Source: Fibrobacterota bacterium (lineage in GTDB: Bacteria; Fibrobacterota; Fibrobacteria; UBA11236). From it: a stretch of DNA of 64,000 bases. Made by a program: the position numbers and the translations under genes. Numbering within the stretch: the stretch's first letter is position 1; each line of letters opens with the position of its first letter. The stretch spans positions 31,857-95,856 of the forward strand of contig JAQBPO010000018.1 in NCBI GenBank assembly GCA_028287465.1, given 5' to 3'. Below are positions 1-64,000 of this stretch, piece by piece. Under the pieces are notes generated by a model, which saw only the letters and a list, made by a program, of their open reading frames with translations, was not told the origin of the DNA and did no database searches.

Positions 1-407
1 CGGAACGGGAGACATGCCGGATCTGCGGCAACGGTCGCCGCCAGCAGAACATGATCTGCGTCGTGGAGAAGCCCGCGGACATCCTGGCCTTCGAGCGCTC
101 CGGCAGCTACCTTGGCGTCTATCACGTCCTGGGCGGGACCATCTCGCCCCTGGACGGAATCGGGCCCGGCGACCTGAATTTCGCCAGGCTATGGGAGCGG
201 AGCCGGCAGTCCCAGGTCGAACTGATCCTGGCGCTGAATACCAATGCCGAAGGGGAGGCGACCGCTTCCTACATCGTGCAGAAGCTGCAGGGCATGCCTG
301 TCCGCATTTCGCGCCTAGCCCGCGGCATTCCCGTCGGTTCCGAACTTGAATACGTGGATGAACTAACGGTGCAACGCGCCCTGGAAAGCCGGGTCGAGAT
401 GGGTTGA
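1..407 (+). CDS. recR: Recombination mediator RecR (5' end outside window)
   Basis: Frame is open from the window start (ERETCRIC zinc-finger end). It then has ICVVE, YHVLGGTISPLDGIGP, EGEATA and LARGIPVGSELEYVD TOPRIM motifs. Confidence 0.96.
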   Translation, partial: ERETCRICGNGRRQQNMICVVEKPADILAFERSGSYLGVYHVLGGTISPLDGIGPGDLNFARLWERSRQSQVELILALNTNAEGEATASYIVQKLQGMPVRISRLARGIPVGSELEYVDELTVQRALESRVEMG

Positions 408-444
408 GCCTTCCGGCCGCCCGCTCGCACCCAACAAACAACCC

Positions 445-1056
445 ATGCAGATCAAATCCGCCGAATTCGTGAAGTCCGCCCAGCACCCGGACGATTACCC
501 CAATGACGGTCGGCCGCATATCGCCGTGGCCGGCCGATCCAACGTCGGCAAATCCTCCCTGCTCAACATGCTGGTGCAACGCAAGAACCTGGTGAAGACG
601 AGCCAGATGCCCGGCAAGACCCGGCTCATCAATTTCTTCCTCATCAACGACGCCTTTTACCTCGTGGACATTCCCGGCTTCGGCTACGCCAAGGTGGGCC
701 GCGAGGAAAAGCGCCAGATGGAGGACGCCATCGAGACCTATTTCCGGAAGTCCGGCCTGGTCGCGGGGATGATGTACCTCGTGGACATCCGCATGCCCGA
801 CAGCCCGGTCGACAAGGAAGCGATCCAATGGCTGAATGATTTCGGGGTGCCCATGCTGGTCGTCGCGACCAAGGGCGACAAGCTGAAAACCGAACAGACG
901 CGCAAGGCCCTGGCCGAAATCACCAAGTTCCACGCCCTGCCCGAGCCCCCCCTGGTCACCAGCGCGGATAAGAAGACCGGCCGCGAGGCGGTCCTGGAGC
1001 AGTTGGCGATGGTCCTGGAAAGCGCCGCCTCCGGATCCTCCGGCGCGAAGGGCTGA
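445..1056 (+). CDS. engB: Ribosome biogenesis GTPase EngB/YihA
   Basis: GRSNVGKSS (G1), PGKTR, LVDIPGFGYAK (G3), TKGDK (G4). Confidence 0.95.
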   Translation: MQIKSAEFVKSAQHPDDYPNDGRPHIAVAGRSNVGKSSLLNMLVQRKNLVKTSQMPGKTRLINFFLINDAFYLVDIPGFGYAKVGREEKRQMEDAIETYFRKSGLVAGMMYLVDIRMPDSPVDKEAIQWLNDFGVPMLVVATKGDKLKTEQTRKALAEITKFHALPEPPLVTSADKKTGREAVLEQLAMVLESAASGSSGAKG

Positions 1057-1189
1057 CCCGGCCTTCGGAGGGTGCAGGCTCCCGATCGGGCCCGCAAACT
1101 TAAAGTAGATCCATAAATCCTCCAATTGCCCACCGACCCCAAACTCCCAATCATTCCCTTGGGACGGGGCCACGTGTACAATAAACCCA

Positions 1190-2011
1190 ATGACCCAGAT
1201 GTTAGTCTGGATCGGGCAGCAGTACCGCCGATCCTACGTAGGCCAATTGATGGAATTGGGGCTCCAGGCCTCCTGGTGCGCCGTCCATAAGGAAGGCAAC
1301 CGGAAGCAGAGCCTGGATCAATTGATCCAGCAGATCTATTACACCGGGGTGGAAGCCATCCCCTTGGTGGCCTTCCTGGCCCTCGTCATCGGCAGCGCCA
1401 CCATCCTGCAGGCCTCGACCGTCATGCCCAAGATCGGCGCAGGCGATTATTTCGGCAATGTCATGGTGCTGGTCGTGGTGCGCGAAGTGGGCCCGCTGTT
1501 CACGGCCTTCCTGGTGGCCGGCCGTACCGGATCCGCTTTGTCCACCTACCTGGGGAACATGAAGGTGCAGCAGGAGATCGATGCCCTCAAGACCATGGGC
1601 ATAGACCCCGTACGCTACCTCGTGTATCCCAGCTTCGCCGCGACGGTGATCTCGATGTTCTGCCTGACCGTGATCTTCAACCTGGTCGCCATCTTCGGGG
1701 GATACCTCGTCGTGAAATCCCTGTCCCTTTTCGTTTCCGATTTCTCGGAGTTGCAGCTTTCCCTGTCCCTTTTCCTCGAGCGCATCCTGGCCTCCATGGG
1801 CATCATGGACGGGGTCCTGGGCATCGTGAAGCCGGTGTTCTTCGGTATCCTGGTATCGGTCATCGCCTGTTACCATGGCATAAACGTTTCCAACGATATC
1901 CGCGAGGTGCCCAAGGCTACCACCAACGGCGTGGTGAACTCCTTCGTCTGCATCACCCTGTTCGACACCCTTTTCGCCCTGCCCTTCCTGGCCAAGCTGG
2001 GGTTCCTGTGA
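1190..2011 (+). CDS. mlaE: MlaE-family ABC permease
   Basis: VREVGPLFTAFLVAGRTGSA, QEIDALKTMGIDP and KATTNGVV motifs. Confidence 0.92.
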   Translation: MTQMLVWIGQQYRRSYVGQLMELGLQASWCAVHKEGNRKQSLDQLIQQIYYTGVEAIPLVAFLALVIGSATILQASTVMPKIGAGDYFGNVMVLVVVREVGPLFTAFLVAGRTGSALSTYLGNMKVQQEIDALKTMGIDPVRYLVYPSFAATVISMFCLTVIFNLVAIFGGYLVVKSLSLFVSDFSELQLSLSLFLERILASMGIMDGVLGIVKPVFFGILVSVIACYHGINVSNDIREVPKATTNGVVNSFVCITLFDTLFALPFLAKLGFL

Positions 2012-2045
2012 AGCCCGCGGTCCTTAGTCTCAAGGGAGGCCGCCC

Positions 2046-2816
2046 ATGAGCGTGATCGCGTCCGTGCACAACCTGCGCTTCACCTACCCCGGCCAGGAGA
2101 CCGTCCTCAGGCGCGTGAACTTCCACGTGCTTCCCGGCCAGATCCTCGTCATCTGCGGGCTTTCCGGCCAGGGCAAGAGCACCTTGCTGAGGTTGCTGAT
2201 CGGCCTTGAGAAGCCCGACGCGGGGGTGATACGCCTGCTCGGCAAGGATATCTCCACCCTGGGCTTCGAGGAGTTCAACGAACTCAAGCGCAGCGTCGGT
2301 TTCGTCTTCCAGTCCCCGGCCCTGCTCTCCACCAAGACCATTTTCGAGAACGTGGCCCTCCCGCTCATCTACCATAACGTCGGGGACGAGGACGAAATCC
2401 GTTCCCGCGTGGACAATGCCCTGGAAATGCTCCTCATCAAGGATTTCCAGCACCAGTACCCGGCTTCCGTCAGCCTTGGCATCCTCAAGCGCGCCGCGGT
2501 GGCCCGCGCCATGATCATGCGCCCCAAGCTCATCCTCATGGATGAGCCGACCGCCGGCCTGGATCGCATCAGCCGCGCGGTTCTGCTTGCCTTGATCGCC
2601 AATATCCGGCGCATCAACCACGTCTCCATGGTGCTGGTGACCCATGATCTGCTCGCCGCGCGCGAACTGGGCGGGGAAATCGGCGTGCTCAAGGAAGGCG
2701 AACTCTTGCAGCCCATGAACTTCGAACAATTGAAGAATTGCCAGGATTCGTTCGTCGAATACCTCTTCCGCCAGTTGGAAGAAGAAGCGAACATGACCGG
2801 GGAGAAGGCGGCATGA
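2046..2816 (+). CDS. mlaF: MlaF-like ABC ATPase
   Basis: Walker A GLSGQGKST, Walker B ILMDEPTAGLD, H-loop VTHD; lies between mlaE and mlaD. Confidence 0.9.
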   Translation: MSVIASVHNLRFTYPGQETVLRRVNFHVLPGQILVICGLSGQGKSTLLRLLIGLEKPDAGVIRLLGKDISTLGFEEFNELKRSVGFVFQSPALLSTKTIFENVALPLIYHNVGDEDEIRSRVDNALEMLLIKDFQHQYPASVSLGILKRAAVARAMIMRPKLILMDEPTAGLDRISRAVLLALIANIRRINHVSMVLVTHDLLAARELGGEIGVLKEGELLQPMNFEQLKNCQDSFVEYLFRQLEEEANMTGEKAA

Positions 2817-3763
2817 AGCTCCAGTTGCACAAGCACCGGAACCTGCTCGCCGGTTTCTTCGTTTCCACGGCCATCGTCACCTTCGTGGTGTCCCTGATCG
2901 TGCTCTTCCACAAGAAGGGCGTGTTCGAGATGCAATACACCCTGAGCGCCGTCTTCGAGAACGGAGTGGGGCTGCGCCCCGGTGCGGACGTTCTTTTCAA
3001 CGGCGTGAAAATAGGACGGGTGGAATCCGTGAACCTTCTGGGCAAGGGAGGCATCGACATCTCATCGGGAAAGGTGGTGCTCGACCTGCTCATCGATCGC
3101 AAGTTCCAGGATTTCATCACCAGCCGCTCGGTGGCCTTCGCCTTGCGCGACAAGAACCTGGTTTCGGATCGCGTCGTCAACATCGAGACCCTGGGCCTCG
3201 GCGGCAAGATCCTCGAGGGAGGGGATACCGTCATGGTCTCGAACTCCCGCGACATCGAATCCGTCCTGAGCGGGCTGACCAAGCTGATGGGGAAGATGGA
3301 CATGCTCATCAACAGCATCGACGAGATAGTGGTCAAAAGCAAGGATCCCAACACCACCGTGGGGGCCATGCTCGGTTCCCGCGAGCTCTATGACCGCCTG
3401 CTGGCGGGAGTGAACAACGTGGATACCGCCGTCACCGAGGGCCGCCAGGTGATGGGGCGCGTCCAGATGCTCACCGATACCATGCACACCGCCCTGGGCG
3501 GCCTGTTGGCCCGCGCGGACACGACCTCCGCGAAGCTGGTCCGGACGGCCGATCAGGCCGAGCGCCTGGCCGTCCACGCCAACGTACTGGCCGGCCAGGG
3601 GGAAACCATCCTCCGGCGCATGGATCAAATCATGCTCCAGGGAGCGGGCAAGATCGATCAGGCCGGGGACGTGATGGACGCCGTCTCGCAACTGTGGTTC
3701 ATCCGCGGCAAGATGGCCAAGAAGGGGGATTACCCGGTTTTGCTCAATGAGGCCGGGCCATGA
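2813..3763 (+). CDS. mlaD: MlaD/MCE-domain protein with long helical C-terminus
   Basis: N-terminal TM helix and FENGVGLRPGADVLFNGVKIGRV MCE motif. ATG at 2813 overlaps the mlaF stop (ATGA). Confidence 0.88.
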   Translation: MKLQLHKHRNLLAGFFVSTAIVTFVVSLIVLFHKKGVFEMQYTLSAVFENGVGLRPGADVLFNGVKIGRVESVNLLGKGGIDISSGKVVLDLLIDRKFQDFITSRSVAFALRDKNLVSDRVVNIETLGLGGKILEGGDTVMVSNSRDIESVLSGLTKLMGKMDMLINSIDEIVVKSKDPNTTVGAMLGSRELYDRLLAGVNNVDTAVTEGRQVMGRVQMLTDTMHTALGGLLARADTTSAKLVRTADQAERLAVHANVLAGQGETILRRMDQIMLQGAGKIDQAGDVMDAVSQLWFIRGKMAKKGDYPVLLNEAGP

Positions 3764-4689
3764 GCCGAGCCTCATTCATCGCGGGCCTCTCGCTCTGGGC
3801 CGCATTATCCTTGTGCCCGCGCGCGGCGCGCGCGGACGACTCGCCCAAATACGCCGAGCGCGGCCTAACCGCCTATTACGCCGGCAAATACGATCTGGCG
3901 CGCATGTTCTTCGCCAAGGCGATGCAGGACGCCGTGCTCAAGGGCAAGGACGAATGGATCGCCAAGGCCACCTTGAACCTCGTGGACGTGGAGTTGGAGG
4001 CCAATGATGAACGCGAGGCCCAGCGTCTGCTGGAGGGCATGAACACCCGGGATAAGGGCATCCGGTCCCTGTGGCTTTGGAAGCGCTCCCAGCTCGCCAA
4101 CCTGCAAAGGCTATATCCCCTCGCGTTGGAACTGGTCGATTCCGCCTTGGATCTGGCCAAGGGCGATCCCGCGAAAACGGCATCGATGGGCCTGGACCGG
4201 ATGCGTTACCTGATCCAATCGAAAGAACCTTCCGTATGGTCTTCGCAGTACGAAAGCTTCAGGAAGGGACTCGGCCGCATGCGGTCCGCTCCCCTGGACG
4301 CGATGGCGGCCATGGCCCGCAAGGATTACGGCAAGGCGGACACCTTATGGCGCGAGGCCATGGGTTATTACCGGGACCAGGGCCGCCTGGCCAAGGTGGC
4401 CGGATGCCTGAACCAGTCCGCGATCTGCCTTTTTTCCATGGGACGCCGGAGCGAGGCCCTGGAAACCAATGCCCGCGCCGTCGCCATCTTCGGCGAATTG
4501 GGCCTGGAGATGCCCGGCCTGAAGGCCCAGGCGCTCCGGCTTTTGCTCGTGGACGACGGTCCTGAGCTTGCCAAATTGCGGCAGGATATGGATCTTGTCG
4601 GACAACGGTTCAGCGGCTTCGACCTGCAAGGGATCCTGGATGAGTATTCGCACAATCTGCGTGACGGCCGCCCTGGCGTGGGGAATTAG
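3760..4689 (+). CDS. Secreted TPR-repeat protein
   Basis: Signal peptide (ARA|DD) and helical TPR-like repeats (GKYDLARMFFAKA, GRRSEALETNARA); translationally coupled to mlaD. Confidence 0.7.
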   Translation: MSRASFIAGLSLWAALSLCPRAARADDSPKYAERGLTAYYAGKYDLARMFFAKAMQDAVLKGKDEWIAKATLNLVDVELEANDEREAQRLLEGMNTRDKGIRSLWLWKRSQLANLQRLYPLALELVDSALDLAKGDPAKTASMGLDRMRYLIQSKEPSVWSSQYESFRKGLGRMRSAPLDAMAAMARKDYGKADTLWREAMGYYRDQGRLAKVAGCLNQSAICLFSMGRRSEALETNARAVAIFGELGLEMPGLKAQALRLLLVDDGPELAKLRQDMDLVGQRFSGFDLQGILDEYSHNLRDGRPGVGN

Positions 4690-6115
4690 CTCAGCCGCGA
4701 ATCTCCAGCCCCAGGATCTCCTTTTCGTTTCCACCCATAAATACCCGACCCAGGTGGTCGGGGATTCGAAAAACGCCTTCCTCCTCACCGAGGGCGGCAT
4801 CCTCATGTACGATTACCGGAAGTCCGCGTGGCTGGACAACCTTGTCCCGGGCGGACCGGTTTCGGGAATCCGGTTTTCCCAGACTCGATCCAAGCTTTAC
4901 GTGCTGATGGCGGGGGGGCGCACCCTGGAATACAACCCCGTATTCCGCCGCTTCACGGACGCGTCCCTCGAGGATTACCAGGCGGCCACCGATGCGGGCA
5001 CCCAGCCGGACCTGACCGGCCTGACCCTGGACGGAGACAACTTTTTCCTCGGGGACGCCTTGCGGGACAAATACATGCGTCGCGCCCCGATCAAATCGGC
5101 CAAGGTATTCGACTACGACAATCTGTGGATCCTGACCGACGGCCTGGGGCCATTCTACGGTTCCGTGCGCCGCAAGCAGGCCTCCTCGTTCTGGTTCGGC
5201 CTCGACTATCCCGCCACCTCGGTCATCTATCCGGAAGGAAACAACCTCTGGTTCGGTTCCTGCCGCAGCGATTTTCCCGGCGCCAACGTCGGAACCGGGA
5301 TCGCGTCGCAGAGCAACGGAGCGCTGGTCAAGGCCAAGGCCGATCTGAACGGATGGAAGGCCTACCCCGCCCAGTTGGAATACGGCTTCGGGGACGGATG
5401 CGTGCGCGACATCAAGGCCTGGCGGGACTTCATCTGGCTGGCCACGGACAAAGGGCTGGTGCGCCATGACCCCCGTACCGGGCTCTTCAAGACCGTCCGG
5501 CACATGATGGGCAGCACGGACGTGCGCGTCAACTTCCTGCACGTGCATGAGAACCTGCTCTACCTTGGGACCGAGCGCGGCGTATGCTTCCTGGACGACG
5601 TGAACAAGGACGACCTGCCGACCCTGGGCGAGCTTCCGGTGCCGGGAGGCGTGCAGGTCTTCGATCTCGTCTCAAAGGACAAGGACCTATGGGCGGCCAC
5701 GCGTTACGGCCTCCATGTCTTCCAGGGCGGCGCCTGGAAAAGCCTGAACAAGGTATCCGCCAAGGACGTGCCGGAGGCGACCAATGTGCTCAACCTTTCC
5801 ATGGCCTACCACGATACTTCCATGTATTGGATCTACGAGAACAAGGTCATGGTCAAGCCGCGCAGGCATGAGCAGAAGGTGTTGCTGGAGCGGGATCATC
5901 CCACCAAACTGGCCTTCGACGGCGAGATCCTCTACGTGGCATTCCGGAGCGGCGTGACCGCCTACGATACCCGCAAAGGTTTATGGACCGACTTCCGCCT
6001 GGAGGACGGCATACCCGGGTCGCGCGTCGTAAGCATGGCCCTGTCCGCCGGGAAGCTCTGGATCGGAACGGACGCCGGAGTGCAGCGGGTCAACCTCAGG
6101 TCGTACCTTCCCTGA
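4640..6115 (+). CDS. Secreted beta-propeller protein
   Basis: Signal peptide and recurring blade motifs LWILTDGLG, IWLATDKGL, LYLGTERGV, LWAATRYGL, LWIGTDAGV. Confidence 0.75.
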   Translation: MSIRTICVTAALAWGISSAANLQPQDLLFVSTHKYPTQVVGDSKNAFLLTEGGILMYDYRKSAWLDNLVPGGPVSGIRFSQTRSKLYVLMAGGRTLEYNPVFRRFTDASLEDYQAATDAGTQPDLTGLTLDGDNFFLGDALRDKYMRRAPIKSAKVFDYDNLWILTDGLGPFYGSVRRKQASSFWFGLDYPATSVIYPEGNNLWFGSCRSDFPGANVGTGIASQSNGALVKAKADLNGWKAYPAQLEYGFGDGCVRDIKAWRDFIWLATDKGLVRHDPRTGLFKTVRHMMGSTDVRVNFLHVHENLLYLGTERGVCFLDDVNKDDLPTLGELPVPGGVQVFDLVSKDKDLWAATRYGLHVFQGGAWKSLNKVSAKDVPEATNVLNLSMAYHDTSMYWIYENKVMVKPRRHEQKVLLERDHPTKLAFDGEILYVAFRSGVTAYDTRKGLWTDFRLEDGIPGSRVVSMALSAGKLWIGTDAGVQRVNLRSYLP

Positions 6116-6358
6116 GCCCGGCGGCCCGGAAGTCAAAGCCGTAATGCGGGTTTTCCGGCACCAACCAGCGCGGCCGGCCACCTGATCAGCCTCTCGAGGC
6201 CGAGGTTTGAGGTTGTTTAGGATCCCCATCCTCCATTCAGCCTTCCTTTTTCCGCTCGGCTTCCCAGACTTTCCTTTACGTATTTTGCGGCCAGCCTGTA
6301 CTCTCTAGGTACCCCGCCGCCGCGTCGATTCCGAAAGGCCGGGAAGAGGATTGGACCC

Positions 6359-7423
6359 GTGAAGCGCAAGTACAAATTCCCCGTCTCCCAACAAGCGAAC
6401 CTCCTGGGCCTCGAATGGCAGAAGCTATGCACCTTCGGCCTCTCGCAACCCGAGCGGTTCGAGGAAAAGAAGCATCGCGCCACCTTCCTGGGGCCCTTGG
6501 ACAGCCGCGGCTACCATTGGTCCTATCCGGCCAACGATTACCCGTCCACCTTCGGCCGGTTCATGTCGTATTTCCTGCACGAGGTTCCCCAGCCCGATGG
6601 CAGCATCTACGAGATCTACATGAAGGAAACGGAATTCCCGACCCAGCTCGAGGAAGTCCTCGCCCTGCGCCTCGGCGAAGCCGAAACCGCCCTGGTCGAG
6701 TTCATGGGCATGCACGAGGACCGCGTACGGTTCTACGGGCGCGACCTCGGGAGCGGAAAGGAAATCCTCTACAGCCCCAACGATTACCTGGCCTGGTGGA
6801 CCTCGCCCCTGAAGCCGTCCAAGGACGCCTGCTTCATGCAGGTCCATCGCGCTCCGCTCCGTTCCATCAACGTGAACGTCTCCGAGGCCGTCCTGCTCAC
6901 CGCGCCAACGTACTACACGGGCAATGAATTGCGCGCCCGCAGCCTCACCTGCCTGCGCCTCTGCCCCAACGGCCTCTCCGCCTTCACCCTCGAGAAGAAA
7001 ATCTGGGCGCACGCGCATTGGATGGACTTCTGCGTGGACATGCCCATCCCCAGCGAGAACTACCTCCAGGCCCTGGTGCGGTGGGAAGAGTATCTCGACA
7101 AGGAACTCGAGGATTCCTGGTCATTCCCGGCCCTTCTTCACGACTGGGAGTTGAGCGGCAGCCTGGTCACGCGCATGGTGCAGGATCTGGCCGGCGCGAC
7201 CATCGCCATCCCCGAATTGGAATGGGTGATCGAAAGCATCTGGAACGAGCAACCGCGCGTCAGCCTTTGGGGCAAAACGCCCAGGCAGACGGGCAAATGC
7301 CTGTGCAGCCAGGACATGCTCGACGAGGTCATCCGCGCCATCAAGCTCAAGGGCAAGGCCAACCTGCTGCCCCGGCACGTCCTGATGGCCCGCGCCATCG
7401 AATTGCCGGAACCGGCACGATAG
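6359..7423 (+). CDS. Hypothetical protein
   Basis: 354-aa ORF with host-like GC3 bias; no family confidently recognised. Confidence 0.7.
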   Translation: MKRKYKFPVSQQANLLGLEWQKLCTFGLSQPERFEEKKHRATFLGPLDSRGYHWSYPANDYPSTFGRFMSYFLHEVPQPDGSIYEIYMKETEFPTQLEEVLALRLGEAETALVEFMGMHEDRVRFYGRDLGSGKEILYSPNDYLAWWTSPLKPSKDACFMQVHRAPLRSINVNVSEAVLLTAPTYYTGNELRARSLTCLRLCPNGLSAFTLEKKIWAHAHWMDFCVDMPIPSENYLQALVRWEEYLDKELEDSWSFPALLHDWELSGSLVTRMVQDLAGATIAIPELEWVIESIWNEQPRVSLWGKTPRQTGKCLCSQDMLDEVIRAIKLKGKANLLPRHVLMARAIELPEPAR

Positions 7424-7474
7424 GAATCGTGTTCGCCCGTTAGGAGTCGGGTTCGCACGATAGGAATCGGGTCG
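7415..7474. repeat. Three imperfect 20-bp tandem repeats, each a small hairpin with an AGGA loop
   Basis: gcacgataggaatcgtgttc / gcccgttaggagtcgggttc / gcacgataggaatcgggtcg. Confidence 0.8.
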
Positions 7475-7492
7475 ACCGGAAATCAAGACATG

Positions 7493-7531
7493 AAAAAAGC
7501 CGCGGGTCCAGGGACCCGCGGCTTTTTATTT
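7493..7531. terminator. Bidirectional intrinsic terminator
   Basis: aaaaaagccgcgggtcc-ag-ggacccgcggcttttt between convergent genes. Confidence 0.88.
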
Positions 7532-7550
7532 GCATCCTATCCGGGTAGGC

Positions 7551-8309
7551 TCAGAACGCCAGGGCGCCGCCCAATTCGAAGGTCATGCTGTTGGCGTCGA
7601 CGGCCGAAGGCATGGATCCGAGGAAGTGGTATTTGGCATCGGCATAGATGGCGATGGGGATGATGGGAGCCTTGGCCTTGGCGCCCAGTTCCAGGTGGAA
7701 ACCAAAGCCGCTCTTGAGGCCCTCGTCCTTGATCGCTTCTACGAGGATCTTGGAAACCTCTTCGGGGGAATCGGCGGCGGTGGAACCGCCCGTTGCGACG
7801 GCCTTGTCCACGGCGGACTTGGCGAACTTGGCGTTCAGGACTTCCGTGGCCACCACCTGGGTGATGCCGGCGCCGGCATACAGCTTGACGATGCTCACCA
7901 GGGGGGGCAGCTTGAGGAACGGATAAAGGATGGTCGCGTCGCTGACGATGCGGGCGAAGCCGGGCTTATCGACCGTGGGAATTCCCAGGTCGAACTTGAG
8001 GGGGGTCGTGGTCGTGCCCGGGCCGATGATGCTGACATCGTACATGCCGTACTGGATATTGCTGCCGGCTTCGATATCGATGAACGGGAGGAAGTCGATC
8101 CACAGTTTCAGGCCGAACCCGTTCAGGCCGGAGACCGCGTTCTGCTTGATCGAGATGCTTTCCGATCCGCTGGTGGCTATCTGCCCATTGGAAGATTTGA
8201 CTTCCAGGCTGGGCGCGGGGGCCCAGTGGCCTCCGATCCCGAAAATCGCGTGGGAATACACCACCGAGCATGCGGCGACGGCCAAGGTTCTGGTCCACAA
8301 GGTATTCAT
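7551..8309 (-). CDS. Outer-membrane beta-barrel-like protein
   Basis: GGAGG RBS, signal peptide (SHA|IF), amphipathic strands and a C-terminal Phe (GGALAF). Confidence 0.65.
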   Translation of the reverse strand: MNTLWTRTLAVAACSVVYSHAIFGIGGHWAPAPSLEVKSSNGQIATSGSESISIKQNAVSGLNGFGLKLWIDFLPFIDIEAGSNIQYGMYDVSIIGPGTTTTPLKFDLGIPTVDKPGFARIVSDATILYPFLKLPPLVSIVKLYAGAGITQVVATEVLNAKFAKSAVDKAVATGGSTAADSPEEVSKILVEAIKDEGLKSGFGFHLELGAKAKAPIIPIAIYADAKYHFLGSMPSAVDANSMTFELGGALAF

Positions 8310-8408
8310 GTATCCTCCGGAAAATGTGAATCGCTGATGCCTTTTACAATAAATAAAAGGGGGGCCTTTTGCAACGCATTCCGGAGCCTGTCCGCGATTT
8401 GCCATTAC

Positions 8409-9212
8409 TCAAACGAGGGAAATGAAGGCCGCCATCCGTCCGGAAGCCTGTCCGTCGCGGCGATACGAGAAGTACCTCTCCGGTTCACGCAGGGTATCGC
8501 CGCCGCAATCGCGGATATTGCCGGAAGGTATCCCGGCGGCCAATGCCTGGGCGCGATTGCTTGCGGGCATATCGAAATGGAACCGCCCATCCTTGCGGAC
8601 CACGAACTCCGGCTCGAGGCGGCACGCCAATTCCGCTCCCACTTCCAGGGATTCGACGCGCAGGCAAGGGCCGAAGGCGACCAAGGTACGATCGGGGCAG
8701 ATGCGCCCGGATGCCGCCAGGGCGCGCAGGGCCTTTTCCAGGATATGCGCATGGGTTCCCCGCCATCCCGCATGCACGGCGGCGATGGTTCCCGCCTGGG
8801 GATCGAATACGAGAGCGGTGAGGCAATCCGCCATGGTGACTGCGAGCGCTCGGGCGGAAGAGCCGGAACAGAGCGCATCCGCCTCCGCAGGCTCCAGGCG
8901 CACCGGCGAAGGGGTTTTCCTTTCCTTTCCCCATGTTTCCGCGGGATCGGGAAACAGGTCGGCATCCGCCATGGAATCGCCGTGGACCATGCGGGGAAGA
9001 ACCAGGGTTTTTCCGGCGAGCCCGGCCGCGGCCAGGGTCAGGTTCCAGTTGCTGGAAACGCTTTCCGGATCATCGCCGGCGCGGAATCCGAGGTTCAGAT
9101 CGGAATAGGCCCCTGTGCTCGCGCCCCCGGCATGGCGCGTGGTGAAGGCCGCGCGGACTCGTCCCTCCCATTCCGGGAAAGGACGGATCAAAAACGGGGG
9201 GAAGGGACTCAC
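8409..9212 (-). CDS. pgeF: Peptidoglycan editing factor PgeF/YfiH (laccase-like)
   Basis: FTTRHAG, LNLG, ADCL, AAVHAGWRG, YFSYRR..GRM motifs. Confidence 0.92.
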   Translation of the reverse strand: MSPFPPFLIRPFPEWEGRVRAAFTTRHAGGASTGAYSDLNLGFRAGDDPESVSSNWNLTLAAAGLAGKTLVLPRMVHGDSMADADLFPDPAETWGKERKTPSPVRLEPAEADALCSGSSARALAVTMADCLTALVFDPQAGTIAAVHAGWRGTHAHILEKALRALAASGRICPDRTLVAFGPCLRVESLEVGAELACRLEPEFVVRKDGRFHFDMPASNRAQALAAGIPSGNIRDCGGDTLREPERYFSYRRDGQASGRMAAFISLV

Positions 9213-10636
9213 ACGTCAAGGATAACAAGGGTGGCGTCGTCCGCCAATTCGCCCGTGGCCTGGGTCGATCCGCCCAGGAAGTCCGATCGCAATCGCATCA
9301 GGGAATCGATCAAGGCCGCTGGGTGGTCGGGCCCGGAGCCAAGGGCCAATTCCTTGAGCGGCTCAATGCCGAACATCTTTCCGTTGATGCCATGGGCCTC
9401 GGTAATGCCGTCGGTGAATAGGAAGATGCGCGCTTCCGGCGCCAGTTCGAGAGTCGCCTCGGAAAGGAAGGTGTTGGCGAACATTCCCAGGACGAGCCCT
9501 TGGGAGGACATCTCCAACAGGCTTTCCCCGGTCGGCTCGCTTTCCGGGCTCTGACGCACCATTTGCGCCACGTGGCCGGCATTGCAATAGGTGAGCCGCC
9601 GGCTCCGCTTGTCGAAAATGGCGTAGAAAGCGGTCACGAACTGGGCCGCGCCGAGTTGCTGGGTCATGAAGGTGGCGTTGATCCTGTTGAGAACGCTGCA
9701 AGGCGAGGGATCCGGGTCTCCCGCGGAGTCCATGGCGGAGAACGTCCGGAGCAGGACCTTGAACATGGACATGACCAGGGCCGCTCCGATTCCATGGCCC
9801 GAAACATCGGCCACCACCAGGCCCAGGTTCCCGGAGGGCAATTCGAAGCAATCGTAGTAGTCGCCTCCGACCATGCCGGCCGGGATGTATTTGGAGGCGA
9901 TGCGCTTCAGCAGGTGGTCCGGAAAGGCGGTCGGGAGCAGGTTGTTCTGGATGGCCCGCGCACGGTCCAGATCCTTTTCGATGGTCTTCTGGGCCTTGCT
10001 CAGGGCGGCATAGGCCTCATTGAGCTTGGTATTGATCTGCTTCAATTCCGTATTCGCGGCGGCCAGTTCGCGCTGGGCCCGCCACGTCTCCATCATCAGT
10101 CCCGCCTGATTGGCGAGGCTGGAGAGATGGGAGATCGTCTGACCGGTGAGTTCTGGGCCGGGAGGCGTGGTATCCAACCACAATGCGCCAAGGGGCAGGA
10201 TGCAGGAAGGGGTTTCCGGAGCCATTTCCGCCACCCGGGTGGTGATGGGCATGATGAGGTAGCTTCCGGCGCCGGTCACGAAGAATGGATCGTCCTTTGG
10301 GATGGTTTCCACAAGCAGATGGCGGTGGGTCATCAAGCAGGCATGTATGGTTCCCGTGGCGGGGGAAACCCGGATGGCCTCCATGATTTCCGGCGACAAG
10401 CCCAATCCATGGGTGGGGGAGAGGTAGGCCTGTCCCGGTTTCAGGCCGAGCAAGGCCATGTTCTGCACCCCGGTCAGTTCGGTGATGCCTAATAGGAAGG
10501 CATCCAGGGCCTGATCCAAGGTGGCCGCCGAATGCATCACCCGCGTGACTTCCTGGACCAGGGAGCTCAGCACCAGTTCCTTGGATAGGAGTTCCTGGTT
10601 CTGATTGTCTTCCGTTTCTTGCGGCTCCATGGGCAT
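9209..10636 (-). CDS. GAF + coiled-coil + SpoIIE/PP2C phosphatase
   Basis: VGGDYYD, VADVSGHG, FTDGITEA and DDATL motifs; start chosen at MPMEPQ. Confidence 0.88.
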   Translation of the reverse strand: MPMEPQETEDNQNQELLSKELVLSSLVQEVTRVMHSAATLDQALDAFLLGITELTGVQNMALLGLKPGQAYLSPTHGLGLSPEIMEAIRVSPATGTIHACLMTHRHLLVETIPKDDPFFVTGAGSYLIMPITTRVAEMAPETPSCILPLGALWLDTTPPGPELTGQTISHLSSLANQAGLMMETWRAQRELAAANTELKQINTKLNEAYAALSKAQKTIEKDLDRARAIQNNLLPTAFPDHLLKRIASKYIPAGMVGGDYYDCFELPSGNLGLVVADVSGHGIGAALVMSMFKVLLRTFSAMDSAGDPDPSPCSVLNRINATFMTQQLGAAQFVTAFYAIFDKRSRRLTYCNAGHVAQMVRQSPESEPTGESLLEMSSQGLVLGMFANTFLSEATLELAPEARIFLFTDGITEAHGINGKMFGIEPLKELALGSGPDHPAALIDSLMRLRSDFLGGSTQATGELADDATLVILDV

Positions 10637-10812
10637 TTCGGTGGCTTTCTCCTGATTGGTGGCCGGTCCGATTATACCACAACCGAGGGACCAGACCAAA
10701 GCCGGTTGACCGGGCAGGGGGGGATAGCTAAGTTTTATAGCCGTTTTCAAGGGGTGGATGCCCCTTCCGAACAGCGTTCCATAGTTCCCTCATAGTTCCT
10801 TAAGAGGCCCGG

Positions 10813-11532
10813 ATGAATCTCATGAATCAAAACCCCGCCGCCAAAGCCCCCGAGAAGGAAGCCGGCCTCGTCGAATGGTTCCTCATCGATTTCTGGCCGC
10901 GTTTCGGGAAGCAGTTCTCCATCTTCCTCGTGGCCCTGGCCGCGCTGGTGCTTGGAGTCGTGTGGTTCAAGGGGCACCAGGAGGCCCAGGCCGCGAAGGA
11001 GAACAAGGAACTCGGACTGGCCTATGTCTATTACAGCGAGGACAAGAACGATTCCGCTCTCGCCTTCTTGACTTCCTTCCTGAAAACCAACCATTCCCGC
11101 CTGGTGCAGGACAAGGCCAATCTGATGCTCGGCCAAATCCAATATTCCAATGGCAAATATGATGACGCCATCAAGGCTTTCAGCCAGGTCGATCTTTCCA
11201 ATACCAAGCAGCCTTTGATCTCTTCCGGGGCCATGCATGGCCTGGCCTCGGCCTATATCCAGAACAAGAACTACCCCCTGGCCGTTGAAACCCTGGAGAA
11301 GTTCGTTTCCCGTTTCGGCCGCAGGACCGGTAAGCCCTCGGAGAAGGTGGCCGGAAACGAGGTCGCCGACCTGAGCCCGGCCGTGCCTAACGCCTTGTGG
11401 AAACTGGCCTTGAGCTATCATGAGCTGAAGAACGACGAGAAGGCCAAGGCGACCGCCAAAAAGCTGGCGAATCTCTATCCCGAATCCCGCGAAGCCTTCG
11501 ACGCCACGCGCCTTCTGGCCCAACTTCCCTGA
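10813..11532 (+). CDS. Membrane-anchored TPR protein (YfgM/CpoB-like)
   Basis: Single N-terminal TM helix followed by TPRs, ending in LYPESREA. Confidence 0.75.
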   Translation: MNLMNQNPAAKAPEKEAGLVEWFLIDFWPRFGKQFSIFLVALAALVLGVVWFKGHQEAQAAKENKELGLAYVYYSEDKNDSALAFLTSFLKTNHSRLVQDKANLMLGQIQYSNGKYDDAIKAFSQVDLSNTKQPLISSGAMHGLASAYIQNKNYPLAVETLEKFVSRFGRRTGKPSEKVAGNEVADLSPAVPNALWKLALSYHELKNDEKAKATAKKLANLYPESREAFDATRLLAQLP

Positions 11533-11632
11533 GTCCCGGGCCCCGTTCCCGGGGCCCTCCTTCCGGTCCATAATCCACCCTTGATGGACCCTACTGCCAT
11601 TTTCCGGCAGACCCGATTCGTATATTCTTAGC

Positions 11633-13636
11633 ATGTCCATATTCAAGCTCGAATCCCCCTTCGCCCCCGCAGGCGATCAGCCGGCAGCCATTGAACAATT
11701 GATCGGCGGATTCAAGGCCGGGGAGAAGTTCCAGACCCTGATGGGGGTGACCGGATCCGGCAAGACCTTCACCATGGCCAACCTGATCCAGGAACTGGGC
11801 AAACCCACCCTGATCATCTCCCATAACAAGACCCTGGCCGCCCAGCTTTACCAGGAGTTCAGGGCCTTCTTCCCCAAGAACGCGGTGGAATACTTCGTCA
11901 GCTATTACGATTACTACCAGCCGGAGGCGTACGTTCCTTCCAGCGATACCTACATCGAAAAGGATTCGAGCCAGAACGATGAGATCGACAAGCTCCGGCT
12001 GAGGGCCACGGCCTCCCTGGTCTCGCGAAAGGACGTCATCGTGGTCTCTTCGGTTTCCTGCATCTATGGCCTGGGCACCCCTACGGAATTCCGTAAGATG
12101 ATGATCGAGATCAAGGTCGGTGATTCCATTGAACGCAACGACTTGCTGAGGAAGTTCATCGACATCTATTACAGCCGCAACGATTTCGATTTCCGGCGCG
12201 GCACCTTCCGGGTGCGCGGGGACGTGGTGGAGCTCCATCCCGCCTATGACGACTTCGCCTATCGCTTCGAGTTCTTCGGCGATGAAGTCGAGAAAATAAG
12301 GCGCATCAACCTGATTACCGGCGAGGAAGAGGCCCAGCTTGACCAGGTCCTGATCTATCCCGCCCGGCATTACGTGACCAGCGAACAGGGGATGGATCGC
12401 GTGCTCCGGGACATGCGCAACGAATTGGATGAATCCCTGCGCACCTTCACGGCCCAGAACAAGCTCCTGGAGGCCCAACGCCTGAGCCAGCGCACCATGT
12501 ACGACATGGAAATGCTCAAGGAGGTCGGCCACTGCCCCGGAGTCGAGAACTACTCCCGCATCATCGAAAACCGGGCCGTCGGGACCCCGCCATCCACCTT
12601 GATGGACTTTTTCGGGGACGACTACCTGCTCATCCTGGATGAATCCCATGTGACCATCCCCCAGATCGGGGCCATGTACAATGGGGACCGTTCCCGTAAG
12701 GAGAACCTGGTCAATTACGGGTTCCGCCTCCCATGCGCCCTGGACAACCGTCCCCTGAAGTTCAATGAATTCGAGGCCAAGATCCCAGCCACCCTTTTCG
12801 TCTCGGCCACGCCCGCGGATTATGAATTGCGGAAATCAGGCGGCGTGGTGGTCGAACAGATCATCCGTCCCACCGGTCTCCTCGACCCGGAAATCGAAGT
12901 GCGGCCCACCAAGGGACAGATCGACGAAATCCTGAACGAAATATCCATGCGCAACGCCAAGAACGAACGCACCCTGATAACCACCCTTACGAAGCGGAGC
13001 GCCGAGGATCTGACCGATTACCTGCAGCAGGCCGGTCTTAAGGTGAGCTATATGCACTCCGATACCACCACCCTGGCGCGCAGCGCGATCGTCAAGGATC
13101 TTCGCGAGGGGAACATAGATATCCTTGTGGGAATCAATCTCTTGCGCGAGGGCCTGGATCTTCCCGAAGTGTCCCTGGTCGTCATCCTGGATGCGGACAA
13201 GGAAGGGTTCCTCCGCAGCAATCGATCCCTGATCCAGACCATCGGCCGCGCGGCCCGCCACCTCCACGGAAAGGTCATCCTGTTCGCGGACAAGATGACG
13301 GACAGCATGCGGTACGCCATCGATGAGACGAACAAGCGCCGGGCCAGGCAGGAAGAATCGAACCGGCGCACGGGCATGGTCCCAAGGGGCGTACAGAGGG
13401 AAATCCACAAGCATCTGCAACTCGTCCCGGACGTCGATTACAGCATCGACCTCAAGGCCCTGATGGTCGCGGAAGAAGATGCGGCCTACCAGGCCGCCGA
13501 ACGGGATGGGGTCGCGAAGGGCGGAAACCCGACCGTGGAGGCCCTTCGCAAGGAGATGCGCGAGGCCGCCGCGAATCTGGAATTCGAAAAGGCCGCCCAC
13601 TTCCGCGACCGGATCCGAAAACTCGAAGGGGGCTGA
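11633..13636 (+). CDS. uvrB: Excinuclease ABC subunit B
   Basis: GVTGSGKTFT, YYDYYQPEAY, DESH and a C-terminal UVR domain (LEFEKAAHFRD). Confidence 0.98.
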   Translation: MSIFKLESPFAPAGDQPAAIEQLIGGFKAGEKFQTLMGVTGSGKTFTMANLIQELGKPTLIISHNKTLAAQLYQEFRAFFPKNAVEYFVSYYDYYQPEAYVPSSDTYIEKDSSQNDEIDKLRLRATASLVSRKDVIVVSSVSCIYGLGTPTEFRKMMIEIKVGDSIERNDLLRKFIDIYYSRNDFDFRRGTFRVRGDVVELHPAYDDFAYRFEFFGDEVEKIRRINLITGEEEAQLDQVLIYPARHYVTSEQGMDRVLRDMRNELDESLRTFTAQNKLLEAQRLSQRTMYDMEMLKEVGHCPGVENYSRIIENRAVGTPPSTLMDFFGDDYLLILDESHVTIPQIGAMYNGDRSRKENLVNYGFRLPCALDNRPLKFNEFEAKIPATLFVSATPADYELRKSGGVVVEQIIRPTGLLDPEIEVRPTKGQIDEILNEISMRNAKNERTLITTLTKRSAEDLTDYLQQAGLKVSYMHSDTTTLARSAIVKDLREGNIDILVGINLLREGLDLPEVSLVVILDADKEGFLRSNRSLIQTIGRAARHLHGKVILFADKMTDSMRYAIDETNKRRARQEESNRRTGMVPRGVQREIHKHLQLVPDVDYSIDLKALMVAEEDAAYQAAERDGVAKGGNPTVEALRKEMREAAANLEFEKAAHFRDRIRKLEGG

Positions 13637-13989
13637 GCCGACAGCCCGGTTACAGGAGACGAAGACCGATGATGGTTACGGTCTTCCATTTGCTTTTTGT
13701 TTTATTCCCGTTCGATTCGGAAGTAATCGATTTGCCATTCATCCCGCTGCTCGATTAGCACGTTTCCGCCCTAACCTCCCGGACGGTAACTGTGAAGTAT
13801 TTATCCATTCAGAGGGATCTAATTGAACGGTAATGGGACAATAATTCCCAATACTCGACCCTTGATTGGACGGGATCCCTTAATCATCCGCATATATCAA
13901 AATTACCTTGCTCTTTGTTTTTTATTTTTATTTTTTGCATACTTATCCGGTTGATCCGAGAATCAACTGAAAACCTTAAGGAGTAATTC

Positions 13990-14607
13990 ATGAACGTTTG
14001 GGGCAATGTTAAGAAGATTTCGGTCGGTGGCATGTTCATCGGCGCAATGGTGGTTGTCGGCTCGCTCTCCCTCACCGGTTGCTTGACCGATGACAAGAAA
14101 GACGATACGACCCCGGTCGCCAAAGACAGCGTCAGCACCAAGAGCGTGACCGTCGGCGCCCAGGCGAACAACACCTTGGGTTCCTTCATCGACCTCGACA
14201 CCTACTCGGTGCTCAAGCAGTCCGCCGCCGAAGCCGCTTCCGCGACCGTCGACATCGTATTCGCCTTTTCCGGTTCCGCCAGCTCCTCCGCCGTGTACTC
14301 GCCTGATTCCGCCAAGGGCGGCATCGCCGGCGGCCCCGGTCTGGATATCGCCAAGAACCTGACCACGGTCAACCACACCGAGCTGAAGACCGTTGATGCC
14401 GCCAAGTTCGACGCCGCCGCGACGGTTGAGGACTTGAACGCCTTGTACGCAGCCGGCACCGTCGCCGCCAACGGCCGCCTCCTCGTCTCCAAGGGTTTCG
14501 CGTTCGGCGCGAAGACCGCCGGCGGCAAGATTGTCGGACTGAAGATCACGGATGTGACCACCTCCGCCACCGGCGAGGCCACCATCCAGGCCAAGGCCAA
14601 GTGGTAA
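13990..14607 (+). CDS. Surface lipoprotein, probably highly expressed
   Basis: AAGGAG RBS, lipobox LTGC, strong codon bias, AT-rich upstream region and its own terminator. Confidence 0.8.
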   Translation: MNVWGNVKKISVGGMFIGAMVVVGSLSLTGCLTDDKKDDTTPVAKDSVSTKSVTVGAQANNTLGSFIDLDTYSVLKQSAAEAASATVDIVFAFSGSASSSAVYSPDSAKGGIAGGPGLDIAKNLTTVNHTELKTVDAAKFDAAATVEDLNALYAAGTVAANGRLLVSKGFAFGAKTAGGKIVGLKITDVTTSATGEATIQAKAKW

Positions 14608-14639
14608 GCTAAGCCCCAAAGGCCCGGCTTTCATTTTCG

Positions 14640-14674
14640 AAAAGCACTCCCTCACCGGAGTGCTTTTCTTTTTT
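14640..14674 (+). terminator. Intrinsic terminator
   Basis: aaaagcactcc-ctcacc-ggagtgcttttcttttt. Confidence 0.85.
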
Positions 14675-14723
14675 CCCCTCCAGGTACTAGATTTACACCT
14701 TTCCATACCACGGGAGCCCGTCC

Positions 14724-17429
14724 ATGAAGGTCTTGAAGCGTATCATCCTGGCAGGCATAGTCCTCCTGCTTCTCCTGAGCCTGGGCGCCTATTTCGCCAT
14801 CAAAATCGCCTTCCCCCCCGCCAAGATAAAGGAGCTCGTGCACAAGCACGGTTCCGAGGCCCTCAACCGGGACGTCAGCGTTCAGGACGTTTCCATCCGC
14901 GTTTTCCCGAATCTGAAGCTGTCCGTAAGCGAAATCAACGTGGCCAATGCCAAGGGGTTCTCGGCCGACCCGTGCATCAAGCTCCGGGAGCTCGCCCTTT
15001 CCATCAACTTCCTTTCGCTATTGAGATTCTCTCCCGTCGTGAACGAGATCAAGCTTGTGGATCCGGAGATCCTCTACGAGGTTTCCAAGGACGGGCACAA
15101 CAACCTCGAGGGAATCGGGAAGACGGATACCGTACAGGCGGTAAAGGATTCGGCCAAGACCATCGAAAGCCCCGCCGCGGTCGCACTCAAATCCTTTACG
15201 ATCGAAAACGGCCGCGTCCGGTACCGGGACCTGCAGACCGGCCGGGAGCTCATCCTCGGCAAGATCAACCAGAACGTCTCCCTGGATTTGGATCAGCGCC
15301 TCGAGGACGTCCAGACCAAGGGCAAGCTCGAGATCCTGGAAATCAAGGTTTCGGATTCGGCCTCCGGCCTGCGCAAGGGTGACATCAAGGTTACTGTCCG
15401 CCACGATATCCACCTGAACCTGCCCGCTGAACGCCTCCAGATCCGCAGCCTCGAGATCGGATTCCAGGACATCCGGGCCACGGTCAAAGGCGAGGCGACG
15501 CGATTCATGACCAAACCGCCGGTCCTGGATCTGAGCCTTTCGGCCCAGGACATCAAGCTCGCCTCCGTGCTCAAGGAGGTCCCCGCCAGCCTTTCCCCGG
15601 ACATCCCCAAGCTCAGCGCCAAGGGCATCGCGGCCCTTGAAGCCCATATCAAAGGGGTTTTGGACACGGGTAAAATCCCGGACATCCTCGCCCACTTCAC
15701 CATCCGCGACGGCGGCATTTCCCATAAGGACCTTCCGGCGGGCATCGGGAACATGAACCTGGATCTCGACATGGTCGGCGACAGCCTGAAGCTCGGCCGC
15801 TTCGCTTTCGATCTCGGCGGCAACCCCGTGAAGATGGACGCCTTGGTCACCTCCTTGCGCGCACCCATCCCCATGCTCCAGGAATTCAATCTGAACGCCT
15901 TGCTGGATATCGGGAAACTGGTCCCATTGCTTCAGAAGCTGGCCTTGGCGGATAAGTCCCTCAAGGCGGAAGGAATGGTCCAGGCGAATATCAAGGCCGC
16001 CGGTCCCATGGATCCCAATGCGCCGCAGAACCTCAAGGCCAATGGGCTGGTGGAGCTCAAGAACGTCGCCGCCGAAGGAAAGCCCCTACCGCAGCCGGTC
16101 CGGCTGAGCGGACAGGTCAAGATCGACAATGAGAAGATAGGGGAGAATCTGAACGTCCATATCGGACAATCGGATCTGGCGGTGAACGGAACGGTATCGA
16201 ATTACCTGGCCATGATCATGCCCAAGGCGGCGAAGGGCCAGACCACCAAGGCCAAGATCACCGTCCAGTCCGGCTTTCTCAATCTGGATGAGCTGATGCC
16301 CGCGGGTGAGAAGAAGCCTGAAGCCGAAAGCGCGCCCGCGACCTCCTGGCCCAAGCTTCCGAACCTGGACGCGGAAGTGGACGTGAAGCTGGCCAAGACG
16401 CAATTGATGAACCTGGCCATGACGGACTATTCCTCCAAGACCACCTTGCTCGGGGGCGTGGCGAATACGGCCTTGAAGGGCACCCTTTATTCAGGCGGCT
16501 TCAGCTCCGTGGTCAAGGCGGATCTGCGGGACACCAGCGACGCCAAGGTCGCGCTCAAGCTGGACGTCAACCATGTCGAAGCCAACGATTTCATCTCGCG
16601 GCTCAATGATCGCCTGCCCGGCACCAACCGCCTTCTCAAGAGCCTTTCCCGGGCGGACAGCACCATCTTCGGCAAGTTCAACCTGAACATGGACGTGGTC
16701 ACCCATGGAACCCCCAAGGAGGTCGCGGACAATCTGATCGGGAAGATAGCGTTCGCCCTGAACGACGGGAAGCTGATGGAAACCGGCCTCGTGAAAGGCC
16801 TTTCCGACGCCCTTTCCAAGATCAACAAGTCCCTGGCCTTCCGCGAGTTCACCTTCTCCAACTTCAAGTCCGATCTTGAGGCCGTAAACGGCAAACTGCT
16901 CGTCAAGCATGTCGATATCGCCGAATCCGTCATCGGCGCCCTCAATGCTACGGGCACCATCGGCTTCGACAATTCCCTGGACCTTTCCCTGGAAAGCCAT
17001 CTGCCCCCGGGTCTCAGTTCTTCCGTGGCCGGCGCGAGCGGGGCCCTGGCTTCGGAAGTCGCGAAGCTCAGCAAGATCCCGGCGCTCGGCAATGCAAGCT
17101 TGGTCCCGGTCGATAAGGCCGGGAGGGCCGTGGTCTATTTCCTGGTGGGCGGGACCCTCGCCAAGCCAAGCTTCGCCTTGGATGCCAAGCGAATGGCCGG
17201 AGAGGCCGCCTCAGGGGCCAAGAGCGCCGTGGGAGACGCCTTGAAGAAGAAGACGGATGAACTGAAGGCCCAGGCCAACGCCGAAAAGGACAAGCTGGAG
17301 GCCCAGGCACGCGCCCGCGCCGATGAAGAGAAGAAGAAAATCGATGCCGCGGCCGAGGAACAGAAAAAGAAGGCCACGGAAGAAGGCAAGAAGCAGGGCA
17401 AGAAAGTGCTAAAGGGGCTTGGCCTCTGA
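14724..17429 (+). CDS. AsmA-family protein
   Basis: N-terminal TM helix, AsmA-type N-terminus, beta-rich repeats, ATGTIGFDNSLDL and a charged coiled tail. Confidence 0.85.
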   Translation: MKVLKRIILAGIVLLLLLSLGAYFAIKIAFPPAKIKELVHKHGSEALNRDVSVQDVSIRVFPNLKLSVSEINVANAKGFSADPCIKLRELALSINFLSLLRFSPVVNEIKLVDPEILYEVSKDGHNNLEGIGKTDTVQAVKDSAKTIESPAAVALKSFTIENGRVRYRDLQTGRELILGKINQNVSLDLDQRLEDVQTKGKLEILEIKVSDSASGLRKGDIKVTVRHDIHLNLPAERLQIRSLEIGFQDIRATVKGEATRFMTKPPVLDLSLSAQDIKLASVLKEVPASLSPDIPKLSAKGIAALEAHIKGVLDTGKIPDILAHFTIRDGGISHKDLPAGIGNMNLDLDMVGDSLKLGRFAFDLGGNPVKMDALVTSLRAPIPMLQEFNLNALLDIGKLVPLLQKLALADKSLKAEGMVQANIKAAGPMDPNAPQNLKANGLVELKNVAAEGKPLPQPVRLSGQVKIDNEKIGENLNVHIGQSDLAVNGTVSNYLAMIMPKAAKGQTTKAKITVQSGFLNLDELMPAGEKKPEAESAPATSWPKLPNLDAEVDVKLAKTQLMNLAMTDYSSKTTLLGGVANTALKGTLYSGGFSSVVKADLRDTSDAKVALKLDVNHVEANDFISRLNDRLPGTNRLLKSLSRADSTIFGKFNLNMDVVTHGTPKEVADNLIGKIAFALNDGKLMETGLVKGLSDALSKINKSLAFREFTFSNFKSDLEAVNGKLLVKHVDIAESVIGALNATGTIGFDNSLDLSLESHLPPGLSSSVAGASGALASEVAKLSKIPALGNASLVPVDKAGRAVVYFLVGGTLAKPSFALDAKRMAGEAASGAKSAVGDALKKKTDELKAQANAEKDKLEAQARARADEEKKKIDAAAEEQKKKATEEGKKQGKKVLKGLGL

Positions 17430-17930
17430 TTTGACCAGGCGGATGCCGTTCAAATGGTCCAGGAGTTTCCGGGCCAGGTCTTCGGACTCCGCGACGCGGC
17501 CCTTGACCTCCTCAAGGGAAACGATTTCCGCATCCTGGTCCGTATCCTCGGGACGATAATTCAGGATCCCGGAAATCGCCGGCGCATCCTTTCCGTTCCC
17601 GTCCGCCATCGCAAGGCCGATGGCCCCATTGGCGACAACGTTCCGGAAGAAGGACAACTGGCGGATCTCCTCGAGGGTTTCGTGGATGGCCTCAACGGTT
17701 TCCGGCGGCGCATCCGAACATTCCGCCAGGTTCTCGATGATCCAGGTCAGCTTTTGGCTGAGGAACTTCTTCTTGATGGATTTGTACTTGTACCCATCCG
17801 CCATCTTCACGATGAATTCCATGGCCAGGAACTCGATCATCCCCAGATTGAGGAAGAACCTGCCGGTGACTTCCGCCCATTCGCGGGTCAGGGGATCATC
17901 CGCCGCTATCTTTATCGTTTTGGTATCCAT
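17409..17930 (-). CDS. Hypothetical helical protein (HEPN-like, degenerate)
   Basis: GRFFLNLGMIEF helix and FRNVVANG, which resembles RNxxAH. Confidence 0.6.
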   Translation of the reverse strand: MDTKTIKIAADDPLTREWAEVTGRFFLNLGMIEFLAMEFIVKMADGYKYKSIKKKFLSQKLTWIIENLAECSDAPPETVEAIHETLEEIRQLSFFRNVVANGAIGLAMADGNGKDAPAISGILNYRPEDTDQDAEIVSLEEVKGRVAESEDLARKLLDHLNGIRLVKSEAKPL

Positions 17931-17933
17931 AAC

Positions 17934-18362
17934 TCAGGCCCGGTGGTTATCCGGCCTCCATTCCTTGATGTTCTTTTTGATCGCTTCTCCGGAAAGCCTT
18001 TCCGCGGCGGCTTGCAGGGCCAAGGCCGGGAATTCGCCATCCGAGGCGAATCGCAGGCTGATGATCTGGCGCAAGGTCAGGCCCGTCGGCAGGGGCTTCC
18101 CGGTCAGGGCATAGTGCCGGAATCCCTCTTCGGCCCGGATGGCGCGATCCTGGACCCGGTTCACCATAACTCGGGTGTAGAACCACTGCAGCAACATGCC
18201 GAAACCGATCATGGCCGGAAGCATTCCCCGGATTCCGTCGCCGAGGGTCTCAGGCAATTTCCAGGCGAAGATGGCGCCGCCGAAGATGAGGAACAGTACC
18301 GTAGGCAGGACATAGCGCTGCAACGGGTATCGGCGGTGATTGGCGTAGCTTTGGGCGTTCAT
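17934..18362 (-). CDS. DUF6526-like membrane protein
   Basis: QSYANHRRY, QDRAIRAEE, LRFASDGE and IKEWRPDNHRA motifs. Confidence 0.75.
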   Translation of the reverse strand: MNAQSYANHRRYPLQRYVLPTVLFLIFGGAIFAWKLPETLGDGIRGMLPAMIGFGMLLQWFYTRVMVNRVQDRAIRAEEGFRHYALTGKPLPTGLTLRQIISLRFASDGEFPALALQAAAERLSGEAIKKNIKEWRPDNHRA

Positions 18363-18450
18363 TCTACCTCGGTTCCGGGTCGATCGGACGGTGAAATATA
18401 CTTCAAAGCCATGGGGAGTCCCGGTCTTGCGGCAAGCCGCGGTCCCGAGG

Positions 18451-19194
18451 TCACATCACCGCGTCGAGCAAGGCCAGGAACCGGTCCACGGCGGAACCTC
18501 CGGCCGCCTTGGCGTTCACCGAGCCTTTGGCCACGTTCAAGGTCACCGCCTTGGTCGAGTCCGGAAGTCCAAGCGCTCCGCCCAGGAGATGGATGCGCAT
18601 CTCCGCATCGACCTTGTAAGGCACGTCCTGGCCCCGTACGATGGCTTTCCAGGCCGCCTTGGCGAAAACGGGATTGTCCAGGCGCAAGGGGAAGGTGATC
18701 CTCACCACCGTATCCGCGTTGGGGGCCACGGAAAACGCAGGGATGACGCCGGAGGCCGATGGGGCCGAGGAAGAGGTTTCCTTCACCCTCAGGTGACCCG
18801 TGCCCCCGTCGAAGACGGCCCGCATGGCGTGGGTATTGGATGCCTTGATATCGCAATCGATGTCCACGCCGATGCGTCCAAGCAAGGAACGGTTGGGGGA
18901 GATGAGGCTGATGGAGGCGCTCAGGAGGTCGGAAGGATAGACAAGATGGGAAACGTCCACCTGTTGCAGGGAAAACCCGAGGCCGAATACCCCCAGCCTT
19001 TGCTTCAGGGACTCCAAGACCGCGCAGCCGCCCAGGGTAAGGCTGGTGGCAAGGCCAAGAACCACGGCGGTAGCAAGCCCGATCCATGTTCCGGCCCGTA
19101 GCGGCCTGGAGCCGGCCGGTGGGGGGGCCGGCATGGATTCCGAAGCGGAGGAAACCGGGAAGGAACTTTCGCCGTGCCAACCGTTTCCAGTCAT
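18451..19194 (-). CDS. LEA_2/WHy-like lipoprotein (start uncertain: 19194 or 19134)
   Basis: Lipobox LGGC and beta-sandwich pattern (FSVAPNADTVVRITFPL, VPYKVDAE). The ORF-track extension upstream overlaps glgB and is rejected. Confidence 0.6.
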   Translation of the reverse strand: MTGNGWHGESSFPVSSASESMPAPPPAGSRPLRAGTWIGLATAVVLGLATSLTLGGCAVLESLKQRLGVFGLGFSLQQVDVSHLVYPSDLLSASISLISPNRSLLGRIGVDIDCDIKASNTHAMRAVFDGGTGHLRVKETSSSAPSASGVIPAFSVAPNADTVVRITFPLRLDNPVFAKAAWKAIVRGQDVPYKVDAEMRIHLLGGALGLPDSTKAVTLNVAKGSVNAKAAGGSAVDRFLALLDAVM

Positions 19195-19208
19195 TTCAAG
19201 CCTCCTGG

Positions 19209-21479
19209 TCAGCTCCGGATGCGCGGTTGCGGCGGCGGGGGTGGACCGGGTTGGAATTTGAAGAAACAAGCCGCAAGGGGCGGCGCGGTCAATTCCAGGG
19301 AATAGGGCATGCCGTGCATGGGAATGGCCTCCGTATGCTTGCCGCCCATATTGCCGAGGTTGCCCCCGGCGTAGACCTGGGAATCGCTGTTGAAGACTTC
19401 CGCATAGAAGCCTTCGAGCGGCGCACCCAGCCGGTAGTTGTGCTGGGGGATGGGGCTGAAATTGAACAGGCAAAGGATCAATTCCTGCGGCCCGCCTCCC
19501 TCGCGCGGACGTCCCTTTCGGATGAAGGAAACGATATTGTTGTCCTGGTCGTGGAAATCGACCCATTGGAAGCCGGTATAAGAGGAGTCGAGCTCGTAGA
19601 GAGATGGTTCCTGCTTGTAGATGACATTCAGGTCCCGCACCAGCATCTGCAAGCCCTTGTGGCGCTCCGACTGCAGGAGATGCCAGTCCAGGGAGACTCC
19701 GGGATTCCATTCCAGCCATTGCCCGATTTCCAGGCCCATGAAATGGAGTTTCTTGCCCGGATGGGCGAACAGGTAGGCGAAGGCCGTCCTCACATTGGCG
19801 AACTTCTGCCATTCGTCCCCGGGCATCTTGTTGGGAAGCGAACCCTTGCCGTGCACCACCTCATCATGGGAGAGCACGAGGCAGAACCGTTCCGAGAAGG
19901 CATAGGACATTTCGAAGGTGAGCAGTCCCTGGTGGTAGCGGCGGAACAACGGGTCTTTGGAGAGATAGGTCAGGAAATCGTTCATCCACCCCAGATTCCA
20001 TTTGTAATGGAATCCCAGCCCGCCGTGATCGAGGGGATGGGTGACGCCCGGAAAGGCCGAGCTCTCTTCCGCGATCATCAACCGGTTGGGCACGTGTTGG
20101 GCGACCACGGAATTCAGATGCTTCAGGAACTCCACGGCCTCATGGTTCGTATTGCTCCCGTCCGGATTCGGGATCCAGGCGCCGTTTTCCCGGGCATAGT
20201 CCAGGTAGAGCATGGAGGCGACCGCGTCCACCCGCAGGCCGTCGATATGGAACTCTTCCATCCAATAGATGGCGTTGGCGATCAGGAAATTGCTCACCTC
20301 ATGGCGGCTGTAATTGAAGATCCGCGTGCCCCATTGGGGGTGGCTGCCCTTGCGGGGATCTTCGTGGGCATAGAGCGAGGTCCCGTCGAAAAAATCGAGG
20401 CCATGCAGATCGGACGGGAAATGCGCCGGTACCCAATCCAACAGGACTCCGAGCCCCGCCTGATGGCATTTGTCGACGAAGGATTTGAATTGGGAAGGCG
20501 TGCCGAAGCGCTTGGTGGGCGCGTAATACCCGATGACATGGTATCCCCAGGATTCATCCAGGGGATGCTCTTGGACGGGCATCAGTTCCAGATGGGTGTA
20601 TCCCATACCCTTCACATAGGGGATGAGGCGTTCCGCCAGCTCATCATACGAGAGGAATCCGGATTCCCGCCCGCTCGACTTCTGCCAGGAACCGAGATGG
20701 ACCTCATAGATCGAAATCGGCTTGTCGTCCCTTTGCACCTGGGGCCGGATATCGTTCCAGGCATGGTCATTCCAGGAATAGGGAGCGGGATCGGTGATGA
20801 TGGACGCGGTCCGGGGCCGCAATTCGGCCTCCTTGGCGTACGGATCCATTTTCTCCACCTTGGCGCCGCCTTCGGCGTGGATCAGGAACTTGTAGGCCTG
20901 CCCGTGATCGAGGCCCGGTATGAAGGTTTCCCAGATCCCGGAGAAGGAGAGCCTGCGCATCATATGGCTGCGCCCGTTCCATCCGTTGAAATCGCCGATG
21001 ACCGCCACGCCCTTGGCGTTGGGGGCCCAGACCGCGAAATGCACGCCCTGGTAACCTTGGTGGTCGATGCGGTTCGCGCCCAGTTTCCGCCAAATCTGGT
21101 AGTGGGTGCCTTTCCCGAAGAGGAACATGTCATAGTCGCTCAGAACGGGCAGGATGGAGTACGGATCCTCGTATTCCGTGACCTGGCCCGAATGGTAGGT
21201 GGCGCGGATGCGGTATGGGAAGAACTCCAACCGGTCCGGGAACAGGCATTCGAAGCACCCGGTTCCGGATCGGTATTCGCATTCGGCAAGGCCACCTTGC
21301 GGCGCGCCGTCATCCCAAAGGATTTCGACCTTCTTGAATTGCGGGTTGAAAACGCGGATGATCCCGCAAGTCTGGCGGTTCACCGTGATGTGGTGATAGC
21401 CGAGCTTGGAGAAGGGATCGATGCTTTCAAGGTTTTCCAGGAAATGCAATTCCTGGGGCGGGATCAGGCATTTTTTCAT
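19209..21479 (-). CDS. glgB: 1,4-alpha-glucan branching enzyme
   Basis: FAVWAPNA, IYEVHLGSW, SWGY, DGLRVDAVASM, IAEESS, SHDEVVHGKGS. Confidence 0.97.
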   Translation of the reverse strand: MKKCLIPPQELHFLENLESIDPFSKLGYHHITVNRQTCGIIRVFNPQFKKVEILWDDGAPQGGLAECEYRSGTGCFECLFPDRLEFFPYRIRATYHSGQVTEYEDPYSILPVLSDYDMFLFGKGTHYQIWRKLGANRIDHQGYQGVHFAVWAPNAKGVAVIGDFNGWNGRSHMMRRLSFSGIWETFIPGLDHGQAYKFLIHAEGGAKVEKMDPYAKEAELRPRTASIITDPAPYSWNDHAWNDIRPQVQRDDKPISIYEVHLGSWQKSSGRESGFLSYDELAERLIPYVKGMGYTHLELMPVQEHPLDESWGYHVIGYYAPTKRFGTPSQFKSFVDKCHQAGLGVLLDWVPAHFPSDLHGLDFFDGTSLYAHEDPRKGSHPQWGTRIFNYSRHEVSNFLIANAIYWMEEFHIDGLRVDAVASMLYLDYARENGAWIPNPDGSNTNHEAVEFLKHLNSVVAQHVPNRLMIAEESSAFPGVTHPLDHGGLGFHYKWNLGWMNDFLTYLSKDPLFRRYHQGLLTFEMSYAFSERFCLVLSHDEVVHGKGSLPNKMPGDEWQKFANVRTAFAYLFAHPGKKLHFMGLEIGQWLEWNPGVSLDWHLLQSERHKGLQMLVRDLNVIYKQEPSLYELDSSYTGFQWVDFHDQDNNIVSFIRKGRPREGGGPQELILCLFNFSPIPQHNYRLGAPLEGFYAEVFNSDSQVYAGGNLGNMGGKHTEAIPMHGMPYSLELTAPPLAACFFKFQPGPPPPPQPRIRS

Positions 21480-21645
21480 GTCCCTGCTAAATTAGTTATT
21501 CAATCCGGCCAATGCCGGAAATTGGTGCAGATTGGAGGATGAGGGTCGGATGGTTACGGAGGAGGGAAACGCGTTTTAGCGGCGGCGGAACTGGATCGAC
21601 GCGATGATGCGAAGTAATGCGATGGGGAAGATGGAAACCCTATCC

Positions 21646-21686
21646 CCCGGTCCGGAATCCTCCACGAGGGAGGCTCCGGACCGGGG
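21646..21686. terminator. GC-rich hairpin downstream of the tRNA pair
   Basis: ccccggtccgga ... tccggaccgggg inverted repeat; no clear U-tract. Confidence 0.55.
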
Positions 21687-21694
21687 CGGGTTGA

Positions 21695-21771
21695 TGGCGG
21701 AATGGACGGGACTTGAACCCGCAACCCCTAGCGTGACAGGCTAGTACTCTAACCAATTGAGCTACCACTCC
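21695..21771 (-). tRNA. tRNA-Asp (GTC)
   Basis: GGAGTGGTAGCTCAATTGGTTAGAGTACTAGCCTGTCACGCTAGGGGTTGCGGGTTCAAGTCCCGTCCATTCCGCCA forms a cloverleaf with encoded CCA. Confidence 0.97.
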
Positions 21772-21779
21772 GAGTATGT

Positions 21780-21857
21780 TGGTGGGCGTTGAGGGACTTG
21801 AACCCCCGACCCTCTGCGTGTAAAGCAGATGCTCTAAACCAACTGAGCTAAACGCCC
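21780..21857 (-). tRNA. tRNA-Val (TAC)
   Basis: GGGCGTTTAGCTCAGTTGG...TCTGC-TTTACAC-GCAGA...GGTTCAAGTCC...CGCCCACCA. Confidence 0.97.
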
Positions 21858-21863
21858 GAAACC

Positions 21864-22067
21864 CTACTTCTTTTCTTCCTTATCCTTTCCCATCAGGATG
21901 CTGATGGGCAGAACCACCGCAAAGGCGAGAATCAGGATGAAAGGCGCAACGTTCAAGGCGAGCTTGTTATCTGCCGGACCTCTCCCCAAGAGATAGAAAC
22001 CGATGACCAGCAAGACGGCGCCCGCGAGGAGCCCCAGATAATTCTTCGATGAGAAAAAGTCCTGCAT
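21864..22067 (-). CDS. Small two-TM membrane protein (DUF3098-like)
   Basis: FSSKNY...IGFYLL...LNVAPFILILAF pattern. Confidence 0.7.
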   Translation of the reverse strand: MQDFFSSKNYLGLLAGAVLLVIGFYLLGRGPADNKLALNVAPFILILAFAVVLPISILMGKDKEEKK

Positions 22068-22168
22068 CTTGCCTTCTGACGTCGATCCCGTTTTTCTTGG
22101 GATGAGGAAAAATAAGATAGAAAGGCGGATAAATCAAGGTAGGGCGCCCCAAAAAAGCCGGTAAATGC

Positions 22169-23149
22169 TCAGGTGGGGAAGCCCGACTTCTCGTATGCCT
22201 TGATGATGTCCCGTACCAGGCGGTGGCGGACCACGTCTTCCACGGTAAGCTCGATCTGGCCGATGCCTTCGATGCCCGCCAGGATCTTCCTCGCATGGGC
22301 GAATCCGGACTTTTCGAACTTGTCCAGATCCACCTGGGTCTCATCGCCCGTAAGTACGGCCTTGCTGTTGATGCCGATGCGGGTGAGGAACATCTTCATC
22401 TGCGAGATGGAGGTGTTCTGGGCTTCATCCAGGATGATGAAGCTCTTGCCCAGGGTGCGTCCCCGCATGTAGGCCAGCGGAGCGATCTCGATGGAGTTCC
22501 CATCCCAGTATTCTTTCAGCTTTTCCGTAGATAACATCAAGCTCAGGGAGTCGTAGAGCGGGCGCATGTAAGGGCCGATCTTGTCGCCGATGGCTCCGGG
22601 AAGGAAGCCAAGGCTTTCCCCGGACTCGACCGCGGGACGGACCAGGATGATGCGGTCGACAAGTTTCTTTTCCAAGGCCTGCACGGCCATGGCCACCGCG
22701 AGGAAGGTCTTTCCGGTACCGGCGGGACCGCCCGCGAGGACGATATCATGTTGCTTGATGACATTGATGAACCGAGCCTGGCCGCGCGTCTTGGGCTGCA
22801 CGGGATGGCCGAAGCGGTCAATGAGGATGGGCTTTTCCAGATGGGGGGCGAAATCGCCCGTCGCTCCGCCGTCCACGGTCGCCGCGCCGCTGGTTGAACC
22901 GCCTGCGAGGATTTCCTGGACGTAGAAGTCGGTGAGCTGATGGCCGGTGCGGAGCGCGTCCCTCATCCGTTCCACGGCCGCGCGTGCATTGCGGACCTGG
23001 AGTTCCTCTCCGGCCTGGATGGTGATGCCGGGGTTGCGGGTCAGGAGCTTTACGTGGAAGGTCCGCTCCAGGCGGATGAAGTTTTTTTCACCTTCCCCCG
23101 CCAGCTGTATTTTTTCGTCGTCTGTGGCGGCAAGATTAAAGGAGAACAA
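22169..23149 (-). CDS. phoH: PhoH-like ATPase
   Basis: GPAGTGKT, RPAVESGESLGFLPG, YMRGRTL, DEAQN, DVVRHRLV. Confidence 0.95.
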   Translation of the reverse strand: MFSFNLAATDDEKIQLAGEGEKNFIRLERTFHVKLLTRNPGITIQAGEELQVRNARAAVERMRDALRTGHQLTDFYVQEILAGGSTSGAATVDGGATGDFAPHLEKPILIDRFGHPVQPKTRGQARFINVIKQHDIVLAGGPAGTGKTFLAVAMAVQALEKKLVDRIILVRPAVESGESLGFLPGAIGDKIGPYMRPLYDSLSLMLSTEKLKEYWDGNSIEIAPLAYMRGRTLGKSFIILDEAQNTSISQMKMFLTRIGINSKAVLTGDETQVDLDKFEKSGFAHARKILAGIEGIGQIELTVEDVVRHRLVRDIIKAYEKSGFPT

Positions 23150-23158
23150 TAATTCCCC

Positions 23159-23404
23159 TTAATTCCCGGCTTTGGCGGTGTTCCGATTCTTTTCTTCGCG
23201 AAGCTGATGCGCCTTCGCCTCGGCATCCTCGGCGGAACGGCGTGCGTCCTCGAGCTTCTGGTTCTTGGAAGGCTCGGACATGGCCGAATCCATCGAAGAG
23301 GAGGATGAGGATTTGCTCCCGGCGCATCCGGTCATGACCGCCATGGAAGCCAAAACAGCGGCCAATGAAACGGGCCCTACAAAGCTCTTAAACCTTGAAA
23401 CCAT
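23159..23404 (-). CDS. Small coiled-coil lipoprotein
   Basis: Lipobox MTGC, Ser linker, coiled coil and GGAG RBS. Confidence 0.7.
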   Translation of the reverse strand: MVSRFKSFVGPVSLAAVLASMAVMTGCAGSKSSSSSSMDSAMSEPSKNQKLEDARRSAEDAEAKAHQLREEKNRNTAKAGN

Positions 23405-23798
23405 TCGATTCTCCCTGATTTTCCCTTAACTTAGGGCTAAGGACCCGGTTAGTCAATAAGCAAAGGGAGAAATCTACTCGAATTGGGCGAGGAAACCAAT
23501 CCCGCCCGGGCCCGCCTTTGACCTTTCCCATCCCCATCCAGCCGCCTCGGCCCAGCCTGGGGCCGCCGATACCTCCCTACCCACCCCGCCAGGCGCCCAG
23601 ATGCCTCCGACCTGCCTTGTTCTCCCTGAAAAACCCGGCCGAGGGGGGGCTTGCCCTCTCAAATCACCCCCTAGGGGAATCCCGCAACCCCTCCCGGTCC
23701 GACTGATTTCAAATCCGCATCAAATCACCTTGCTATTTTGCTCCGCCTGTTAATACTTTTTGATTCGATCGGCGGATAGCCCAAAGACTGAAAGGTTT

Positions 23799-24170
23799 AT
23801 GCAAGCGGATTTGCGTTCAATGATCGAAACCATCAAGGGAACCTTGGTGAATGCTGAATTGATCCACGACTCCGTGGACCTCGTATACGTAGGCTCGGAC
23901 CTCAACGAGCTCACGGATGATCTCACAAACATCATGCTCGCCACGAATCTGGTCCACATAAGGCTGATGGAAGTCGCCGAAGAAGTGGACATCGTGGCCA
24001 TCGTGTTCTGCCACGGGCATCTTCCCAAGCCCAAGGAAATCTCCCGCGCCAAGGAACTGGAGATCGACCTGATCACCACCCCCCTGTCGCTCGAAGAAGT
24101 CCATCGCCAGCTCAAGGCGGAATACGGAACGACCTTGGATATCAAAGCCAAGATCGCCCCGACCGTCTAA
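23799..24170 (+). CDS. DRTGG/HPr-kinase-N-like domain protein
   Basis: Matches the DRTGG fold pattern (AIVFCHG..P..I..AKELEIDLITT). Confidence 0.65.
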   Translation: MQADLRSMIETIKGTLVNAELIHDSVDLVYVGSDLNELTDDLTNIMLATNLVHIRLMEVAEEVDIVAIVFCHGHLPKPKEISRAKELEIDLITTPLSLEEVHRQLKAEYGTTLDIKAKIAPTV

Positions 24171-24643
24171 GCCCGGCTTTACACCTTCCTCAAGAAAATC
24201 CCGGAGTAGGAAACGCGCGCCCAACCAAGGGACGCGTAACCCTTTTCCACTAATCCTGGACCAATCCCCATCCCATCTCCCCCTATCATCCCATATCTCA
24301 TCTCCTCCTTCTCCCTGGAAGCAATGACATCCTCGACTCAGGCGCCAGTGAATAAGGCCCGACCCTATTAGCCGATGAACGCCGCGCAAACCCCATCGCC
24401 CCACCACGCCGCCCAACCCGGGAAGCCAAAACTCCCCGAGGTCCTGTCCACCGCCAGCTACCGTAACCTTTAAGCTACAGCGGGGCCCACGCGCCGGTGA
24501 AGGCCGCCGAACCCCAGGCGGCCGAATGGACGCCGCGCGTGCTCAAAGCCCGAAACGGCAAGCCATAACAACCACCCTGAACCCAACCACCCTGAACCGG
24601 ATTGACCAACCTCTTAGCGACCCACCGACCACGCGGGACACCA

Positions 24644-24869
24644 GGGCGCGGGCGTGCGGAGGCCGGGGCATATCAGTCGGAGGCGTAAAACCGGGGCGGC
24701 CGGCATCGCATCCGCACGCGCTCTTCCTGAAGCCTGATTGTACTGACGGGGTAATGCGCGAGCGGATGCCGGGACCGCAGGGGAAAGGAACGCCGGCCGC
24801 CCAAAGGACCACGGAGCGCAGCGGTTTTCCGCCGGAGTCGCTCGCCCCGGCCCCCGCGCGCCCGCGCCC
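24644..24869. repeat. 226-bp nested-palindrome element (MITE/REPIN-like or structured RNA)
   Basis: 26-bp terminal inverted repeat (24/26 match) enclosing three more nested stems. Confidence 0.65.
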
Positions 24870-24873
24870 AAGG

Positions 24874-25755
24874 CTACTCGATGTTTTGGATCTGTTCCCG
24901 GACGATTTCAAGCTCCTCTTTCCATCCCACGCACAGGTGCTGCATATCGGGAAACTGGCTCTTCGTCCCCAAGGTATTCACTTCCCGGAGCATCTCTTGC
25001 AGCAGGAACCCCAAACGCTTCCCAGGGCCCTTATGGGAGGCCATGGTTTCCAGGAAATGATGGAGATGCGCTTCCAATCGTACGATCTCCTCCGTTACGT
25101 CCTGTCTCTCGGCCATGATGCTGATCTCCGTTATCATCCGGTCCTCGGAAATGGTCGCATCACCTACGAGCTCCTGCACGCGGGCGCGCATTTTCGCGAT
25201 GTATTCCTGTTGGCGCACGGGCACCAGGCCCTTCACCTTTTCCAGGCCCGGGAAGAACCCGCGGATGCGCGCTTCCAGGTCGGCGGCAAGGACCCGCCCT
25301 TCGTTTTCACGCATGGCGACTAGCTCGAGGCAGGCTCGATCGAAAACGGGCAGGATGCGCGCCATGGCCGTTTCCGCCGATTCCGAAGCCTCCGAGGACG
25401 TGACCATGTCGGGGATCTTCAGGAGATCGGCGATATCGAGGGTTGTGGGCATTCCGAGCCTCGCCTGGGCATCTTTGATGACCGCGGTGTAGGCGCGGAA
25501 GACCGGTTCATTGAGAGCCAGGCCGGCCCCACCCGGTCCTTCGCTGTCGTATTGCACGTGACAGGTCACGCTTCCCCGGGTAACGTGTTTCCCCAGCTCC
25601 TGTTTGAGCTTGGACTCAAGGTGCATGATGCTTTTGGGTGCGCGGATCTGGAATTCGAGGAACCGGTTGTTCACGGTCTTCAGTTCCACGTTGACGGAAT
25701 ATCCCGAGCCCATCGCCTCGGCCTTGCCGTATCCGGTCATGCTCTGTATAGCCAC
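24874..25755 (-). CDS. yicC: YicC/YloC-family endoribonuclease
   Basis: GTG start with AGGAGG RBS; SMTGYG, VNNRFLE, EEIVRL, FLLQEMLREVNTLGTK, IVREQIQNIE. Confidence 0.93.
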   Translation of the reverse strand: MAIQSMTGYGKAEAMGSGYSVNVELKTVNNRFLEFQIRAPKSIMHLESKLKQELGKHVTRGSVTCHVQYDSEGPGGAGLALNEPVFRAYTAVIKDAQARLGMPTTLDIADLLKIPDMVTSSEASESAETAMARILPVFDRACLELVAMRENEGRVLAADLEARIRGFFPGLEKVKGLVPVRQQEYIAKMRARVQELVGDATISEDRMITEISIMAERQDVTEEIVRLEAHLHHFLETMASHKGPGKRLGFLLQEMLREVNTLGTKSQFPDMQHLCVGWKEELEIVREQIQNIE

Positions 25756-26087
25756 GAATCCTCCTGGGTTTATGGGCGATACGGCCCCAACCGGGGTGGG
25801 TATCCGCCTCAAAAAGTGCAAGTCAGAACTTAGAAAATAGTGGCCATTCTCCCGCAAACGGGTACGAGACCGTCGATATGGACCCAGCGGGGATGGCACG
25901 GGAGAAGTCAAGGAGGATCCGCCTCGGCGGGAAATTCCTGGCGCGCGGACCTTGAACCGCCGTGCCGGGATCACACACTTGGCCGCTTGCCGACAAAATT
26001 TCTTGCCGTAAGATTCCCCACCCTCTAAAATCGATTTGATCAAATGTCAAATCCCGGTCAAGTAACACCAGCATGGAGAGCTCGGCA

Positions 26088-29000
26088 ATGAATCTTCCCA
26101 ACGGCTTCTACAAAGGAGGAGGCGCCCAAAACCGCGGCGTACGTATCCTCGGAAAATCCATCGTGGCGGGGCTTTGCGTCCTGTCCATCGCCTTCACCGG
26201 CTGCTCGCAGAAATCGGGCAAGTCGACGCCTAAGGTGGTTACCAACCCGGAGGAGCCGGGAACGAAGAAGATCGTGACCGCGCTCGACTCCTTGGTCAAG
26301 GCCAACTCCGGCAAAGGCAAAGGCGTCGTAACCGGATTCCTGACCGGGGAAGGCAAATCCCTGGCCCAAGGCCTCCTGAAGCAGGCCAGCAACGCGGGCG
26401 GCGAACGCCGTTTCCTGCAGAAGTCGGAAATTCCCCTGACGGGCGCGACCATCCTCATCTTCGATGCCTTGAAGCCCACGACCTCCGCCGACACCACCCT
26501 CAAGACCGACACCGCGGGCAATTATACCTGCGTGCTTAAAGAGGGAAAATATTTCGGATTCGCCGTCTACCTGGATCTCGAGACCTTCCAGCTGGTGACC
26601 ACCTCCATACCTAACATGAATCCAAAGGCGGATTCCGTCATCCACATGGATACGGCCACGGCCATTGAAGACGTGACCGCGCCGACGGTCGCCGGCGTCT
26701 ACGATGCCAACACCGCCAATAGCGACGGCATCTTCCTGGTCGGCTCCGTGCCGGACAAGAACGCCAAGATCAACATCACCTTCTCGGAACCCATGAACCG
26801 GGAATCCGCCAAGAACGTTATCCTGGGCCGCATCGATACGACCAACACCTCCACCTCCATGGTGCTCGCCGATACCGTCAAGGACGCCAAGCTGAGCTGG
26901 AACGGCGATAGCAAGGAATTGACCATCTTCGCCCCGTCCCTGGTCCTGGGCGCCCAGTACGGGCTGATCATCCCGACCACGATGAAGGACCTGGCCAAGA
27001 ACCCGCTTGAGAAGGAATACAAGGCCACCTTCGTGACCGTCCTCTCGGCCGACCTCGCAGCCATCAAGTTCGCCGTCGCCGCGACCTTCCCGGCCGACAA
27101 GGAAACCATCAAGCCCATCCAGAACCCCGGCGTGAGCTTCAACCGCCCCGTCGAAGTGTTCTCCATACTCAAGAATGCGACCATCTCGCCCGCCATCAAT
27201 GGCTATTGGGAGGTTTCCGGCGCGCGCGCCGTATTCATCCATAAGGAACCCCTGGTCGTCGGTCAGACCTACACCATAACCTTGCCCACGACCGTGGCCG
27301 ACCTGGCCGCCGCGGGCCTCGAAACCGCTTTCACCTATTCGTTCACGGTCAAGGACTTCGAGGGCGCGGCCAAGGAAAGCTCGGGCAAGGCCCAGCAAGT
27401 CGCCCTCGCGGTGGAAGCCGCGTTCGACGCATACCTGTCCGGCGATGTCGGCCGTTTCGCGGCCGCCTTCCACCAGAACTTCCGCCTCTACAACGAGGAC
27501 GGCGGAATCAAGTCCAAGACCCAGTTCCTCGACATGATCCGCGCGGACGTGGGCGAGAAGCAGGCCATGATCGCCGGCTTCATGGGACCGGTATTCGACA
27601 ATACCGCCGATGCCTGCAAGGATCGTCTGGCCCGTTGGAAGGTCGGCGCCGAAGGCGGCACCGCCGACGACGAGATCTGGGTGGACGCCTACGTCAATCC
27701 CGGCCAATCCCCGCGCGCCTATGACAAGGACAAGGTGGCCATTCCCGCCTCCAGCCTGACCTGGGATCCCACCGGCCCCCGGTTCACCTACAAGGGCAAA
27801 AAATACGGATTCGGACCGGACATGTCCAAGTTCTCCGGCCCGGTCAACATGGATGCCGCCAAGGGCGACATGCGCTTCATGGCCGATATGCTGAAACAGA
27901 CCTCCACCGTGGTCCTGCAGCTCGTGAAGTACGAAGGCAAGGAGGAATTCCGCGTTGATCCTTCCGTGACCCTTTCGGGGGACACAGCCCGTCTCGCCGT
28001 GAAGATGATCAATTACGAGAAATACAACCGCGTCAATTTCGGCGACATCAACCGTGCCTGCGAAGCCAAGTTGGTTGATACCACCTACGAAGTCCTGAAA
28101 TTCACCCTTGTTTTCGACGGGTCCAAATGGCTCGTCACTTCCATCGTTTCGCCCTCCAAGGAGACGAACAGGGAGGACTTCAACAAGGCCGTGGACACCA
28201 AGGATTTCCAGATTAAGCAAATCCTGCCCATCACCCTTGTCTCGCCCCTCAAGGAAGGCGCCCAGGCGGCTGACGGTACGGTGACCTTCAAGTTCAAGGG
28301 ACCGGTTCTGGACAGCGTCGGCGGCTACCTGGTCGGCATTTCGGAAGATCCGAAGTTCTGCTTCGGCCGTCCTCCGTACGGCGCCCTGGTTTACGTTAAG
28401 GCCTCCAACCATTCTGGCGCGGAGGAAACCTTCGTGCTCGGATCGAACGGTATCCCCACCAGTTCCAACGCCGCTTCCATCCTCCGTCGCGTGCAGGATC
28501 TCAGGCTGCCCGGTTGGGAACGCTGCATGTTCGAGAACGCCTTGACAACGCTCTACAAGACCGAAAGCGGTTTCGGCGGCGTGTACAACTGGAAGGTCAT
28601 CGCCATCAAGGACACCTCCGCGGTCTCCTTCCTGGCCAACGGCTTCAGCGGGGAGCGTTTCTACGGCGAATCCGATTTCGGACCCACCCGCGGCTACTTC
28701 GCCTGCAAGGCCTTCCCCCAAGGAACCGCCTTCGCGGCCCTCGAGACCAACCAGCAGAACTTCGTCAATACCCAGCCGGTGATTAATAACGGCAGCTTCA
28801 ACGACATGGATCAGGACGGCGTGCCGGACGGAATGGAAGGCAAGTACAAGACGGATCCCCGGGATCGCAACTCCTTCCCCAACTTCCGCGTGGACACCGA
28901 TGGTGACGGCCTGGCCGATTTCCTGGAAGCCATGCTGGACCCCAAAGGAACCGACAGCCTCATCACCAAGAAGGCGGACGCAGCCGGGGTGAAGGGCGAA

Positions 29001-31472
29001 ATCGAGAAGCTCAGGGCCCTCGGTCTCGTGTGGCAGGATTCGGATGCGGACGGATTCCCGGACGACATCGAAATGATGTACGGCTTCAATCCGAATGACC
29101 CCAGGAACAATCCGGGCACCACGGTGCGCGCCAATGCGCCCATCGGCGTGTTCTCCGGCAAGTTCCAGATGGGCTCCATGACCAACACCATCACCTTCAA
29201 GGTGTATACCGATAGCCTCAAGGCCTTGTGGGTCGCCTACTCCGCCGTCATCGGCAGGGACACCCTGGTCGACACCCTGAAGACGGCCTTCAACGAGATG
29301 GCCGGCGAGTTGTATATCGCCGTCAAGCTGCCCATGAACGGACCGGACGCCGGCAAGGCCCTCCTGCTGCGCGGCCACTTCGATGCCAATGCCTCCCTGT
29401 TGATGGGCCCTATCGACATGATCACGGCTCCGGTCAAGGGCGCGACCAATTTCGGCGGAGGCCCCTACGTCGGCCAGTTCGCCGCTTCCGGCCGCGGAGA
29501 GGACGTGTCCCGCTACCTGCCGGGCGCGAATGGAACCACGGTCATCAACAATCCCATCAACCAACCGGTGAATGCGGTGTTCGGCTATCGTGCTCCCCCG
29601 GCGGGCACGACCGAAGGCGCCCAGATCATCTTCAAGGGCAATACCCTCATCCTGGTAAATGATTTCGGGGATACCCTCGCCACCATTCCGAACCTGGTCT
29701 TCCGCACCCAGCCCGACGGCAGCTTCGATTTCAACGGGGAGACCCGTTCCGTTGGAGCCAACAATAGCTGGAAGCGGTCCGAAGCGGGCGCACACATCGC
29801 CTATGACGGAAACGGCAACTGGATAGTGGACGGCCATTTCTTCCAGGAATCCGATTCCGTCGGCGTCCACAAGACCATTCCCGGACAGTTCTGCGCCAAG
29901 GCCGAAAAGGCCGCCATGACTCCGTCGCCCGACAAGATCGAAGGCAGCATGAGGGGTTGGATCGCCCAGGACAAGACCGGAGGGGGCTTCGTGGTCCAAC
30001 CGGTGAACACTTGCGATCCGACCCGCGGCCCCTGCACCAACAACCCCCCCGCCTGCGACCCGGCCAAGGGTCCTTGCAATACCGATCCCAATGCCTGCCC
30101 GGCCGGCCAGGTATGCAATACCAACCCGGTCAACTCCTTCAACCAGCCCTGGATGGCCGGCGGAGTCGCCAACTTCAGGACCTTCCTGGAACGCGCCGGG
30201 TACAAGGTCGACCAGTACGTCTTCGTCTCGATGGGCGGCCGCGTCTATCGCGTATTGAACGACTCGAACCATGTCAAGAACGCCAAGGCTCCCTGGTGCG
30301 GTCAGGTGGTCCTTTCGCTGGAAGCCGTTCCGGCCAAGGATGAGACGGACGTGGCAAGGGCCGCGTTCAAGAACGACTCCATGAGCCTGGCGACCATGTT
30401 TACCGGCGCCCTGGTCATCGCCATCGAGGACCAGTTCATGAAAGGCCAGCCCGCACTCATGGACAAGGCCCGCGACAACCAGGGTGAAATCCGCGCCAAC
30501 GTATTCGTGGTGGAAAACCGCCCCGCGCCGATGGAGTACGGAGCCGCCACCATGGTCTGCAACAATGGCCCCGTCAATCCGGTTTGCGACCCGGCCAAGG
30601 GCGCTTGCCCGCAGCCGGTTTGCGATCCCGCCAAGGGCCCCTGCCCGATCGATACCAACAAGGTGGTTTGCGACCCGACCCGTGGCTCTTGCCCCCAGCC
30701 GGTCTGCGACCCCGCGAAAGGTCCTTGCCCGGTTCCCTGTGACCCTGCCAAGGGCCCCTGCCCGATCGATACCAACAAGGTGGTCTGCGACCCGACCCGG
30801 GGCACCTGCCCGCAACCGGTCTGCGACCCCGCCAAGGGTCCCTGCGGTCCCCAGATGCCTCCTGCCTACATGGGAACGCTCGATGTCCTGAAGGCAGCCT
30901 TGGCGGTTTCCCAGAACACGGTCGGCATCGTGAAGGACAGCCTTGGGAACATCTCCGGCAAGGTGACGGTCAACCCCGGCTCCATGTTCGTCGATGCGAA
31001 TACCCGGATCGTGATGATTGCCGATATCGCCGGCACCACCAAGTTCGTGGTGCTCTCGATTCCCGGTGATCCCATGAAACTGGCCATCAAGGACGGCCTC
31101 CCCCTGGTCTTCCCCCGTCAAAATGATTCCGGCGTCGTGAACAATCCTCCCAAAGACACGAACGTGGTGGTCAACAATCCCCCGGTCGTGGATACCACCA
31201 AGCCCCCGGTCTATAAGGGAGGCATCGAGACCCTTCGGTCGGTCCTTTCCAGCACCGGCGGTGAAGTCCGGGTGATGGATCCCAAGGGCGGCTTCCTGGC
31301 CAATGTGAACCAGGAAACCCTCAAGACCGACGGCGTCATCACCACCATCCTGGATGCCAACAGCGGCGCCGTCTATGTCTTCATGGGCGCCAAGGAAGAC
31401 CCGACCAAGCCCGCCCTCGCCGCCGATGGCAGCCTGGTCGTAACGGTCAAGCCGACGGTCGCCGGCCCATAA
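26088..31472 (+). CDS. Giant surface lipoprotein with Ig-like (Big_5) domains, NTF2-like region, DxDxDG Ca-binding repeats and Cys-rich repeats
   Basis: Lipobox FTGC; DVTAPTV/ITFSEPM/KDLAKNPL Big_5 motifs; DMDQDG, DTDGDG, DSDADG; nine CDP(A/T)(K/R)GxC repeats. Start is 26073 or 26088. Confidence 0.85.
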   Translation: MNLPNGFYKGGGAQNRGVRILGKSIVAGLCVLSIAFTGCSQKSGKSTPKVVTNPEEPGTKKIVTALDSLVKANSGKGKGVVTGFLTGEGKSLAQGLLKQASNAGGERRFLQKSEIPLTGATILIFDALKPTTSADTTLKTDTAGNYTCVLKEGKYFGFAVYLDLETFQLVTTSIPNMNPKADSVIHMDTATAIEDVTAPTVAGVYDANTANSDGIFLVGSVPDKNAKINITFSEPMNRESAKNVILGRIDTTNTSTSMVLADTVKDAKLSWNGDSKELTIFAPSLVLGAQYGLIIPTTMKDLAKNPLEKEYKATFVTVLSADLAAIKFAVAATFPADKETIKPIQNPGVSFNRPVEVFSILKNATISPAINGYWEVSGARAVFIHKEPLVVGQTYTITLPTTVADLAAAGLETAFTYSFTVKDFEGAAKESSGKAQQVALAVEAAFDAYLSGDVGRFAAAFHQNFRLYNEDGGIKSKTQFLDMIRADVGEKQAMIAGFMGPVFDNTADACKDRLARWKVGAEGGTADDEIWVDAYVNPGQSPRAYDKDKVAIPASSLTWDPTGPRFTYKGKKYGFGPDMSKFSGPVNMDAAKGDMRFMADMLKQTSTVVLQLVKYEGKEEFRVDPSVTLSGDTARLAVKMINYEKYNRVNFGDINRACEAKLVDTTYEVLKFTLVFDGSKWLVTSIVSPSKETNREDFNKAVDTKDFQIKQILPITLVSPLKEGAQAADGTVTFKFKGPVLDSVGGYLVGISEDPKFCFGRPPYGALVYVKASNHSGAEETFVLGSNGIPTSSNAASILRRVQDLRLPGWERCMFENALTTLYKTESGFGGVYNWKVIAIKDTSAVSFLANGFSGERFYGESDFGPTRGYFACKAFPQGTAFAALETNQQNFVNTQPVINNGSFNDMDQDGVPDGMEGKYKTDPRDRNSFPNFRVDTDGDGLADFLEAMLDPKGTDSLITKKADAAGVKGEIEKLRALGLVWQDSDADGFPDDIEMMYGFNPNDPRNNPGTTVRANAPIGVFSGKFQMGSMTNTITFKVYTDSLKALWVAYSAVIGRDTLVDTLKTAFNEMAGELYIAVKLPMNGPDAGKALLLRGHFDANASLLMGPIDMITAPVKGATNFGGGPYVGQFAASGRGEDVSRYLPGANGTTVINNPINQPVNAVFGYRAPPAGTTEGAQIIFKGNTLILVNDFGDTLATIPNLVFRTQPDGSFDFNGETRSVGANNSWKRSEAGAHIAYDGNGNWIVDGHFFQESDSVGVHKTIPGQFCAKAEKAAMTPSPDKIEGSMRGWIAQDKTGGGFVVQPVNTCDPTRGPCTNNPPACDPAKGPCNTDPNACPAGQVCNTNPVNSFNQPWMAGGVANFRTFLERAGYKVDQYVFVSMGGRVYRVLNDSNHVKNAKAPWCGQVVLSLEAVPAKDETDVARAAFKNDSMSLATMFTGALVIAIEDQFMKGQPALMDKARDNQGEIRANVFVVENRPAPMEYGAATMVCNNGPVNPVCDPAKGACPQPVCDPAKGPCPIDTNKVVCDPTRGSCPQPVCDPAKGPCPVPCDPAKGPCPIDTNKVVCDPTRGTCPQPVCDPAKGPCGPQMPPAYMGTLDVLKAALAVSQNTVGIVKDSLGNISGKVTVNPGSMFVDANTRIVMIADIAGTTKFVVLSIPGDPMKLAIKDGLPLVFPRQNDSGVVNNPPKDTNVVVNNPPVVDTTKPPVYKGGIETLRSVLSSTGGEVRVMDPKGGFLANVNQETLKTDGVITTILDANSGAVYVFMGAKEDPTKPALAADGSLVVTVKPTVAGP
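30585..30845 (+). repeat. Intragenic array of 7 CDP(A/T)(K/R)GxC units with a higher-order duplication
   Basis: Translation shows CDPAKGPCPIDTNKVVCDPTRG(S/T)CPQPVCDPAKGPC twice; two further units lie at 30012-30077. Confidence 0.9.
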
Positions 31473-31495
31473 GGCCGTTCGGAGTCCTTTTCTTC

Positions 31496-31531
31496 AGGCC
31501 CCGGGGTTCCATCCCCGGGGCCTTTTCTTTT
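31496..31531 (+). terminator. Intrinsic terminator
   Basis: aggccccgggg-ttccat-ccccggggccttttctttt. Confidence 0.88.
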
Positions 31532-31620
31532 CCCCGGAAAATATCCCCGTCCAGGCGGGAAAAACCGGCCTATGGCTTCCCCGCGGCCTGCAATGGTATC
31601 CTGGAAGACAGGTCGATACC

Positions 31621-32028
31621 ATGGAAGTCCCGGAATTCCGCATGCAGGATCACGATTTGGAGGCCCGCCTCGCCCGTTTGGAGCGGGCGCAGGCCCTCGC
31701 CTTGGAAGAAGCCCTGGAAAGGCTTTCAGGGGCCCCGGGTAAAGGGGAAAGGGAAGGCCTTCCCCTGTTCCTCTTGCCGTTGGCGGAGTCCGGACTGACC
31801 GCCACCCAGATGGTTCGCCTCGCGGGCAAGGTTCCGGATGGTTTTCCGCTCGATCATCGGGAAATCTATTTTGACTTCCGGTTGGCGCGATGGATGCGTC
31901 ATATCGAACCGCCCACCATTTCCCAATGCCTGGATGAATACATGGAGAACGCCGAGTCGCCCGCGGCCGGGATGGCGTATCTCAAGGCCCAGTGGCTGGG
32001 TTTCCTGCGACGGTACGGAGCGGGGTAG
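31621..32028 (+). CDS. Hypothetical protein
   Basis: 135-aa ORF filling the gap, with plausible codon usage. Confidence 0.55.
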   Translation: MEVPEFRMQDHDLEARLARLERAQALALEEALERLSGAPGKGEREGLPLFLLPLAESGLTATQMVRLAGKVPDGFPLDHREIYFDFRLARWMRHIEPPTISQCLDEYMENAESPAAGMAYLKAQWLGFLRRYGAG

Positions 32029-32062
32029 GGGATCGGCCTCGAGGGCCGGGCGAAGCCTATTC

Positions 32063-33028
32063 TCAGAACGGCAGGGACAGGCTCGCGGCGAGGGTCCCGT
32101 CGGGATGGGCCTCGAAAGCGAAATGGCTGGGAGCGTCGAAGTCCGACAAGGACGCGTCCACCATCCCATCCAAGACCGCATACACGTAGAACAGGGCCAT
32201 GCCCCAGAAGTATTGGTTGCGCCTCTTCCGGTAAAGGGTCCGATCCTTTTCCAATTCGGTTATCGTCGAGGAACCGGCGGGCAACTCCTCCCTCGCTACC
32301 GCGAGTCGGGCATTGAGCAGATCCACCATCTGCTGGCGGGAATAGGCCGAGATCGCGCTCGCGCCTATCGTCATCCACAACAACCCGAACTTACCGTATC
32401 GCCGGTTGTAAATCTGGCCGGCCCCGGGGAATGCCATTCCATAGAGCATGGCCCGCCGTACCGAACGGGTCCGGGTATCCTTGTGCCGGCTCAGGTAGGC
32501 GATTTCCGCAGCATCCAGGATGCCGTAAAGATGCAGGCCTACGGCCCAGGCGAATTGGGAATGGACCAGGTCTTCCTGCTGGGAAGCCAACTGGGTGCGC
32601 CCCCGGGCGAAGGAGATCTGTTCCCTGCGGCGGGCATCGAAAAAATCCGCGCTGTCCGGGGATCGGCCCTGCTTGATGAAATAGGCGTCCGCCGAATCAA
32701 GGGCCTCCCCGGCCTGTTCGCGCCAGTGGGGGATATCCACAAGTTCGGAATACAGGGCCAACCCGCCCAACAAGGTTTCCAGGCCGATCAGAAAGCCCCC
32801 GCGAACGGGGTGATGCCCGTAAATCTGCCCGGCCCCTGGAAGCAGGGCGGATAGGGTAACGGTCTTGGCATAGGAAAGCGGATGAGGCGGTCCTGTCCAA
32901 TCCCGCAAGGGCAAGGAGTCGATTTCCGCGATACCGCTATGGCCTTGGGAGGCGGAGGGGCGGTAGAGAGCCAGGAAGATTAGGATAAGGAGGGTGTGGC
33001 CCACGCGCATTGACAGGAAAAAGTACAA
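32063..33028 (-). CDS. Membrane protein with two DUF5683-like repeats
   Basis: SALLPGAGQIY and AFPGAGQIYNRRY; YGILDA and YAVLDGMVDA. Confidence 0.75.
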   Translation of the reverse strand: MYFFLSMRVGHTLLILIFLALYRPSASQGHSGIAEIDSLPLRDWTGPPHPLSYAKTVTLSALLPGAGQIYGHHPVRGGFLIGLETLLGGLALYSELVDIPHWREQAGEALDSADAYFIKQGRSPDSADFFDARRREQISFARGRTQLASQQEDLVHSQFAWAVGLHLYGILDAAEIAYLSRHKDTRTRSVRRAMLYGMAFPGAGQIYNRRYGKFGLLWMTIGASAISAYSRQQMVDLLNARLAVAREELPAGSSTITELEKDRTLYRKRRNQYFWGMALFYVYAVLDGMVDASLSDFDAPSHFAFEAHPDGTLAASLSLPF

Positions 33029-33106
33029 AGAACTGGGCCAAAGCCGGAATCGGTCCCTGTCAAGCGGGACAATTCCTGTCCCCGGGGAGGTGGTATATTT
33101 TTAAAT

Positions 33107-34366
33107 ATGAAAGTCGGCATCATCAATATCGGGGACGAGCTGCTCGGCGGCAAAATCCTGAACTCGAACCAGTTCGATTTGGCCCGCATCCTCGCCCCTC
33201 TCGGCCATGACATCCCCTTCAACCTTGTCGTCGGGGATGACGAAAGCGCGCTCGCACGCTCCCTCTCCTGGGTCACCGGACCCCTGACCCCGTTCAAACC
33301 GGACCTTCTGATCCTTACGGGGGGCTTGGGGCCCACCAAGGATGACCTTACCCGGCAGGCCGTAGCCGGATTCCTGGGGCGGCCCATGGTTGAAAGCGCG
33401 GAGGCCCTTGACTGGCTCGCCGAATTCCTCGGTCGGCCAGCGGGGGAGATGCCGTGGGGCCAGCGCCTCCAGGCTTCCGTTCCCGAGGGAACCCGGCCGC
33501 TACGTAACCCAGCGGGTACTGCCTGCGGGTTCCGGTTCGAAGCGGGCGGCATTCCTGCGTACGCTTTTCCCGGAGTACCGGCCGAGCTGGATGCCATGGC
33601 GCGCCTGCACCTGCTTCCCGGCCTGAAAGGGGATGGCGTACTTCTGGAACGCAGCCTGTATACCTGGGGTTGGTCGGAAAGCGCCCAACGTCAAGCCTTC
33701 GGGGCCATCGAACTGTCCCCCCATTTCCGGTTCTCCAGCCTTCCCGGCGAGCGGGGCGTGCGCATCACCCTTTCCAGCCTGTGCGCCCCGTCCCAGCAGG
33801 CCGGACGCGCTGAGGAACTCGATGTACTTTGGCGGGAAATGCTGAAGTCCATTCCCAAGGAATCCATCGTCGACACCGAAGGTTCCGCCTTGCCCCAGGC
33901 CGTGGTCAAACTCCTCCTTTCCAGAGGAGCCACGGTTTCCGTAGCGGAGTCCTGCACCGGAGGCGGCCTCGGATTTCTCCTGACCGAAACGGCCGGAAGT
34001 TCCGCGGTCTTCCATAAGGGTTTTCTGACCTATTCCAACCAGGCGAAGACGGATCTGCTCGGCGTGGATCCGGATATCCTGAAATCCCATGGAGCCGTAT
34101 CCGAGGAAACCGCCTTGGCCATGGTACGCGGCTGCCTGGATCGATCCGGAGCCACCTACGCGGCCGCCATTACCGGTATCGCCGGACCGGACGGCGGTAC
34201 CCATGATAAGCCCGTGGGGACCGTTTGGATCGCCGTGGCGGCCCATGGCATCGCCCATGCGCGGGTTTTCAAATTCCGCGGCGATAGGAACGTCATCCGG
34301 TGGCGGTCGGCACAATCGGCCTTGAACCAGCTTAGGTTATTGATTTCAGGGCAAATGGAGTCATGA
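33107..34366 (+). CDS. cinA: Competence/damage-inducible CinA (MoCF + PncC domains)
   Basis: GDELL.G, GGLGPTKDDLT, AESCTGG, GAVSEE, GIAGPDGG; directly upstream of recA. Confidence 0.93.
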   Translation: MKVGIINIGDELLGGKILNSNQFDLARILAPLGHDIPFNLVVGDDESALARSLSWVTGPLTPFKPDLLILTGGLGPTKDDLTRQAVAGFLGRPMVESAEALDWLAEFLGRPAGEMPWGQRLQASVPEGTRPLRNPAGTACGFRFEAGGIPAYAFPGVPAELDAMARLHLLPGLKGDGVLLERSLYTWGWSESAQRQAFGAIELSPHFRFSSLPGERGVRITLSSLCAPSQQAGRAEELDVLWREMLKSIPKESIVDTEGSALPQAVVKLLLSRGATVSVAESCTGGGLGFLLTETAGSSAVFHKGFLTYSNQAKTDLLGVDPDILKSHGAVSEETALAMVRGCLDRSGATYAAAITGIAGPDGGTHDKPVGTVWIAVAAHGIAHARVFKFRGDRNVIRWRSAQSALNQLRLLISGQMES

Positions 34367-34387
34367 TAAACTTATCCATAAATGCCC

Positions 34388-34416
34388 TTGCACATTTGAG
34401 CAGTAATTAGTATTCT
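34388..34416 (+). promoter_or_regulatory. recA sigma70 promoter with overlapping Fibrobacter-type LexA (SOS) box
   Basis: -35 TTGCAC, 17-bp spacer, -10 TATTCT. 34389-34402 TGCACATTTGAGCA reads TGCTC-AAAT-GTGCA on the minus strand, matching the F. succinogenes LexA site TGCNC-N4-GTGCA. Confidence 0.8.
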
Positions 34417-34449
34417 TATTCAAACCCCTCCCTCCTGAAGGAGTCTTTC

Positions 34450-35565
34450 ATGTCCGTCAAGAACAAACCCCAAGTCGTTTCCGAGGAAACCGCCAACAAG
34501 AAAAGGGCTATCGATGCTGCCGTTGCGCAGATCGAGAAGAACCACGGTAAAGGCTCGATCATGACCTTGGGAAGCCAGGAAATCATGGATATCCCCGTCA
34601 TCAGCACGGGTTGCATCCAGCTGGATATGTCCCTCGGCATCGGCGGATTGCCCAAGGGGAGAATCGTCGAGATTTTTGGACCGGAATCCTCCGGTAAGAC
34701 CACCTTGACCTTGCATGCCATCGCCGAGTGTCAGAAGGCCGGCGGAGTCGCCGCCTTCATCGATGCCGAGCATGCCTTCGATGCCCTCTATGCCCGCAAA
34801 CTGGGCGTGGACATCGACAATCTCCTGGTCTCCCAGCCGGATACCGGCGAGCAGGCCCTGGACATCTGCGAGACCCTGGTCCGCAGCGGCGCCATCGACC
34901 TTATCGTCGTGGATTCCGTTGCCGCCCTGGTTCCCCAGGCCGAAATCAATGGTGAGATGGGGGATTCCCACATGGGTCTGCAGGCCCGCCTGATGAGCCA
35001 GGCCCTGCGCAAGCTTACGGGCATCCTGAACCGGTCCCATTGCTGCCTCATCTTCATCAACCAGCTGCGCATGAAGATCGGCGTCATGTTCGGGAATCCG
35101 GAAACCACCACGGGCGGCAATGCCTTGAAGTTCTATTCCTCCGTTCGCCTGGACATCCGTAAGATCGCTTCCCTGAAGGAAGGCGACGATGTCATCGGAA
35201 ACCGGACCAAGGTGAAGGTCGTCAAAAACAAGGTGGCCGCTCCGTTCAAGCAATGCGAGTTCGACATCCTATACGGTACCGGCATTTCCCGCGAAGGAAG
35301 TCTGCTGGATATGGCGACCGAAATGGAAATCGTCCAGAAGAGCGGAACCTGGTTTTCCTACGGTAAGGAACGCATCGGCCAAGGCCGTGAAAAGGCTCGG
35401 GACTTCCTCAAGGAAAACAAGGCCATGGCCGCGGAAATCGAGGCCAAGATCCGTCAGACCCATGCCGCAGCCCAAGCCGATTCCAAGGCCGTAAAGGCTG
35501 CCGCAACCGGAGGGGGCGAAGAGTCCTGGGACAATATCGAAATCACGGCTCAAGGCGATACCTGA
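34450..35565 (+). CDS. recA: Recombinase RecA
   Basis: [38 protein letters not shown]. Confidence 0.99.
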
Positions 35566-35697
35566 AGCGAATTCGTACTACGGTAGAACCTGAAGTGAAT
35601 TGAATGGGCATCACCCGTCCTTCCCGGAGGACAGGTGACCGGTCCCTCAAAAGCCGAAGGGGTGGCGCCTCACTGCTCGACCGCCATTCCTCGTCCA

Positions 35698-35738
35698 GAC
35701 GGCAGCCCTGCACCCGTAGGGCTGCCGTCCATTTTTAT
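35698..35738 (+). terminator. Intrinsic terminator downstream of recA
   Basis: gacggcagccct...agggctgccgtc followed by catttttat. Confidence 0.8.
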
Positions 35739-35927
35739 CCGGTAAAATCATTCCGGGTACCCAAACCGGAAAAATCCAGGTTGATAACGTTTCCGACAAG
35801 GTAAAAAAGCCGTAAATCTCGCTCTTTTCGGGCGATTTCCCAAAAGGATATCGGGTTACGGCGAGGCGCCGAATTATATAATTTACTCGAACGTCTTTCC
35901 GATACCATCCGAACCCGGCTGAGCAGC

Positions 35928-36782
35928 ATGAGACCCTTTCCAAATCGAATCCAAAGCCTCTTTTGCGGTCTGATTTTGTCCGCTGCGGCCTTCGCAATCG
36001 GCGCGACGGATGACGATCTGGCGCGACCCCTTCTGATGCAGGCCATGGACAATCAGTACCACGGACGTTACCAGGCCACCATGGAGATCGTCAATGAGAC
36101 CTTCGCGGACGGAAAGGACTCCCTCGCCGGTTGGGCCGAGTTCGCCGATGATGTGGGGGAGCGGAGGATGTGCCTGGCCGGTTCCAAGAAGGCCTTCGAA
36201 TACAAGAGCCTGAATTTCGGAAAGGAACAGTGGATTACCGACGATAATTCCCAACGGGTCCGCCGTATCGCGAACCGCCAGTGGAAGAAAGGGGTTTTCG
36301 GCACCCTCCTTACTTATGAGGACATGCTCAAATTGCCCGTGGATTTCTTCCTGGAATACTCTTCATGCAAGGGCGTGAAGACCACGGACAGCACCTATCA
36401 GATTTGCATGACCCTGAAGCCGCTGTTCCAATCCTTTTACAGCCGTATCGATGTCACCTTGGACAAGAATCCGGTACTCTTGCGCGGCATGACCTTCTAC
36501 GGTACCCATGGCGAGAAGCTCAAGACCCTGCAGGTCAAAAGCTACAAGCAGATGGAAGGCAAATGGCTGATGACTCAGATGTCCTTGGCCGACAATGATT
36601 CCCTGGCCAGCCTGCAGATGTGCTTCAAGAATTTCTCGTTCACCGGGACGCCTCTGGCCCAGAAGGAAAGGGCCAAGAACCTGAGCCTGATATCCAGCCG
36701 TCCCTTGGTGATTCCGTCGCCTTCTGAAGGCGGCGGAAGCCAGGATTCCGACGTGGAAGGCGTGGAAGAAATCAGCAATTAG
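35928..36782 (+). CDS. Outer-membrane lipoprotein-sorting (LolA-like) protein
   Basis: Signal peptide; RVRRIA, FGTLLTYEDM, FYG..GEKLKTL....YKQMEGKW pattern. Confidence 0.75.
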   Translation: MRPFPNRIQSLFCGLILSAAAFAIGATDDDLARPLLMQAMDNQYHGRYQATMEIVNETFADGKDSLAGWAEFADDVGERRMCLAGSKKAFEYKSLNFGKEQWITDDNSQRVRRIANRQWKKGVFGTLLTYEDMLKLPVDFFLEYSSCKGVKTTDSTYQICMTLKPLFQSFYSRIDVTLDKNPVLLRGMTFYGTHGEKLKTLQVKSYKQMEGKWLMTQMSLADNDSLASLQMCFKNFSFTGTPLAQKERAKNLSLISSRPLVIPSPSEGGGSQDSDVEGVEEISN

Positions 36783-36805
36783 GCCGATACCGGCTTAACC
36801 CTTTT

Positions 36806-37732
36806 CTACATGCTCAGGAAGTGGATGTTCCACTTCCAGTCCGCCTCGAGGAGGAAGGACTTGGCGACGTCCCCCTTGGGAATCTGGTCATGCAGGGTCC
36901 AGTACCCGACGCTCAGATCCAGGCCGCGCCTTTGGCGTTCCGGATTCGTTCCGATCCGCAATCCCGTGATGCCGAAGGAAACGAGGTTCCGATTGATCTC
37001 GGTTTGGGTCGTATGCCAATACTGGTTCTTAAGGGCGTATCCCATGTAGGTCATGTGCGGGAAGTGGGACCAAGGCCGCAAGTCGAGATTCAACTGAGCC
37101 AGGAAGGTATTCACGCGATCGCGGGGCTTGATGAGCATGCCGTCCCTGTATTCGTAGACGTAATACTTGCCTTTGGCGTCGATGTCCCAAAGCGCGCGTG
37201 ACGCGAAGAAGTAGAATTGGGTGCGGCCGACATCGAAGGTCAGGTTCCCCTGATAGGTGAAGATATCCGCTCCTCCCAAATCCGGTTCTTCGGAAAAGAG
37301 TCCTCCAGGGGAATACCGATGCGGGGAGGGACGTAGGCTGTCCGAGAAGGAAACCATGGAGTTATGGAACATCAGGCGGTTATAGCTCAGTCCGAATTCC
37401 AGATACCGGAAGGGCTTCAGGTTGAATGTCGTCCCGATGTCCGAAGTGAAGGGCGATATGTTCAGGTTACCGTTGGTTTCGAAATAGGTCTCTCCGAAAA
37501 ATCCCTTTGAGCTTTCGGCCAGAGGCTCTATCCAGCCAACCTGGAAGTGGTAGAACCCATTGGTCAGTACGTAATCGTACCCGGCCGGGCTGGCCGCCAC
37601 GTTGATTTGGTTCATGAAGAAGGGACCGAACATCAGGGGTTTGATGCTATCGGCCCTTGAGGCCGGGTTCAGCAATGCCATGGCCAAAGCGGCCAAGGGA
37701 AGGCGATGGAGGAAAGGAAGCCGGGAAAGCAA
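36806..37732 (-). CDS. Hypothetical secreted/outer-membrane beta-rich protein (start uncertain)
   Basis: Signal peptide-like N-terminus and aromatic amphipathic strands. Confidence 0.6.
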   Translation of the reverse strand: MLSRLPFLHRLPLAALAMALLNPASRADSIKPLMFGPFFMNQINVAASPAGYDYVLTNGFYHFQVGWIEPLAESSKGFFGETYFETNGNLNISPFTSDIGTTFNLKPFRYLEFGLSYNRLMFHNSMVSFSDSLRPSPHRYSPGGLFSEEPDLGGADIFTYQGNLTFDVGRTQFYFFASRALWDIDAKGKYYVYEYRDGMLIKPRDRVNTFLAQLNLDLRPWSHFPHMTYMGYALKNQYWHTTQTEINRNLVSFGITGLRIGTNPERQRRGLDLSVGYWTLHDQIPKGDVAKSFLLEADWKWNIHFLSM

Positions 37733-37877
37733 GTGCGTCTACCCCTGGTGATACGTATCTCGGCTAAATCTAAAATATTCGCCGGGCTTCGTGGCCGGAA
37801 GGCGGTTTACCCTCGTACGTTGCGCTTCTATTCTTATATTTTAGCCCGTCGAAAGCCATCATTCCTGGAGGGTCAAC

Positions 37878-38333
37878 ATGAACACCAAGCTATCCGGCCA
37901 ATCGGAACCGCAACGGCGGCGCCCAGTAAGGAACCCCGCCCGCGGATTGCGCGCTTCCTTACGTCCGGCATTCCTGGCCGCCGGTTGCCTGGCCGTCCTG
38001 TTGGCATGCGCTCCCTCCTATACCCGGCCCCTGGTCTCTCGCGGCCTTCCGGCCGAGGAGCGTAAGGATTACATCATTCAGAATGGTTATGGCATCCCGG
38101 AAAACATCAAACAGGCGTTCCTCGAAGGGTACATCGAGGTGGGTATGGCCCGTGAACTGGTATTCCAGCTTTATGGTGCTCCGGATCGGACGACCGGCGG
38201 GGATACCAATTGGGAATACGTGAACAATAAGGGCAATCTCATCACCGGAATCACCTTCAAGGCCGATAAGGTCGAGAAGTTGTACGGGGACCCCAAGGGT
38301 GGGAACACGGCGGAGACCAAGACCGTCAACTGA
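37878..38333 (+). CDS. Small lipoprotein with SmpA/BamE-like domain
   Basis: Lipobox LLAC; IEVGM...V...YGAP...WEY motif. Confidence 0.7.
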   Translation: MNTKLSGQSEPQRRRPVRNPARGLRASLRPAFLAAGCLAVLLACAPSYTRPLVSRGLPAEERKDYIIQNGYGIPENIKQAFLEGYIEVGMARELVFQLYGAPDRTTGGDTNWEYVNNKGNLITGITFKADKVEKLYGDPKGGNTAETKTVN

Positions 38334-38407
38334 CCCGTCCCGGGCCTATCCGCCTCAGCACCTGGTTCCCGCCCCCGGCTTTCCGCCTTCACCATCAAGG
38401 ATGCGCC

Positions 38408-39559
38408 ATGGCTGAATCCAAGTCCCCGGATTGGGACAAGATCCATTCGGATTTCCCCGTAAACGACCAGCTTATCTGGCTGAACAATTGCGGGACCACG
38501 CCCTTGGGCGATCCCATCCGGGCGACCGTGAACCGTTGGCTCGAGGAATACGGGCGCCGGGGCGTCGATGCTGAGGGCTTCTCCTATGCCGGTGTAAAAG
38601 CCTCTATTTACCAACGCCTTGGATCCCTGCTCAATGCCCGTCCCGGGGAACTGGCCCTGGTGCATAATACCTCGGAAGGCATGAATTTCATTTCCCACGG
38701 CCTCTCCCTGGAGCCGGGCGACGAGATCCTGCTGCTGGAGAACGAGTACCCCAGCAATGTATACCCCTGGGAACATTGGCGGGAAAAAGGCGTTCACATC
38801 CGCGCCATACCCATGACCGGCCGCCCGGAGGATTTCCCCGCGACATTCGCCGATCTTGCCGGACCCCGTACCCGCCTGGCATCGCTCTCCGCCGTCCACT
38901 GGTGCACGGGAATGCCCTTTCCCCTGGATGCCATCGGAAAGGTTTGCGCGGAGCGCGGGATTACTTGGGTGGTGGATGGATCCCAGGGCGTGGGCCTGGT
39001 GGACATGGACGTGCAGGCGGCGGGGATCCATTACATGGCCTTTTCGGCGTGGAAGTGGCTGCTCGGCCCCTTGGGACTTGGGGTTTTGTATATCGCCCGG
39101 AACCGCCTGGAAGACTTGCGGCCCATTTTCAAGGGAACCGAATCGGTGCCGCAGGACAACGAATACCTGCCTTACAAACAGGCTTGGAAGCCTACCGCGG
39201 ATCGTTTCGCGGTATCCACCGGCAGCATGACCGATTGGGTCTATTTCGACGCGAGCCTGGCCTATCTGGAGGAGATTGGATTCCAGCACGTCAAGGAACG
39301 CATCCGCTTTCTCGCCAAGCGTCTTGAGGATGGCCTTCGCGGCGCCGGATTCTCGGTATTGTCCGACGGTTGGGGCGCGACCTCGGGCATCGTGGCGGTC
39401 TCGCGCGAAGGCCTGGACGCTTCCGAGGCCGTCAAGTCCCTCAAGGGCGGGAAAATCATCGCGGCGGAGCGCTTGGGGCGCATCCGGCTCGCTCCCCACG
39501 TGTATAACTCCGAGAAGCAGATCGATAAGGTCGTAGCGGTAATGGCGGCCTTGGGATGA
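38408..39559 (+). CDS. Class V PLP aminotransferase / C-S lyase-like
   Basis: NTSEG, EYPSN, VDGSQ, SAWKWLLGP, RLAPHVYN. Confidence 0.9.
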   Translation: MAESKSPDWDKIHSDFPVNDQLIWLNNCGTTPLGDPIRATVNRWLEEYGRRGVDAEGFSYAGVKASIYQRLGSLLNARPGELALVHNTSEGMNFISHGLSLEPGDEILLLENEYPSNVYPWEHWREKGVHIRAIPMTGRPEDFPATFADLAGPRTRLASLSAVHWCTGMPFPLDAIGKVCAERGITWVVDGSQGVGLVDMDVQAAGIHYMAFSAWKWLLGPLGLGVLYIARNRLEDLRPIFKGTESVPQDNEYLPYKQAWKPTADRFAVSTGSMTDWVYFDASLAYLEEIGFQHVKERIRFLAKRLEDGLRGAGFSVLSDGWGATSGIVAVSREGLDASEAVKSLKGGKIIAAERLGRIRLAPHVYNSEKQIDKVVAVMAALG

Positions 39560-40737
39560 AGGCCGGGGGCTTAGGAGAGCCCTCCCGTGCCCTGACGGAA
39601 TGGTTCGCCGCCAACCGGAGGGAGCTTCCCTGGCGCGTGGACGCGGCCGGATCCGGGTCGGTGACGGAGGGGACGCAAGGCGTGGTCAGGGAAGGACCCT
39701 CCATGGGAAATCCGGAATCGGCGGATCCGGCTCCAAGGCGAGACCCCTATGGAACCTGGATTTCGGAAATCATGCTCCAGCAGACCCAAGTGGCCACGGT
39801 CATGGACTATTACCGGCGATGGATGGCCCGCTTCCCGGACGTGGCGTCCCTCGCCCGGGCCGAGGAATCCGAGGTGTTGGAGGCTTGGGCGGGACTGGGT
39901 TATTATTCGCGTGCCCGTAACGTTCTGGCCACGGCCCGTCAGGTGATGGCGGATTTCGGCGGCCGATTCCCATCCGGGCGCGATGAACTGCTCGGCCTCA
40001 AGGGAATCGGCGAGTATACGGCCGGCGCGATCGCCAGCCTTGCCTTCAACCGGCCCGAACCCATCTTGGACGGCAATATCGTGCGGGTCTTCAGCCGCCT
40101 GGAAGGATTGGATTTCCTGCCGGATACCAAGGAAGGGAAGCGGACCTATTGGGATCTGGCCCGGTCCTGGGCGGAGTCGAGGGACCCGGCCCTGGTCAAC
40201 GAGGGACTGATGGAACTCGGGGCCTTGGTATGCACCCCCAGGAATCCCGACTGCGCGCGATGCCCGCTCACCCGGTTCTGCCGGGCCTACGCCATGGGCG
40301 ACCAGGACCGGTTTCCGCCGGCGCGTTCCCGCAAGGACGCGGTGGAGGTGGCCGGTTATGCGGTAGCGGCTTTCACTGGAGCGCTGGAAGACCGGAAGGT
40401 CTTGTTGTACACGCCTAAAAAACCGGAAAGGCTGGCGGGCCTGCTTACCTTCCCGGTATTCGCGGTTTCAGATCTGCGGTCCCTCCGCGAGGCCTGGAAG
40501 TCGGCCTTGCCGGCATTGGCCGGCGCAGCCATCCGCCCCAGGACCGGGATGGTAACCCACAGCATCACCCATCACCGATACCGCTTGCGTCTTGTAGAGG
40601 CGATCATTGAAGAGGGTTGCCTGCCGGAGGACGGCCCGATGCCCGAAGGGTATGCCTGGGAGCCTGCCGGGGATTTGGATCGGATCCTGGTGAGTTCCCT
40701 GCCCAGGAAAATCTGGAAAGCGCTCGCGGGTCAATGA
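39556..40737 (+). CDS. mutY: A/G-specific adenine glycosylase
   Basis: WISEIMLQQTQV, WAGLGYY, LKGIGEYTA, DGN and the [4Fe-4S] motif CxxxxxxCxxCxxxxxC. Confidence 0.95.
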   Translation: MKAGGLGEPSRALTEWFAANRRELPWRVDAAGSGSVTEGTQGVVREGPSMGNPESADPAPRRDPYGTWISEIMLQQTQVATVMDYYRRWMARFPDVASLARAEESEVLEAWAGLGYYSRARNVLATARQVMADFGGRFPSGRDELLGLKGIGEYTAGAIASLAFNRPEPILDGNIVRVFSRLEGLDFLPDTKEGKRTYWDLARSWAESRDPALVNEGLMELGALVCTPRNPDCARCPLTRFCRAYAMGDQDRFPPARSRKDAVEVAGYAVAAFTGALEDRKVLLYTPKKPERLAGLLTFPVFAVSDLRSLREAWKSALPALAGAAIRPRTGMVTHSITHHRYRLRLVEAIIEEGCLPEDGPMPEGYAWEPAGDLDRILVSSLPRKIWKALAGQ

Positions 40738-43427
40738 CCCGCTACCAGGGCGGTATCGGGAAGGGCCACGCGCGACTTCGCTAGGCTGCAGCAGCGGAAG
40801 CCGATGACCCGGCTGGAGTAGAAGGGTCGCGCCGGCTTGGTGCCGAACACGGTGTAGGCGTATAGGTATTTGATCTGGTATGCGCCCCCGGACTTGCGGA
40901 CCGTCCATTCAGGATTCCCCGCTTCCCTTTTGAAAATCCTTTCCAACCCCGCCTGCGACGTATCGCGCATCTCCTTGGCGTCCAGGGTGTCCTCGATGGC
41001 CGGGCGTCCCTGGGAGCTCTCGAAGGTGACCACGGCGAGCGACCGTGCGGTCAGGACGGCGGAGATAGGCTTTTTCTTGCTGAATGCGGTATCTTCCGGC
41101 TGGATCTTGACCGGTACGGAATTCAAGGCGCCGGCCGTGAAGGCCCGCAGGTAGGTACTGTCGGCGGGATCGGGAATCAGATCCGTGATGGTCGCGGATT
41201 TGAGGTTGTCCGGGATGTCTATGCAGCGATGCCCGGCGGTTCCCGGTCCATAGATCACGGCTATCTTCTGGATGGATTCGTCCATGCAGTCCTTCCTGTA
41301 CACGGGCCGGACCTGCTCCACGAAATCCCGATTCGAGCATCTTGCCAGGCTCTGGGTCAGGGACTGCTGCGGGAAATTCGTCTTGAGGTAGTTCCCGCCG
41401 CGGATGCCATGCCGGACATTTCTCCCGGTGGTGTCCGTTTTCCCGGCGGAGTCCGTAAAGGCGAATTCATGGCCTATCGTATCCTTCGCCTGGGCGGCAT
41501 AGGCGTTCGCTACGTATGGATCCCGCACCCATTCGGACAGGTTTCCCGCCATATCATAGACGCCTTCGGTGGTAAGGCATACGGCATTCCGCAACTCGAA
41601 GGACATGGCCATGGCGGAGTCATTGGTGGCCTGGTTGCAGCTGGCCTGGAGGATGGAGGGATTGTTCCCCTCGGATTGGATGCCGTGGGCCAGCGCCAGG
41701 GAATCCGGCCCTTCGCAAGCCCGTTCCCATTCGGCCTCCGAACAGAGCTGGGTGGCAAAGGCCGGATCGGGATCCATGGCCTTGCATATCGCGTCCGCTT
41801 GATCGAAGGTGACGTTGGAAACGAAGCGCTTTCCCGTCGAGTCCCGGTGTTCATAGGGTTCAATGCAATAGGAACCGATGGTCACGGATTTCGCCGGCTT
41901 CTCGTCCAAGGTGGAAGAGGCATTATCGCCGAGCTGGAATTTCCCGCGGGGCACGGGGATGAATCCCTTCGGGCATTCGAGGACGCTGTCCGTTCCCGCG
42001 AACCGGACCGAATCGGTCCTGACCGTCAGGGTATCCGTCACCGATTCATAACCCGAGCTGTCGAAAGCGGCGAGGCGCAGGTGGAACGGGGTCCCGGGGG
42101 GGAGGAAGCGCATGGCGATGGTGAAGCTGTCCGCCTTCGAACGCTCCGCATCCATCTGGATGACCGTATCCACCCGATCCAGGCTGGTGGTCTTGGCGGT
42201 GGAATCGCGCAAGAGAATGCGGGTCAGGATGTATTTCTGGATATTGAAGTTGGGCTTGGGAGAGGGGGCGAGACCCCCGCCGACCGTGTCCAGATCCCGG
42301 GATGCACCCCATTTCACCGAGAAGCCGTTGCGGGTGATCGATTTCGGATCCACGATTATGACCGGCTTGGTCGGCTGGGTGGTATCGGTCGTCAAAAGGG
42401 AGATCCGCTCCATGGCGTTGATATTGCGGTTTCCGCTGCTGTCGATGGCGTAAAGGAAAAGCTTGAGGGTATCCTGGGGCCTGAGATTGCTGATCAGCAG
42501 GTGCAGGCTGTCTGACTAGACCGGTTTGGTTTGCTTGGCCGAACGGTTCGAGTGCGGGAGCCAGAAGAAGATCTTCTCGGGCAAGGTGTCGTTGTCCAGG
42601 GAATCGCTGGTGGCCGTGGCCATTTCCCTGTCCCCGATCCGATAGGAGGAAACGCGGGGATGGTAGGTCTTGCGCCTTTCCAGGATGCGTCCCGCGAGCT
42701 GCACTTCCAGGGAGTAGCCCAGGATGAGCCCCGTGTCCTGGGACGGATTGAAAAAGCTCACCCGATCGGTGGGCCGCTCCCAAGCGATTTCGATCGAAGT
42801 ATCGCGCGGGATGAATTCGGGATGGAATACGTCCGGGAAGAATTTGTCCTTGGTCTGGAAGGTTGCGAATTGCGGCTGCCCCGGCGTGGCATCCCCTTTA
42901 TAGACCGGTACCAGGCCGAAGTCGAGGTTTCCCGTCACTTCGTCTTCGCGCCGGTTCGAATCCAGGACGAAGATCTTTCCGCTTCCCATGTACAAGGTAT
43001 CCTGCTTGAATCCCTTCGATCCGAAAGTGAAAATGAGGCTGTCCTTGGTGCCATGCGACAGGACGATGACGCTGGCCAGTTCCGGATGGGTCCGGGTATA
43101 CGTCCAAGCGTCCTTGGTGGGAGCGGCGGGATCCGCGGTGTCCAGGTAGATCCGGTATCCGATCAGGCCTGTGGTGTCCTCCGGCCTCACCCAGGAGAGG
43201 CGGTACTTCTTTGCCTTGACGCAATCCTCCAGGGCGGCGGGATCGGTATTGGTATGGCAAAAGGAATGGTCGGAGACCGTCGTATCCGCGCGGAAAAAAC
43301 TGGGGCTTCTCAGATAGGCGAAGTTGACGCGTTCCGGTTCGGGGGAGCATGCAAGCAGCAGAAAGCATGCGGGCATGAGAGCGGCAAGGCTGAAACGGAA
43401 ACGGGACCAGGCTTTGGAAAAGCGCAT
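40731..43427 (-). pseudogene. Lipoprotein with FN3-like domains and C-terminal FGE/SUMF1 domain, interrupted by one in-frame TAG at 42516-42518
   Basis: Lipobox LLAC. The two ORF-track ORFs share a frame, and the 34 codons after TAG (SDSLHLLISNLRPQDTLKLFLYAIDSSGNRNINA) complete an FN3-like strand. FGE motifs: SEAEWERAC, YDMAGNLSEW, IGFRCC. Confidence 0.75.
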
Positions 43428-43551
43428 CGCCGAGGTAAGATATAAAGAATCGGGAATCGAAAACCGCATGGCCATCCGCCATTGTCCTAAAAAAACCGCC
43501 TTTTTCCCGCAAAGGAATGTTGTGGGGTTAGTGCCGTGCCCGCGCCTGGGC

Positions 43552-43582
43552 AAAAAAAAGGACCTCCGCGAGGAGGTCCTTT
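43552..43582 (-). terminator. Terminator after rplU-rpmA
   Basis: aaaaaaaggacctcc-gcga-ggaggtccttt. Confidence 0.85.
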
Positions 43583-43627
43583 GCATGTTTCCAGGCTGCC
43601 GACCCTTGAAGGCTGGCGCAAGGAACC

Positions 43628-43906
43628 TTAGGCGGCTACGGCAGCTTCAACCGAAACCGGATAGACACTGACCTTCTGGCGGTCCTTGCCATGACGCTCG
43701 AACTTGACCACGCCTTCCACGAGGGAGAAGATGGTATAGTCGCGGCCCAGGCCCACGTTCAGGCCGGGATGCCAGCGCGTGCCGGTCTGACGGAGGATGA
43801 TGTTGCCGGGGATGACTTTTTCCCCGCCGAACTTCTTGATGCCGCGATATTTCGGATTGGAATCGCGTCCGTTACGAGTGCTGCCAAGACCTTTTTTGTG
43901 TGCCAT
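43628..43906 (-). CDS. rpmA: 50S ribosomal protein L27
   Basis: [17 protein letters not shown]-terminus. Confidence 0.98.
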
Positions 43907-43909
43907 GTC

Positions 43910-44356
43910 TTACTTTCCTTTGGCCGCAGCGGCCACTTTCTGGGCCCTGGTGAGAGGGACGTTTTGGACTTTCTGGGCGGCCAGCGCGGTGATGCGGGCG
44001 CGGGCGCGAAGCTTGGCTTTTTCATCAACGCTGGACTTGTCGCTACCGACGCCGATCGAAGTGACCAGCACCTCGGTGAAGAGCTGGCGATGGCCGATGG
44101 TCTTGCGATAACGCTTGCGGGCCTTGCGCTTGAAGGAGATGACCTTGTCGCCCTTGCCTTGGTTCAATACTTCCAAGGTCACGGCGGCGCCGGAAACCAG
44201 GGGGGCGCCGATTTGTACGGAATCGCCGCTCGCGAACAGAAGCACATTGGAAATGGTCACGACGTCGCCGACCTTGGCGTCCATCTTCGGAACCTTGAGC
44301 GTTTCCCCGACGGTGATTTTATGCTGGAACCCACCGCATTCGATGACTGAGTACAT
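43910..44356 (-). CDS. rplU: 50S ribosomal protein L21 with basic C-terminal extension
   Basis: [29 protein letters not shown]; upstream of rpmA. Confidence 0.96.
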
Positions 44357-44482
44357 GATCGTCCTTTATCTCTATCTGCTAAATGACATGGGAAACCGAT
44401 TGGCTGGGATCCCGTAAATCAGGGGCATTAATTTATCAAAAGTATCCGGAATTTTAAAGGGAACCGCTCCATTTCACCGGAT

Positions 44483-46468
44483 TCAATGCGGAAGGCGCTC
44501 CTGGATGGCCTTGACCTTTTGCTGGTAGGCCGCATTGGGCTGGAATTCGGAAATATAGACATTGGCCGATTTCACCATATTGATGCGGCTGGCTGGGGTT
44601 TTTTGGGCTTCGAACGTGGCCGCATCGGTTTTCCAGAGCAGGAACAGGACCTGTTCATGGAAAAGATTGGGATGCATGAATTCCGGGCGCACACCTTGTA
44701 AGGCGACCAGGTCCCGGCGGATTTCCGGAGAAGCGGGATTCCGCATCAGCACCAACTGGGCTTTAAGAAGCCGTAAGTCGGGTGATTCCGGATTCTTGGC
44801 AAGATATCCTGAAATGCGTTCGAAGGCGGAGGCGTCCTCCTCCCTTACCATGGTCTGGACTTGCACGAAGGCCTCTTGATTCCAGACATCGCCCGCCTGG
44901 ATGGTTTCCGAGGCCAGGGTCGCCAAGGCGGCCACCTTGACGGTACCGCCGGGCTGGCCGGATCCCCGGGCGGCCATGGCCGGAGTGTTCCTGGCCGCAG
45001 CCGCGTCCCGGTCCGTCTTCCTGCCCGCGCCGGAGCGGGACTTGCCAGGGGCCTGAGCCGGTCCGTCCAGGTTCTCGAGGGCCTCCCCGCCCGATCCCGG
45101 ATGGCCCGCATCCTTGGCACCGGCTCCATTCACCCCGGCCTGCGCCGGGATTCCGGAGTGGGACGATTTGGAGTCATTCGGTACCAGGGCTCCCTCCGCG
45201 AGATGGGAATGCCGTGGGGACAACCACCATGCGGCCCCGAGCGCCAGCATGAGCCCTCCAGCGATCGCCGATGCGTAGAGGGCTGGTGGGCGGCGACGAT
45301 GGGGGAAGGGGAGTCCCAGGCTGGTGACATATCCCCCGGGCGCCGCTATGGCCGGGATCTCCGCGCTGGAAGCCTGGCCGGTAGATTGCCGTCCATCGAT
45401 GGGCACCATGAGCTCGGGATGGGCGAGCTTCTTTCCAAGGGCTATAAGCACGTCGTTCACGGTCTTGCCGCCGGAAAGGGAATGGAAAACCTCTTCCATG
45501 TCCGGTCGCATCGAGGCCGCGTCCGGATACTGGTAGGGCTGGTCCCCGAGGGGTACGGAGAAATCGTGGTACACGATGCATTTGCGCAGGACGCCCGAGG
45601 CGAAGGAATGCGCGGACGCGATCTCAAGGTGGCATTGCGAATAGACTTCCGGATCCAGGATCTTCACGATGATCTGGGGCGAGGTTTCGCCGTAGAAAGG
45701 GAGCCGGCCGGTGAGCAATTGGTAGTAGAGTACGCCGATGGCGTGGATATCGTGCTGGGTCTCGCGGAAGTCCTTCCAGAAATCCTGGTATTGAGCCTTC
45801 TGCTCGGCGCTATTGGCCTTTTGCAAGCGCGCTTTGCCCATATAGGGAATGGTGCCCACCAGGTTCTGATCCACGGTGACGTTCTCGGTGAGCGCCGTCT
45901 TGGCGGTGCCGAAATCGATCAATACAAGTCGGCCCTTCTCATTGCCCTTCACGCCCAGGATCAGATTGCCGGGCGAGATGTCGCGATGGGCCACGCCGAA
46001 AATCTCCCGATCGGGAAGATGCACGTTGGCGCGATGGGCGTATTCCATGGGATAGAGGGCGGAAAGGATGAGGGCCGAGGCGGTGACCGGATCCAGCAGA
46101 TCCTGCCAGGCGCAGCCGAGTTCGGCCTGGCGTTGCCCCACGATGTCGAGGACGTTGCGGAGGCTGTAGCCCTGGATGTAGTCCAGGATCATGTACCGAT
46201 GCCCATGCTTGTCGCCCTGGCCGCGGAGGGTCACTATCTGCGGATGCTTGAGGCGGCTCAGGATCAGGCCTTCCTCGAGGAAGGTCTTGAGATGGCGCCG
46301 GCGGGAGACCTCGTCCATGCCCGAGTCCTGGGAAATCTTGATGACGCGGTGTTCCTGGAGTTCCTCATCGAAGGCGAGGAAGGTCAGGCCGTATCCGCCG
46401 CGGCCGATCAGCCGCTCCACGATGCACTTCTCGAAGCGCGAGCCTATGAGCTGGTCTTGGGCGATCAT
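44483..46468 (-). CDS. Membrane Ser/Thr protein kinase (Hanks type)
   Basis: IGRGGYG, VIK, HRDISPGN, IDFG, a TM helix and an extracytoplasmic helical tail. Confidence 0.88.
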   Translation of the reverse strand: MIAQDQLIGSRFEKCIVERLIGRGGYGLTFLAFDEELQEHRVIKISQDSGMDEVSRRRHLKTFLEEGLILSRLKHPQIVTLRGQGDKHGHRYMILDYIQGYSLRNVLDIVGQRQAELGCAWQDLLDPVTASALILSALYPMEYAHRANVHLPDREIFGVAHRDISPGNLILGVKGNEKGRLVLIDFGTAKTALTENVTVDQNLVGTIPYMGKARLQKANSAEQKAQYQDFWKDFRETQHDIHAIGVLYYQLLTGRLPFYGETSPQIIVKILDPEVYSQCHLEIASAHSFASGVLRKCIVYHDFSVPLGDQPYQYPDAASMRPDMEEVFHSLSGGKTVNDVLIALGKKLAHPELMVPIDGRQSTGQASSAEIPAIAAPGGYVTSLGLPFPHRRRPPALYASAIAGGLMLALGAAWWLSPRHSHLAEGALVPNDSKSSHSGIPAQAGVNGAGAKDAGHPGSGGEALENLDGPAQAPGKSRSGAGRKTDRDAAAARNTPAMAARGSGQPGGTVKVAALATLASETIQAGDVWNQEAFVQVQTMVREEDASAFERISGYLAKNPESPDLRLLKAQLVLMRNPASPEIRRDLVALQGVRPEFMHPNLFHEQVLFLLWKTDAATFEAQKTPASRINMVKSANVYISEFQPNAAYQQKVKAIQERLPH

Positions 46469-46484
46469 GGATTCTGGGGTACGC

Positions 46485-47687
46485 TCAGGGCTCGTACACT
46501 CCGGCCAGGGAAGTGTCCCGGTAGTCGTTCTCGAGGTAGTTCACCTTGTACCGGTCGGCGAGGGTCTGGAGGTACTTCTTCAGGTTCTTGCCGGCCTTGG
46601 CGGCCTTCTCCTGGACCAGGGCCCTCTGGATCTGGAGCTGGTAGCTTTCGTATTTGCCGTCATTGCGTTCCGTCAGGAGGACCAGATGCCATCCCAGGGG
46701 CGTGCGGAAGACCGGGGACAGTTGCCCGACCTTGAGGCCGCTCACCTGCTTCTTGAATTCCGGAGCGAAGTCACCGGGCAGGAAGCGCTGCAAATCCCCG
46801 CCATCCTTCTTTTCGGGACCGTCCGAAACGTCCCGCGCCTTCATGACGAAGCGGGTCAGCAGCAAATCGACCTGGGCGGAATCCTTCGCGAGTTGCGAAC
46901 GCAGGTTTTCCAGATCGGCTTTCCTTTTCTGGATGTCGGCGGAGCCCGCGTTCTTGTCGACCATGAAAAGGATTTGGCAGGCGCGCAGGGAATCATTCAA
47001 GGGGAAGGCGGATTTATGGGCGGCGAAGAAATCCTGCATTTCCTTGGGAGTGGGGCGTCCGACCGGGGTCATCTGGGTGTTGAGGAGCTTGTCTGCCTTT
47101 ATCTGCCTCGCCATCTTCTCCCTCAGCCCCTGTTCCGAATCCCCTGCCTGCTTGAGCGCCTTGCGGAAGGCCTCGTCATTGGGAAAGTTCGCCTTGAATG
47201 CCTTTCCCAGGGAATCGATGGCCTTGTCGTCCGCGATCACGTTGAGGCGTTTGGCTTCCAGGTCCAGGAGCTCCTGGCCGATGAGGTTGGTGGCGACCAT
47301 GCGTTCCAGATACTGCTTTTCCCGGGGGTCCATGTTCGCGGGGGCTTGCTTGACCTTGACCATGAGGTCGACGAGGGTGTCTATCTGGCGTTTGCGGATC
47401 TTGTTCGGCCCGACGGTGATGACCACGGAGGCCGGGGTTTTCGGGCCCTTGGAGGCTTTCGCCTTGGCGGCCTTGGGGGCGGTCGAAGCGGCGGGAGCCG
47501 CGGCTTGCGCGGGCGCGACCGCATCCTTGGCTTCCGCCGACGGGACGGCCGGTTTCGCCTCAGGAGCCGGAGCCTGCGCCACGGGAGCCGTCTGGGCCGG
47601 GGAAGGTTGCGACGAAGGCGCATCGGTCGCGGAACCCAGGGAAAGGGCCAAAGCGAATACGGAAAGGAATCTCATGAATGGGAGCAT
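46485..47687 (-). CDS. SurA/PrsA-like parvulin peptidyl-prolyl isomerase
   Basis: Signal peptide, SurA N-domain, GGDL and SPVFRTPLGWHLV. Confidence 0.88.
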   Translation of the reverse strand: MLPFMRFLSVFALALSLGSATDAPSSQPSPAQTAPVAQAPAPEAKPAVPSAEAKDAVAPAQAAAPAASTAPKAAKAKASKGPKTPASVVITVGPNKIRKRQIDTLVDLMVKVKQAPANMDPREKQYLERMVATNLIGQELLDLEAKRLNVIADDKAIDSLGKAFKANFPNDEAFRKALKQAGDSEQGLREKMARQIKADKLLNTQMTPVGRPTPKEMQDFFAAHKSAFPLNDSLRACQILFMVDKNAGSADIQKRKADLENLRSQLAKDSAQVDLLLTRFVMKARDVSDGPEKKDGGDLQRFLPGDFAPEFKKQVSGLKVGQLSPVFRTPLGWHLVLLTERNDGKYESYQLQIQRALVQEKAAKAGKNLKKYLQTLADRYKVNYLENDYRDTSLAGVYEP

Positions 47688-47788
47688 GTAGGGTTGGGCC
47701 TGGTCAAAAGGTGGAAATATCTGTTTTTTAAATGATAAGTTAGAGTTGAAAAATAGGAAAATCAGGGCGGAAGGACCGGGCCCCCAAG

Positions 47789-49360
47789 GTGGATTACGAC
47801 CTGATCATCGTCGGCGGCGGCATCAATGGAGCCGCCTTGGCCCGTCTTGCGGCATTCCAAGGCCTATCCACGGCCCTGTTCGAAGCCGGGGATTTCGGCC
47901 GGGGAGCCAGTACCAATACCTCAAAACTGCTCCATGGCGGACTCCGCTACCTGGAAACCTTCGATTTCGGCCTGGTGCGCGACTCGGTGCGCGAAAGGGC
48001 CCAGTTGCTTTCCATCGCCCCCCATCTGGTCGAGGCCAGGCGTTTCCTCTTTCCGCGCACCCGTCTCGGCCGTCACGGTCGACCCGGCATCAAGGCGGGA
48101 ATGGTGCTGTACGATTTCCTGGCGGGATCCCGGAGGCTCGATCCCCATCGTTGGGTGGCCCCGGCGGAACTCCGGGAAAAAGAACCGCATTTCCTTCCCG
48201 GGGAGGACTGCGGCGCCTACGAATATTCCGATTGCGTCATGGATGATGCGCGCATGGTGATGGAGAACCTGGTGGATGCCGCGGCCATGGGTGCCTCAAT
48301 CCATAACTACCAGGCATTCCAGGGAGTGGAGCGTAACGCGGACGGCGTCCTGGAAGCGACCGTCCTGGATAGGTTGACCGGCAGGGACGTGGTCCATCGC
48401 GGCCGCAAGGTCGCCTTGGCGCTCGGCCCCTGGACCGATCAAGTGGCCAAGTCCGCCTTCCCGGGAACCGCCCCCCAGGTCAGGCTTTCCCAGGGGATCC
48501 ACCTCATCGCGGACGGACTGCCCTCGCGATCTTGTTTCATCCTGCCCGTGCCCGGCAGCAAGCGGTATTTCTTCATCGTGCCCTGGAAAGGGAAGCACCT
48601 CATCGGGACCACCGAGACCGAGGTGGGCCTCTATCCGCCCGAGCCGGCGGTTCCGCAGGGGCGGGAGGTGGAAGAGTTGCTCCGGCTGGCCGGGACGTAT
48701 TTCCCCGAGTGGAAGCCGGACGTCATCTGCACCATAACGGGATTGCGTCCGCTGGCGCGCAGCGCCAAAGGCTCCACGATAACCTTGAGCCGAGAGCACG
48801 AATTCCACCGCATCCAGGAAAACGTCTATTCCGCCGTGGGCGGCAAGTATACGACCCACCGTTCCTTCGCGGAAGGCTTCCTGGAATTCGTGCTGGAGGG
48901 CAAGGCCGAAGTGAAGGACATCAAATCCCGCCCCCTGCCCGGCGCCTGGGCGGACGACGCCGAGCGCGACCGCATCCGCCGGGATTTGCGCGCCTTTGCC
49001 TTCGTGGACGATCCGGTCGAGGGGGCATGGATGCGCCGGTACGGAAAACGCGCCCTGGAACTGGCCGGATACGTAGCGGCCTCGGCCGCCCGCAAGGGAC
49101 GCCTTCCGGGTCCCTATGGGATGCTGCTGGGCGAGGTCGAGTTCTCCGCGGAGAAGGAATGGGCAAGGACGCCCGAGGATTTCTTCCGTCGCCGTACGGA
49201 TGCCTATTTCACCCGCGGCGGCGGAGCGGAATGCCTGGCGGGGGTTGAGGCCTTGTTGCGTAATCGCACGCCCAACCTGGCGAAGAGCCTTGGCCCCGAC
49301 GCGGACTATCAGGTCTTCCTGGCGAGGAACCGGCATGTGGCGGCGGAGGGCCCGGCGTGA
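47789..49360 (+). CDS. glpD: FAD-dependent glycerol-3-phosphate dehydrogenase
   Basis: IVGGGING, TSKLLHGGLRYLE, DDAR, GLRPL, GGKYTT. Confidence 0.92.
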   Translation: MDYDLIIVGGGINGAALARLAAFQGLSTALFEAGDFGRGASTNTSKLLHGGLRYLETFDFGLVRDSVRERAQLLSIAPHLVEARRFLFPRTRLGRHGRPGIKAGMVLYDFLAGSRRLDPHRWVAPAELREKEPHFLPGEDCGAYEYSDCVMDDARMVMENLVDAAAMGASIHNYQAFQGVERNADGVLEATVLDRLTGRDVVHRGRKVALALGPWTDQVAKSAFPGTAPQVRLSQGIHLIADGLPSRSCFILPVPGSKRYFFIVPWKGKHLIGTTETEVGLYPPEPAVPQGREVEELLRLAGTYFPEWKPDVICTITGLRPLARSAKGSTITLSREHEFHRIQENVYSAVGGKYTTHRSFAEGFLEFVLEGKAEVKDIKSRPLPGAWADDAERDRIRRDLRAFAFVDDPVEGAWMRRYGKRALELAGYVAASAARKGRLPGPYGMLLGEVEFSAEKEWARTPEDFFRRRTDAYFTRGGGAECLAGVEALLRNRTPNLAKSLGPDADYQVFLARNRHVAAEGPA

Positions 49361-50226
49361 AACCGTTCTGGAAAATCGCCCATCGCGGCTGGCATAAGAT
49401 CCACATCGAGAACACCCTCGAGGCATTCCGCGCGGCCTATGCGGCGGGCTGCCACATGGTCGAGTTCGACGTGCAACTCAGCCGGGACGGGGTTCCCCTG
49501 GTCTTCCATGACGACGATTGCAAGCGCCTGGCCGGCAGGCGCGAAAACATATTCGATATGGAATGGAAGGATATCCGGGCCTTGAACATGAAGGGGACGG
49601 GAAAGGCCGGCGGCCTGCCCTCCTACCGGATCCCGAGCCTGGAGGAATTCCTTCAAGAGTTCGGCCGTAAACCGTTCTACCTGGAATTGAAGATCCCGAA
49701 AGCGGTGGAGAAGAATCGCAACTACGTGGAAATGCTCGGCGACAAGTGCGCGAAGATGGTTCTGGACTCCGGGGCCCATCCGGATACCTTCCTGGCCAGT
49801 TTCCACGGGGGCATATTGCGCTACTTGGCCGGGGAAAAGGCTTTCCCCGTCCTGGGCGGCATCTTCGAAAGATACGATCGCTTCGAAGAGGTCCACTCCG
49901 GCAAGGATGCGGAGACGGCCGTCGCCATCCGGCATTTTTCCGTTTCCTGGGACATCTTCCGGAAATACGTGCGCGAAAGCGCGGCCGCTTCCGAACGCAT
50001 CGCCCGCCATGCCCCGATCAAGCCTTCGGAACTGGATCTTCTGACCCGGAAGGCGACCGGGGTTCCGGGCGCCGAATTGTTCCTGATCTGGGACATCAAC
50101 GGCGAAAAGGAATTCCGCGCGGCCCTCACCCACGAGGTGCGGGGATTGGTCTCCGACGACGTGGAAACCCTGGTCAGGATCCAGTCAGAAAAGGCTGAAG
50201 AACGCCCGCCGCAGGTCCAGCAATAG
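49357..50226 (+). CDS. Glycerophosphodiester phosphodiesterase
   Basis: IAHRG, ENTLEAF, EFDVQLSRDG..VFHD, LELK. Confidence 0.9.
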   Translation: MKPFWKIAHRGWHKIHIENTLEAFRAAYAAGCHMVEFDVQLSRDGVPLVFHDDDCKRLAGRRENIFDMEWKDIRALNMKGTGKAGGLPSYRIPSLEEFLQEFGRKPFYLELKIPKAVEKNRNYVEMLGDKCAKMVLDSGAHPDTFLASFHGGILRYLAGEKAFPVLGGIFERYDRFEEVHSGKDAETAVAIRHFSVSWDIFRKYVRESAAASERIARHAPIKPSELDLLTRKATGVPGAELFLIWDINGEKEFRAALTHEVRGLVSDDVETLVRIQSEKAEERPPQVQQ

Positions 50227-51225
50227 CACTTGGCGCGAGGGCCGGATCACCAGCCGTCCGGTTTCCTGCAGGAATCCGGTGATGTCCTCGCCGTCCACCT
50301 GGCAGAACTCTCCGGCTCCGCCGGTGATTTCCACGCTGCGCGCCCGGTAAAGCCGCAGGTAACGCCCCATGAATTTCGCGAAGCGAGGCACCAGGCGGGT
50401 CACCCCGACCAGCAGGGAGAATTTCCACAGGCGATCGAAAACGGCGACTTCCAGGGTGCGGTCGTCGAACCGGGCGGTGGGGAAGACCCTGGCCCCCGCG
50501 GCGTAGGAATTGATATTGCCGATCACGCAGCAAAGGTTGCCGTCGAGATCGATACGCTCCCTTTCCTTTCCCTTGCCCACATCGATCACCAGGCTGCATT
50601 TCCCGGAGATGCGGTGAGCCGAACGGCTGGTGAACGCCTTGACGTAGAAGAGCTTGTTGAAAAGGGAGCCGGTGGGGATTTTCCCCGCCTTGCGGGCCAC
50701 GTCGAAATCGTGAAGCACGGCCGCGTCCATCCCCAGGCTCACGTACGAGGCCATGGTGAGCTTGCCGTTCAGATCCCAAAGGTCGAAGCGCGCGCAGTTG
50801 GCCCTGAGAAGCCGCTTCACGCAGGCCAGCAGGCCGCGTTCGTTGTAAATGCGGAAGATGCCCAGGGCGCGGCCCAGATCGTTGCCCGTGCCGAGGGGGA
50901 TAAGTCCGATTTCGGTGTCGCGCCGCAGTTCCTGCTGGCGCAGGCGGTTGAGGACGAAGCCGATGGTCCCGTCCCCGCCCACGGCGATCACCTTTCGGGC
51001 CGAGGCCAGCAGGGAATCCGTCTGTTGTTCCAATCGCGACGCTTCGGTGAGTTCGGCTTTCCATTCGCCCCGCTCGAAGCCGAAGGAGTCCATGATCTCG
51101 GGCAATTGGTGGAAGACGCGCTTGCCGACCCCGCCGCCGGAAATGGGATTGATCAGGAAGGCGATGGAGAGCCTCGTCGCCGTCGCGGGCGCTCCCGGCG
51201 GGGAGAGCATGGCTTCAGTCGGCAT
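50185..51225 (-). CDS. Diacylglycerol/lipid kinase family protein
   Basis: INPISGGG, VGGDGT, PLGTGNDL, QVDGE. Confidence 0.9.
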   Translation of the reverse strand: MPTEAMLSPPGAPATATRLSIAFLINPISGGGVGKRVFHQLPEIMDSFGFERGEWKAELTEASRLEQQTDSLLASARKVIAVGGDGTIGFVLNRLRQQELRRDTEIGLIPLGTGNDLGRALGIFRIYNERGLLACVKRLLRANCARFDLWDLNGKLTMASYVSLGMDAAVLHDFDVARKAGKIPTGSLFNKLFYVKAFTSRSAHRISGKCSLVIDVGKGKERERIDLDGNLCCVIGNINSYAAGARVFPTARFDDRTLEVAVFDRLWKFSLLVGVTRLVPRFAKFMGRYLRLYRARSVEITGGAGEFCQVDGEDITGFLQETGRLVIRPSRQVLLLDLRRAFFSLF

Positions 51226-51814
51226 TGAACCAACGGGATATGCGGAGCAGGATGAAATCCTTAAGGCGGGTGAAATACTCGCGGGAAGGGATGCTGTCCG
51301 GGCCCGGATCCTCGGTCGCGACGAGACCCGAGGCATCGAAACCCATGGTCTGCGCGATATACAGGGCGCGGGGGAGATGGTATTCCTGGCTCACGATCAG
51401 GATCCTGCGCATGCCGGAACCCCGCCGGAAGTTCAGCAGGGTAACGTAGGTGGAACGGCCCTTCTCGTCCACCAGGATGTCCGCGACGGGAATGGCGTTG
51501 CGCTTCGCGAATTCGAGCATGGCCACGGTCTCGTTGTACCCTCCCGGGATGGCATGCCCGGAAAGGAAGAGCTTGACGCCGGCATGGAGCGCCAGGTATT
51601 TCAAGGCGCCGTCCATTCTCTGTTGCAGGACCGGAGACAGCTTTCCCGAACGATAGACGCTGGCCCCGGGGACGATGACCGCGTCCACCAGGGGGACGGC
51701 GGCCGGGTCCACGAACATGCGCGACTTTGCCTTGACCACGACATAGGCGTTTATGATCCAGGCGCACAGGATCAGGACGAGCGCCAGGACCCCCGCTGTT
51801 TTCAGCCAGGCCAT
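51215..51814 (-). CDS. SanA/YdcF/ElyC (DUF218) protein
   Basis: IVPGA, FLSG, YNET.AM, VSQEYHLPRA, REYF; start at MAWLK. Confidence 0.85.
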   Translation of the reverse strand: MAWLKTAGVLALVLILCAWIINAYVVVKAKSRMFVDPAAVPLVDAVIVPGASVYRSGKLSPVLQQRMDGALKYLALHAGVKLFLSGHAIPGGYNETVAMLEFAKRNAIPVADILVDEKGRSTYVTLLNFRRGSGMRRILIVSQEYHLPRALYIAQTMGFDASGLVATEDPGPDSIPSREYFTRLKDFILLRISRWFNAD

Positions 51815-52323
51815 GTGCGGGCATCCAGGTAGACGTCCTTGACGTGGACGTACTTCTCCGCCAATTTCGCAAGGCCGGAGATTTCCTCCGCGGTGAGCCT
51901 GCGCGTCACCCGGGCGGGATTCCCCATGATCAGGGAACCGGCCTCGAAGGACTTCCCCTTGGGAAGCAGGCTGCCGGCCGCGATCAGGCAATCTTCCCCG
52001 ACGCGGGTCCCGTCCATGATGATGCTGCCCATGCCGACGAGGACACGATCGCCGATGGAACAGGCGTGGATGGTGCATCCATGGCCGATGGAAACGTCGG
52101 CGCCGATGGTGGTGCCGAGATCGCTCGCCACGTGGACCGTGGTATGGTCCTGGATATTGGAGCGGGCACCGACGGTGATGGTATTGATGTCCGCGCGGAG
52201 GACGCATTGGAAGAAAACGGAGGAATCCTCTTCCAGGCGGACCTGGCCGATGATGTCCGCGCTGGGGGCCAGGAAGACCCTTGGCCCCAGATCGGGTCGC
52301 TTATCGCCGAATGACAGTATCAA
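51802..52323 (-). CDS. Gamma carbonic anhydrase family protein
   Basis: Hexapeptide repeats, SNIQD..VH, IGHGC.IHAC. Confidence 0.92.
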   Translation of the reverse strand: MILSFGDKRPDLGPRVFLAPSADIIGQVRLEEDSSVFFQCVLRADINTITVGARSNIQDHTTVHVASDLGTTIGADVSIGHGCTIHACSIGDRVLVGMGSIIMDGTRVGEDCLIAAGSLLPKGKSFEAGSLIMGNPARVTRRLTAEEISGLAKLAEKYVHVKDVYLDARTWPG

Positions 52324-52399
52324 GGCGCCCCGTTCGGAATCCGCCCCGACCGGGGCGGCGCTCGGTTTTACTTCCGGTCTCCGCTTTTCCGGAGGGCCG

Positions 52400-52840
52400 T
52401 TACTTCAGGTAGGAGAAGGCAGGATAGGAAACGAGTTCGGTCTTTTCGAACCAGTACGCGATTTCACGGGCGGCGCTTTCGGCCGAATCCGACGAATGGA
52501 CGATGTTCTCGCCGGTATTCGGCGCGAAATCGTGGCGGATGGTGCCGGGTGAGGCGTTCGCCGGGTTGGTGGCGCCATTGATGGTGCGGACCTTTTCCAC
52601 GGCCTTTTCGCCGGAAAGGGCGATCAGGATGACGGGGCCGGAGGTCATGAAGCCGACGAGCTCCCCGAAAAAGCCCCGTTCCTTGTGTTCCGCGTAGAAG
52701 CCTTCGGCTTCCGCCTTCGTGAGGGATTTGGCCTTGAGACCGGAAACGGAGAGGCGGGACATCTCGAATCGGGAGATGATTTCCCCGATGATGCCGCCTT
52801 TTACGCCGTTGGGTTTGATGATGACGAGGGTTGATTCCAT
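52400..52840 (-). CDS. ndk: Nucleoside diphosphate kinase
   Basis: TLVIIKP, FYAEH, GATNP, PGTIR, NIVHSSDS. Confidence 0.96.
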   Translation of the reverse strand: MESTLVIIKPNGVKGGIIGEIISRFEMSRLSVSGLKAKSLTKAEAEGFYAEHKERGFFGELVGFMTSGPVILIALSGEKAVEKVRTINGATNPANASPGTIRHDFAPNTGENIVHSSDSAESAAREIAYWFEKTELVSYPAFSYLK

Positions 52841-53044
52841 GATGATACCGGATTCCTTGGTTTGGCAACAAAGTAATAAATCCCCGTGAAATTGGAAATT
52901 TCGGCTTTCCCGGTGGATGGCGGCGGGGACCATCGAGGCATGGTGGTGCGCGGCGGCACGTCACCCAAAGGTTTCCCGTAAGCTTTTAAATAGCGGAGGA
53001 TGTCACTATATTAGAGCTGCCCCGGATGCTTTGGTCCTGGGCAT

Positions 53045-53120
53045 GCGGATTTAGCTCAGTTGGTAGAGCTTTTGCTTCCCAAGCAAAGGGTCGCGGGTTC
53101 GAGTCCCGCAATCCGCTCCA
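53045..53120 (+). tRNA. tRNA-Gly (CCC), the integration target
   Basis: GCGGATTTAGCTCAGTTGGTAGAGC-TTTTGC-TTCCCAA-GCAAAG...GGTTCGAGTCC...ATCCGCTCCA. Confidence 0.97.
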
Positions 53121-53121
53121 T
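53069..53121 (+). repeat. attL core (53 bp)
   Basis: cttttgcttcccaagcaaagggtcgcgggttcgagtcccgcaatccgctccat. Confidence 0.95.
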
Positions 53122-53133
53122 TCTTCCTCTCCC

Positions 53134-53169
53134 CAAACCCCTGATTTCATTGAGTAAATCAGGGGTTTG
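53134..53169 (+). terminator. Element-supplied hairpin after the tRNA
   Basis: caaacccctgattt...aaatcaggggtttg. Confidence 0.7.
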
Positions 53170-53539
53170 CGGGGGACTTCGAAATTCCCAGCCTCTTCGA
53201 TAATACCCCTGAATACCCCCGCGTACACCGGGGGGTGCGTACGCTCCGCGTACACTTGGATCCTTCCTTCCCATTAACCCGGGCGGCTTGGGCAGGCTCC
53301 CGAATGATTTCCAGCACTGCGGACTTCCTGTCCGTCGCCTGTCCAGCTATTGCCCAAAGGGGATAGTGTCCAAATTTGACTCAATGGGCTTTAGATTTAG
53401 CCTTCGGACTCAGAAACGATTGCAGACTGGACCGCTTTTCAGTGCAAGCCCACAGGCGGCAATTCTAAGATGGTAAAGTTCCGGGCGTACTTGCCATCCT
53501 CTCCGTCTGCATGGCTCCAGGCGTTGTATTTCTTGACTT

Positions 53540-53734
53540 AGGGATGCGCTTGCAATCCAAGTCATACATTTCCTAATCCATGATCTTTGTGCAAGACTCG
53601 CCAACCCGGCCGCCCAGGCGCATGGTGGTATCCAGATGAATCCCCGTCATGCGCTCGATGGAGCGGATTAAGCATCCTTCAGCCAGGAATGCGATGGCGG
53701 TAATTTACTTGCCTTTCGGGAGAACGTTGGACAT
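53540..53734 (-). pseudogene. IS1-family transposase N-terminal remnant
   Basis: Manual translation MSNVLPKGK*ITAIAFLAEGCLIRSIERMTGIHLDTTMRLGGRVGESCTKIMD*EMYDLDCKRI has two in-frame stops and is truncated before the DDE core. Confidence 0.75.
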
Positions 53735-53812
53735 GAGTAATCTCTTGTGTATGGACTTAGTGCAATACAATAAGTATGGTGCTGCAAGGAGTTTATGTAT
53801 TACATTTACTTT

Positions 53813-53983
53813 ATGGACAAGCCGATAAAGATGGGTCGCCCTAAACTTCCAAAGACCAGATCGGATATTTATCCAATTAGGCTCTTGCCGGAGGAAAGGG
53901 AGAAATACGAGGGGAAAGCAGCAAAGGCCAGCCTCTCTCTAGCTGAATGGATTCGGAATGCATTGCGAAATGCATCGAAATGA
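53813..53983 (+). CDS. Small ribbon-helix-helix/Arc-like regulator
   Basis: KMGRPKLP...IRL.PEE...Y...A....LSLAEWIR pattern. Confidence 0.7.
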   Translation: MDKPIKMGRPKLPKTRSDIYPIRLLPEEREKYEGKAAKASLSLAEWIRNALRNASK

Positions 53984-54006
53984 GGTATATTCTGTATTAC
54001 GAAAAG

Positions 54007-54078
54007 TGTGGACGCGGCGGGGATCAGACCCGCGAATCCCGGTGTAAATCCGAGGAAGCCTACGCCAATAGCGCACCC
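54007..54078 (-). ncRNA. Degenerate tRNA-like cloverleaf
   Basis: Acceptor GGGTGCG/CGCGTCC; anticodon arm CTCGG-ATTTACA-CCGGG; T arm GCGGG-TCTGATC-CCCGC; weak D arm. Confidence 0.55.
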
Positions 54079-54229
54079 ATACGATTCGTCTGACAGAAAC
54101 GGAAGCCCCGAGCAATCGGAGCCTCCTGGATAGTTTGAGCGTCGGACCCGGGATAGCAGCAGTTCGCGAGACGATAGCTACCCGGGTCCGTTCCATTGGT
54201 TTCCTTCTTTACTTGCCCTTCAGGTTCGC

Positions 54230-54703
54230 TCACCCTGAAGCCCCTGCTTTAATATCATCCCACACCTCCCTTCTGATTGAATAGCCTTCGACACCCACCC
54301 GATCAATAGTTTGAGTCCTATTTTTCAAGTGGGAAATTTTGTTCTCCAGGCGTTTTTTAAACCTAAGGTCATCTTTTTTAACCCAGCCTTTTTTAGCAAA
54401 CTCCTCGGCAAAATCCTTTGGAGTCATGGGCTTGTTTTTCTTCACCCAAAGCAGCCAGTAGATTCTACCGCGATCCGTAGTGGGAGGCTCATTTTCGATC
54501 AGCATCACACCGTCGATGCAGGGGTTTGCGGCAATGGCTGAGAGGAAATCCACTTGCGGCTTGATGGGTGTATACGATGTGTCGAAGATTCGATTCACTT
54601 CGATCAGTTTTTGCAGCTTAGGCAAAACGCGAGGCATCAATTCAGACAGCGCCTTCATGTGATAAAAGGCTCTTTCGATATCCGATGTTCCTGATTGGCT
54701 CAT
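54230..54703 (-). CDS. Hypothetical protein with C-terminal winged-helix-like domain
   Basis: PMTPKDFAEEFAKKG...LENKISHLK...IDRVGVEGYSI pattern. Confidence 0.6.
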   Translation of the reverse strand: MSQSGTSDIERAFYHMKALSELMPRVLPKLQKLIEVNRIFDTSYTPIKPQVDFLSAIAANPCIDGVMLIENEPPTTDRGRIYWLLWVKKNKPMTPKDFAEEFAKKGWVKKDDLRFKKRLENKISHLKNRTQTIDRVGVEGYSIRREVWDDIKAGASG

Positions 54704-55137
54704 GCTTTTTCCTTGCACTCAAATATACTTTAAAACCCCACCCCCATGGGGGTGATTCGTGTGCAGTACCCAAGCAGGCGGTAATTTGCCTTAAAAGTCA
54801 TATTTAGGTCTTTTTCGGGGAGCGTGGCACCCCTTTCTGGATTGGGGGTGCCCATAGGATTTCCCTCCAAAAACTCAATTTCGCGCCCCCGCTTTGGGGG
54901 AAACTCTTGTGTTACTTACAAGCATCCGGACGGATGCCATTGAAATCCTGATATTTCGGCAATTTGAAATCAGGACACTACCCCAAAGGGTATCGTGGAT
55001 TGGGTGGGGCTGGAAAAAACGTATTTTTGGGAAGGGATAGGCTCCTACTCGCTGGCCAGCGAGAACGGACGCCGAAAGGCCGCACTCCGAGCGGCCTTCC
55101 CTTTCCCCATCTCGGAGACGAAACCTCGGAGGGTTTT

Positions 55138-55665
55138 ATGGGCGAAGAAACCGAATTCTATGGAGAGCCAAAACCATGGCTGGATAAGTTTCCGGCCGAA
55201 GAGGCAATTCCCGCATCCGTTTTATGGGACCTTCTGCCGTATAACCGCGAAATAGGTCCCGCTTTGCGCGGGGATCCGATGCCCTCTGGAAAGTTGGAAA
55301 AAGCGTTATGGGAGGCGAAGCGAGAAAAGGACTTCCAGGAACTTTTAAAGCTCCGGGATCAAGGCACTCACGTTGAATCGGAGCGAATGCCAAAAATTCT
55401 TCAAGAAGATTCCAAAAGCAACAATGTCAGCGTATCATTCGGGGTGCGTCTCAAGGAAGTTAGAGCCAAGCATTCTCTTTCGAGGGAAGAACTCGTCCGA
55501 AAGATGAGGTTAGAATTCGGATCCAAGGCACCGAGCATAGGAGCCTTAAAAAAGATTGAAGCAGGAAGCGAACCATTGGAAAAAAATCGGCGTATGTATG
55601 AATGGGTTTTTGCGCTCCCCATAGCGAATAGATCAAATCGAATTCAGCAGGGTAGCCCAAAGTAA
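55138..55665 (+). CDS. Protein with C-terminal XRE-type HTH
   Basis: GGAGG RBS; FGVRLKEVRAKHSLSREEL...ALKKIEAG. Confidence 0.7.
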   Translation: MGEETEFYGEPKPWLDKFPAEEAIPASVLWDLLPYNREIGPALRGDPMPSGKLEKALWEAKREKDFQELLKLRDQGTHVESERMPKILQEDSKSNNVSVSFGVRLKEVRAKHSLSREELVRKMRLEFGSKAPSIGALKKIEAGSEPLEKNRRMYEWVFALPIANRSNRIQQGSPK

Positions 55666-55733
55666 CCCGACATAGCCCATTGCTTTCTCCCAACTCCTAG
55701 ATTCACCGTGACGGTATGCCTATCATAGGGGCA

Positions 55734-55856
55734 TGACACCCACCCGCATCAGCCAGCCACTCCCAAGATTGGAATCGCCGCCTCGCTACCATGCGGGTCG
55801 GGTTGTCAGCTTCACCATTGTGGTGGCGGCGGCGGTTCCATTCTTAGGGGTCGGCT
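55734..55856 (+). promoter_or_regulatory. Structured leader (crossing stems) upstream of the rep-like gene
   Basis: 55734-55749 pairs with 55791-55808; 55755-55790 pairs with 55821-55856. Confidence 0.6.
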
Positions 55857-56525
55857 ATGATTCCTAATTCAGGACAATATCCCCTAGACCCAGAAAACGC
55901 CAACTTCCCCGATGGCCCGGCCGAATTTATGCGCGGTTACAATGCCGCAGCGGAAGCCCAGGCGGCCCAAACAAAACCATTACGGCAGGCCATTACGCGG
56001 CCTTCAGGATTCTATCGACTCAATAGCGCGGAGTTTTCCGTGCATATCTACGATGCTTTGGCTGCGGGCGGCGTGGAAGCCGTTGGCCGGTTTGCGCTAA
56101 GCCTTGCGCGCGCCCTGGCTTTGGGAGACGCAACGGGATGTCCTCTGGCTGCATCAATGATTTCCGAGGCTGCGGACTTTTCGGAAAAAGCACGCAGGGC
56201 TGCAAACAAGCGTTGGGAAGCGGAAGAAGTGCGGGCGCAAAGTACTGCAATGCCCGGGCATACGAACGCATTGCCCACTCAATCCGAACCCAATGCTCAA
56301 GATATGCCATACAAGCAATCAGCCACCCAAGCACCCAAGCAAAAATCAATACTGCCTTTAGGTGAAAAGGATTCTCTCTCCGGTCTATCCAATGGTGGAA
56401 CTAGAGACAGCGTTCCCGCCCAAGGCTCAAAAACTCACCCGCCCAACTTGCGGGCATTGGCTTCACTTTTCGACCCGCGAGCCCGCCACGCAGGCCGAGA
56501 TTCAACCTCGGCGGAAAAGGAATAG
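55857..56525 (+). CDS. YdaU/DUF1376-like phage replication-initiator-type protein
   Basis: SEKARRAANKRW motif followed by a low-complexity A/M/P/Q linker, typical of phage replisome organisers. Confidence 0.55.
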   Translation: MIPNSGQYPLDPENANFPDGPAEFMRGYNAAAEAQAAQTKPLRQAITRPSGFYRLNSAEFSVHIYDALAAGGVEAVGRFALSLARALALGDATGCPLAASMISEAADFSEKARRAANKRWEAEEVRAQSTAMPGHTNALPTQSEPNAQDMPYKQSATQAPKQKSILPLGEKDSLSGLSNGGTRDSVPAQGSKTHPPNLRALASLFDPRARHAGRDSTSAEKE

Positions 56526-56527
56526 AA

Positions 56528-56803
56528 ATGCACGTTAAAAACCTTCTTAGAGTCCTCGATGCAGGAGGCCAAAGAAACTTGGCCGCTGAGATCCGGGGTA
56601 AACTGGAATCCTGGGGATTCGATGAAAACGACTATGGCGGGCCTTTTACAAATGACGGCATTTTGATTGATCCCGAAAAGCAATTCGAAGTAAAGGAAAG
56701 CCAGATCGCGGCGATCCCCTCAAATCCAGATCCTGATTTGTTACCGAGTCCGGAATCTATTCTAGACGGTGGAAGCCCGACTCATTATCAGGACCGTGAA
56801 TAA
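56528..56803 (+). CDS. Small hypothetical protein of the element
   Basis: Starts 2 nt after the upstream stop, with an AAGGA RBS. Confidence 0.6.
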   Translation: MHVKNLLRVLDAGGQRNLAAEIRGKLESWGFDENDYGGPFTNDGILIDPEKQFEVKESQIAAIPSNPDPDLLPSPESILDGGSPTHYQDRE

Positions 56804-56830
56804 CCATTTAACATTTTTGGAGGTTTTCAA

Positions 56831-57034
56831 ATGACAATAATCGATTTTTTGGCTCTAATGCTCCTCGATAGAAATCTCTCCATCGGCGTTGGAACCGTCT
56901 CATTTCAGCGCCACCTCCCCGGGGGCTCTCTTGCTGCCTGCCCTCCCAAAGAAGGCATGGCTGATTTCCTCACCCGAAACCCGGGTTTTACCCCGCCAGA
57001 GGAAATCACGGCCATCCTAGAAGGGGCCGACTGA
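56831..57034 (+). CDS. Small hypothetical protein of the element
   Basis: GGAGG RBS; stop overlaps the next start (TGATG). Confidence 0.6.
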   Translation: MTIIDFLALMLLDRNLSIGVGTVSFQRHLPGGSLAACPPKEGMADFLTRNPGFTPPEEITAILEGAD

Positions 57035-57240
57035 TGGACCTAAGGGAACCGCGCCTTATGCGCATCTTCGCGGCAATGATAAATATGGGCTGGACTCGCC
57101 ACCGGGAAGGCGCTTGGTGTCCTGGCATCCTTTCCAGAGACGGTAAGCGCTGGAAGTGCGCCAGGACCGATGGAGAAAAACAAGATGCAATAAACACGTT
57201 TCTAAATCGCTACCCGCACTTCTTGGTGAAGGGTTCCTGA
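57034..57240 (+). CDS. Small hypothetical protein of the element
   Basis: Translationally coupled on both sides. Confidence 0.6.
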   Translation: MDLREPRLMRIFAAMINMGWTRHREGAWCPGILSRDGKRWKCARTDGEKQDAINTFLNRYPHFLVKGS

Positions 57241-57243
57241 CCT

Positions 57244-57717
57244 ATGCCCCGCGCACTTTCAGGCCGCCGAGCCGCGTTTGTTGAAGCCTATACAGCTTCC
57301 GGCAATGCCTCGGTTGCTGCGCGGGCCGCTGGCTACAGCATGCGGAGCGCTTATTCCACCGGATCGCGTTTGCTGAGAAATGCTGAGATTCGAAACGCGA
57401 TTGCTGAAATCCGAGAGAGGGTGCTTGGGTCGATAGTGGCGGATGCAAAAATGGTATTGGCCGAACTATCCGCCTTGGCCCTGGCCGGGGAGGTTGCGGC
57501 CGATCCGCTAGCTGGGGCTCGCTTACGGGCTAAAGTACAGGCCCTAACGGTTCTAGCAAAACACCATGGGTTATTAGACGGCCCTAAAGGGGGTTCGATG
57601 GATCAGGAGCGTATCAACGCCAAGTTGGCCGAGGTTGCGGACCTTATCCAAGGGAGGGATGGAAGCAGCCGAATCGATGGAGGCTTAGGCGAGGTGGGCT
57701 ACAATGTCGCAGAGTAA
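57244..57717 (+). CDS. terS: Terminase small subunit (Terminase_2-like)
   Basis: LS.RRAAFVEAY...GNASVAARAAGYS..SA...GSRLLRN.EI...I...VLAEL..LA...K..AL..LAKHHGL pattern. Confidence 0.9.
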   Translation: MPRALSGRRAAFVEAYTASGNASVAARAAGYSMRSAYSTGSRLLRNAEIRNAIAEIRERVLGSIVADAKMVLAELSALALAGEVAADPLAGARLRAKVQALTVLAKHHGLLDGPKGGSMDQERINAKLAEVADLIQGRDGSSRIDGGLGEVGYNVAE

Positions 57718-58063
57718 TATGAGTGGTATTGACTCTTTGCCTAGCGAACAAAAGGGCTTGCCCCAAGGCGCAAAGGAAACGGGCGTTTTCTCACCTTTGC
57801 AGGCCGGGAGTACGCAGGATCGTACGCATGAGGCTGCTTATTTCACGGTTGAATCCCTGGCCGCCTATCTGGACGTTCCACGGCGTACCATCGAAAAATG
57901 GGCCATCGCGCGGCGTTTGCCGGGAATGGTAAAGGCGGGCCGCTTGCTTCGTTTCGAGCGAACGGCGATTGATCGGGCCGCGCTCTCCGGTGCCCTGCTA
58001 TTGCCCGCCACGCATAACCGTCGCGTTGCGCCCTCGGTGTTACAACGTTCCGGAAATCGATAG
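57704..58063 (+). CDS. xis: Excisionase-type HTH (HTH_17) protein
   Basis: YFTVESLAAYLDVPRRTIEKW...LPG.VKAGRLLRF; directly upstream of the integrase. Confidence 0.8.
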   Translation: MSQSNMSGIDSLPSEQKGLPQGAKETGVFSPLQAGSTQDRTHEAAYFTVESLAAYLDVPRRTIEKWAIARRLPGMVKAGRLLRFERTAIDRAALSGALLLPATHNRRVAPSVLQRSGNR

Positions 58064-58134
58064 ACAATGCACCCCGGCTCGCTTAGATTTATCCCTACCT
58101 GCCCGGGCCGTCCATTTGAGAAGGAATCTTCCAG

Positions 58135-59283
58135 ATGGATACTTTAAACATTCGACCACTCGATCCCACTCCCGAACATCCCTATCCACGCTTTTACCTG
58201 GACGTGCGCATACGTCGTCCGGGTGGGGGTGAAAACCGTATTCGGGAAACCCTCAATACGGGCAGCTATGCGAAGGCCAAGGCCCGTTACCTTGAGCTTC
58301 AGGCGCAACTAAGAAACGGATCGCGCGTGCCCATCACGGCACCTCCCGGCACTTTCGGCGACGTGCTAGAACGCTATCGCGCACGCCGGGGAGAAATCCG
58401 GGGGGGCCAGCTTACCACGTTCCAAACCCTCGTCAAAGACCTTGGGCAAACGCCTTTGGGGGCTTTGGAAGGTGCATTTGAGCGGTATGCTTCCATTATT
58501 CGGAATACAATCTCTCCCAGGACTGGCCGCCGGTACTCGAATGCGACAGTGAACCGCTTGCGCTCCATGGCGACAGCGGCGATCAACTTGGCGATTGATC
58601 TCCGAATCCTGGAACGGAACCCGCTCACCCGGGCCGTATGGCCCAAAGCCAAGGAATTTTCACGGGATCGCATCCTTTCATCCGATGAAACCATTCGACT
58701 TTTGAACGTGATCGATCGGGAAGCCCCGCATCTTGGCCCCTTGGCGCGGTTTTCCATGGCCGTGCCTGCAAGGAAAGGCGAGCTAGTGAATGCTAGGCGC
58801 GAATGGCTTGATGAAATCGCCGGGGTGATCCGCGTTCCCGGCAAGGCTGGGAAGGGCGGGCGCGGGTCGGTCAAACCCATCCCGCCCGATCTTCTCCCGT
58901 ACTTTCGCTCCCTGCCCTCGGAAACGCCCTTCCTTTTCTTCCGGCGGCATGGGGGGCGGTTTCTCCCCCTCGGAGACTTTAAGCGGTCCTGGCACCGTTG
59001 CTTGGCCCTGGCGGGCATCGGGGATTTCCGGTTCCATGACCTTCGGCACGTCGCATGCACGAACCTTTTGGCGGCGGGTTCGAACCTAAAGGCCGTTCAG
59101 ATGGTGGGGGGCTGGGCGGATTCGAAGATGGTGGACAAGTATCACTCTTTCTCGGGGATTTCCCTTCGGGATGGAATTAGATTTCCCATTGGGATTGAAG
59201 GGTCCCGCGTACGATCTGCGTACACTTCGGGTGAGGAGATCGAAAAAGGCAGCGAATTTCGAGAGGTTATGGCGGTTTCATAA
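58135..59283 (+). CDS. int: Tyrosine recombinase/integrase
   Basis: Catalytic R (ARKGEL), K (GKAGK), HDLRH, W (GGW), Y (VDKYH); ends 6 nt before attR. Confidence 0.93.
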   Translation: MDTLNIRPLDPTPEHPYPRFYLDVRIRRPGGGENRIRETLNTGSYAKAKARYLELQAQLRNGSRVPITAPPGTFGDVLERYRARRGEIRGGQLTTFQTLVKDLGQTPLGALEGAFERYASIIRNTISPRTGRRYSNATVNRLRSMATAAINLAIDLRILERNPLTRAVWPKAKEFSRDRILSSDETIRLLNVIDREAPHLGPLARFSMAVPARKGELVNARREWLDEIAGVIRVPGKAGKGGRGSVKPIPPDLLPYFRSLPSETPFLFFRRHGGRFLPLGDFKRSWHRCLALAGIGDFRFHDLRHVACTNLLAAGSNLKAVQMVGGWADSKMVDKYHSFSGISLRDGIRFPIGIEGSRVRSAYTSGEEIEKGSEFREVMAVS

Positions 59284-59289
59284 GAAATC

Positions 59290-59342
59290 CTTTTGCTTCC
59301 CAAGCAAAGGGTCGCGGGTTCGAGTCCCGCAATCCGCTCCAT
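59290..59342 (+). repeat. attR core (53 bp, duplicated tRNA-Gly 3' end)
   Basis: Identical to 53069-53121. Confidence 0.95.
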
Positions 59343-59407
59343 AAGCCCCTTCGTGTTGCCGGATTCCCTGAGGAATCGGCGGACACCGGAGGGGCTTTTT
59401 CATTTTG
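59343..59407 (+). terminator. Probable original tRNA-Gly terminator
   Basis: aagcccctt...gaggggcttttt hairpin with T-tract right after attR. Confidence 0.7.
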
Positions 59408-59554
59408 GTTCCACCCTGATCCTTTGAAGGTCCTCGCCTGCACCCCGGGAAATCCCGGAAAAGCCGGGCTATACCATTCCGGAGGCGCGGGAGGGGAAGT
59501 CGGTACGGGATGTCCTTAATTGCGAGACCTGGCCCGGGAGCCTTTTCGCGGGGC

Positions 59555-60616
59555 TCAGGCGGCTTCGGAGAAGCGCGTTTCGTCCGGCTTGGGCATCGCG
59601 GCATCGGCATTCCCGGGCTTCACGGCCGACGCGGGAACATGGGTCCAATCCGGGTTTCCCGGGACCGCGGCCTTGGCCGGTTGGTCCTCCAACAGATGCT
59701 TGGGCACGGGTTTCAGATCCCAGACCAGCCCCAGCTTCGAGAATCCCCACAGGATGTAGAATGAAACATCGATTTCCCACCAGCGGAAACCCTGGCGCAC
59801 CGTATTGGCGTAGTGGTGGTGGTTGTTGTGCCAGCCTTCCCCCAGGGTTATCAAGGCGAGCAGCAGGCTGTTCTTGCTGTCGTCCCCGGTCCGGTAGCGT
59901 TGGCGTCCCATGATATGGCCCAGGGAATTGATGAAGAAGGTTCCGTGGTACAAGGCGATGGTCGAGATGAAGAAACCCCAAACCAGCATTTGCATGCCGT
60001 TGGTGCGCAGGCCCGGGGCCATGCGGTTCAAAAGCCATCCGAGCGCCGCGGTCCCGAAGGCAAGGCAAAGCGGCGCGACGAAGTCGAACCGATCCAGGAA
60101 CATGAGCTCCGGGTATTTGGCGAAGTCCTTCAGCTCGCGGCTCTTCGCCGTGGAATTCTCCCGCTTGCCGAACCAGAGCATATGGCTTACCCAGAAGCCG
60201 TGCCGCCGGGGAGAGTGGGGATCCGCTTGCTCATCCGAGAAGCGATGGTGGTCGCGGTGGTGGGCGCCCCAATGCAAGGCACCGCGCTGCGCCGAAGAGT
60301 TCCCGATGAAGGCGAAGATGAACTGCATGGCGCGGCCAGTCTTGAAGGTGCGATGGGAGAAGTACCGATGGTACCAGCCGGTGATGGCATGCATGCGCAC
60401 GAAGTACAGGGCGGCGGCCACGGCGATTGCCACCGGGCTGGTTCCCACCCAGAAAACCGCCAGGCAAGCCAGATGCATCGCCCAGAACGGGGCCAGACGC
60501 AAATGGGATACCCGCTTGTCCTCCGGGCCGAAGGTGGCTCCTTGGGGCGTATCGTTATCGAGCCACCGGATGATGCTATGGAACGTTCTACCGATCTGAG
60601 AGATTATTGAAGGCAT
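59555..60616 (-). CDS. Delta-9 acyl-CoA (fatty acid) desaturase
   Basis: His boxes HRYFSH, HRDHH, GEGWHNNHH. Confidence 0.93.
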   Translation of the reverse strand: MPSIISQIGRTFHSIIRWLDNDTPQGATFGPEDKRVSHLRLAPFWAMHLACLAVFWVGTSPVAIAVAAALYFVRMHAITGWYHRYFSHRTFKTGRAMQFIFAFIGNSSAQRGALHWGAHHRDHHRFSDEQADPHSPRRHGFWVSHMLWFGKRENSTAKSRELKDFAKYPELMFLDRFDFVAPLCLAFGTAALGWLLNRMAPGLRTNGMQMLVWGFFISTIALYHGTFFINSLGHIMGRQRYRTGDDSKNSLLLALITLGEGWHNNHHHYANTVRQGFRWWEIDVSFYILWGFSKLGLVWDLKPVPKHLLEDQPAKAAVPGNPDWTHVPASAVKPGNADAAMPKPDETRFSEAA

Positions 60617-60891
60617 GGCATCCGTCCTGATTCACCCACGACATCGCGTAGTGTCTTCGTCGTCCTAGTTATAGGATACGTTCCGGATAGGGCCAGGGGC
60701 GGGTCCAATCGGCCCGTCTTACATCTTTTTACAAACATCTTTTCTGATGGAGGACTTTGGGTCCGACCGCAGTAACCGGACCGTTTCGGCCGGGATTTGC
60801 TTTCGGGCGCCTGGAACTTTTATTGACTCGTAGAGGGCCGGTGCTTCGGACCTAGAGGTCGGCCCGGTCAATCCATCATTCGGAGGTTTTC

Positions 60892-61056
60892 ATGTTGCAT
60901 TATTCCCTGGTTTTCCTGGTATTCGCCTTGGTCGCCGCCTTCCTCGGGTTCTGGGGAATCGCGGGAATGGCCGCTGGCATCGCCAAGGTCCTATTCTTCG
61001 TCTTCCTGGTCATCTGGCTCGTAACCTTCCTGTTGGGGCGCCGTAGCGCGCTTTGA
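60892..61056 (+). CDS. DUF1328/YtjA small membrane protein (absent from ORF track)
   Basis: GGAGG RBS; [54 protein letters not shown]. Confidence 0.9.
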
Positions 61057-61184
61057 CCCTCCGCGTCCTGCAGGGCGGGGGCTCGCCCCGCCCTGCAGGC
61101 AGGCGGGTTTCCGACCGCCCTACCCAAAACATATTTTAGTGGGAAGGACCGCCGTGATCCGCGACGGCATATTGAGGAGCGTGT

Positions 61185-61496
61185 ATGTTTCCAACGCGTA
61201 AAAAGAACCGCCACCTTTCCCGTAACCTAGGCCTTGCAATGGTTTCCGCCCTGGGGAGCGCCGGGGGCTATTGGATTTTCAAGAGGTATTCTTCGCGCCG
61301 TGGCCGGGAACGGTCCGGTCCCGAAGCCGCTTCGCGGCAGGGATCCGACGCCGCAAGCCTGGCGGGTCAGTGGCATAGCTTGGATAAGGAATCGAAACAG
61401 GGCCACATTCCCCGGGAATTGGATAGGACCCCGAAGAATCTCGACCAGACCATCCACACCGAACCCTTCGCGGAAGAAGTCTCCTACCTTGATTGA
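61185..61496 (+). CDS. Small hypothetical membrane-anchored protein
   Basis: GAGGAG RBS and one hydrophobic segment. Confidence 0.55.
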   Translation: MFPTRKKNRHLSRNLGLAMVSALGSAGGYWIFKRYSSRRGRERSGPEAASRQGSDAASLAGQWHSLDKESKQGHIPRELDRTPKNLDQTIHTEPFAEEVSYLD

Positions 61497-61617
61497 GGAG
61501 CCCAGGAACGGCTCCTGGAAGCGTCCCTGACGCCAATCCACAAACGAATGGGGCCCCTATCACAGGGGCCCCTTCTTCTGGAATCCATTGCGGACTCAAC
61601 CGATCGACGGACGTCGC

Positions 61618-62037
61618 TCAGGCTCCGGCCCCGCGGACGCGGCCACCCATCTGACCGCCCATATCGACGCCCTTCCTTCGATAGACCAGATCGGCGGCTT
61701 TGTAGTCCGTCGTCAGCCACACGAGGAACAAGGCCACGCCCGCCACGATGTAGAAGTATCGGGCCGAATCGTCGTTTCTGAAGCCCGCGATCCAGGGCAT
61801 GGCAATCAGGAGCGGGCTAAGGACCAGCTCGATGGCGCCATGGATGGTGAACGGAATGAGCTTGAAGACGCCCAATGGATAGGCCGTCAACAGCACCAAT
61901 ACGAGATAGAGCGCCGCCAGGGCGTAAGTGACCGTGGCCGCTTCTCCCACGAAGCGGAAAATCGAGGGCGCCAAAGCGAGAACCAGGATGACCGCATAGT
62001 CCAGATAACCGTGGATTTTCGGTGGGATGAATTTCAT
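61618..62037 (-). CDS. SPW-repeat-like membrane protein
   Basis: IHGYLDY, LTAYPLG..KLIPF.IHG.IE, LTTDY. Confidence 0.75.
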   Translation of the reverse strand: MKFIPPKIHGYLDYAVILVLALAPSIFRFVGEAATVTYALAALYLVLVLLTAYPLGVFKLIPFTIHGAIELVLSPLLIAMPWIAGFRNDDSARYFYIVAGVALFLVWLTTDYKAADLVYRRKGVDMGGQMGGRVRGAGA

Positions 62038-62103
62038 GGTGAAGCTCCTTTTGAGGGGTCAGGTTTCCTGAACGGACAACCCATATCCTTAAAAAAAACT
62101 TAT

Positions 62104-63159
62104 TCATACCTGCGGCGATAGGGGGCCATTCCGGAAGGATTGCCTCGTCCAAGTCGGACCCGGGCTGGACGGTCCGTCCAGGCCCCAATAAAGAGGGTCG
62201 ATGCAAAGCCGTCTTGCGGTCTTCCCGGCGTCCCAGGCATGGTAGACGATGAAGGTCGTCTTTCCGTCCGGGCCTTCGACCAGGGAATTGTGGCCGGGTC
62301 CCAACATCCTTCCCGGTTGGGTTTTCAGGATGCGCGGTCCCGTCTCTCCGCCGGTTTCGGCGTATGGGCCGAGCACGTGGTCGGCCACCACGTAGTCCAC
62401 GCCGTATCCCTCGGTCTCCCAACGGCCGCCGCTATAAAAGCAATAATAACGCCCCAGGTGCTTGCGGACGCATGGGCCTTCCAAAGTGTGCCAATCGTAA
62501 CGGCCGCCGTAGATCGGCCGATCGCTCTCGAATCGCTGCCAATCATGCCTCGCCCGGAGCACCACGTGGCTCCCTTCGGTAAGCTTGGTCATGCTTTCCA
62601 AGGGTTGGGCCACCAGGGCCGTTCCGGCCCGTATGGAACCTCGTCCCGGCGGTTCCGAATCGAGGAAGTCGGCCGCGAAAAAAAGGTACCAGCGGCCGTC
62701 CGTATCCCGGAAGGGATGGGGATCGATGGCGAAAAGCCATTCCGAGGAGCTGGTCAATGCCGACCCGGTATCGTGGTAGGGTCCGCCGGGGGACGTGCTG
62801 ACGGCCACGCGGAGGTGATGGCCCTGGTCCCCGAGGCCAACCGAATAATAGAGGAAGAATCGTCCCTCGTGATAAGCCACCTCGGGCGCCCAGAATGAGT
62901 CGCCGTGGGCGGCTCCGAATTCCGGTTTCCGCATGGCCCTGCCAATGGGAAACCAATGGACCAGGTCCCGGGATTCAAGCATGGGGAATATCCCCTCTCC
63001 GGACTCGGCTGCATGTCCTGCGGCCTCCTGGGGTCCCGTGCCCACGGCGTAATATACGCCGTCGTGTTTCCAAACGAACGGATCGGCGAAATACGCGGGA
63101 TGGACCGGGTTGACGTAGGAGGCGCCGCTCGCGAGCGCCTCAGTATTTGAATTCGACAT
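62104..63159 (-). CDS. Glycoside hydrolase family 43
   Basis: FADPFV, WAPEV, AIDP, TLEGP, GPGHNS. Confidence 0.92.
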   Translation of the reverse strand: MSNSNTEALASGASYVNPVHPAYFADPFVWKHDGVYYAVGTGPQEAAGHAAESGEGIFPMLESRDLVHWFPIGRAMRKPEFGAAHGDSFWAPEVAYHEGRFFLYYSVGLGDQGHHLRVAVSTSPGGPYHDTGSALTSSSEWLFAIDPHPFRDTDGRWYLFFAADFLDSEPPGRGSIRAGTALVAQPLESMTKLTEGSHVVLRARHDWQRFESDRPIYGGRYDWHTLEGPCVRKHLGRYYCFYSGGRWETEGYGVDYVVADHVLGPYAETGGETGPRILKTQPGRMLGPGHNSLVEGPDGKTTFIVYHAWDAGKTARRLCIDPLYWGLDGPSSPGPTWTRQSFRNGPLSPQV

Positions 63160-63937
63160 AGGATTCCGTCCGGTCCGCCTCGGCGCGTTCGACCACCTTG
63201 CAGCGCAGGAGCGCGCGTTCCCTTTCGCCAAGGGATTGGTAGGCCTCCCTGGGGACCTCGAGGTCCACCTTGGCCGTGTGCAACCAATGCATGACGTAAC
63301 CCATCACCACCATGGGCCTGGGCCGATCGGTCCGGTTGGGCGTTCCCCGATGCATGGCGTACGGTGAACGGATGGCCACGTCGCCCAGTTCCATCGGGAA
63401 CGATTCGATGGGGTTTTCCCCGCTGGCAATGGCGGCCATGGCCTTCTCCTTGGTCATCCGGTGGGTGCCCCGCGCCATTTGCAAGGGGCCATTCTCTTCG
63501 GTGACCTCGCAAAGCGGGAAATTGACGGCGAGGGCGTAAAGAGGCGTCTGGAATTCCTCGGTGAAAAGGGGGCGGTGATCACGATGCACTTCCTGGTAAT
63601 CCGATCCGAGCACGGGAGTATCGACGGCCAATTGGACCATGGCGTATTCCTGCGCGAAGACTCGATCCAGGACGGCGAGGATGCCCGGGTTGGCGAATAC
63701 CACCGGATCCCCGAAGGGCTGAACCCATGGCAAGGTCACGTAGTAACGGCCCGGCCCGCGAGGCGCCAGGCCGCCCGGCAGCTTACGGCGGCGGTCCACA
63801 AGGGCTTCGAACTCGGAACCCCATTCCCGGAGGAGCGCCGGATCCAGAAGTCCCCTCAAGATGCAGATACCGTCCCGGTCCAGTTCGTCCGCCAACTTCT
63901 GCGATTCCTCCTCTACCCATTCCTTCCTAAACGTCAT
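63140..63937 (-). CDS. Phytanoyl-CoA dioxygenase-family 2OG-Fe(II) oxygenase
   Basis: Q.VHRD, ENGP, GTH, HRGTPN....R motifs. Confidence 0.88.
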   Translation of the reverse strand: MTFRKEWVEEESQKLADELDRDGICILRGLLDPALLREWGSEFEALVDRRRKLPGGLAPRGPGRYYVTLPWVQPFGDPVVFANPGILAVLDRVFAQEYAMVQLAVDTPVLGSDYQEVHRDHRPLFTEEFQTPLYALAVNFPLCEVTEENGPLQMARGTHRMTKEKAMAAIASGENPIESFPMELGDVAIRSPYAMHRGTPNRTDRPRPMVVMGYVMHWLHTAKVDLEVPREAYQSLGERERALLRCKVVERAEADRTESYVEFKY

Positions 63938-64000
63938 GCATGCCTCCCTTCCCTTCACCCAGGAATCAATCTACCAAGGCTTGAATATTCCCGGCCATGG

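What the first reader, a model, noticed from the sequence alone, without database searches (positions are those of the whole stretch)
53069..59342. Minimal terS-encoding phage satellite at tRNA-Gly(CCC): candidate new PICI-like family
Seen: exact 53-bp attL/attR, an integrase with all catalytic residues, xis, a clear terminase small subunit, a YdaU-like initiator, an XRE regulator and three small coupled ORFs in ~6.2 kb. There is no terL, portal, capsid, tail or recognisable primase-helicase. Known: PICIs/SaPIs use their own TerS to redirect a helper phage TerL, and usually carry pri-rep with int/xis at the end opposite terS. Inference: a compact satellite that hijacks both helper packaging and a helper or host helicase. 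I know of no described satellite in this lineage.
Basis: partly seen in the sequence, partly recalled or inferred. Interest (0 to 1): 0.85.

Follow-up and report, generated by a model that had tools for sequence, protein, structure and literature searches.

The report
Tiny probable phage satellite island
A 6.2-kb mobile island inserted in a glycine tRNA gene of an uncultured soil bacterium carries little more than an integrase, an excisionase and a phage DNA-packaging (small terminase) gene, which makes it a credible but unproven candidate for a very small parasite of phages.

Summary
The island is real. An exact 53-bp repeat (53069-53121 / 59290-59342) is the 3' part of tRNA-Gly(CCC). Sister genomes have the sequence that follows attR directly after their intact tRNA, so 53122-59289 (6168 bp, GC 53.6% against 61.2%) is an insertion. 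Int (all catalytic residues), Xis (HTH_17/excise) and TerS (Pfam Terminase_2; closest solved structure is the SF6 small terminase) are confirmed. No ORF of the island matched a terL, portal, capsid, tail or primase family, and seven such families were sought in the 98%-complete genome and not found. 'YdaU-like' and 'XRE' were not supported. The left end holds a decayed IS1 transposase remnant. In other genomes of the phylum, terS sits beside terL (6 of 10 neighbours tested); here it overlaps xis in one operon. One diverged second copy exists (int 93%, TerS 83%, orf222 73%, each on one 4639-bp contig). The best reading is a minimalist TerS-only satellite (about 0.5). It fails PICI and PICMI membership (no primase), no helper or circular form was seen, and the related int/xis modules in sister genomes belong to conjugative elements. 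The scan has noted a similar 5.3-kb int-xis-terS element in a spirochete before. The phylum name (Fibrobacterota) comes from earlier notes, not from my calls.

The parts
53045..53120 (+). tRNA-Gly(CCC), the integration target. Its 3' part is supplied by the element.
   Evidence: ARAGORN; Rfam tRNA 73.4 bits.
53069..53121 (.). attL core (53 bp, exact copy of attR)
53122..53366 (.). Left arm of the element. It includes a hairpin at 53131-53172 directly after the tRNA. It is 81% identical to the sequence after tRNA-Gly in sister genome G011.
   Evidence: (I6)
53543..53749 (-). Remnant of an IS1-family transposase gene: N-terminal 69 aa, two in-frame stops, rest missing.
   Evidence: tblastn 65% identity, E 3e-25, to the 292-aa G022 protein, which matches PF03400.
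53795..53983 (+). 62-aa ribbon-helix-helix protein (NikA-like)
   Evidence: PF21983 28.3 bits, cut-off 27. G022 has a NikA-like RHH gene in the same divergent position beside its IS1 transposase.
54230..54718 (-). orf162, the only minus-strand gene. Unknown function; by position a candidate repressor or cargo gene.
   Evidence: No family in Pfam, PHROGs, NCBIfam or PADLOC; Atlas best score 0.85.
55030..55136 (+). Structured leader in front of the operon. It is conserved in an unrelated island of G019.
   Evidence: 76% over 115 nt to G019:C475. Sub-threshold Rfam int-alpA RNA match, 29.1 bits against a gathering score of 35.8.
55138..55665 (+). orf175, first gene of the operon and a possible HTH regulator (weak)
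   Evidence: This start is on record from NCBI. HTH_31 E 0.046.
55857..56525 (+). orf222, an orphan protein with a confident three-helix core (residues 50-130). It is a candidate replication or organiser protein by position only.
   Evidence: 2 relatives among 1.84 billion representatives; a 73% copy, P0010; AF2 model; no fold match.
56528..56803 (+). orf91, unknown
56831..57034 (+). orf67, unknown
57034..57240 (+). orf68, unknown; overlaps orf67 by one base
57244..57717 (+). Terminase small subunit (Terminase_2 / SF6 G1P type)
57704..58063 (+). Excisionase-type HTH_17 protein; overlaps terS by 14 bases
58135..59283 (+). Tyrosine integrase
59290..59342 (.). attR core (displaced 3' part of the tRNA)
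59343..59433 (.). Native sequence downstream of the tRNA. It follows the intact tRNA-Gly in G013, G001, G008 and G009.

Best explanation
This is a minimalist phage satellite, PICI-like in logic but not a PICI. The integrase inserts the 6.2-kb element into the 3' end of tRNA-Gly(CCC) and rebuilds the tRNA. On an unknown signal, presumably infection by a pac-type helper phage, the single rightward operon (orf175, orf222, three small ORFs, terS, xis, int) is expressed. Xis and Int excise the element. TerS then binds the element's own DNA and recruits the helper's large terminase, so that element DNA is packaged into helper capsids. With no capsid-resizing genes, the DNA would probably go in as concatemers of the 6.2-kb unit. 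Replication would rest on orf222, on the small ORFs or on helper or host functions.

Shown: the insertion, the att sites, the identities of int, xis and terS, the absence of matches to virion gene families, and the operon layout. Inferred: induction, replication, packaging and the existence of a helper.
For: 1. Precise insertion. The 53-bp repeat is exact, and four sister genomes show the empty-site sequence.
2. TerS is a genuine member of the Terminase_2 family. PF03592 scores 60.1 bits and phrog_51 covers residues 2-114. The SF6 small terminase is the best solved relative: E 4e-4 for the single sequence and 1.6e-31 for the profile. The four best Foldseek hits are SF6 TerS, with the DNA-binding domain at TM 0.86 and rmsd 1.4 A.
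3. terS is orphaned. Seven families were not found in the 98.26%-complete genome: PF03354, PF03237, PF04466, PF17288, PF17289, PF04860 and PF05065. In other genomes of the phylum, the large ORF next to terS is TerL in 6 of 10 cases and a portal in 1 of 10.
4. terS overlaps xis by 14 bases, and the genes from orf222 to int are spaced -14 to 71 bases apart. That is an operon, not a deletion scar.
5. A second copy keeps full-length Int (382 aa, 93%), TerS (157 aa, 83%) and orf222 (223 aa, 73%). Each is recorded on one Logan contig of 4639 bp. That they share one contig is inferred from the equal length.
6. Small integrative elements with terS and without capsid genes are known to be packaged. Examples are VEIMEs (PMC9618062, passages) and PICI-like tycheposons at tRNA genes (10.1101/2020.12.28.424599, passages).
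Against: 1. No helper was found. There are no terL, portal or HK97-capsid matches in the genome. There was no tblastn match of TerS in 50,697 phage records. IMG/VR gave one distant match only.
2. The element's proteins were not found on any viral contig.
3. There is no recognisable replication gene, and orf222 has no family or fold match.
4. Only the N-terminal 60 residues of the TerS model are confident.
5. The nearest int/xis relatives in the phylum (35-45% identity) sit at the ends of conjugative-type elements.
6. The left end carries a decayed IS1 remnant, so part of the island is junk.
7. Only two copies are known.
8. The only run that holds the element is probably its own source. Its contigs break at the repeat, so they cannot tell the integrated form from the excised form.
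Confidence: 0.5

Rival explanations
1. A stranded or decaying integrative element. It would be either the rump of a larger temperate phage or satellite, or a once-mobile island that no longer moves. Its terS would be a leftover without a current function.
For: There is an IS1 transposase remnant with two stops, and about 670 bp of non-coding DNA at the left end. About 26% of the island is non-coding. No helper, circular form or viral-contig relative was seen. G011 has only a left-arm-like 245 bp after its tRNA-Gly, followed by 1.5 kb without long ORFs.
Against: The att cores are 53 of 53 identical. All ten ORFs are open, and int keeps all catalytic residues. The terS/xis overlap and the tight spacing argue against a random deletion junction. 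A copy diverged by 7-27% at the protein level keeps three genes full length.
Confidence: 0.2
2. An integrative mobilizable element that moves by conjugation. It would borrow the transfer machinery of an ICE of the kind found in sister genomes. The RHH protein would act as an oriT accessory factor, and the TerS-like HTH protein would be a DNA-binding accessory.
For: Int382-like integrases (37-44% identity) with Xis-like neighbours lie at the end of elements with TrbI, TrbL and CagX genes in G016 and G002. The two int-proximal ICE genes are shared by G004 (twice), G001 and G011. rhh62 matches NikA-like (28.3 bits) and, weakly, MobA/TraJ.
Against: No relaxase (PF03432), VirB4 (PF03135) or homologue of the sister ICE genes was found in G000. 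The RHH gene sits beside an IS1 remnant exactly as an RHH gene does beside an intact IS1 transposase in G022, so it probably travels with the IS. A full-length Terminase_2 protein has no known role in conjugation (established knowledge).
Confidence: 0.12
3. A small integrative defence or interference island. The TerS-like protein (perhaps with orf162 or the small ORFs) would sabotage packaging of an infecting phage, without the island itself being packaged.
For: Satellite TerS and partner proteins are known to interfere with helper packaging (PMC10085698 and PMC11417361, abstract and listing only). The island has several orphan small genes and an oppositely oriented orphan gene.
Against: None of 9 proteins had a PADLOC match better than E 0.014. 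Coupling of terS to xis-int is what one expects if excision and packaging go together.
Confidence: 0.13

Closest known systems
PICIs (phage-inducible chromosomal islands, including SaPIs), as modelled in SatelliteFinder (PMC10085698)
   Same: Site-specific integrase, an AlpA/excisionase-type HTH gene, its own terS of the Terminase_2 type, no virion or lysis genes, and a single-direction operon after a divergent control region.
   Different: No primase-replicase and no capsid-morphogenesis gene, so 3 of 5 core components. It is 6.2 kb against a median of 9.5 kb. int and xis lie next to terS at the same end. The phylum has no described satellites among the papers I searched.
PICI-like tycheposons of Prochlorococcus (10.1101/2020.12.28.424599)
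   Same: Tyrosine recombinase plus xis, integration into the 3' end of a tRNA gene that leaves partial tRNA copies, and terS as the only packaging gene.
   Different: Tycheposons carry primase/helicase hallmark genes and are described as 10-20 kb. They are marine cyanobacterial elements. The relationship of the integrases was not tested.
VEIMEs, virion-encapsidated integrative mobile elements (PMC9618062)
   Same: Small integrative elements, mostly with tyrosine integrases. Some carry excisionase and terS homologues, some have no known replication gene, and none has capsid-remodelling genes. They are packaged as concatemers.
   Different: VEIMEs are defined by being found in virions, which is not shown here. 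They come from marine hosts. No sequence relationship was found.
PICMIs (PMC10803314; preprint 10.1101/2023.07.18.549517)
   Same: Minimal size and gene number, int plus an AlpA/HTH_17-type excision factor, no capsid genes, and complete dependence on a helper.
   Different: PICMIs need a primase, integrate at fis and have no terS. This element has terS, no primase and a tRNA site.
ICE-type elements of sister genomes (G016:C28, G002:C100 and others)
   Same: Same integrase/Xis family (37-44% identity). They integrate at tRNA genes, with xis-int at the end of the element.
   Different: They carry TrbI/TrbL/CagX-type transfer genes and are over 12 kb. This element has none of those genes and has terS instead.

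Membership tests
PICI (SatelliteFinder core set, PMC10085698) | Integrase | tested here: met
   PF00589 61.3 bits; phrog_1 1.4e-45
PICI (SatelliteFinder core set, PMC10085698) | Regulation module homologous to alpA, merR or stl | tested here: inconclusive
   The Xis-like protein matches HTH_17 (PF12728), which the PICMI paper lists among AlpA profiles. No Stl-like or MerR match was found for orf162 or orf175.
PICI (SatelliteFinder core set, PMC10085698) | Primase-replicase module | tested here: not met
   No primase, helicase or Rep family in any of 10 ORFs
PICI (SatelliteFinder core set, PMC10085698) | Capsid morphogenesis gene | tested here: not met
   No such family. The paper notes that this component is also missing in staphylococcal PICIs.
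PICI (SatelliteFinder core set, PMC10085698) | Small terminase subunit | tested here: met
   PF03592 60.1 bits
PICI (SatelliteFinder core set, PMC10085698) | No tail, holin or other virion genes | tested here: met
PICI | Induction and packaging by a helper phage | not testable with these tools
   No helper is known. The only holder run is kept as contigs, and no joints were seen.
PICMI (10.1101/2023.07.18.549517) | Primase (DUF3987/DUF5906) | tested here: not met
PICMI (10.1101/2023.07.18.549517) | Integration at the end of fis | tested here: not met
   The site is tRNA-Gly(CCC)
Terminase_2 small terminase (SF6/SPP1 G1P type) | Pfam PF03592 above the gathering score | tested here: met
   60.1 against 26.1 bits, covering residues 10-81 only. 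phrog_51 covers 2-114.
Terminase_2 small terminase (SF6/SPP1 G1P type) | N-terminal HTH DNA-binding domain fold | tested here: met
   Foldseek 4zc3: TM 0.86, rmsd 1.4 A, 41% identity. pLDDT over 90 for residues 11-50.
Integrative mobilizable element (conjugative mobilization) | Relaxase or oriT, and a conjugative helper | tested here: not met
   No PF03432, no PF03135 and no homologues of sister ICE genes in G000. oriT is not testable.
   No Pfam match for orf222 or its 2 relatives at E up to 10. The genome-wide PF07120 search was silent, but so were all 14 controls, so that search says nothing.

The most novel reading that the evidence does not exclude
This is a member of an undescribed, cross-phylum class of 'int-xis-terS only' minimal satellites. 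These would have neither a replicase nor capsid-remodelling genes. They would parasitise pac-type (possibly virulent) phages of uncultured soil bacteria, travel as concatemers, and use orphan proteins such as orf222 to recruit helper or host replication. An earlier scan note describes an unrelated 5.3-kb int-xis-orphan-terS element at tRNA-Arg in a rumen spirochete, which would be a second, convergent example.
Probability: 0.3. Interest if true: 0.7.

Novelty: new variant of a known kind. Interest (0 to 1): 0.45.

Why it matters
If it is a satellite, it would be among the smallest known that still bring their own packaging specificity. It would also be the first reported for this phylum in the literature I could search: none of the 10 papers listed mentions Fibrobacter. 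It would show that a TerS gene plus a recombination module can suffice for phage parasitism. That bears on how satellites arise, here apparently by joining a phage terS to an int/xis module of the kind used by conjugative elements in the same genus. It would also give a handle (the TerS) for finding the unknown phages of an uncultured soil lineage. As it stands it is a well-delimited candidate, not a demonstrated system.

Tried and rejected
- Complex prediction of four TerS copies: no verdict, so it is not used.
- Public reads: only X1, probably the source, holds the element. X2 and X3 cover only tRNA-like and flank-like pieces. X1's contigs break at the 53-bp repeat, and no joint for an empty site or a circle was listed. 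Contig depth figures are not copy numbers. The three 'letters between' rows at 59329 to 53052 are other organisms' tandem tRNA contexts.
- Relatives: pattern scans of IMG/VR with TerS, Int and the orf222 alignment found none. The TerS alignment A3 found one distant 39% N-terminal match. The JGI metagenome scan gave one 30% TerS on a 1.5-kb contig. The genome-contig scan with Int gave one 28% match. tblastn of TerS against phage records found none.
- The 4639-bp Logan contig and the 8913-bp JGI contig with a 66% integrase (P0013) could not be fetched.
- orf222: the Atlas gave DUF6291 at 0.90 with 125 shared features, which is weak. BFVD gave a best E of 0.13, with a DUF6291 protein only at rank 28 and probability 0.41. 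PDB gave a best E of 1.5. One relative (P0009) has a DnaT-like C-terminus at E 8.7e-4, but that part is not shared with orf222.
- orf162: the Atlas best score was 0.85 to unnamed viral clusters.
- PADLOC: nothing better than E 0.014.
- Promoter and terminator scan: no more sites than in shuffles.
- Tandem repeats and iterons: none convincing.
- The Rfam int-alpA match is below the gathering score and did not reappear in a 351-base search.
- BLASTP of rhh62 against the G022 RHH gave no alignment. The link between them rests on a shared Pfam family and a shared position.
- Supplementary files of the satellite papers were not opened. They may list elements or profiles that bear on membership.


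Full report
**The observation**

The window holds an exact 53-bp direct repeat at 53069-53121 and 59290-59342. The first copy is the 3' part of a tRNA-Gly(CCC) gene at 53045-53120. The second copy is a displaced tRNA fragment, which ARAGORN mis-reads as a 'tRNA-Leu'. The 6168 bp between the repeats have 53.6% G+C against 61.2% in the flanks.

Comparison with sister genomes settles that this is an insertion. In G013, G001, G008 and G009 the intact tRNA-Gly is followed by the sequence that follows attR in G000, about 60-90 nt with a terminator-like hairpin. In G000 the tRNA is followed by element DNA. The element's first 245 bp are 81% identical to the DNA after tRNA-Gly in G011, whose contig ends 1.5 kb further on. 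G011 therefore carries at least the left arm of a related element.

Further copies of the tRNA's 3' half occur elsewhere in G001 and G009, and contigs of G008 break there. The site therefore looks like a recurrent target.

**Gene content**

Ten ORFs fill 74% of the island.

- **Integrase** (58135-59283). It matches PF00589 and phrog_1 and has R213, K240, H301, R304, W327 and Y336.
- **Xis-like gene** (57704-58063). It passes the cut-offs of HTH_17 and of TIGR01764 'excise'.
- **TerS** (57244-57717). It passes PF03592 (60.1 against 26.1 bits, residues 10-81), and phrog_51 covers residues 2-114. Its best solved relative is the SF6 small terminase, at E 4e-4 for the single sequence and 1.6e-31 for a 17-sequence profile. 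An AlphaFold model (mean pLDDT 71.7, over 90 for residues 11-50) has the SF6 TerS as its four best Foldseek hits. The DNA-binding domain superposes at 1.4 A. The rest of the model is helical but of low confidence.
- **Operon layout.** The three small ORFs and orf222 abut each other and terS, and terS overlaps xis by 14 bases.
- **Virion and replication genes.** No ORF matches a terL, portal, capsid, tail, lysis or primase/helicase family.

**Claims that did not hold**

- orf222 ('YdaU-like') has no family match at any threshold tried. It has only two relatives among 1.84 billion representative proteins and no fold match. Weak, non-significant leads point to DUF6291.
- The 'XRE regulator' has only a sub-threshold HTH_31 hit. 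Its start is more likely 55138, because that exact 175-aa sequence is on record from NCBI.
- The stretch before that start (55030-55136) is a structured element, 76% identical to a stretch in front of the first gene of a different island in G019. It gives a sub-threshold match to the Rfam int-alpA RNA.

The left end holds the N-terminal 69 codons of an IS1-family transposase with two in-frame stops. The neighbouring 62-aa RHH gene (NikA-like, 28.3 bits) stands in the same divergent position as a NikA-like RHH gene beside the intact transposase in G022. The RHH is therefore more likely IS baggage than a conjugation accessory factor.

**Context in the genome and the phylum**

- The genome (98.26% complete, 100 contigs) has no other PF03592 hit. 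It has no match to PF03354, PF03237, PF04466, PF17288, PF17289 (terL), PF04860 (portal) or PF05065 (capsid). It has no paralogues of the island's proteins.
- Among 296 genomes of the phylum, 21 (G000 included) have a PF03592 match and 43 have an int382-like integrase at E 1e-30 or better. Both tallies include the unpublished G012. No contig other than G000's appears in both lists.
- I fetched 18 of the other terS loci, and my TerS profile recognised 13 TerS ORFs in them. For 10 of these I sent the adjacent large ORF to Pfam: 6 of 10 are TerL, 1 is a portal and 3 have no family. The other three had no large neighbour or lay at a contig end, and I did not send them. In this phylum, then, terS normally sits in a phage packaging module, and here it does not.
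- The int/xis module has relatives (37-45% identity) in 13 fetched loci, 10 of them with a Xis-like neighbour. In G016 and G002 these modules end elements with TrbI, TrbL and CagX-type genes. The two int-proximal genes of those elements recur in G004 (two loci), G001 and G011.
- G000 has none of those genes, no VirB4 and no relaxase family match.

**Relatives of the element**

It was not found in 60 related genomes; only pieces of 245 nt or less matched. In the 5.8-billion-protein collection there is one close copy: Int 93% (P0011), TerS 83% (P0002) and orf222 73% (P0010). All three are full length, and each is recorded on one Logan contig of 4639 bp. That they share one contig is my inference from the equal length. 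A 57% TerS (P0003) and 55-66% integrases exist on short contigs. I could not fetch any of these contigs.

**Interpretation**

An orphan, full-length terS wired into the same operon as xis and int, between intact att sites and conserved in a diverged copy, is what a satellite that redirects a helper's terminase looks like. It is not what a deletion remnant looks like.

Against that reading:
- no helper was found;
- no excised or packaged form was seen;
- there is no recognisable replicase;
- the recombination module comes from a family used by conjugative elements;
- part of the island is decayed.

I put the satellite reading at about 0.5, a stranded or decaying element at 0.2, a packaging-interference island at 0.13 and a conjugatively mobilised element at 0.12.

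**Comparison with known systems**

- **PICI.** The element has 3 of the 5 PICI core components of PMC10085698 (passages read), so I do not file it as a PICI.
- **PICMI.** It fails PICMI membership, which requires a primase and the fis site (preprint passages read).
- **Closest in kind.** These are the PICI-like tycheposons (tRNA site, tyrosine recombinase, xis, terS; preprint passages read) and the VEIMEs (small integrative elements packaged as concatemers, some with terS and some without replication genes; PMC9618062, passages read). No sequence relationship to either was found or tested beyond the searches above.
- **Earlier scan note.** Note e1-4617360, which I did not check, describes a 5.3-kb int-xis-orphan-terS element in a spirochete. 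The TerS look-up found no look-alike stretch in earlier windows.
- **Phylum name.** 'Fibrobacterota' comes from earlier notes and not from my own calls.

Noticed in passing
window 55030-55136; L005 1501-1614 (G019:C475): A structured leader of about 105 nt in front of the first operon gene is 76% identical between two otherwise unrelated islands. One inner stem differs by a paired change (GGCCGC/GCGGCC against GGCCGG/CCGGCC). It matches the Rfam int-alpA RNA below threshold (29.1 against 35.8 bits).
   Followed up: partly
L097 (G016:C28), L092 (G002:C100), L093 and L090 (G004), L095 (G001:C57), L040 (G011:C9): A family of conjugative-type elements (TrbI, TrbL x3, CagX-like) ends with a conserved 555-aa and 315-aa gene pair plus xis-int. 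tRNA-Gly(GCC) lies beside int in three of these loci. The elements are shared at 58-88% protein identity among sister genomes, and G000 lacks them.
   Followed up: partly
L034 (G001:C232) 2713-12025: In G001 the tRNA-Gly 3' half plus about 60 nt of its native flank is repeated 9.2 kb downstream. The two copies enclose a 532-aa ORF and a 1523-aa ORF and no integrase-like match. This looks like a different, probably old, insertion at the same site.
   Followed up: partly
L090 (G004:C23) 7550-8629: In G004 an int382-like integrase with the ICE-type 314-aa and 555-aa genes lies about 4.3 kb from the orthologue of the desaturase gene that flanks attR in G000. The same chromosomal neighbourhood therefore hosts a different element there.
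   Followed up: no
L004 (G022:C4) 1250-2325: An intact IS1-family transposase (292 aa) has a divergent 56-aa NikA-like RHH gene. This is the same pairing as the remnant in the window, so the RHH may be a regular passenger or regulator of this IS.
   Followed up: partly
window 55739-55851: Nested inverted repeats (11 and 24 nt arms) lie in the 191-bp gap before orf222. The 161-nt stretch folds at -74.8 kcal/mol, but no shuffle control was run. It could be an origin, a terminator or an attenuator.
   Followed up: no
window 59252-59341: ARAGORN calls a 90-nt 'tRNA-Leu(taa)' here. It is built on the displaced tRNA-Gly 3' half (attR) and is not a gene.
   Followed up: yes
window 53131-53172: The element supplies its own hairpin (17-nt arms, 94% complementary) directly after the rebuilt tRNA. 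It replaces the native terminator-like hairpin, which now lies after attR.
   Followed up: partly
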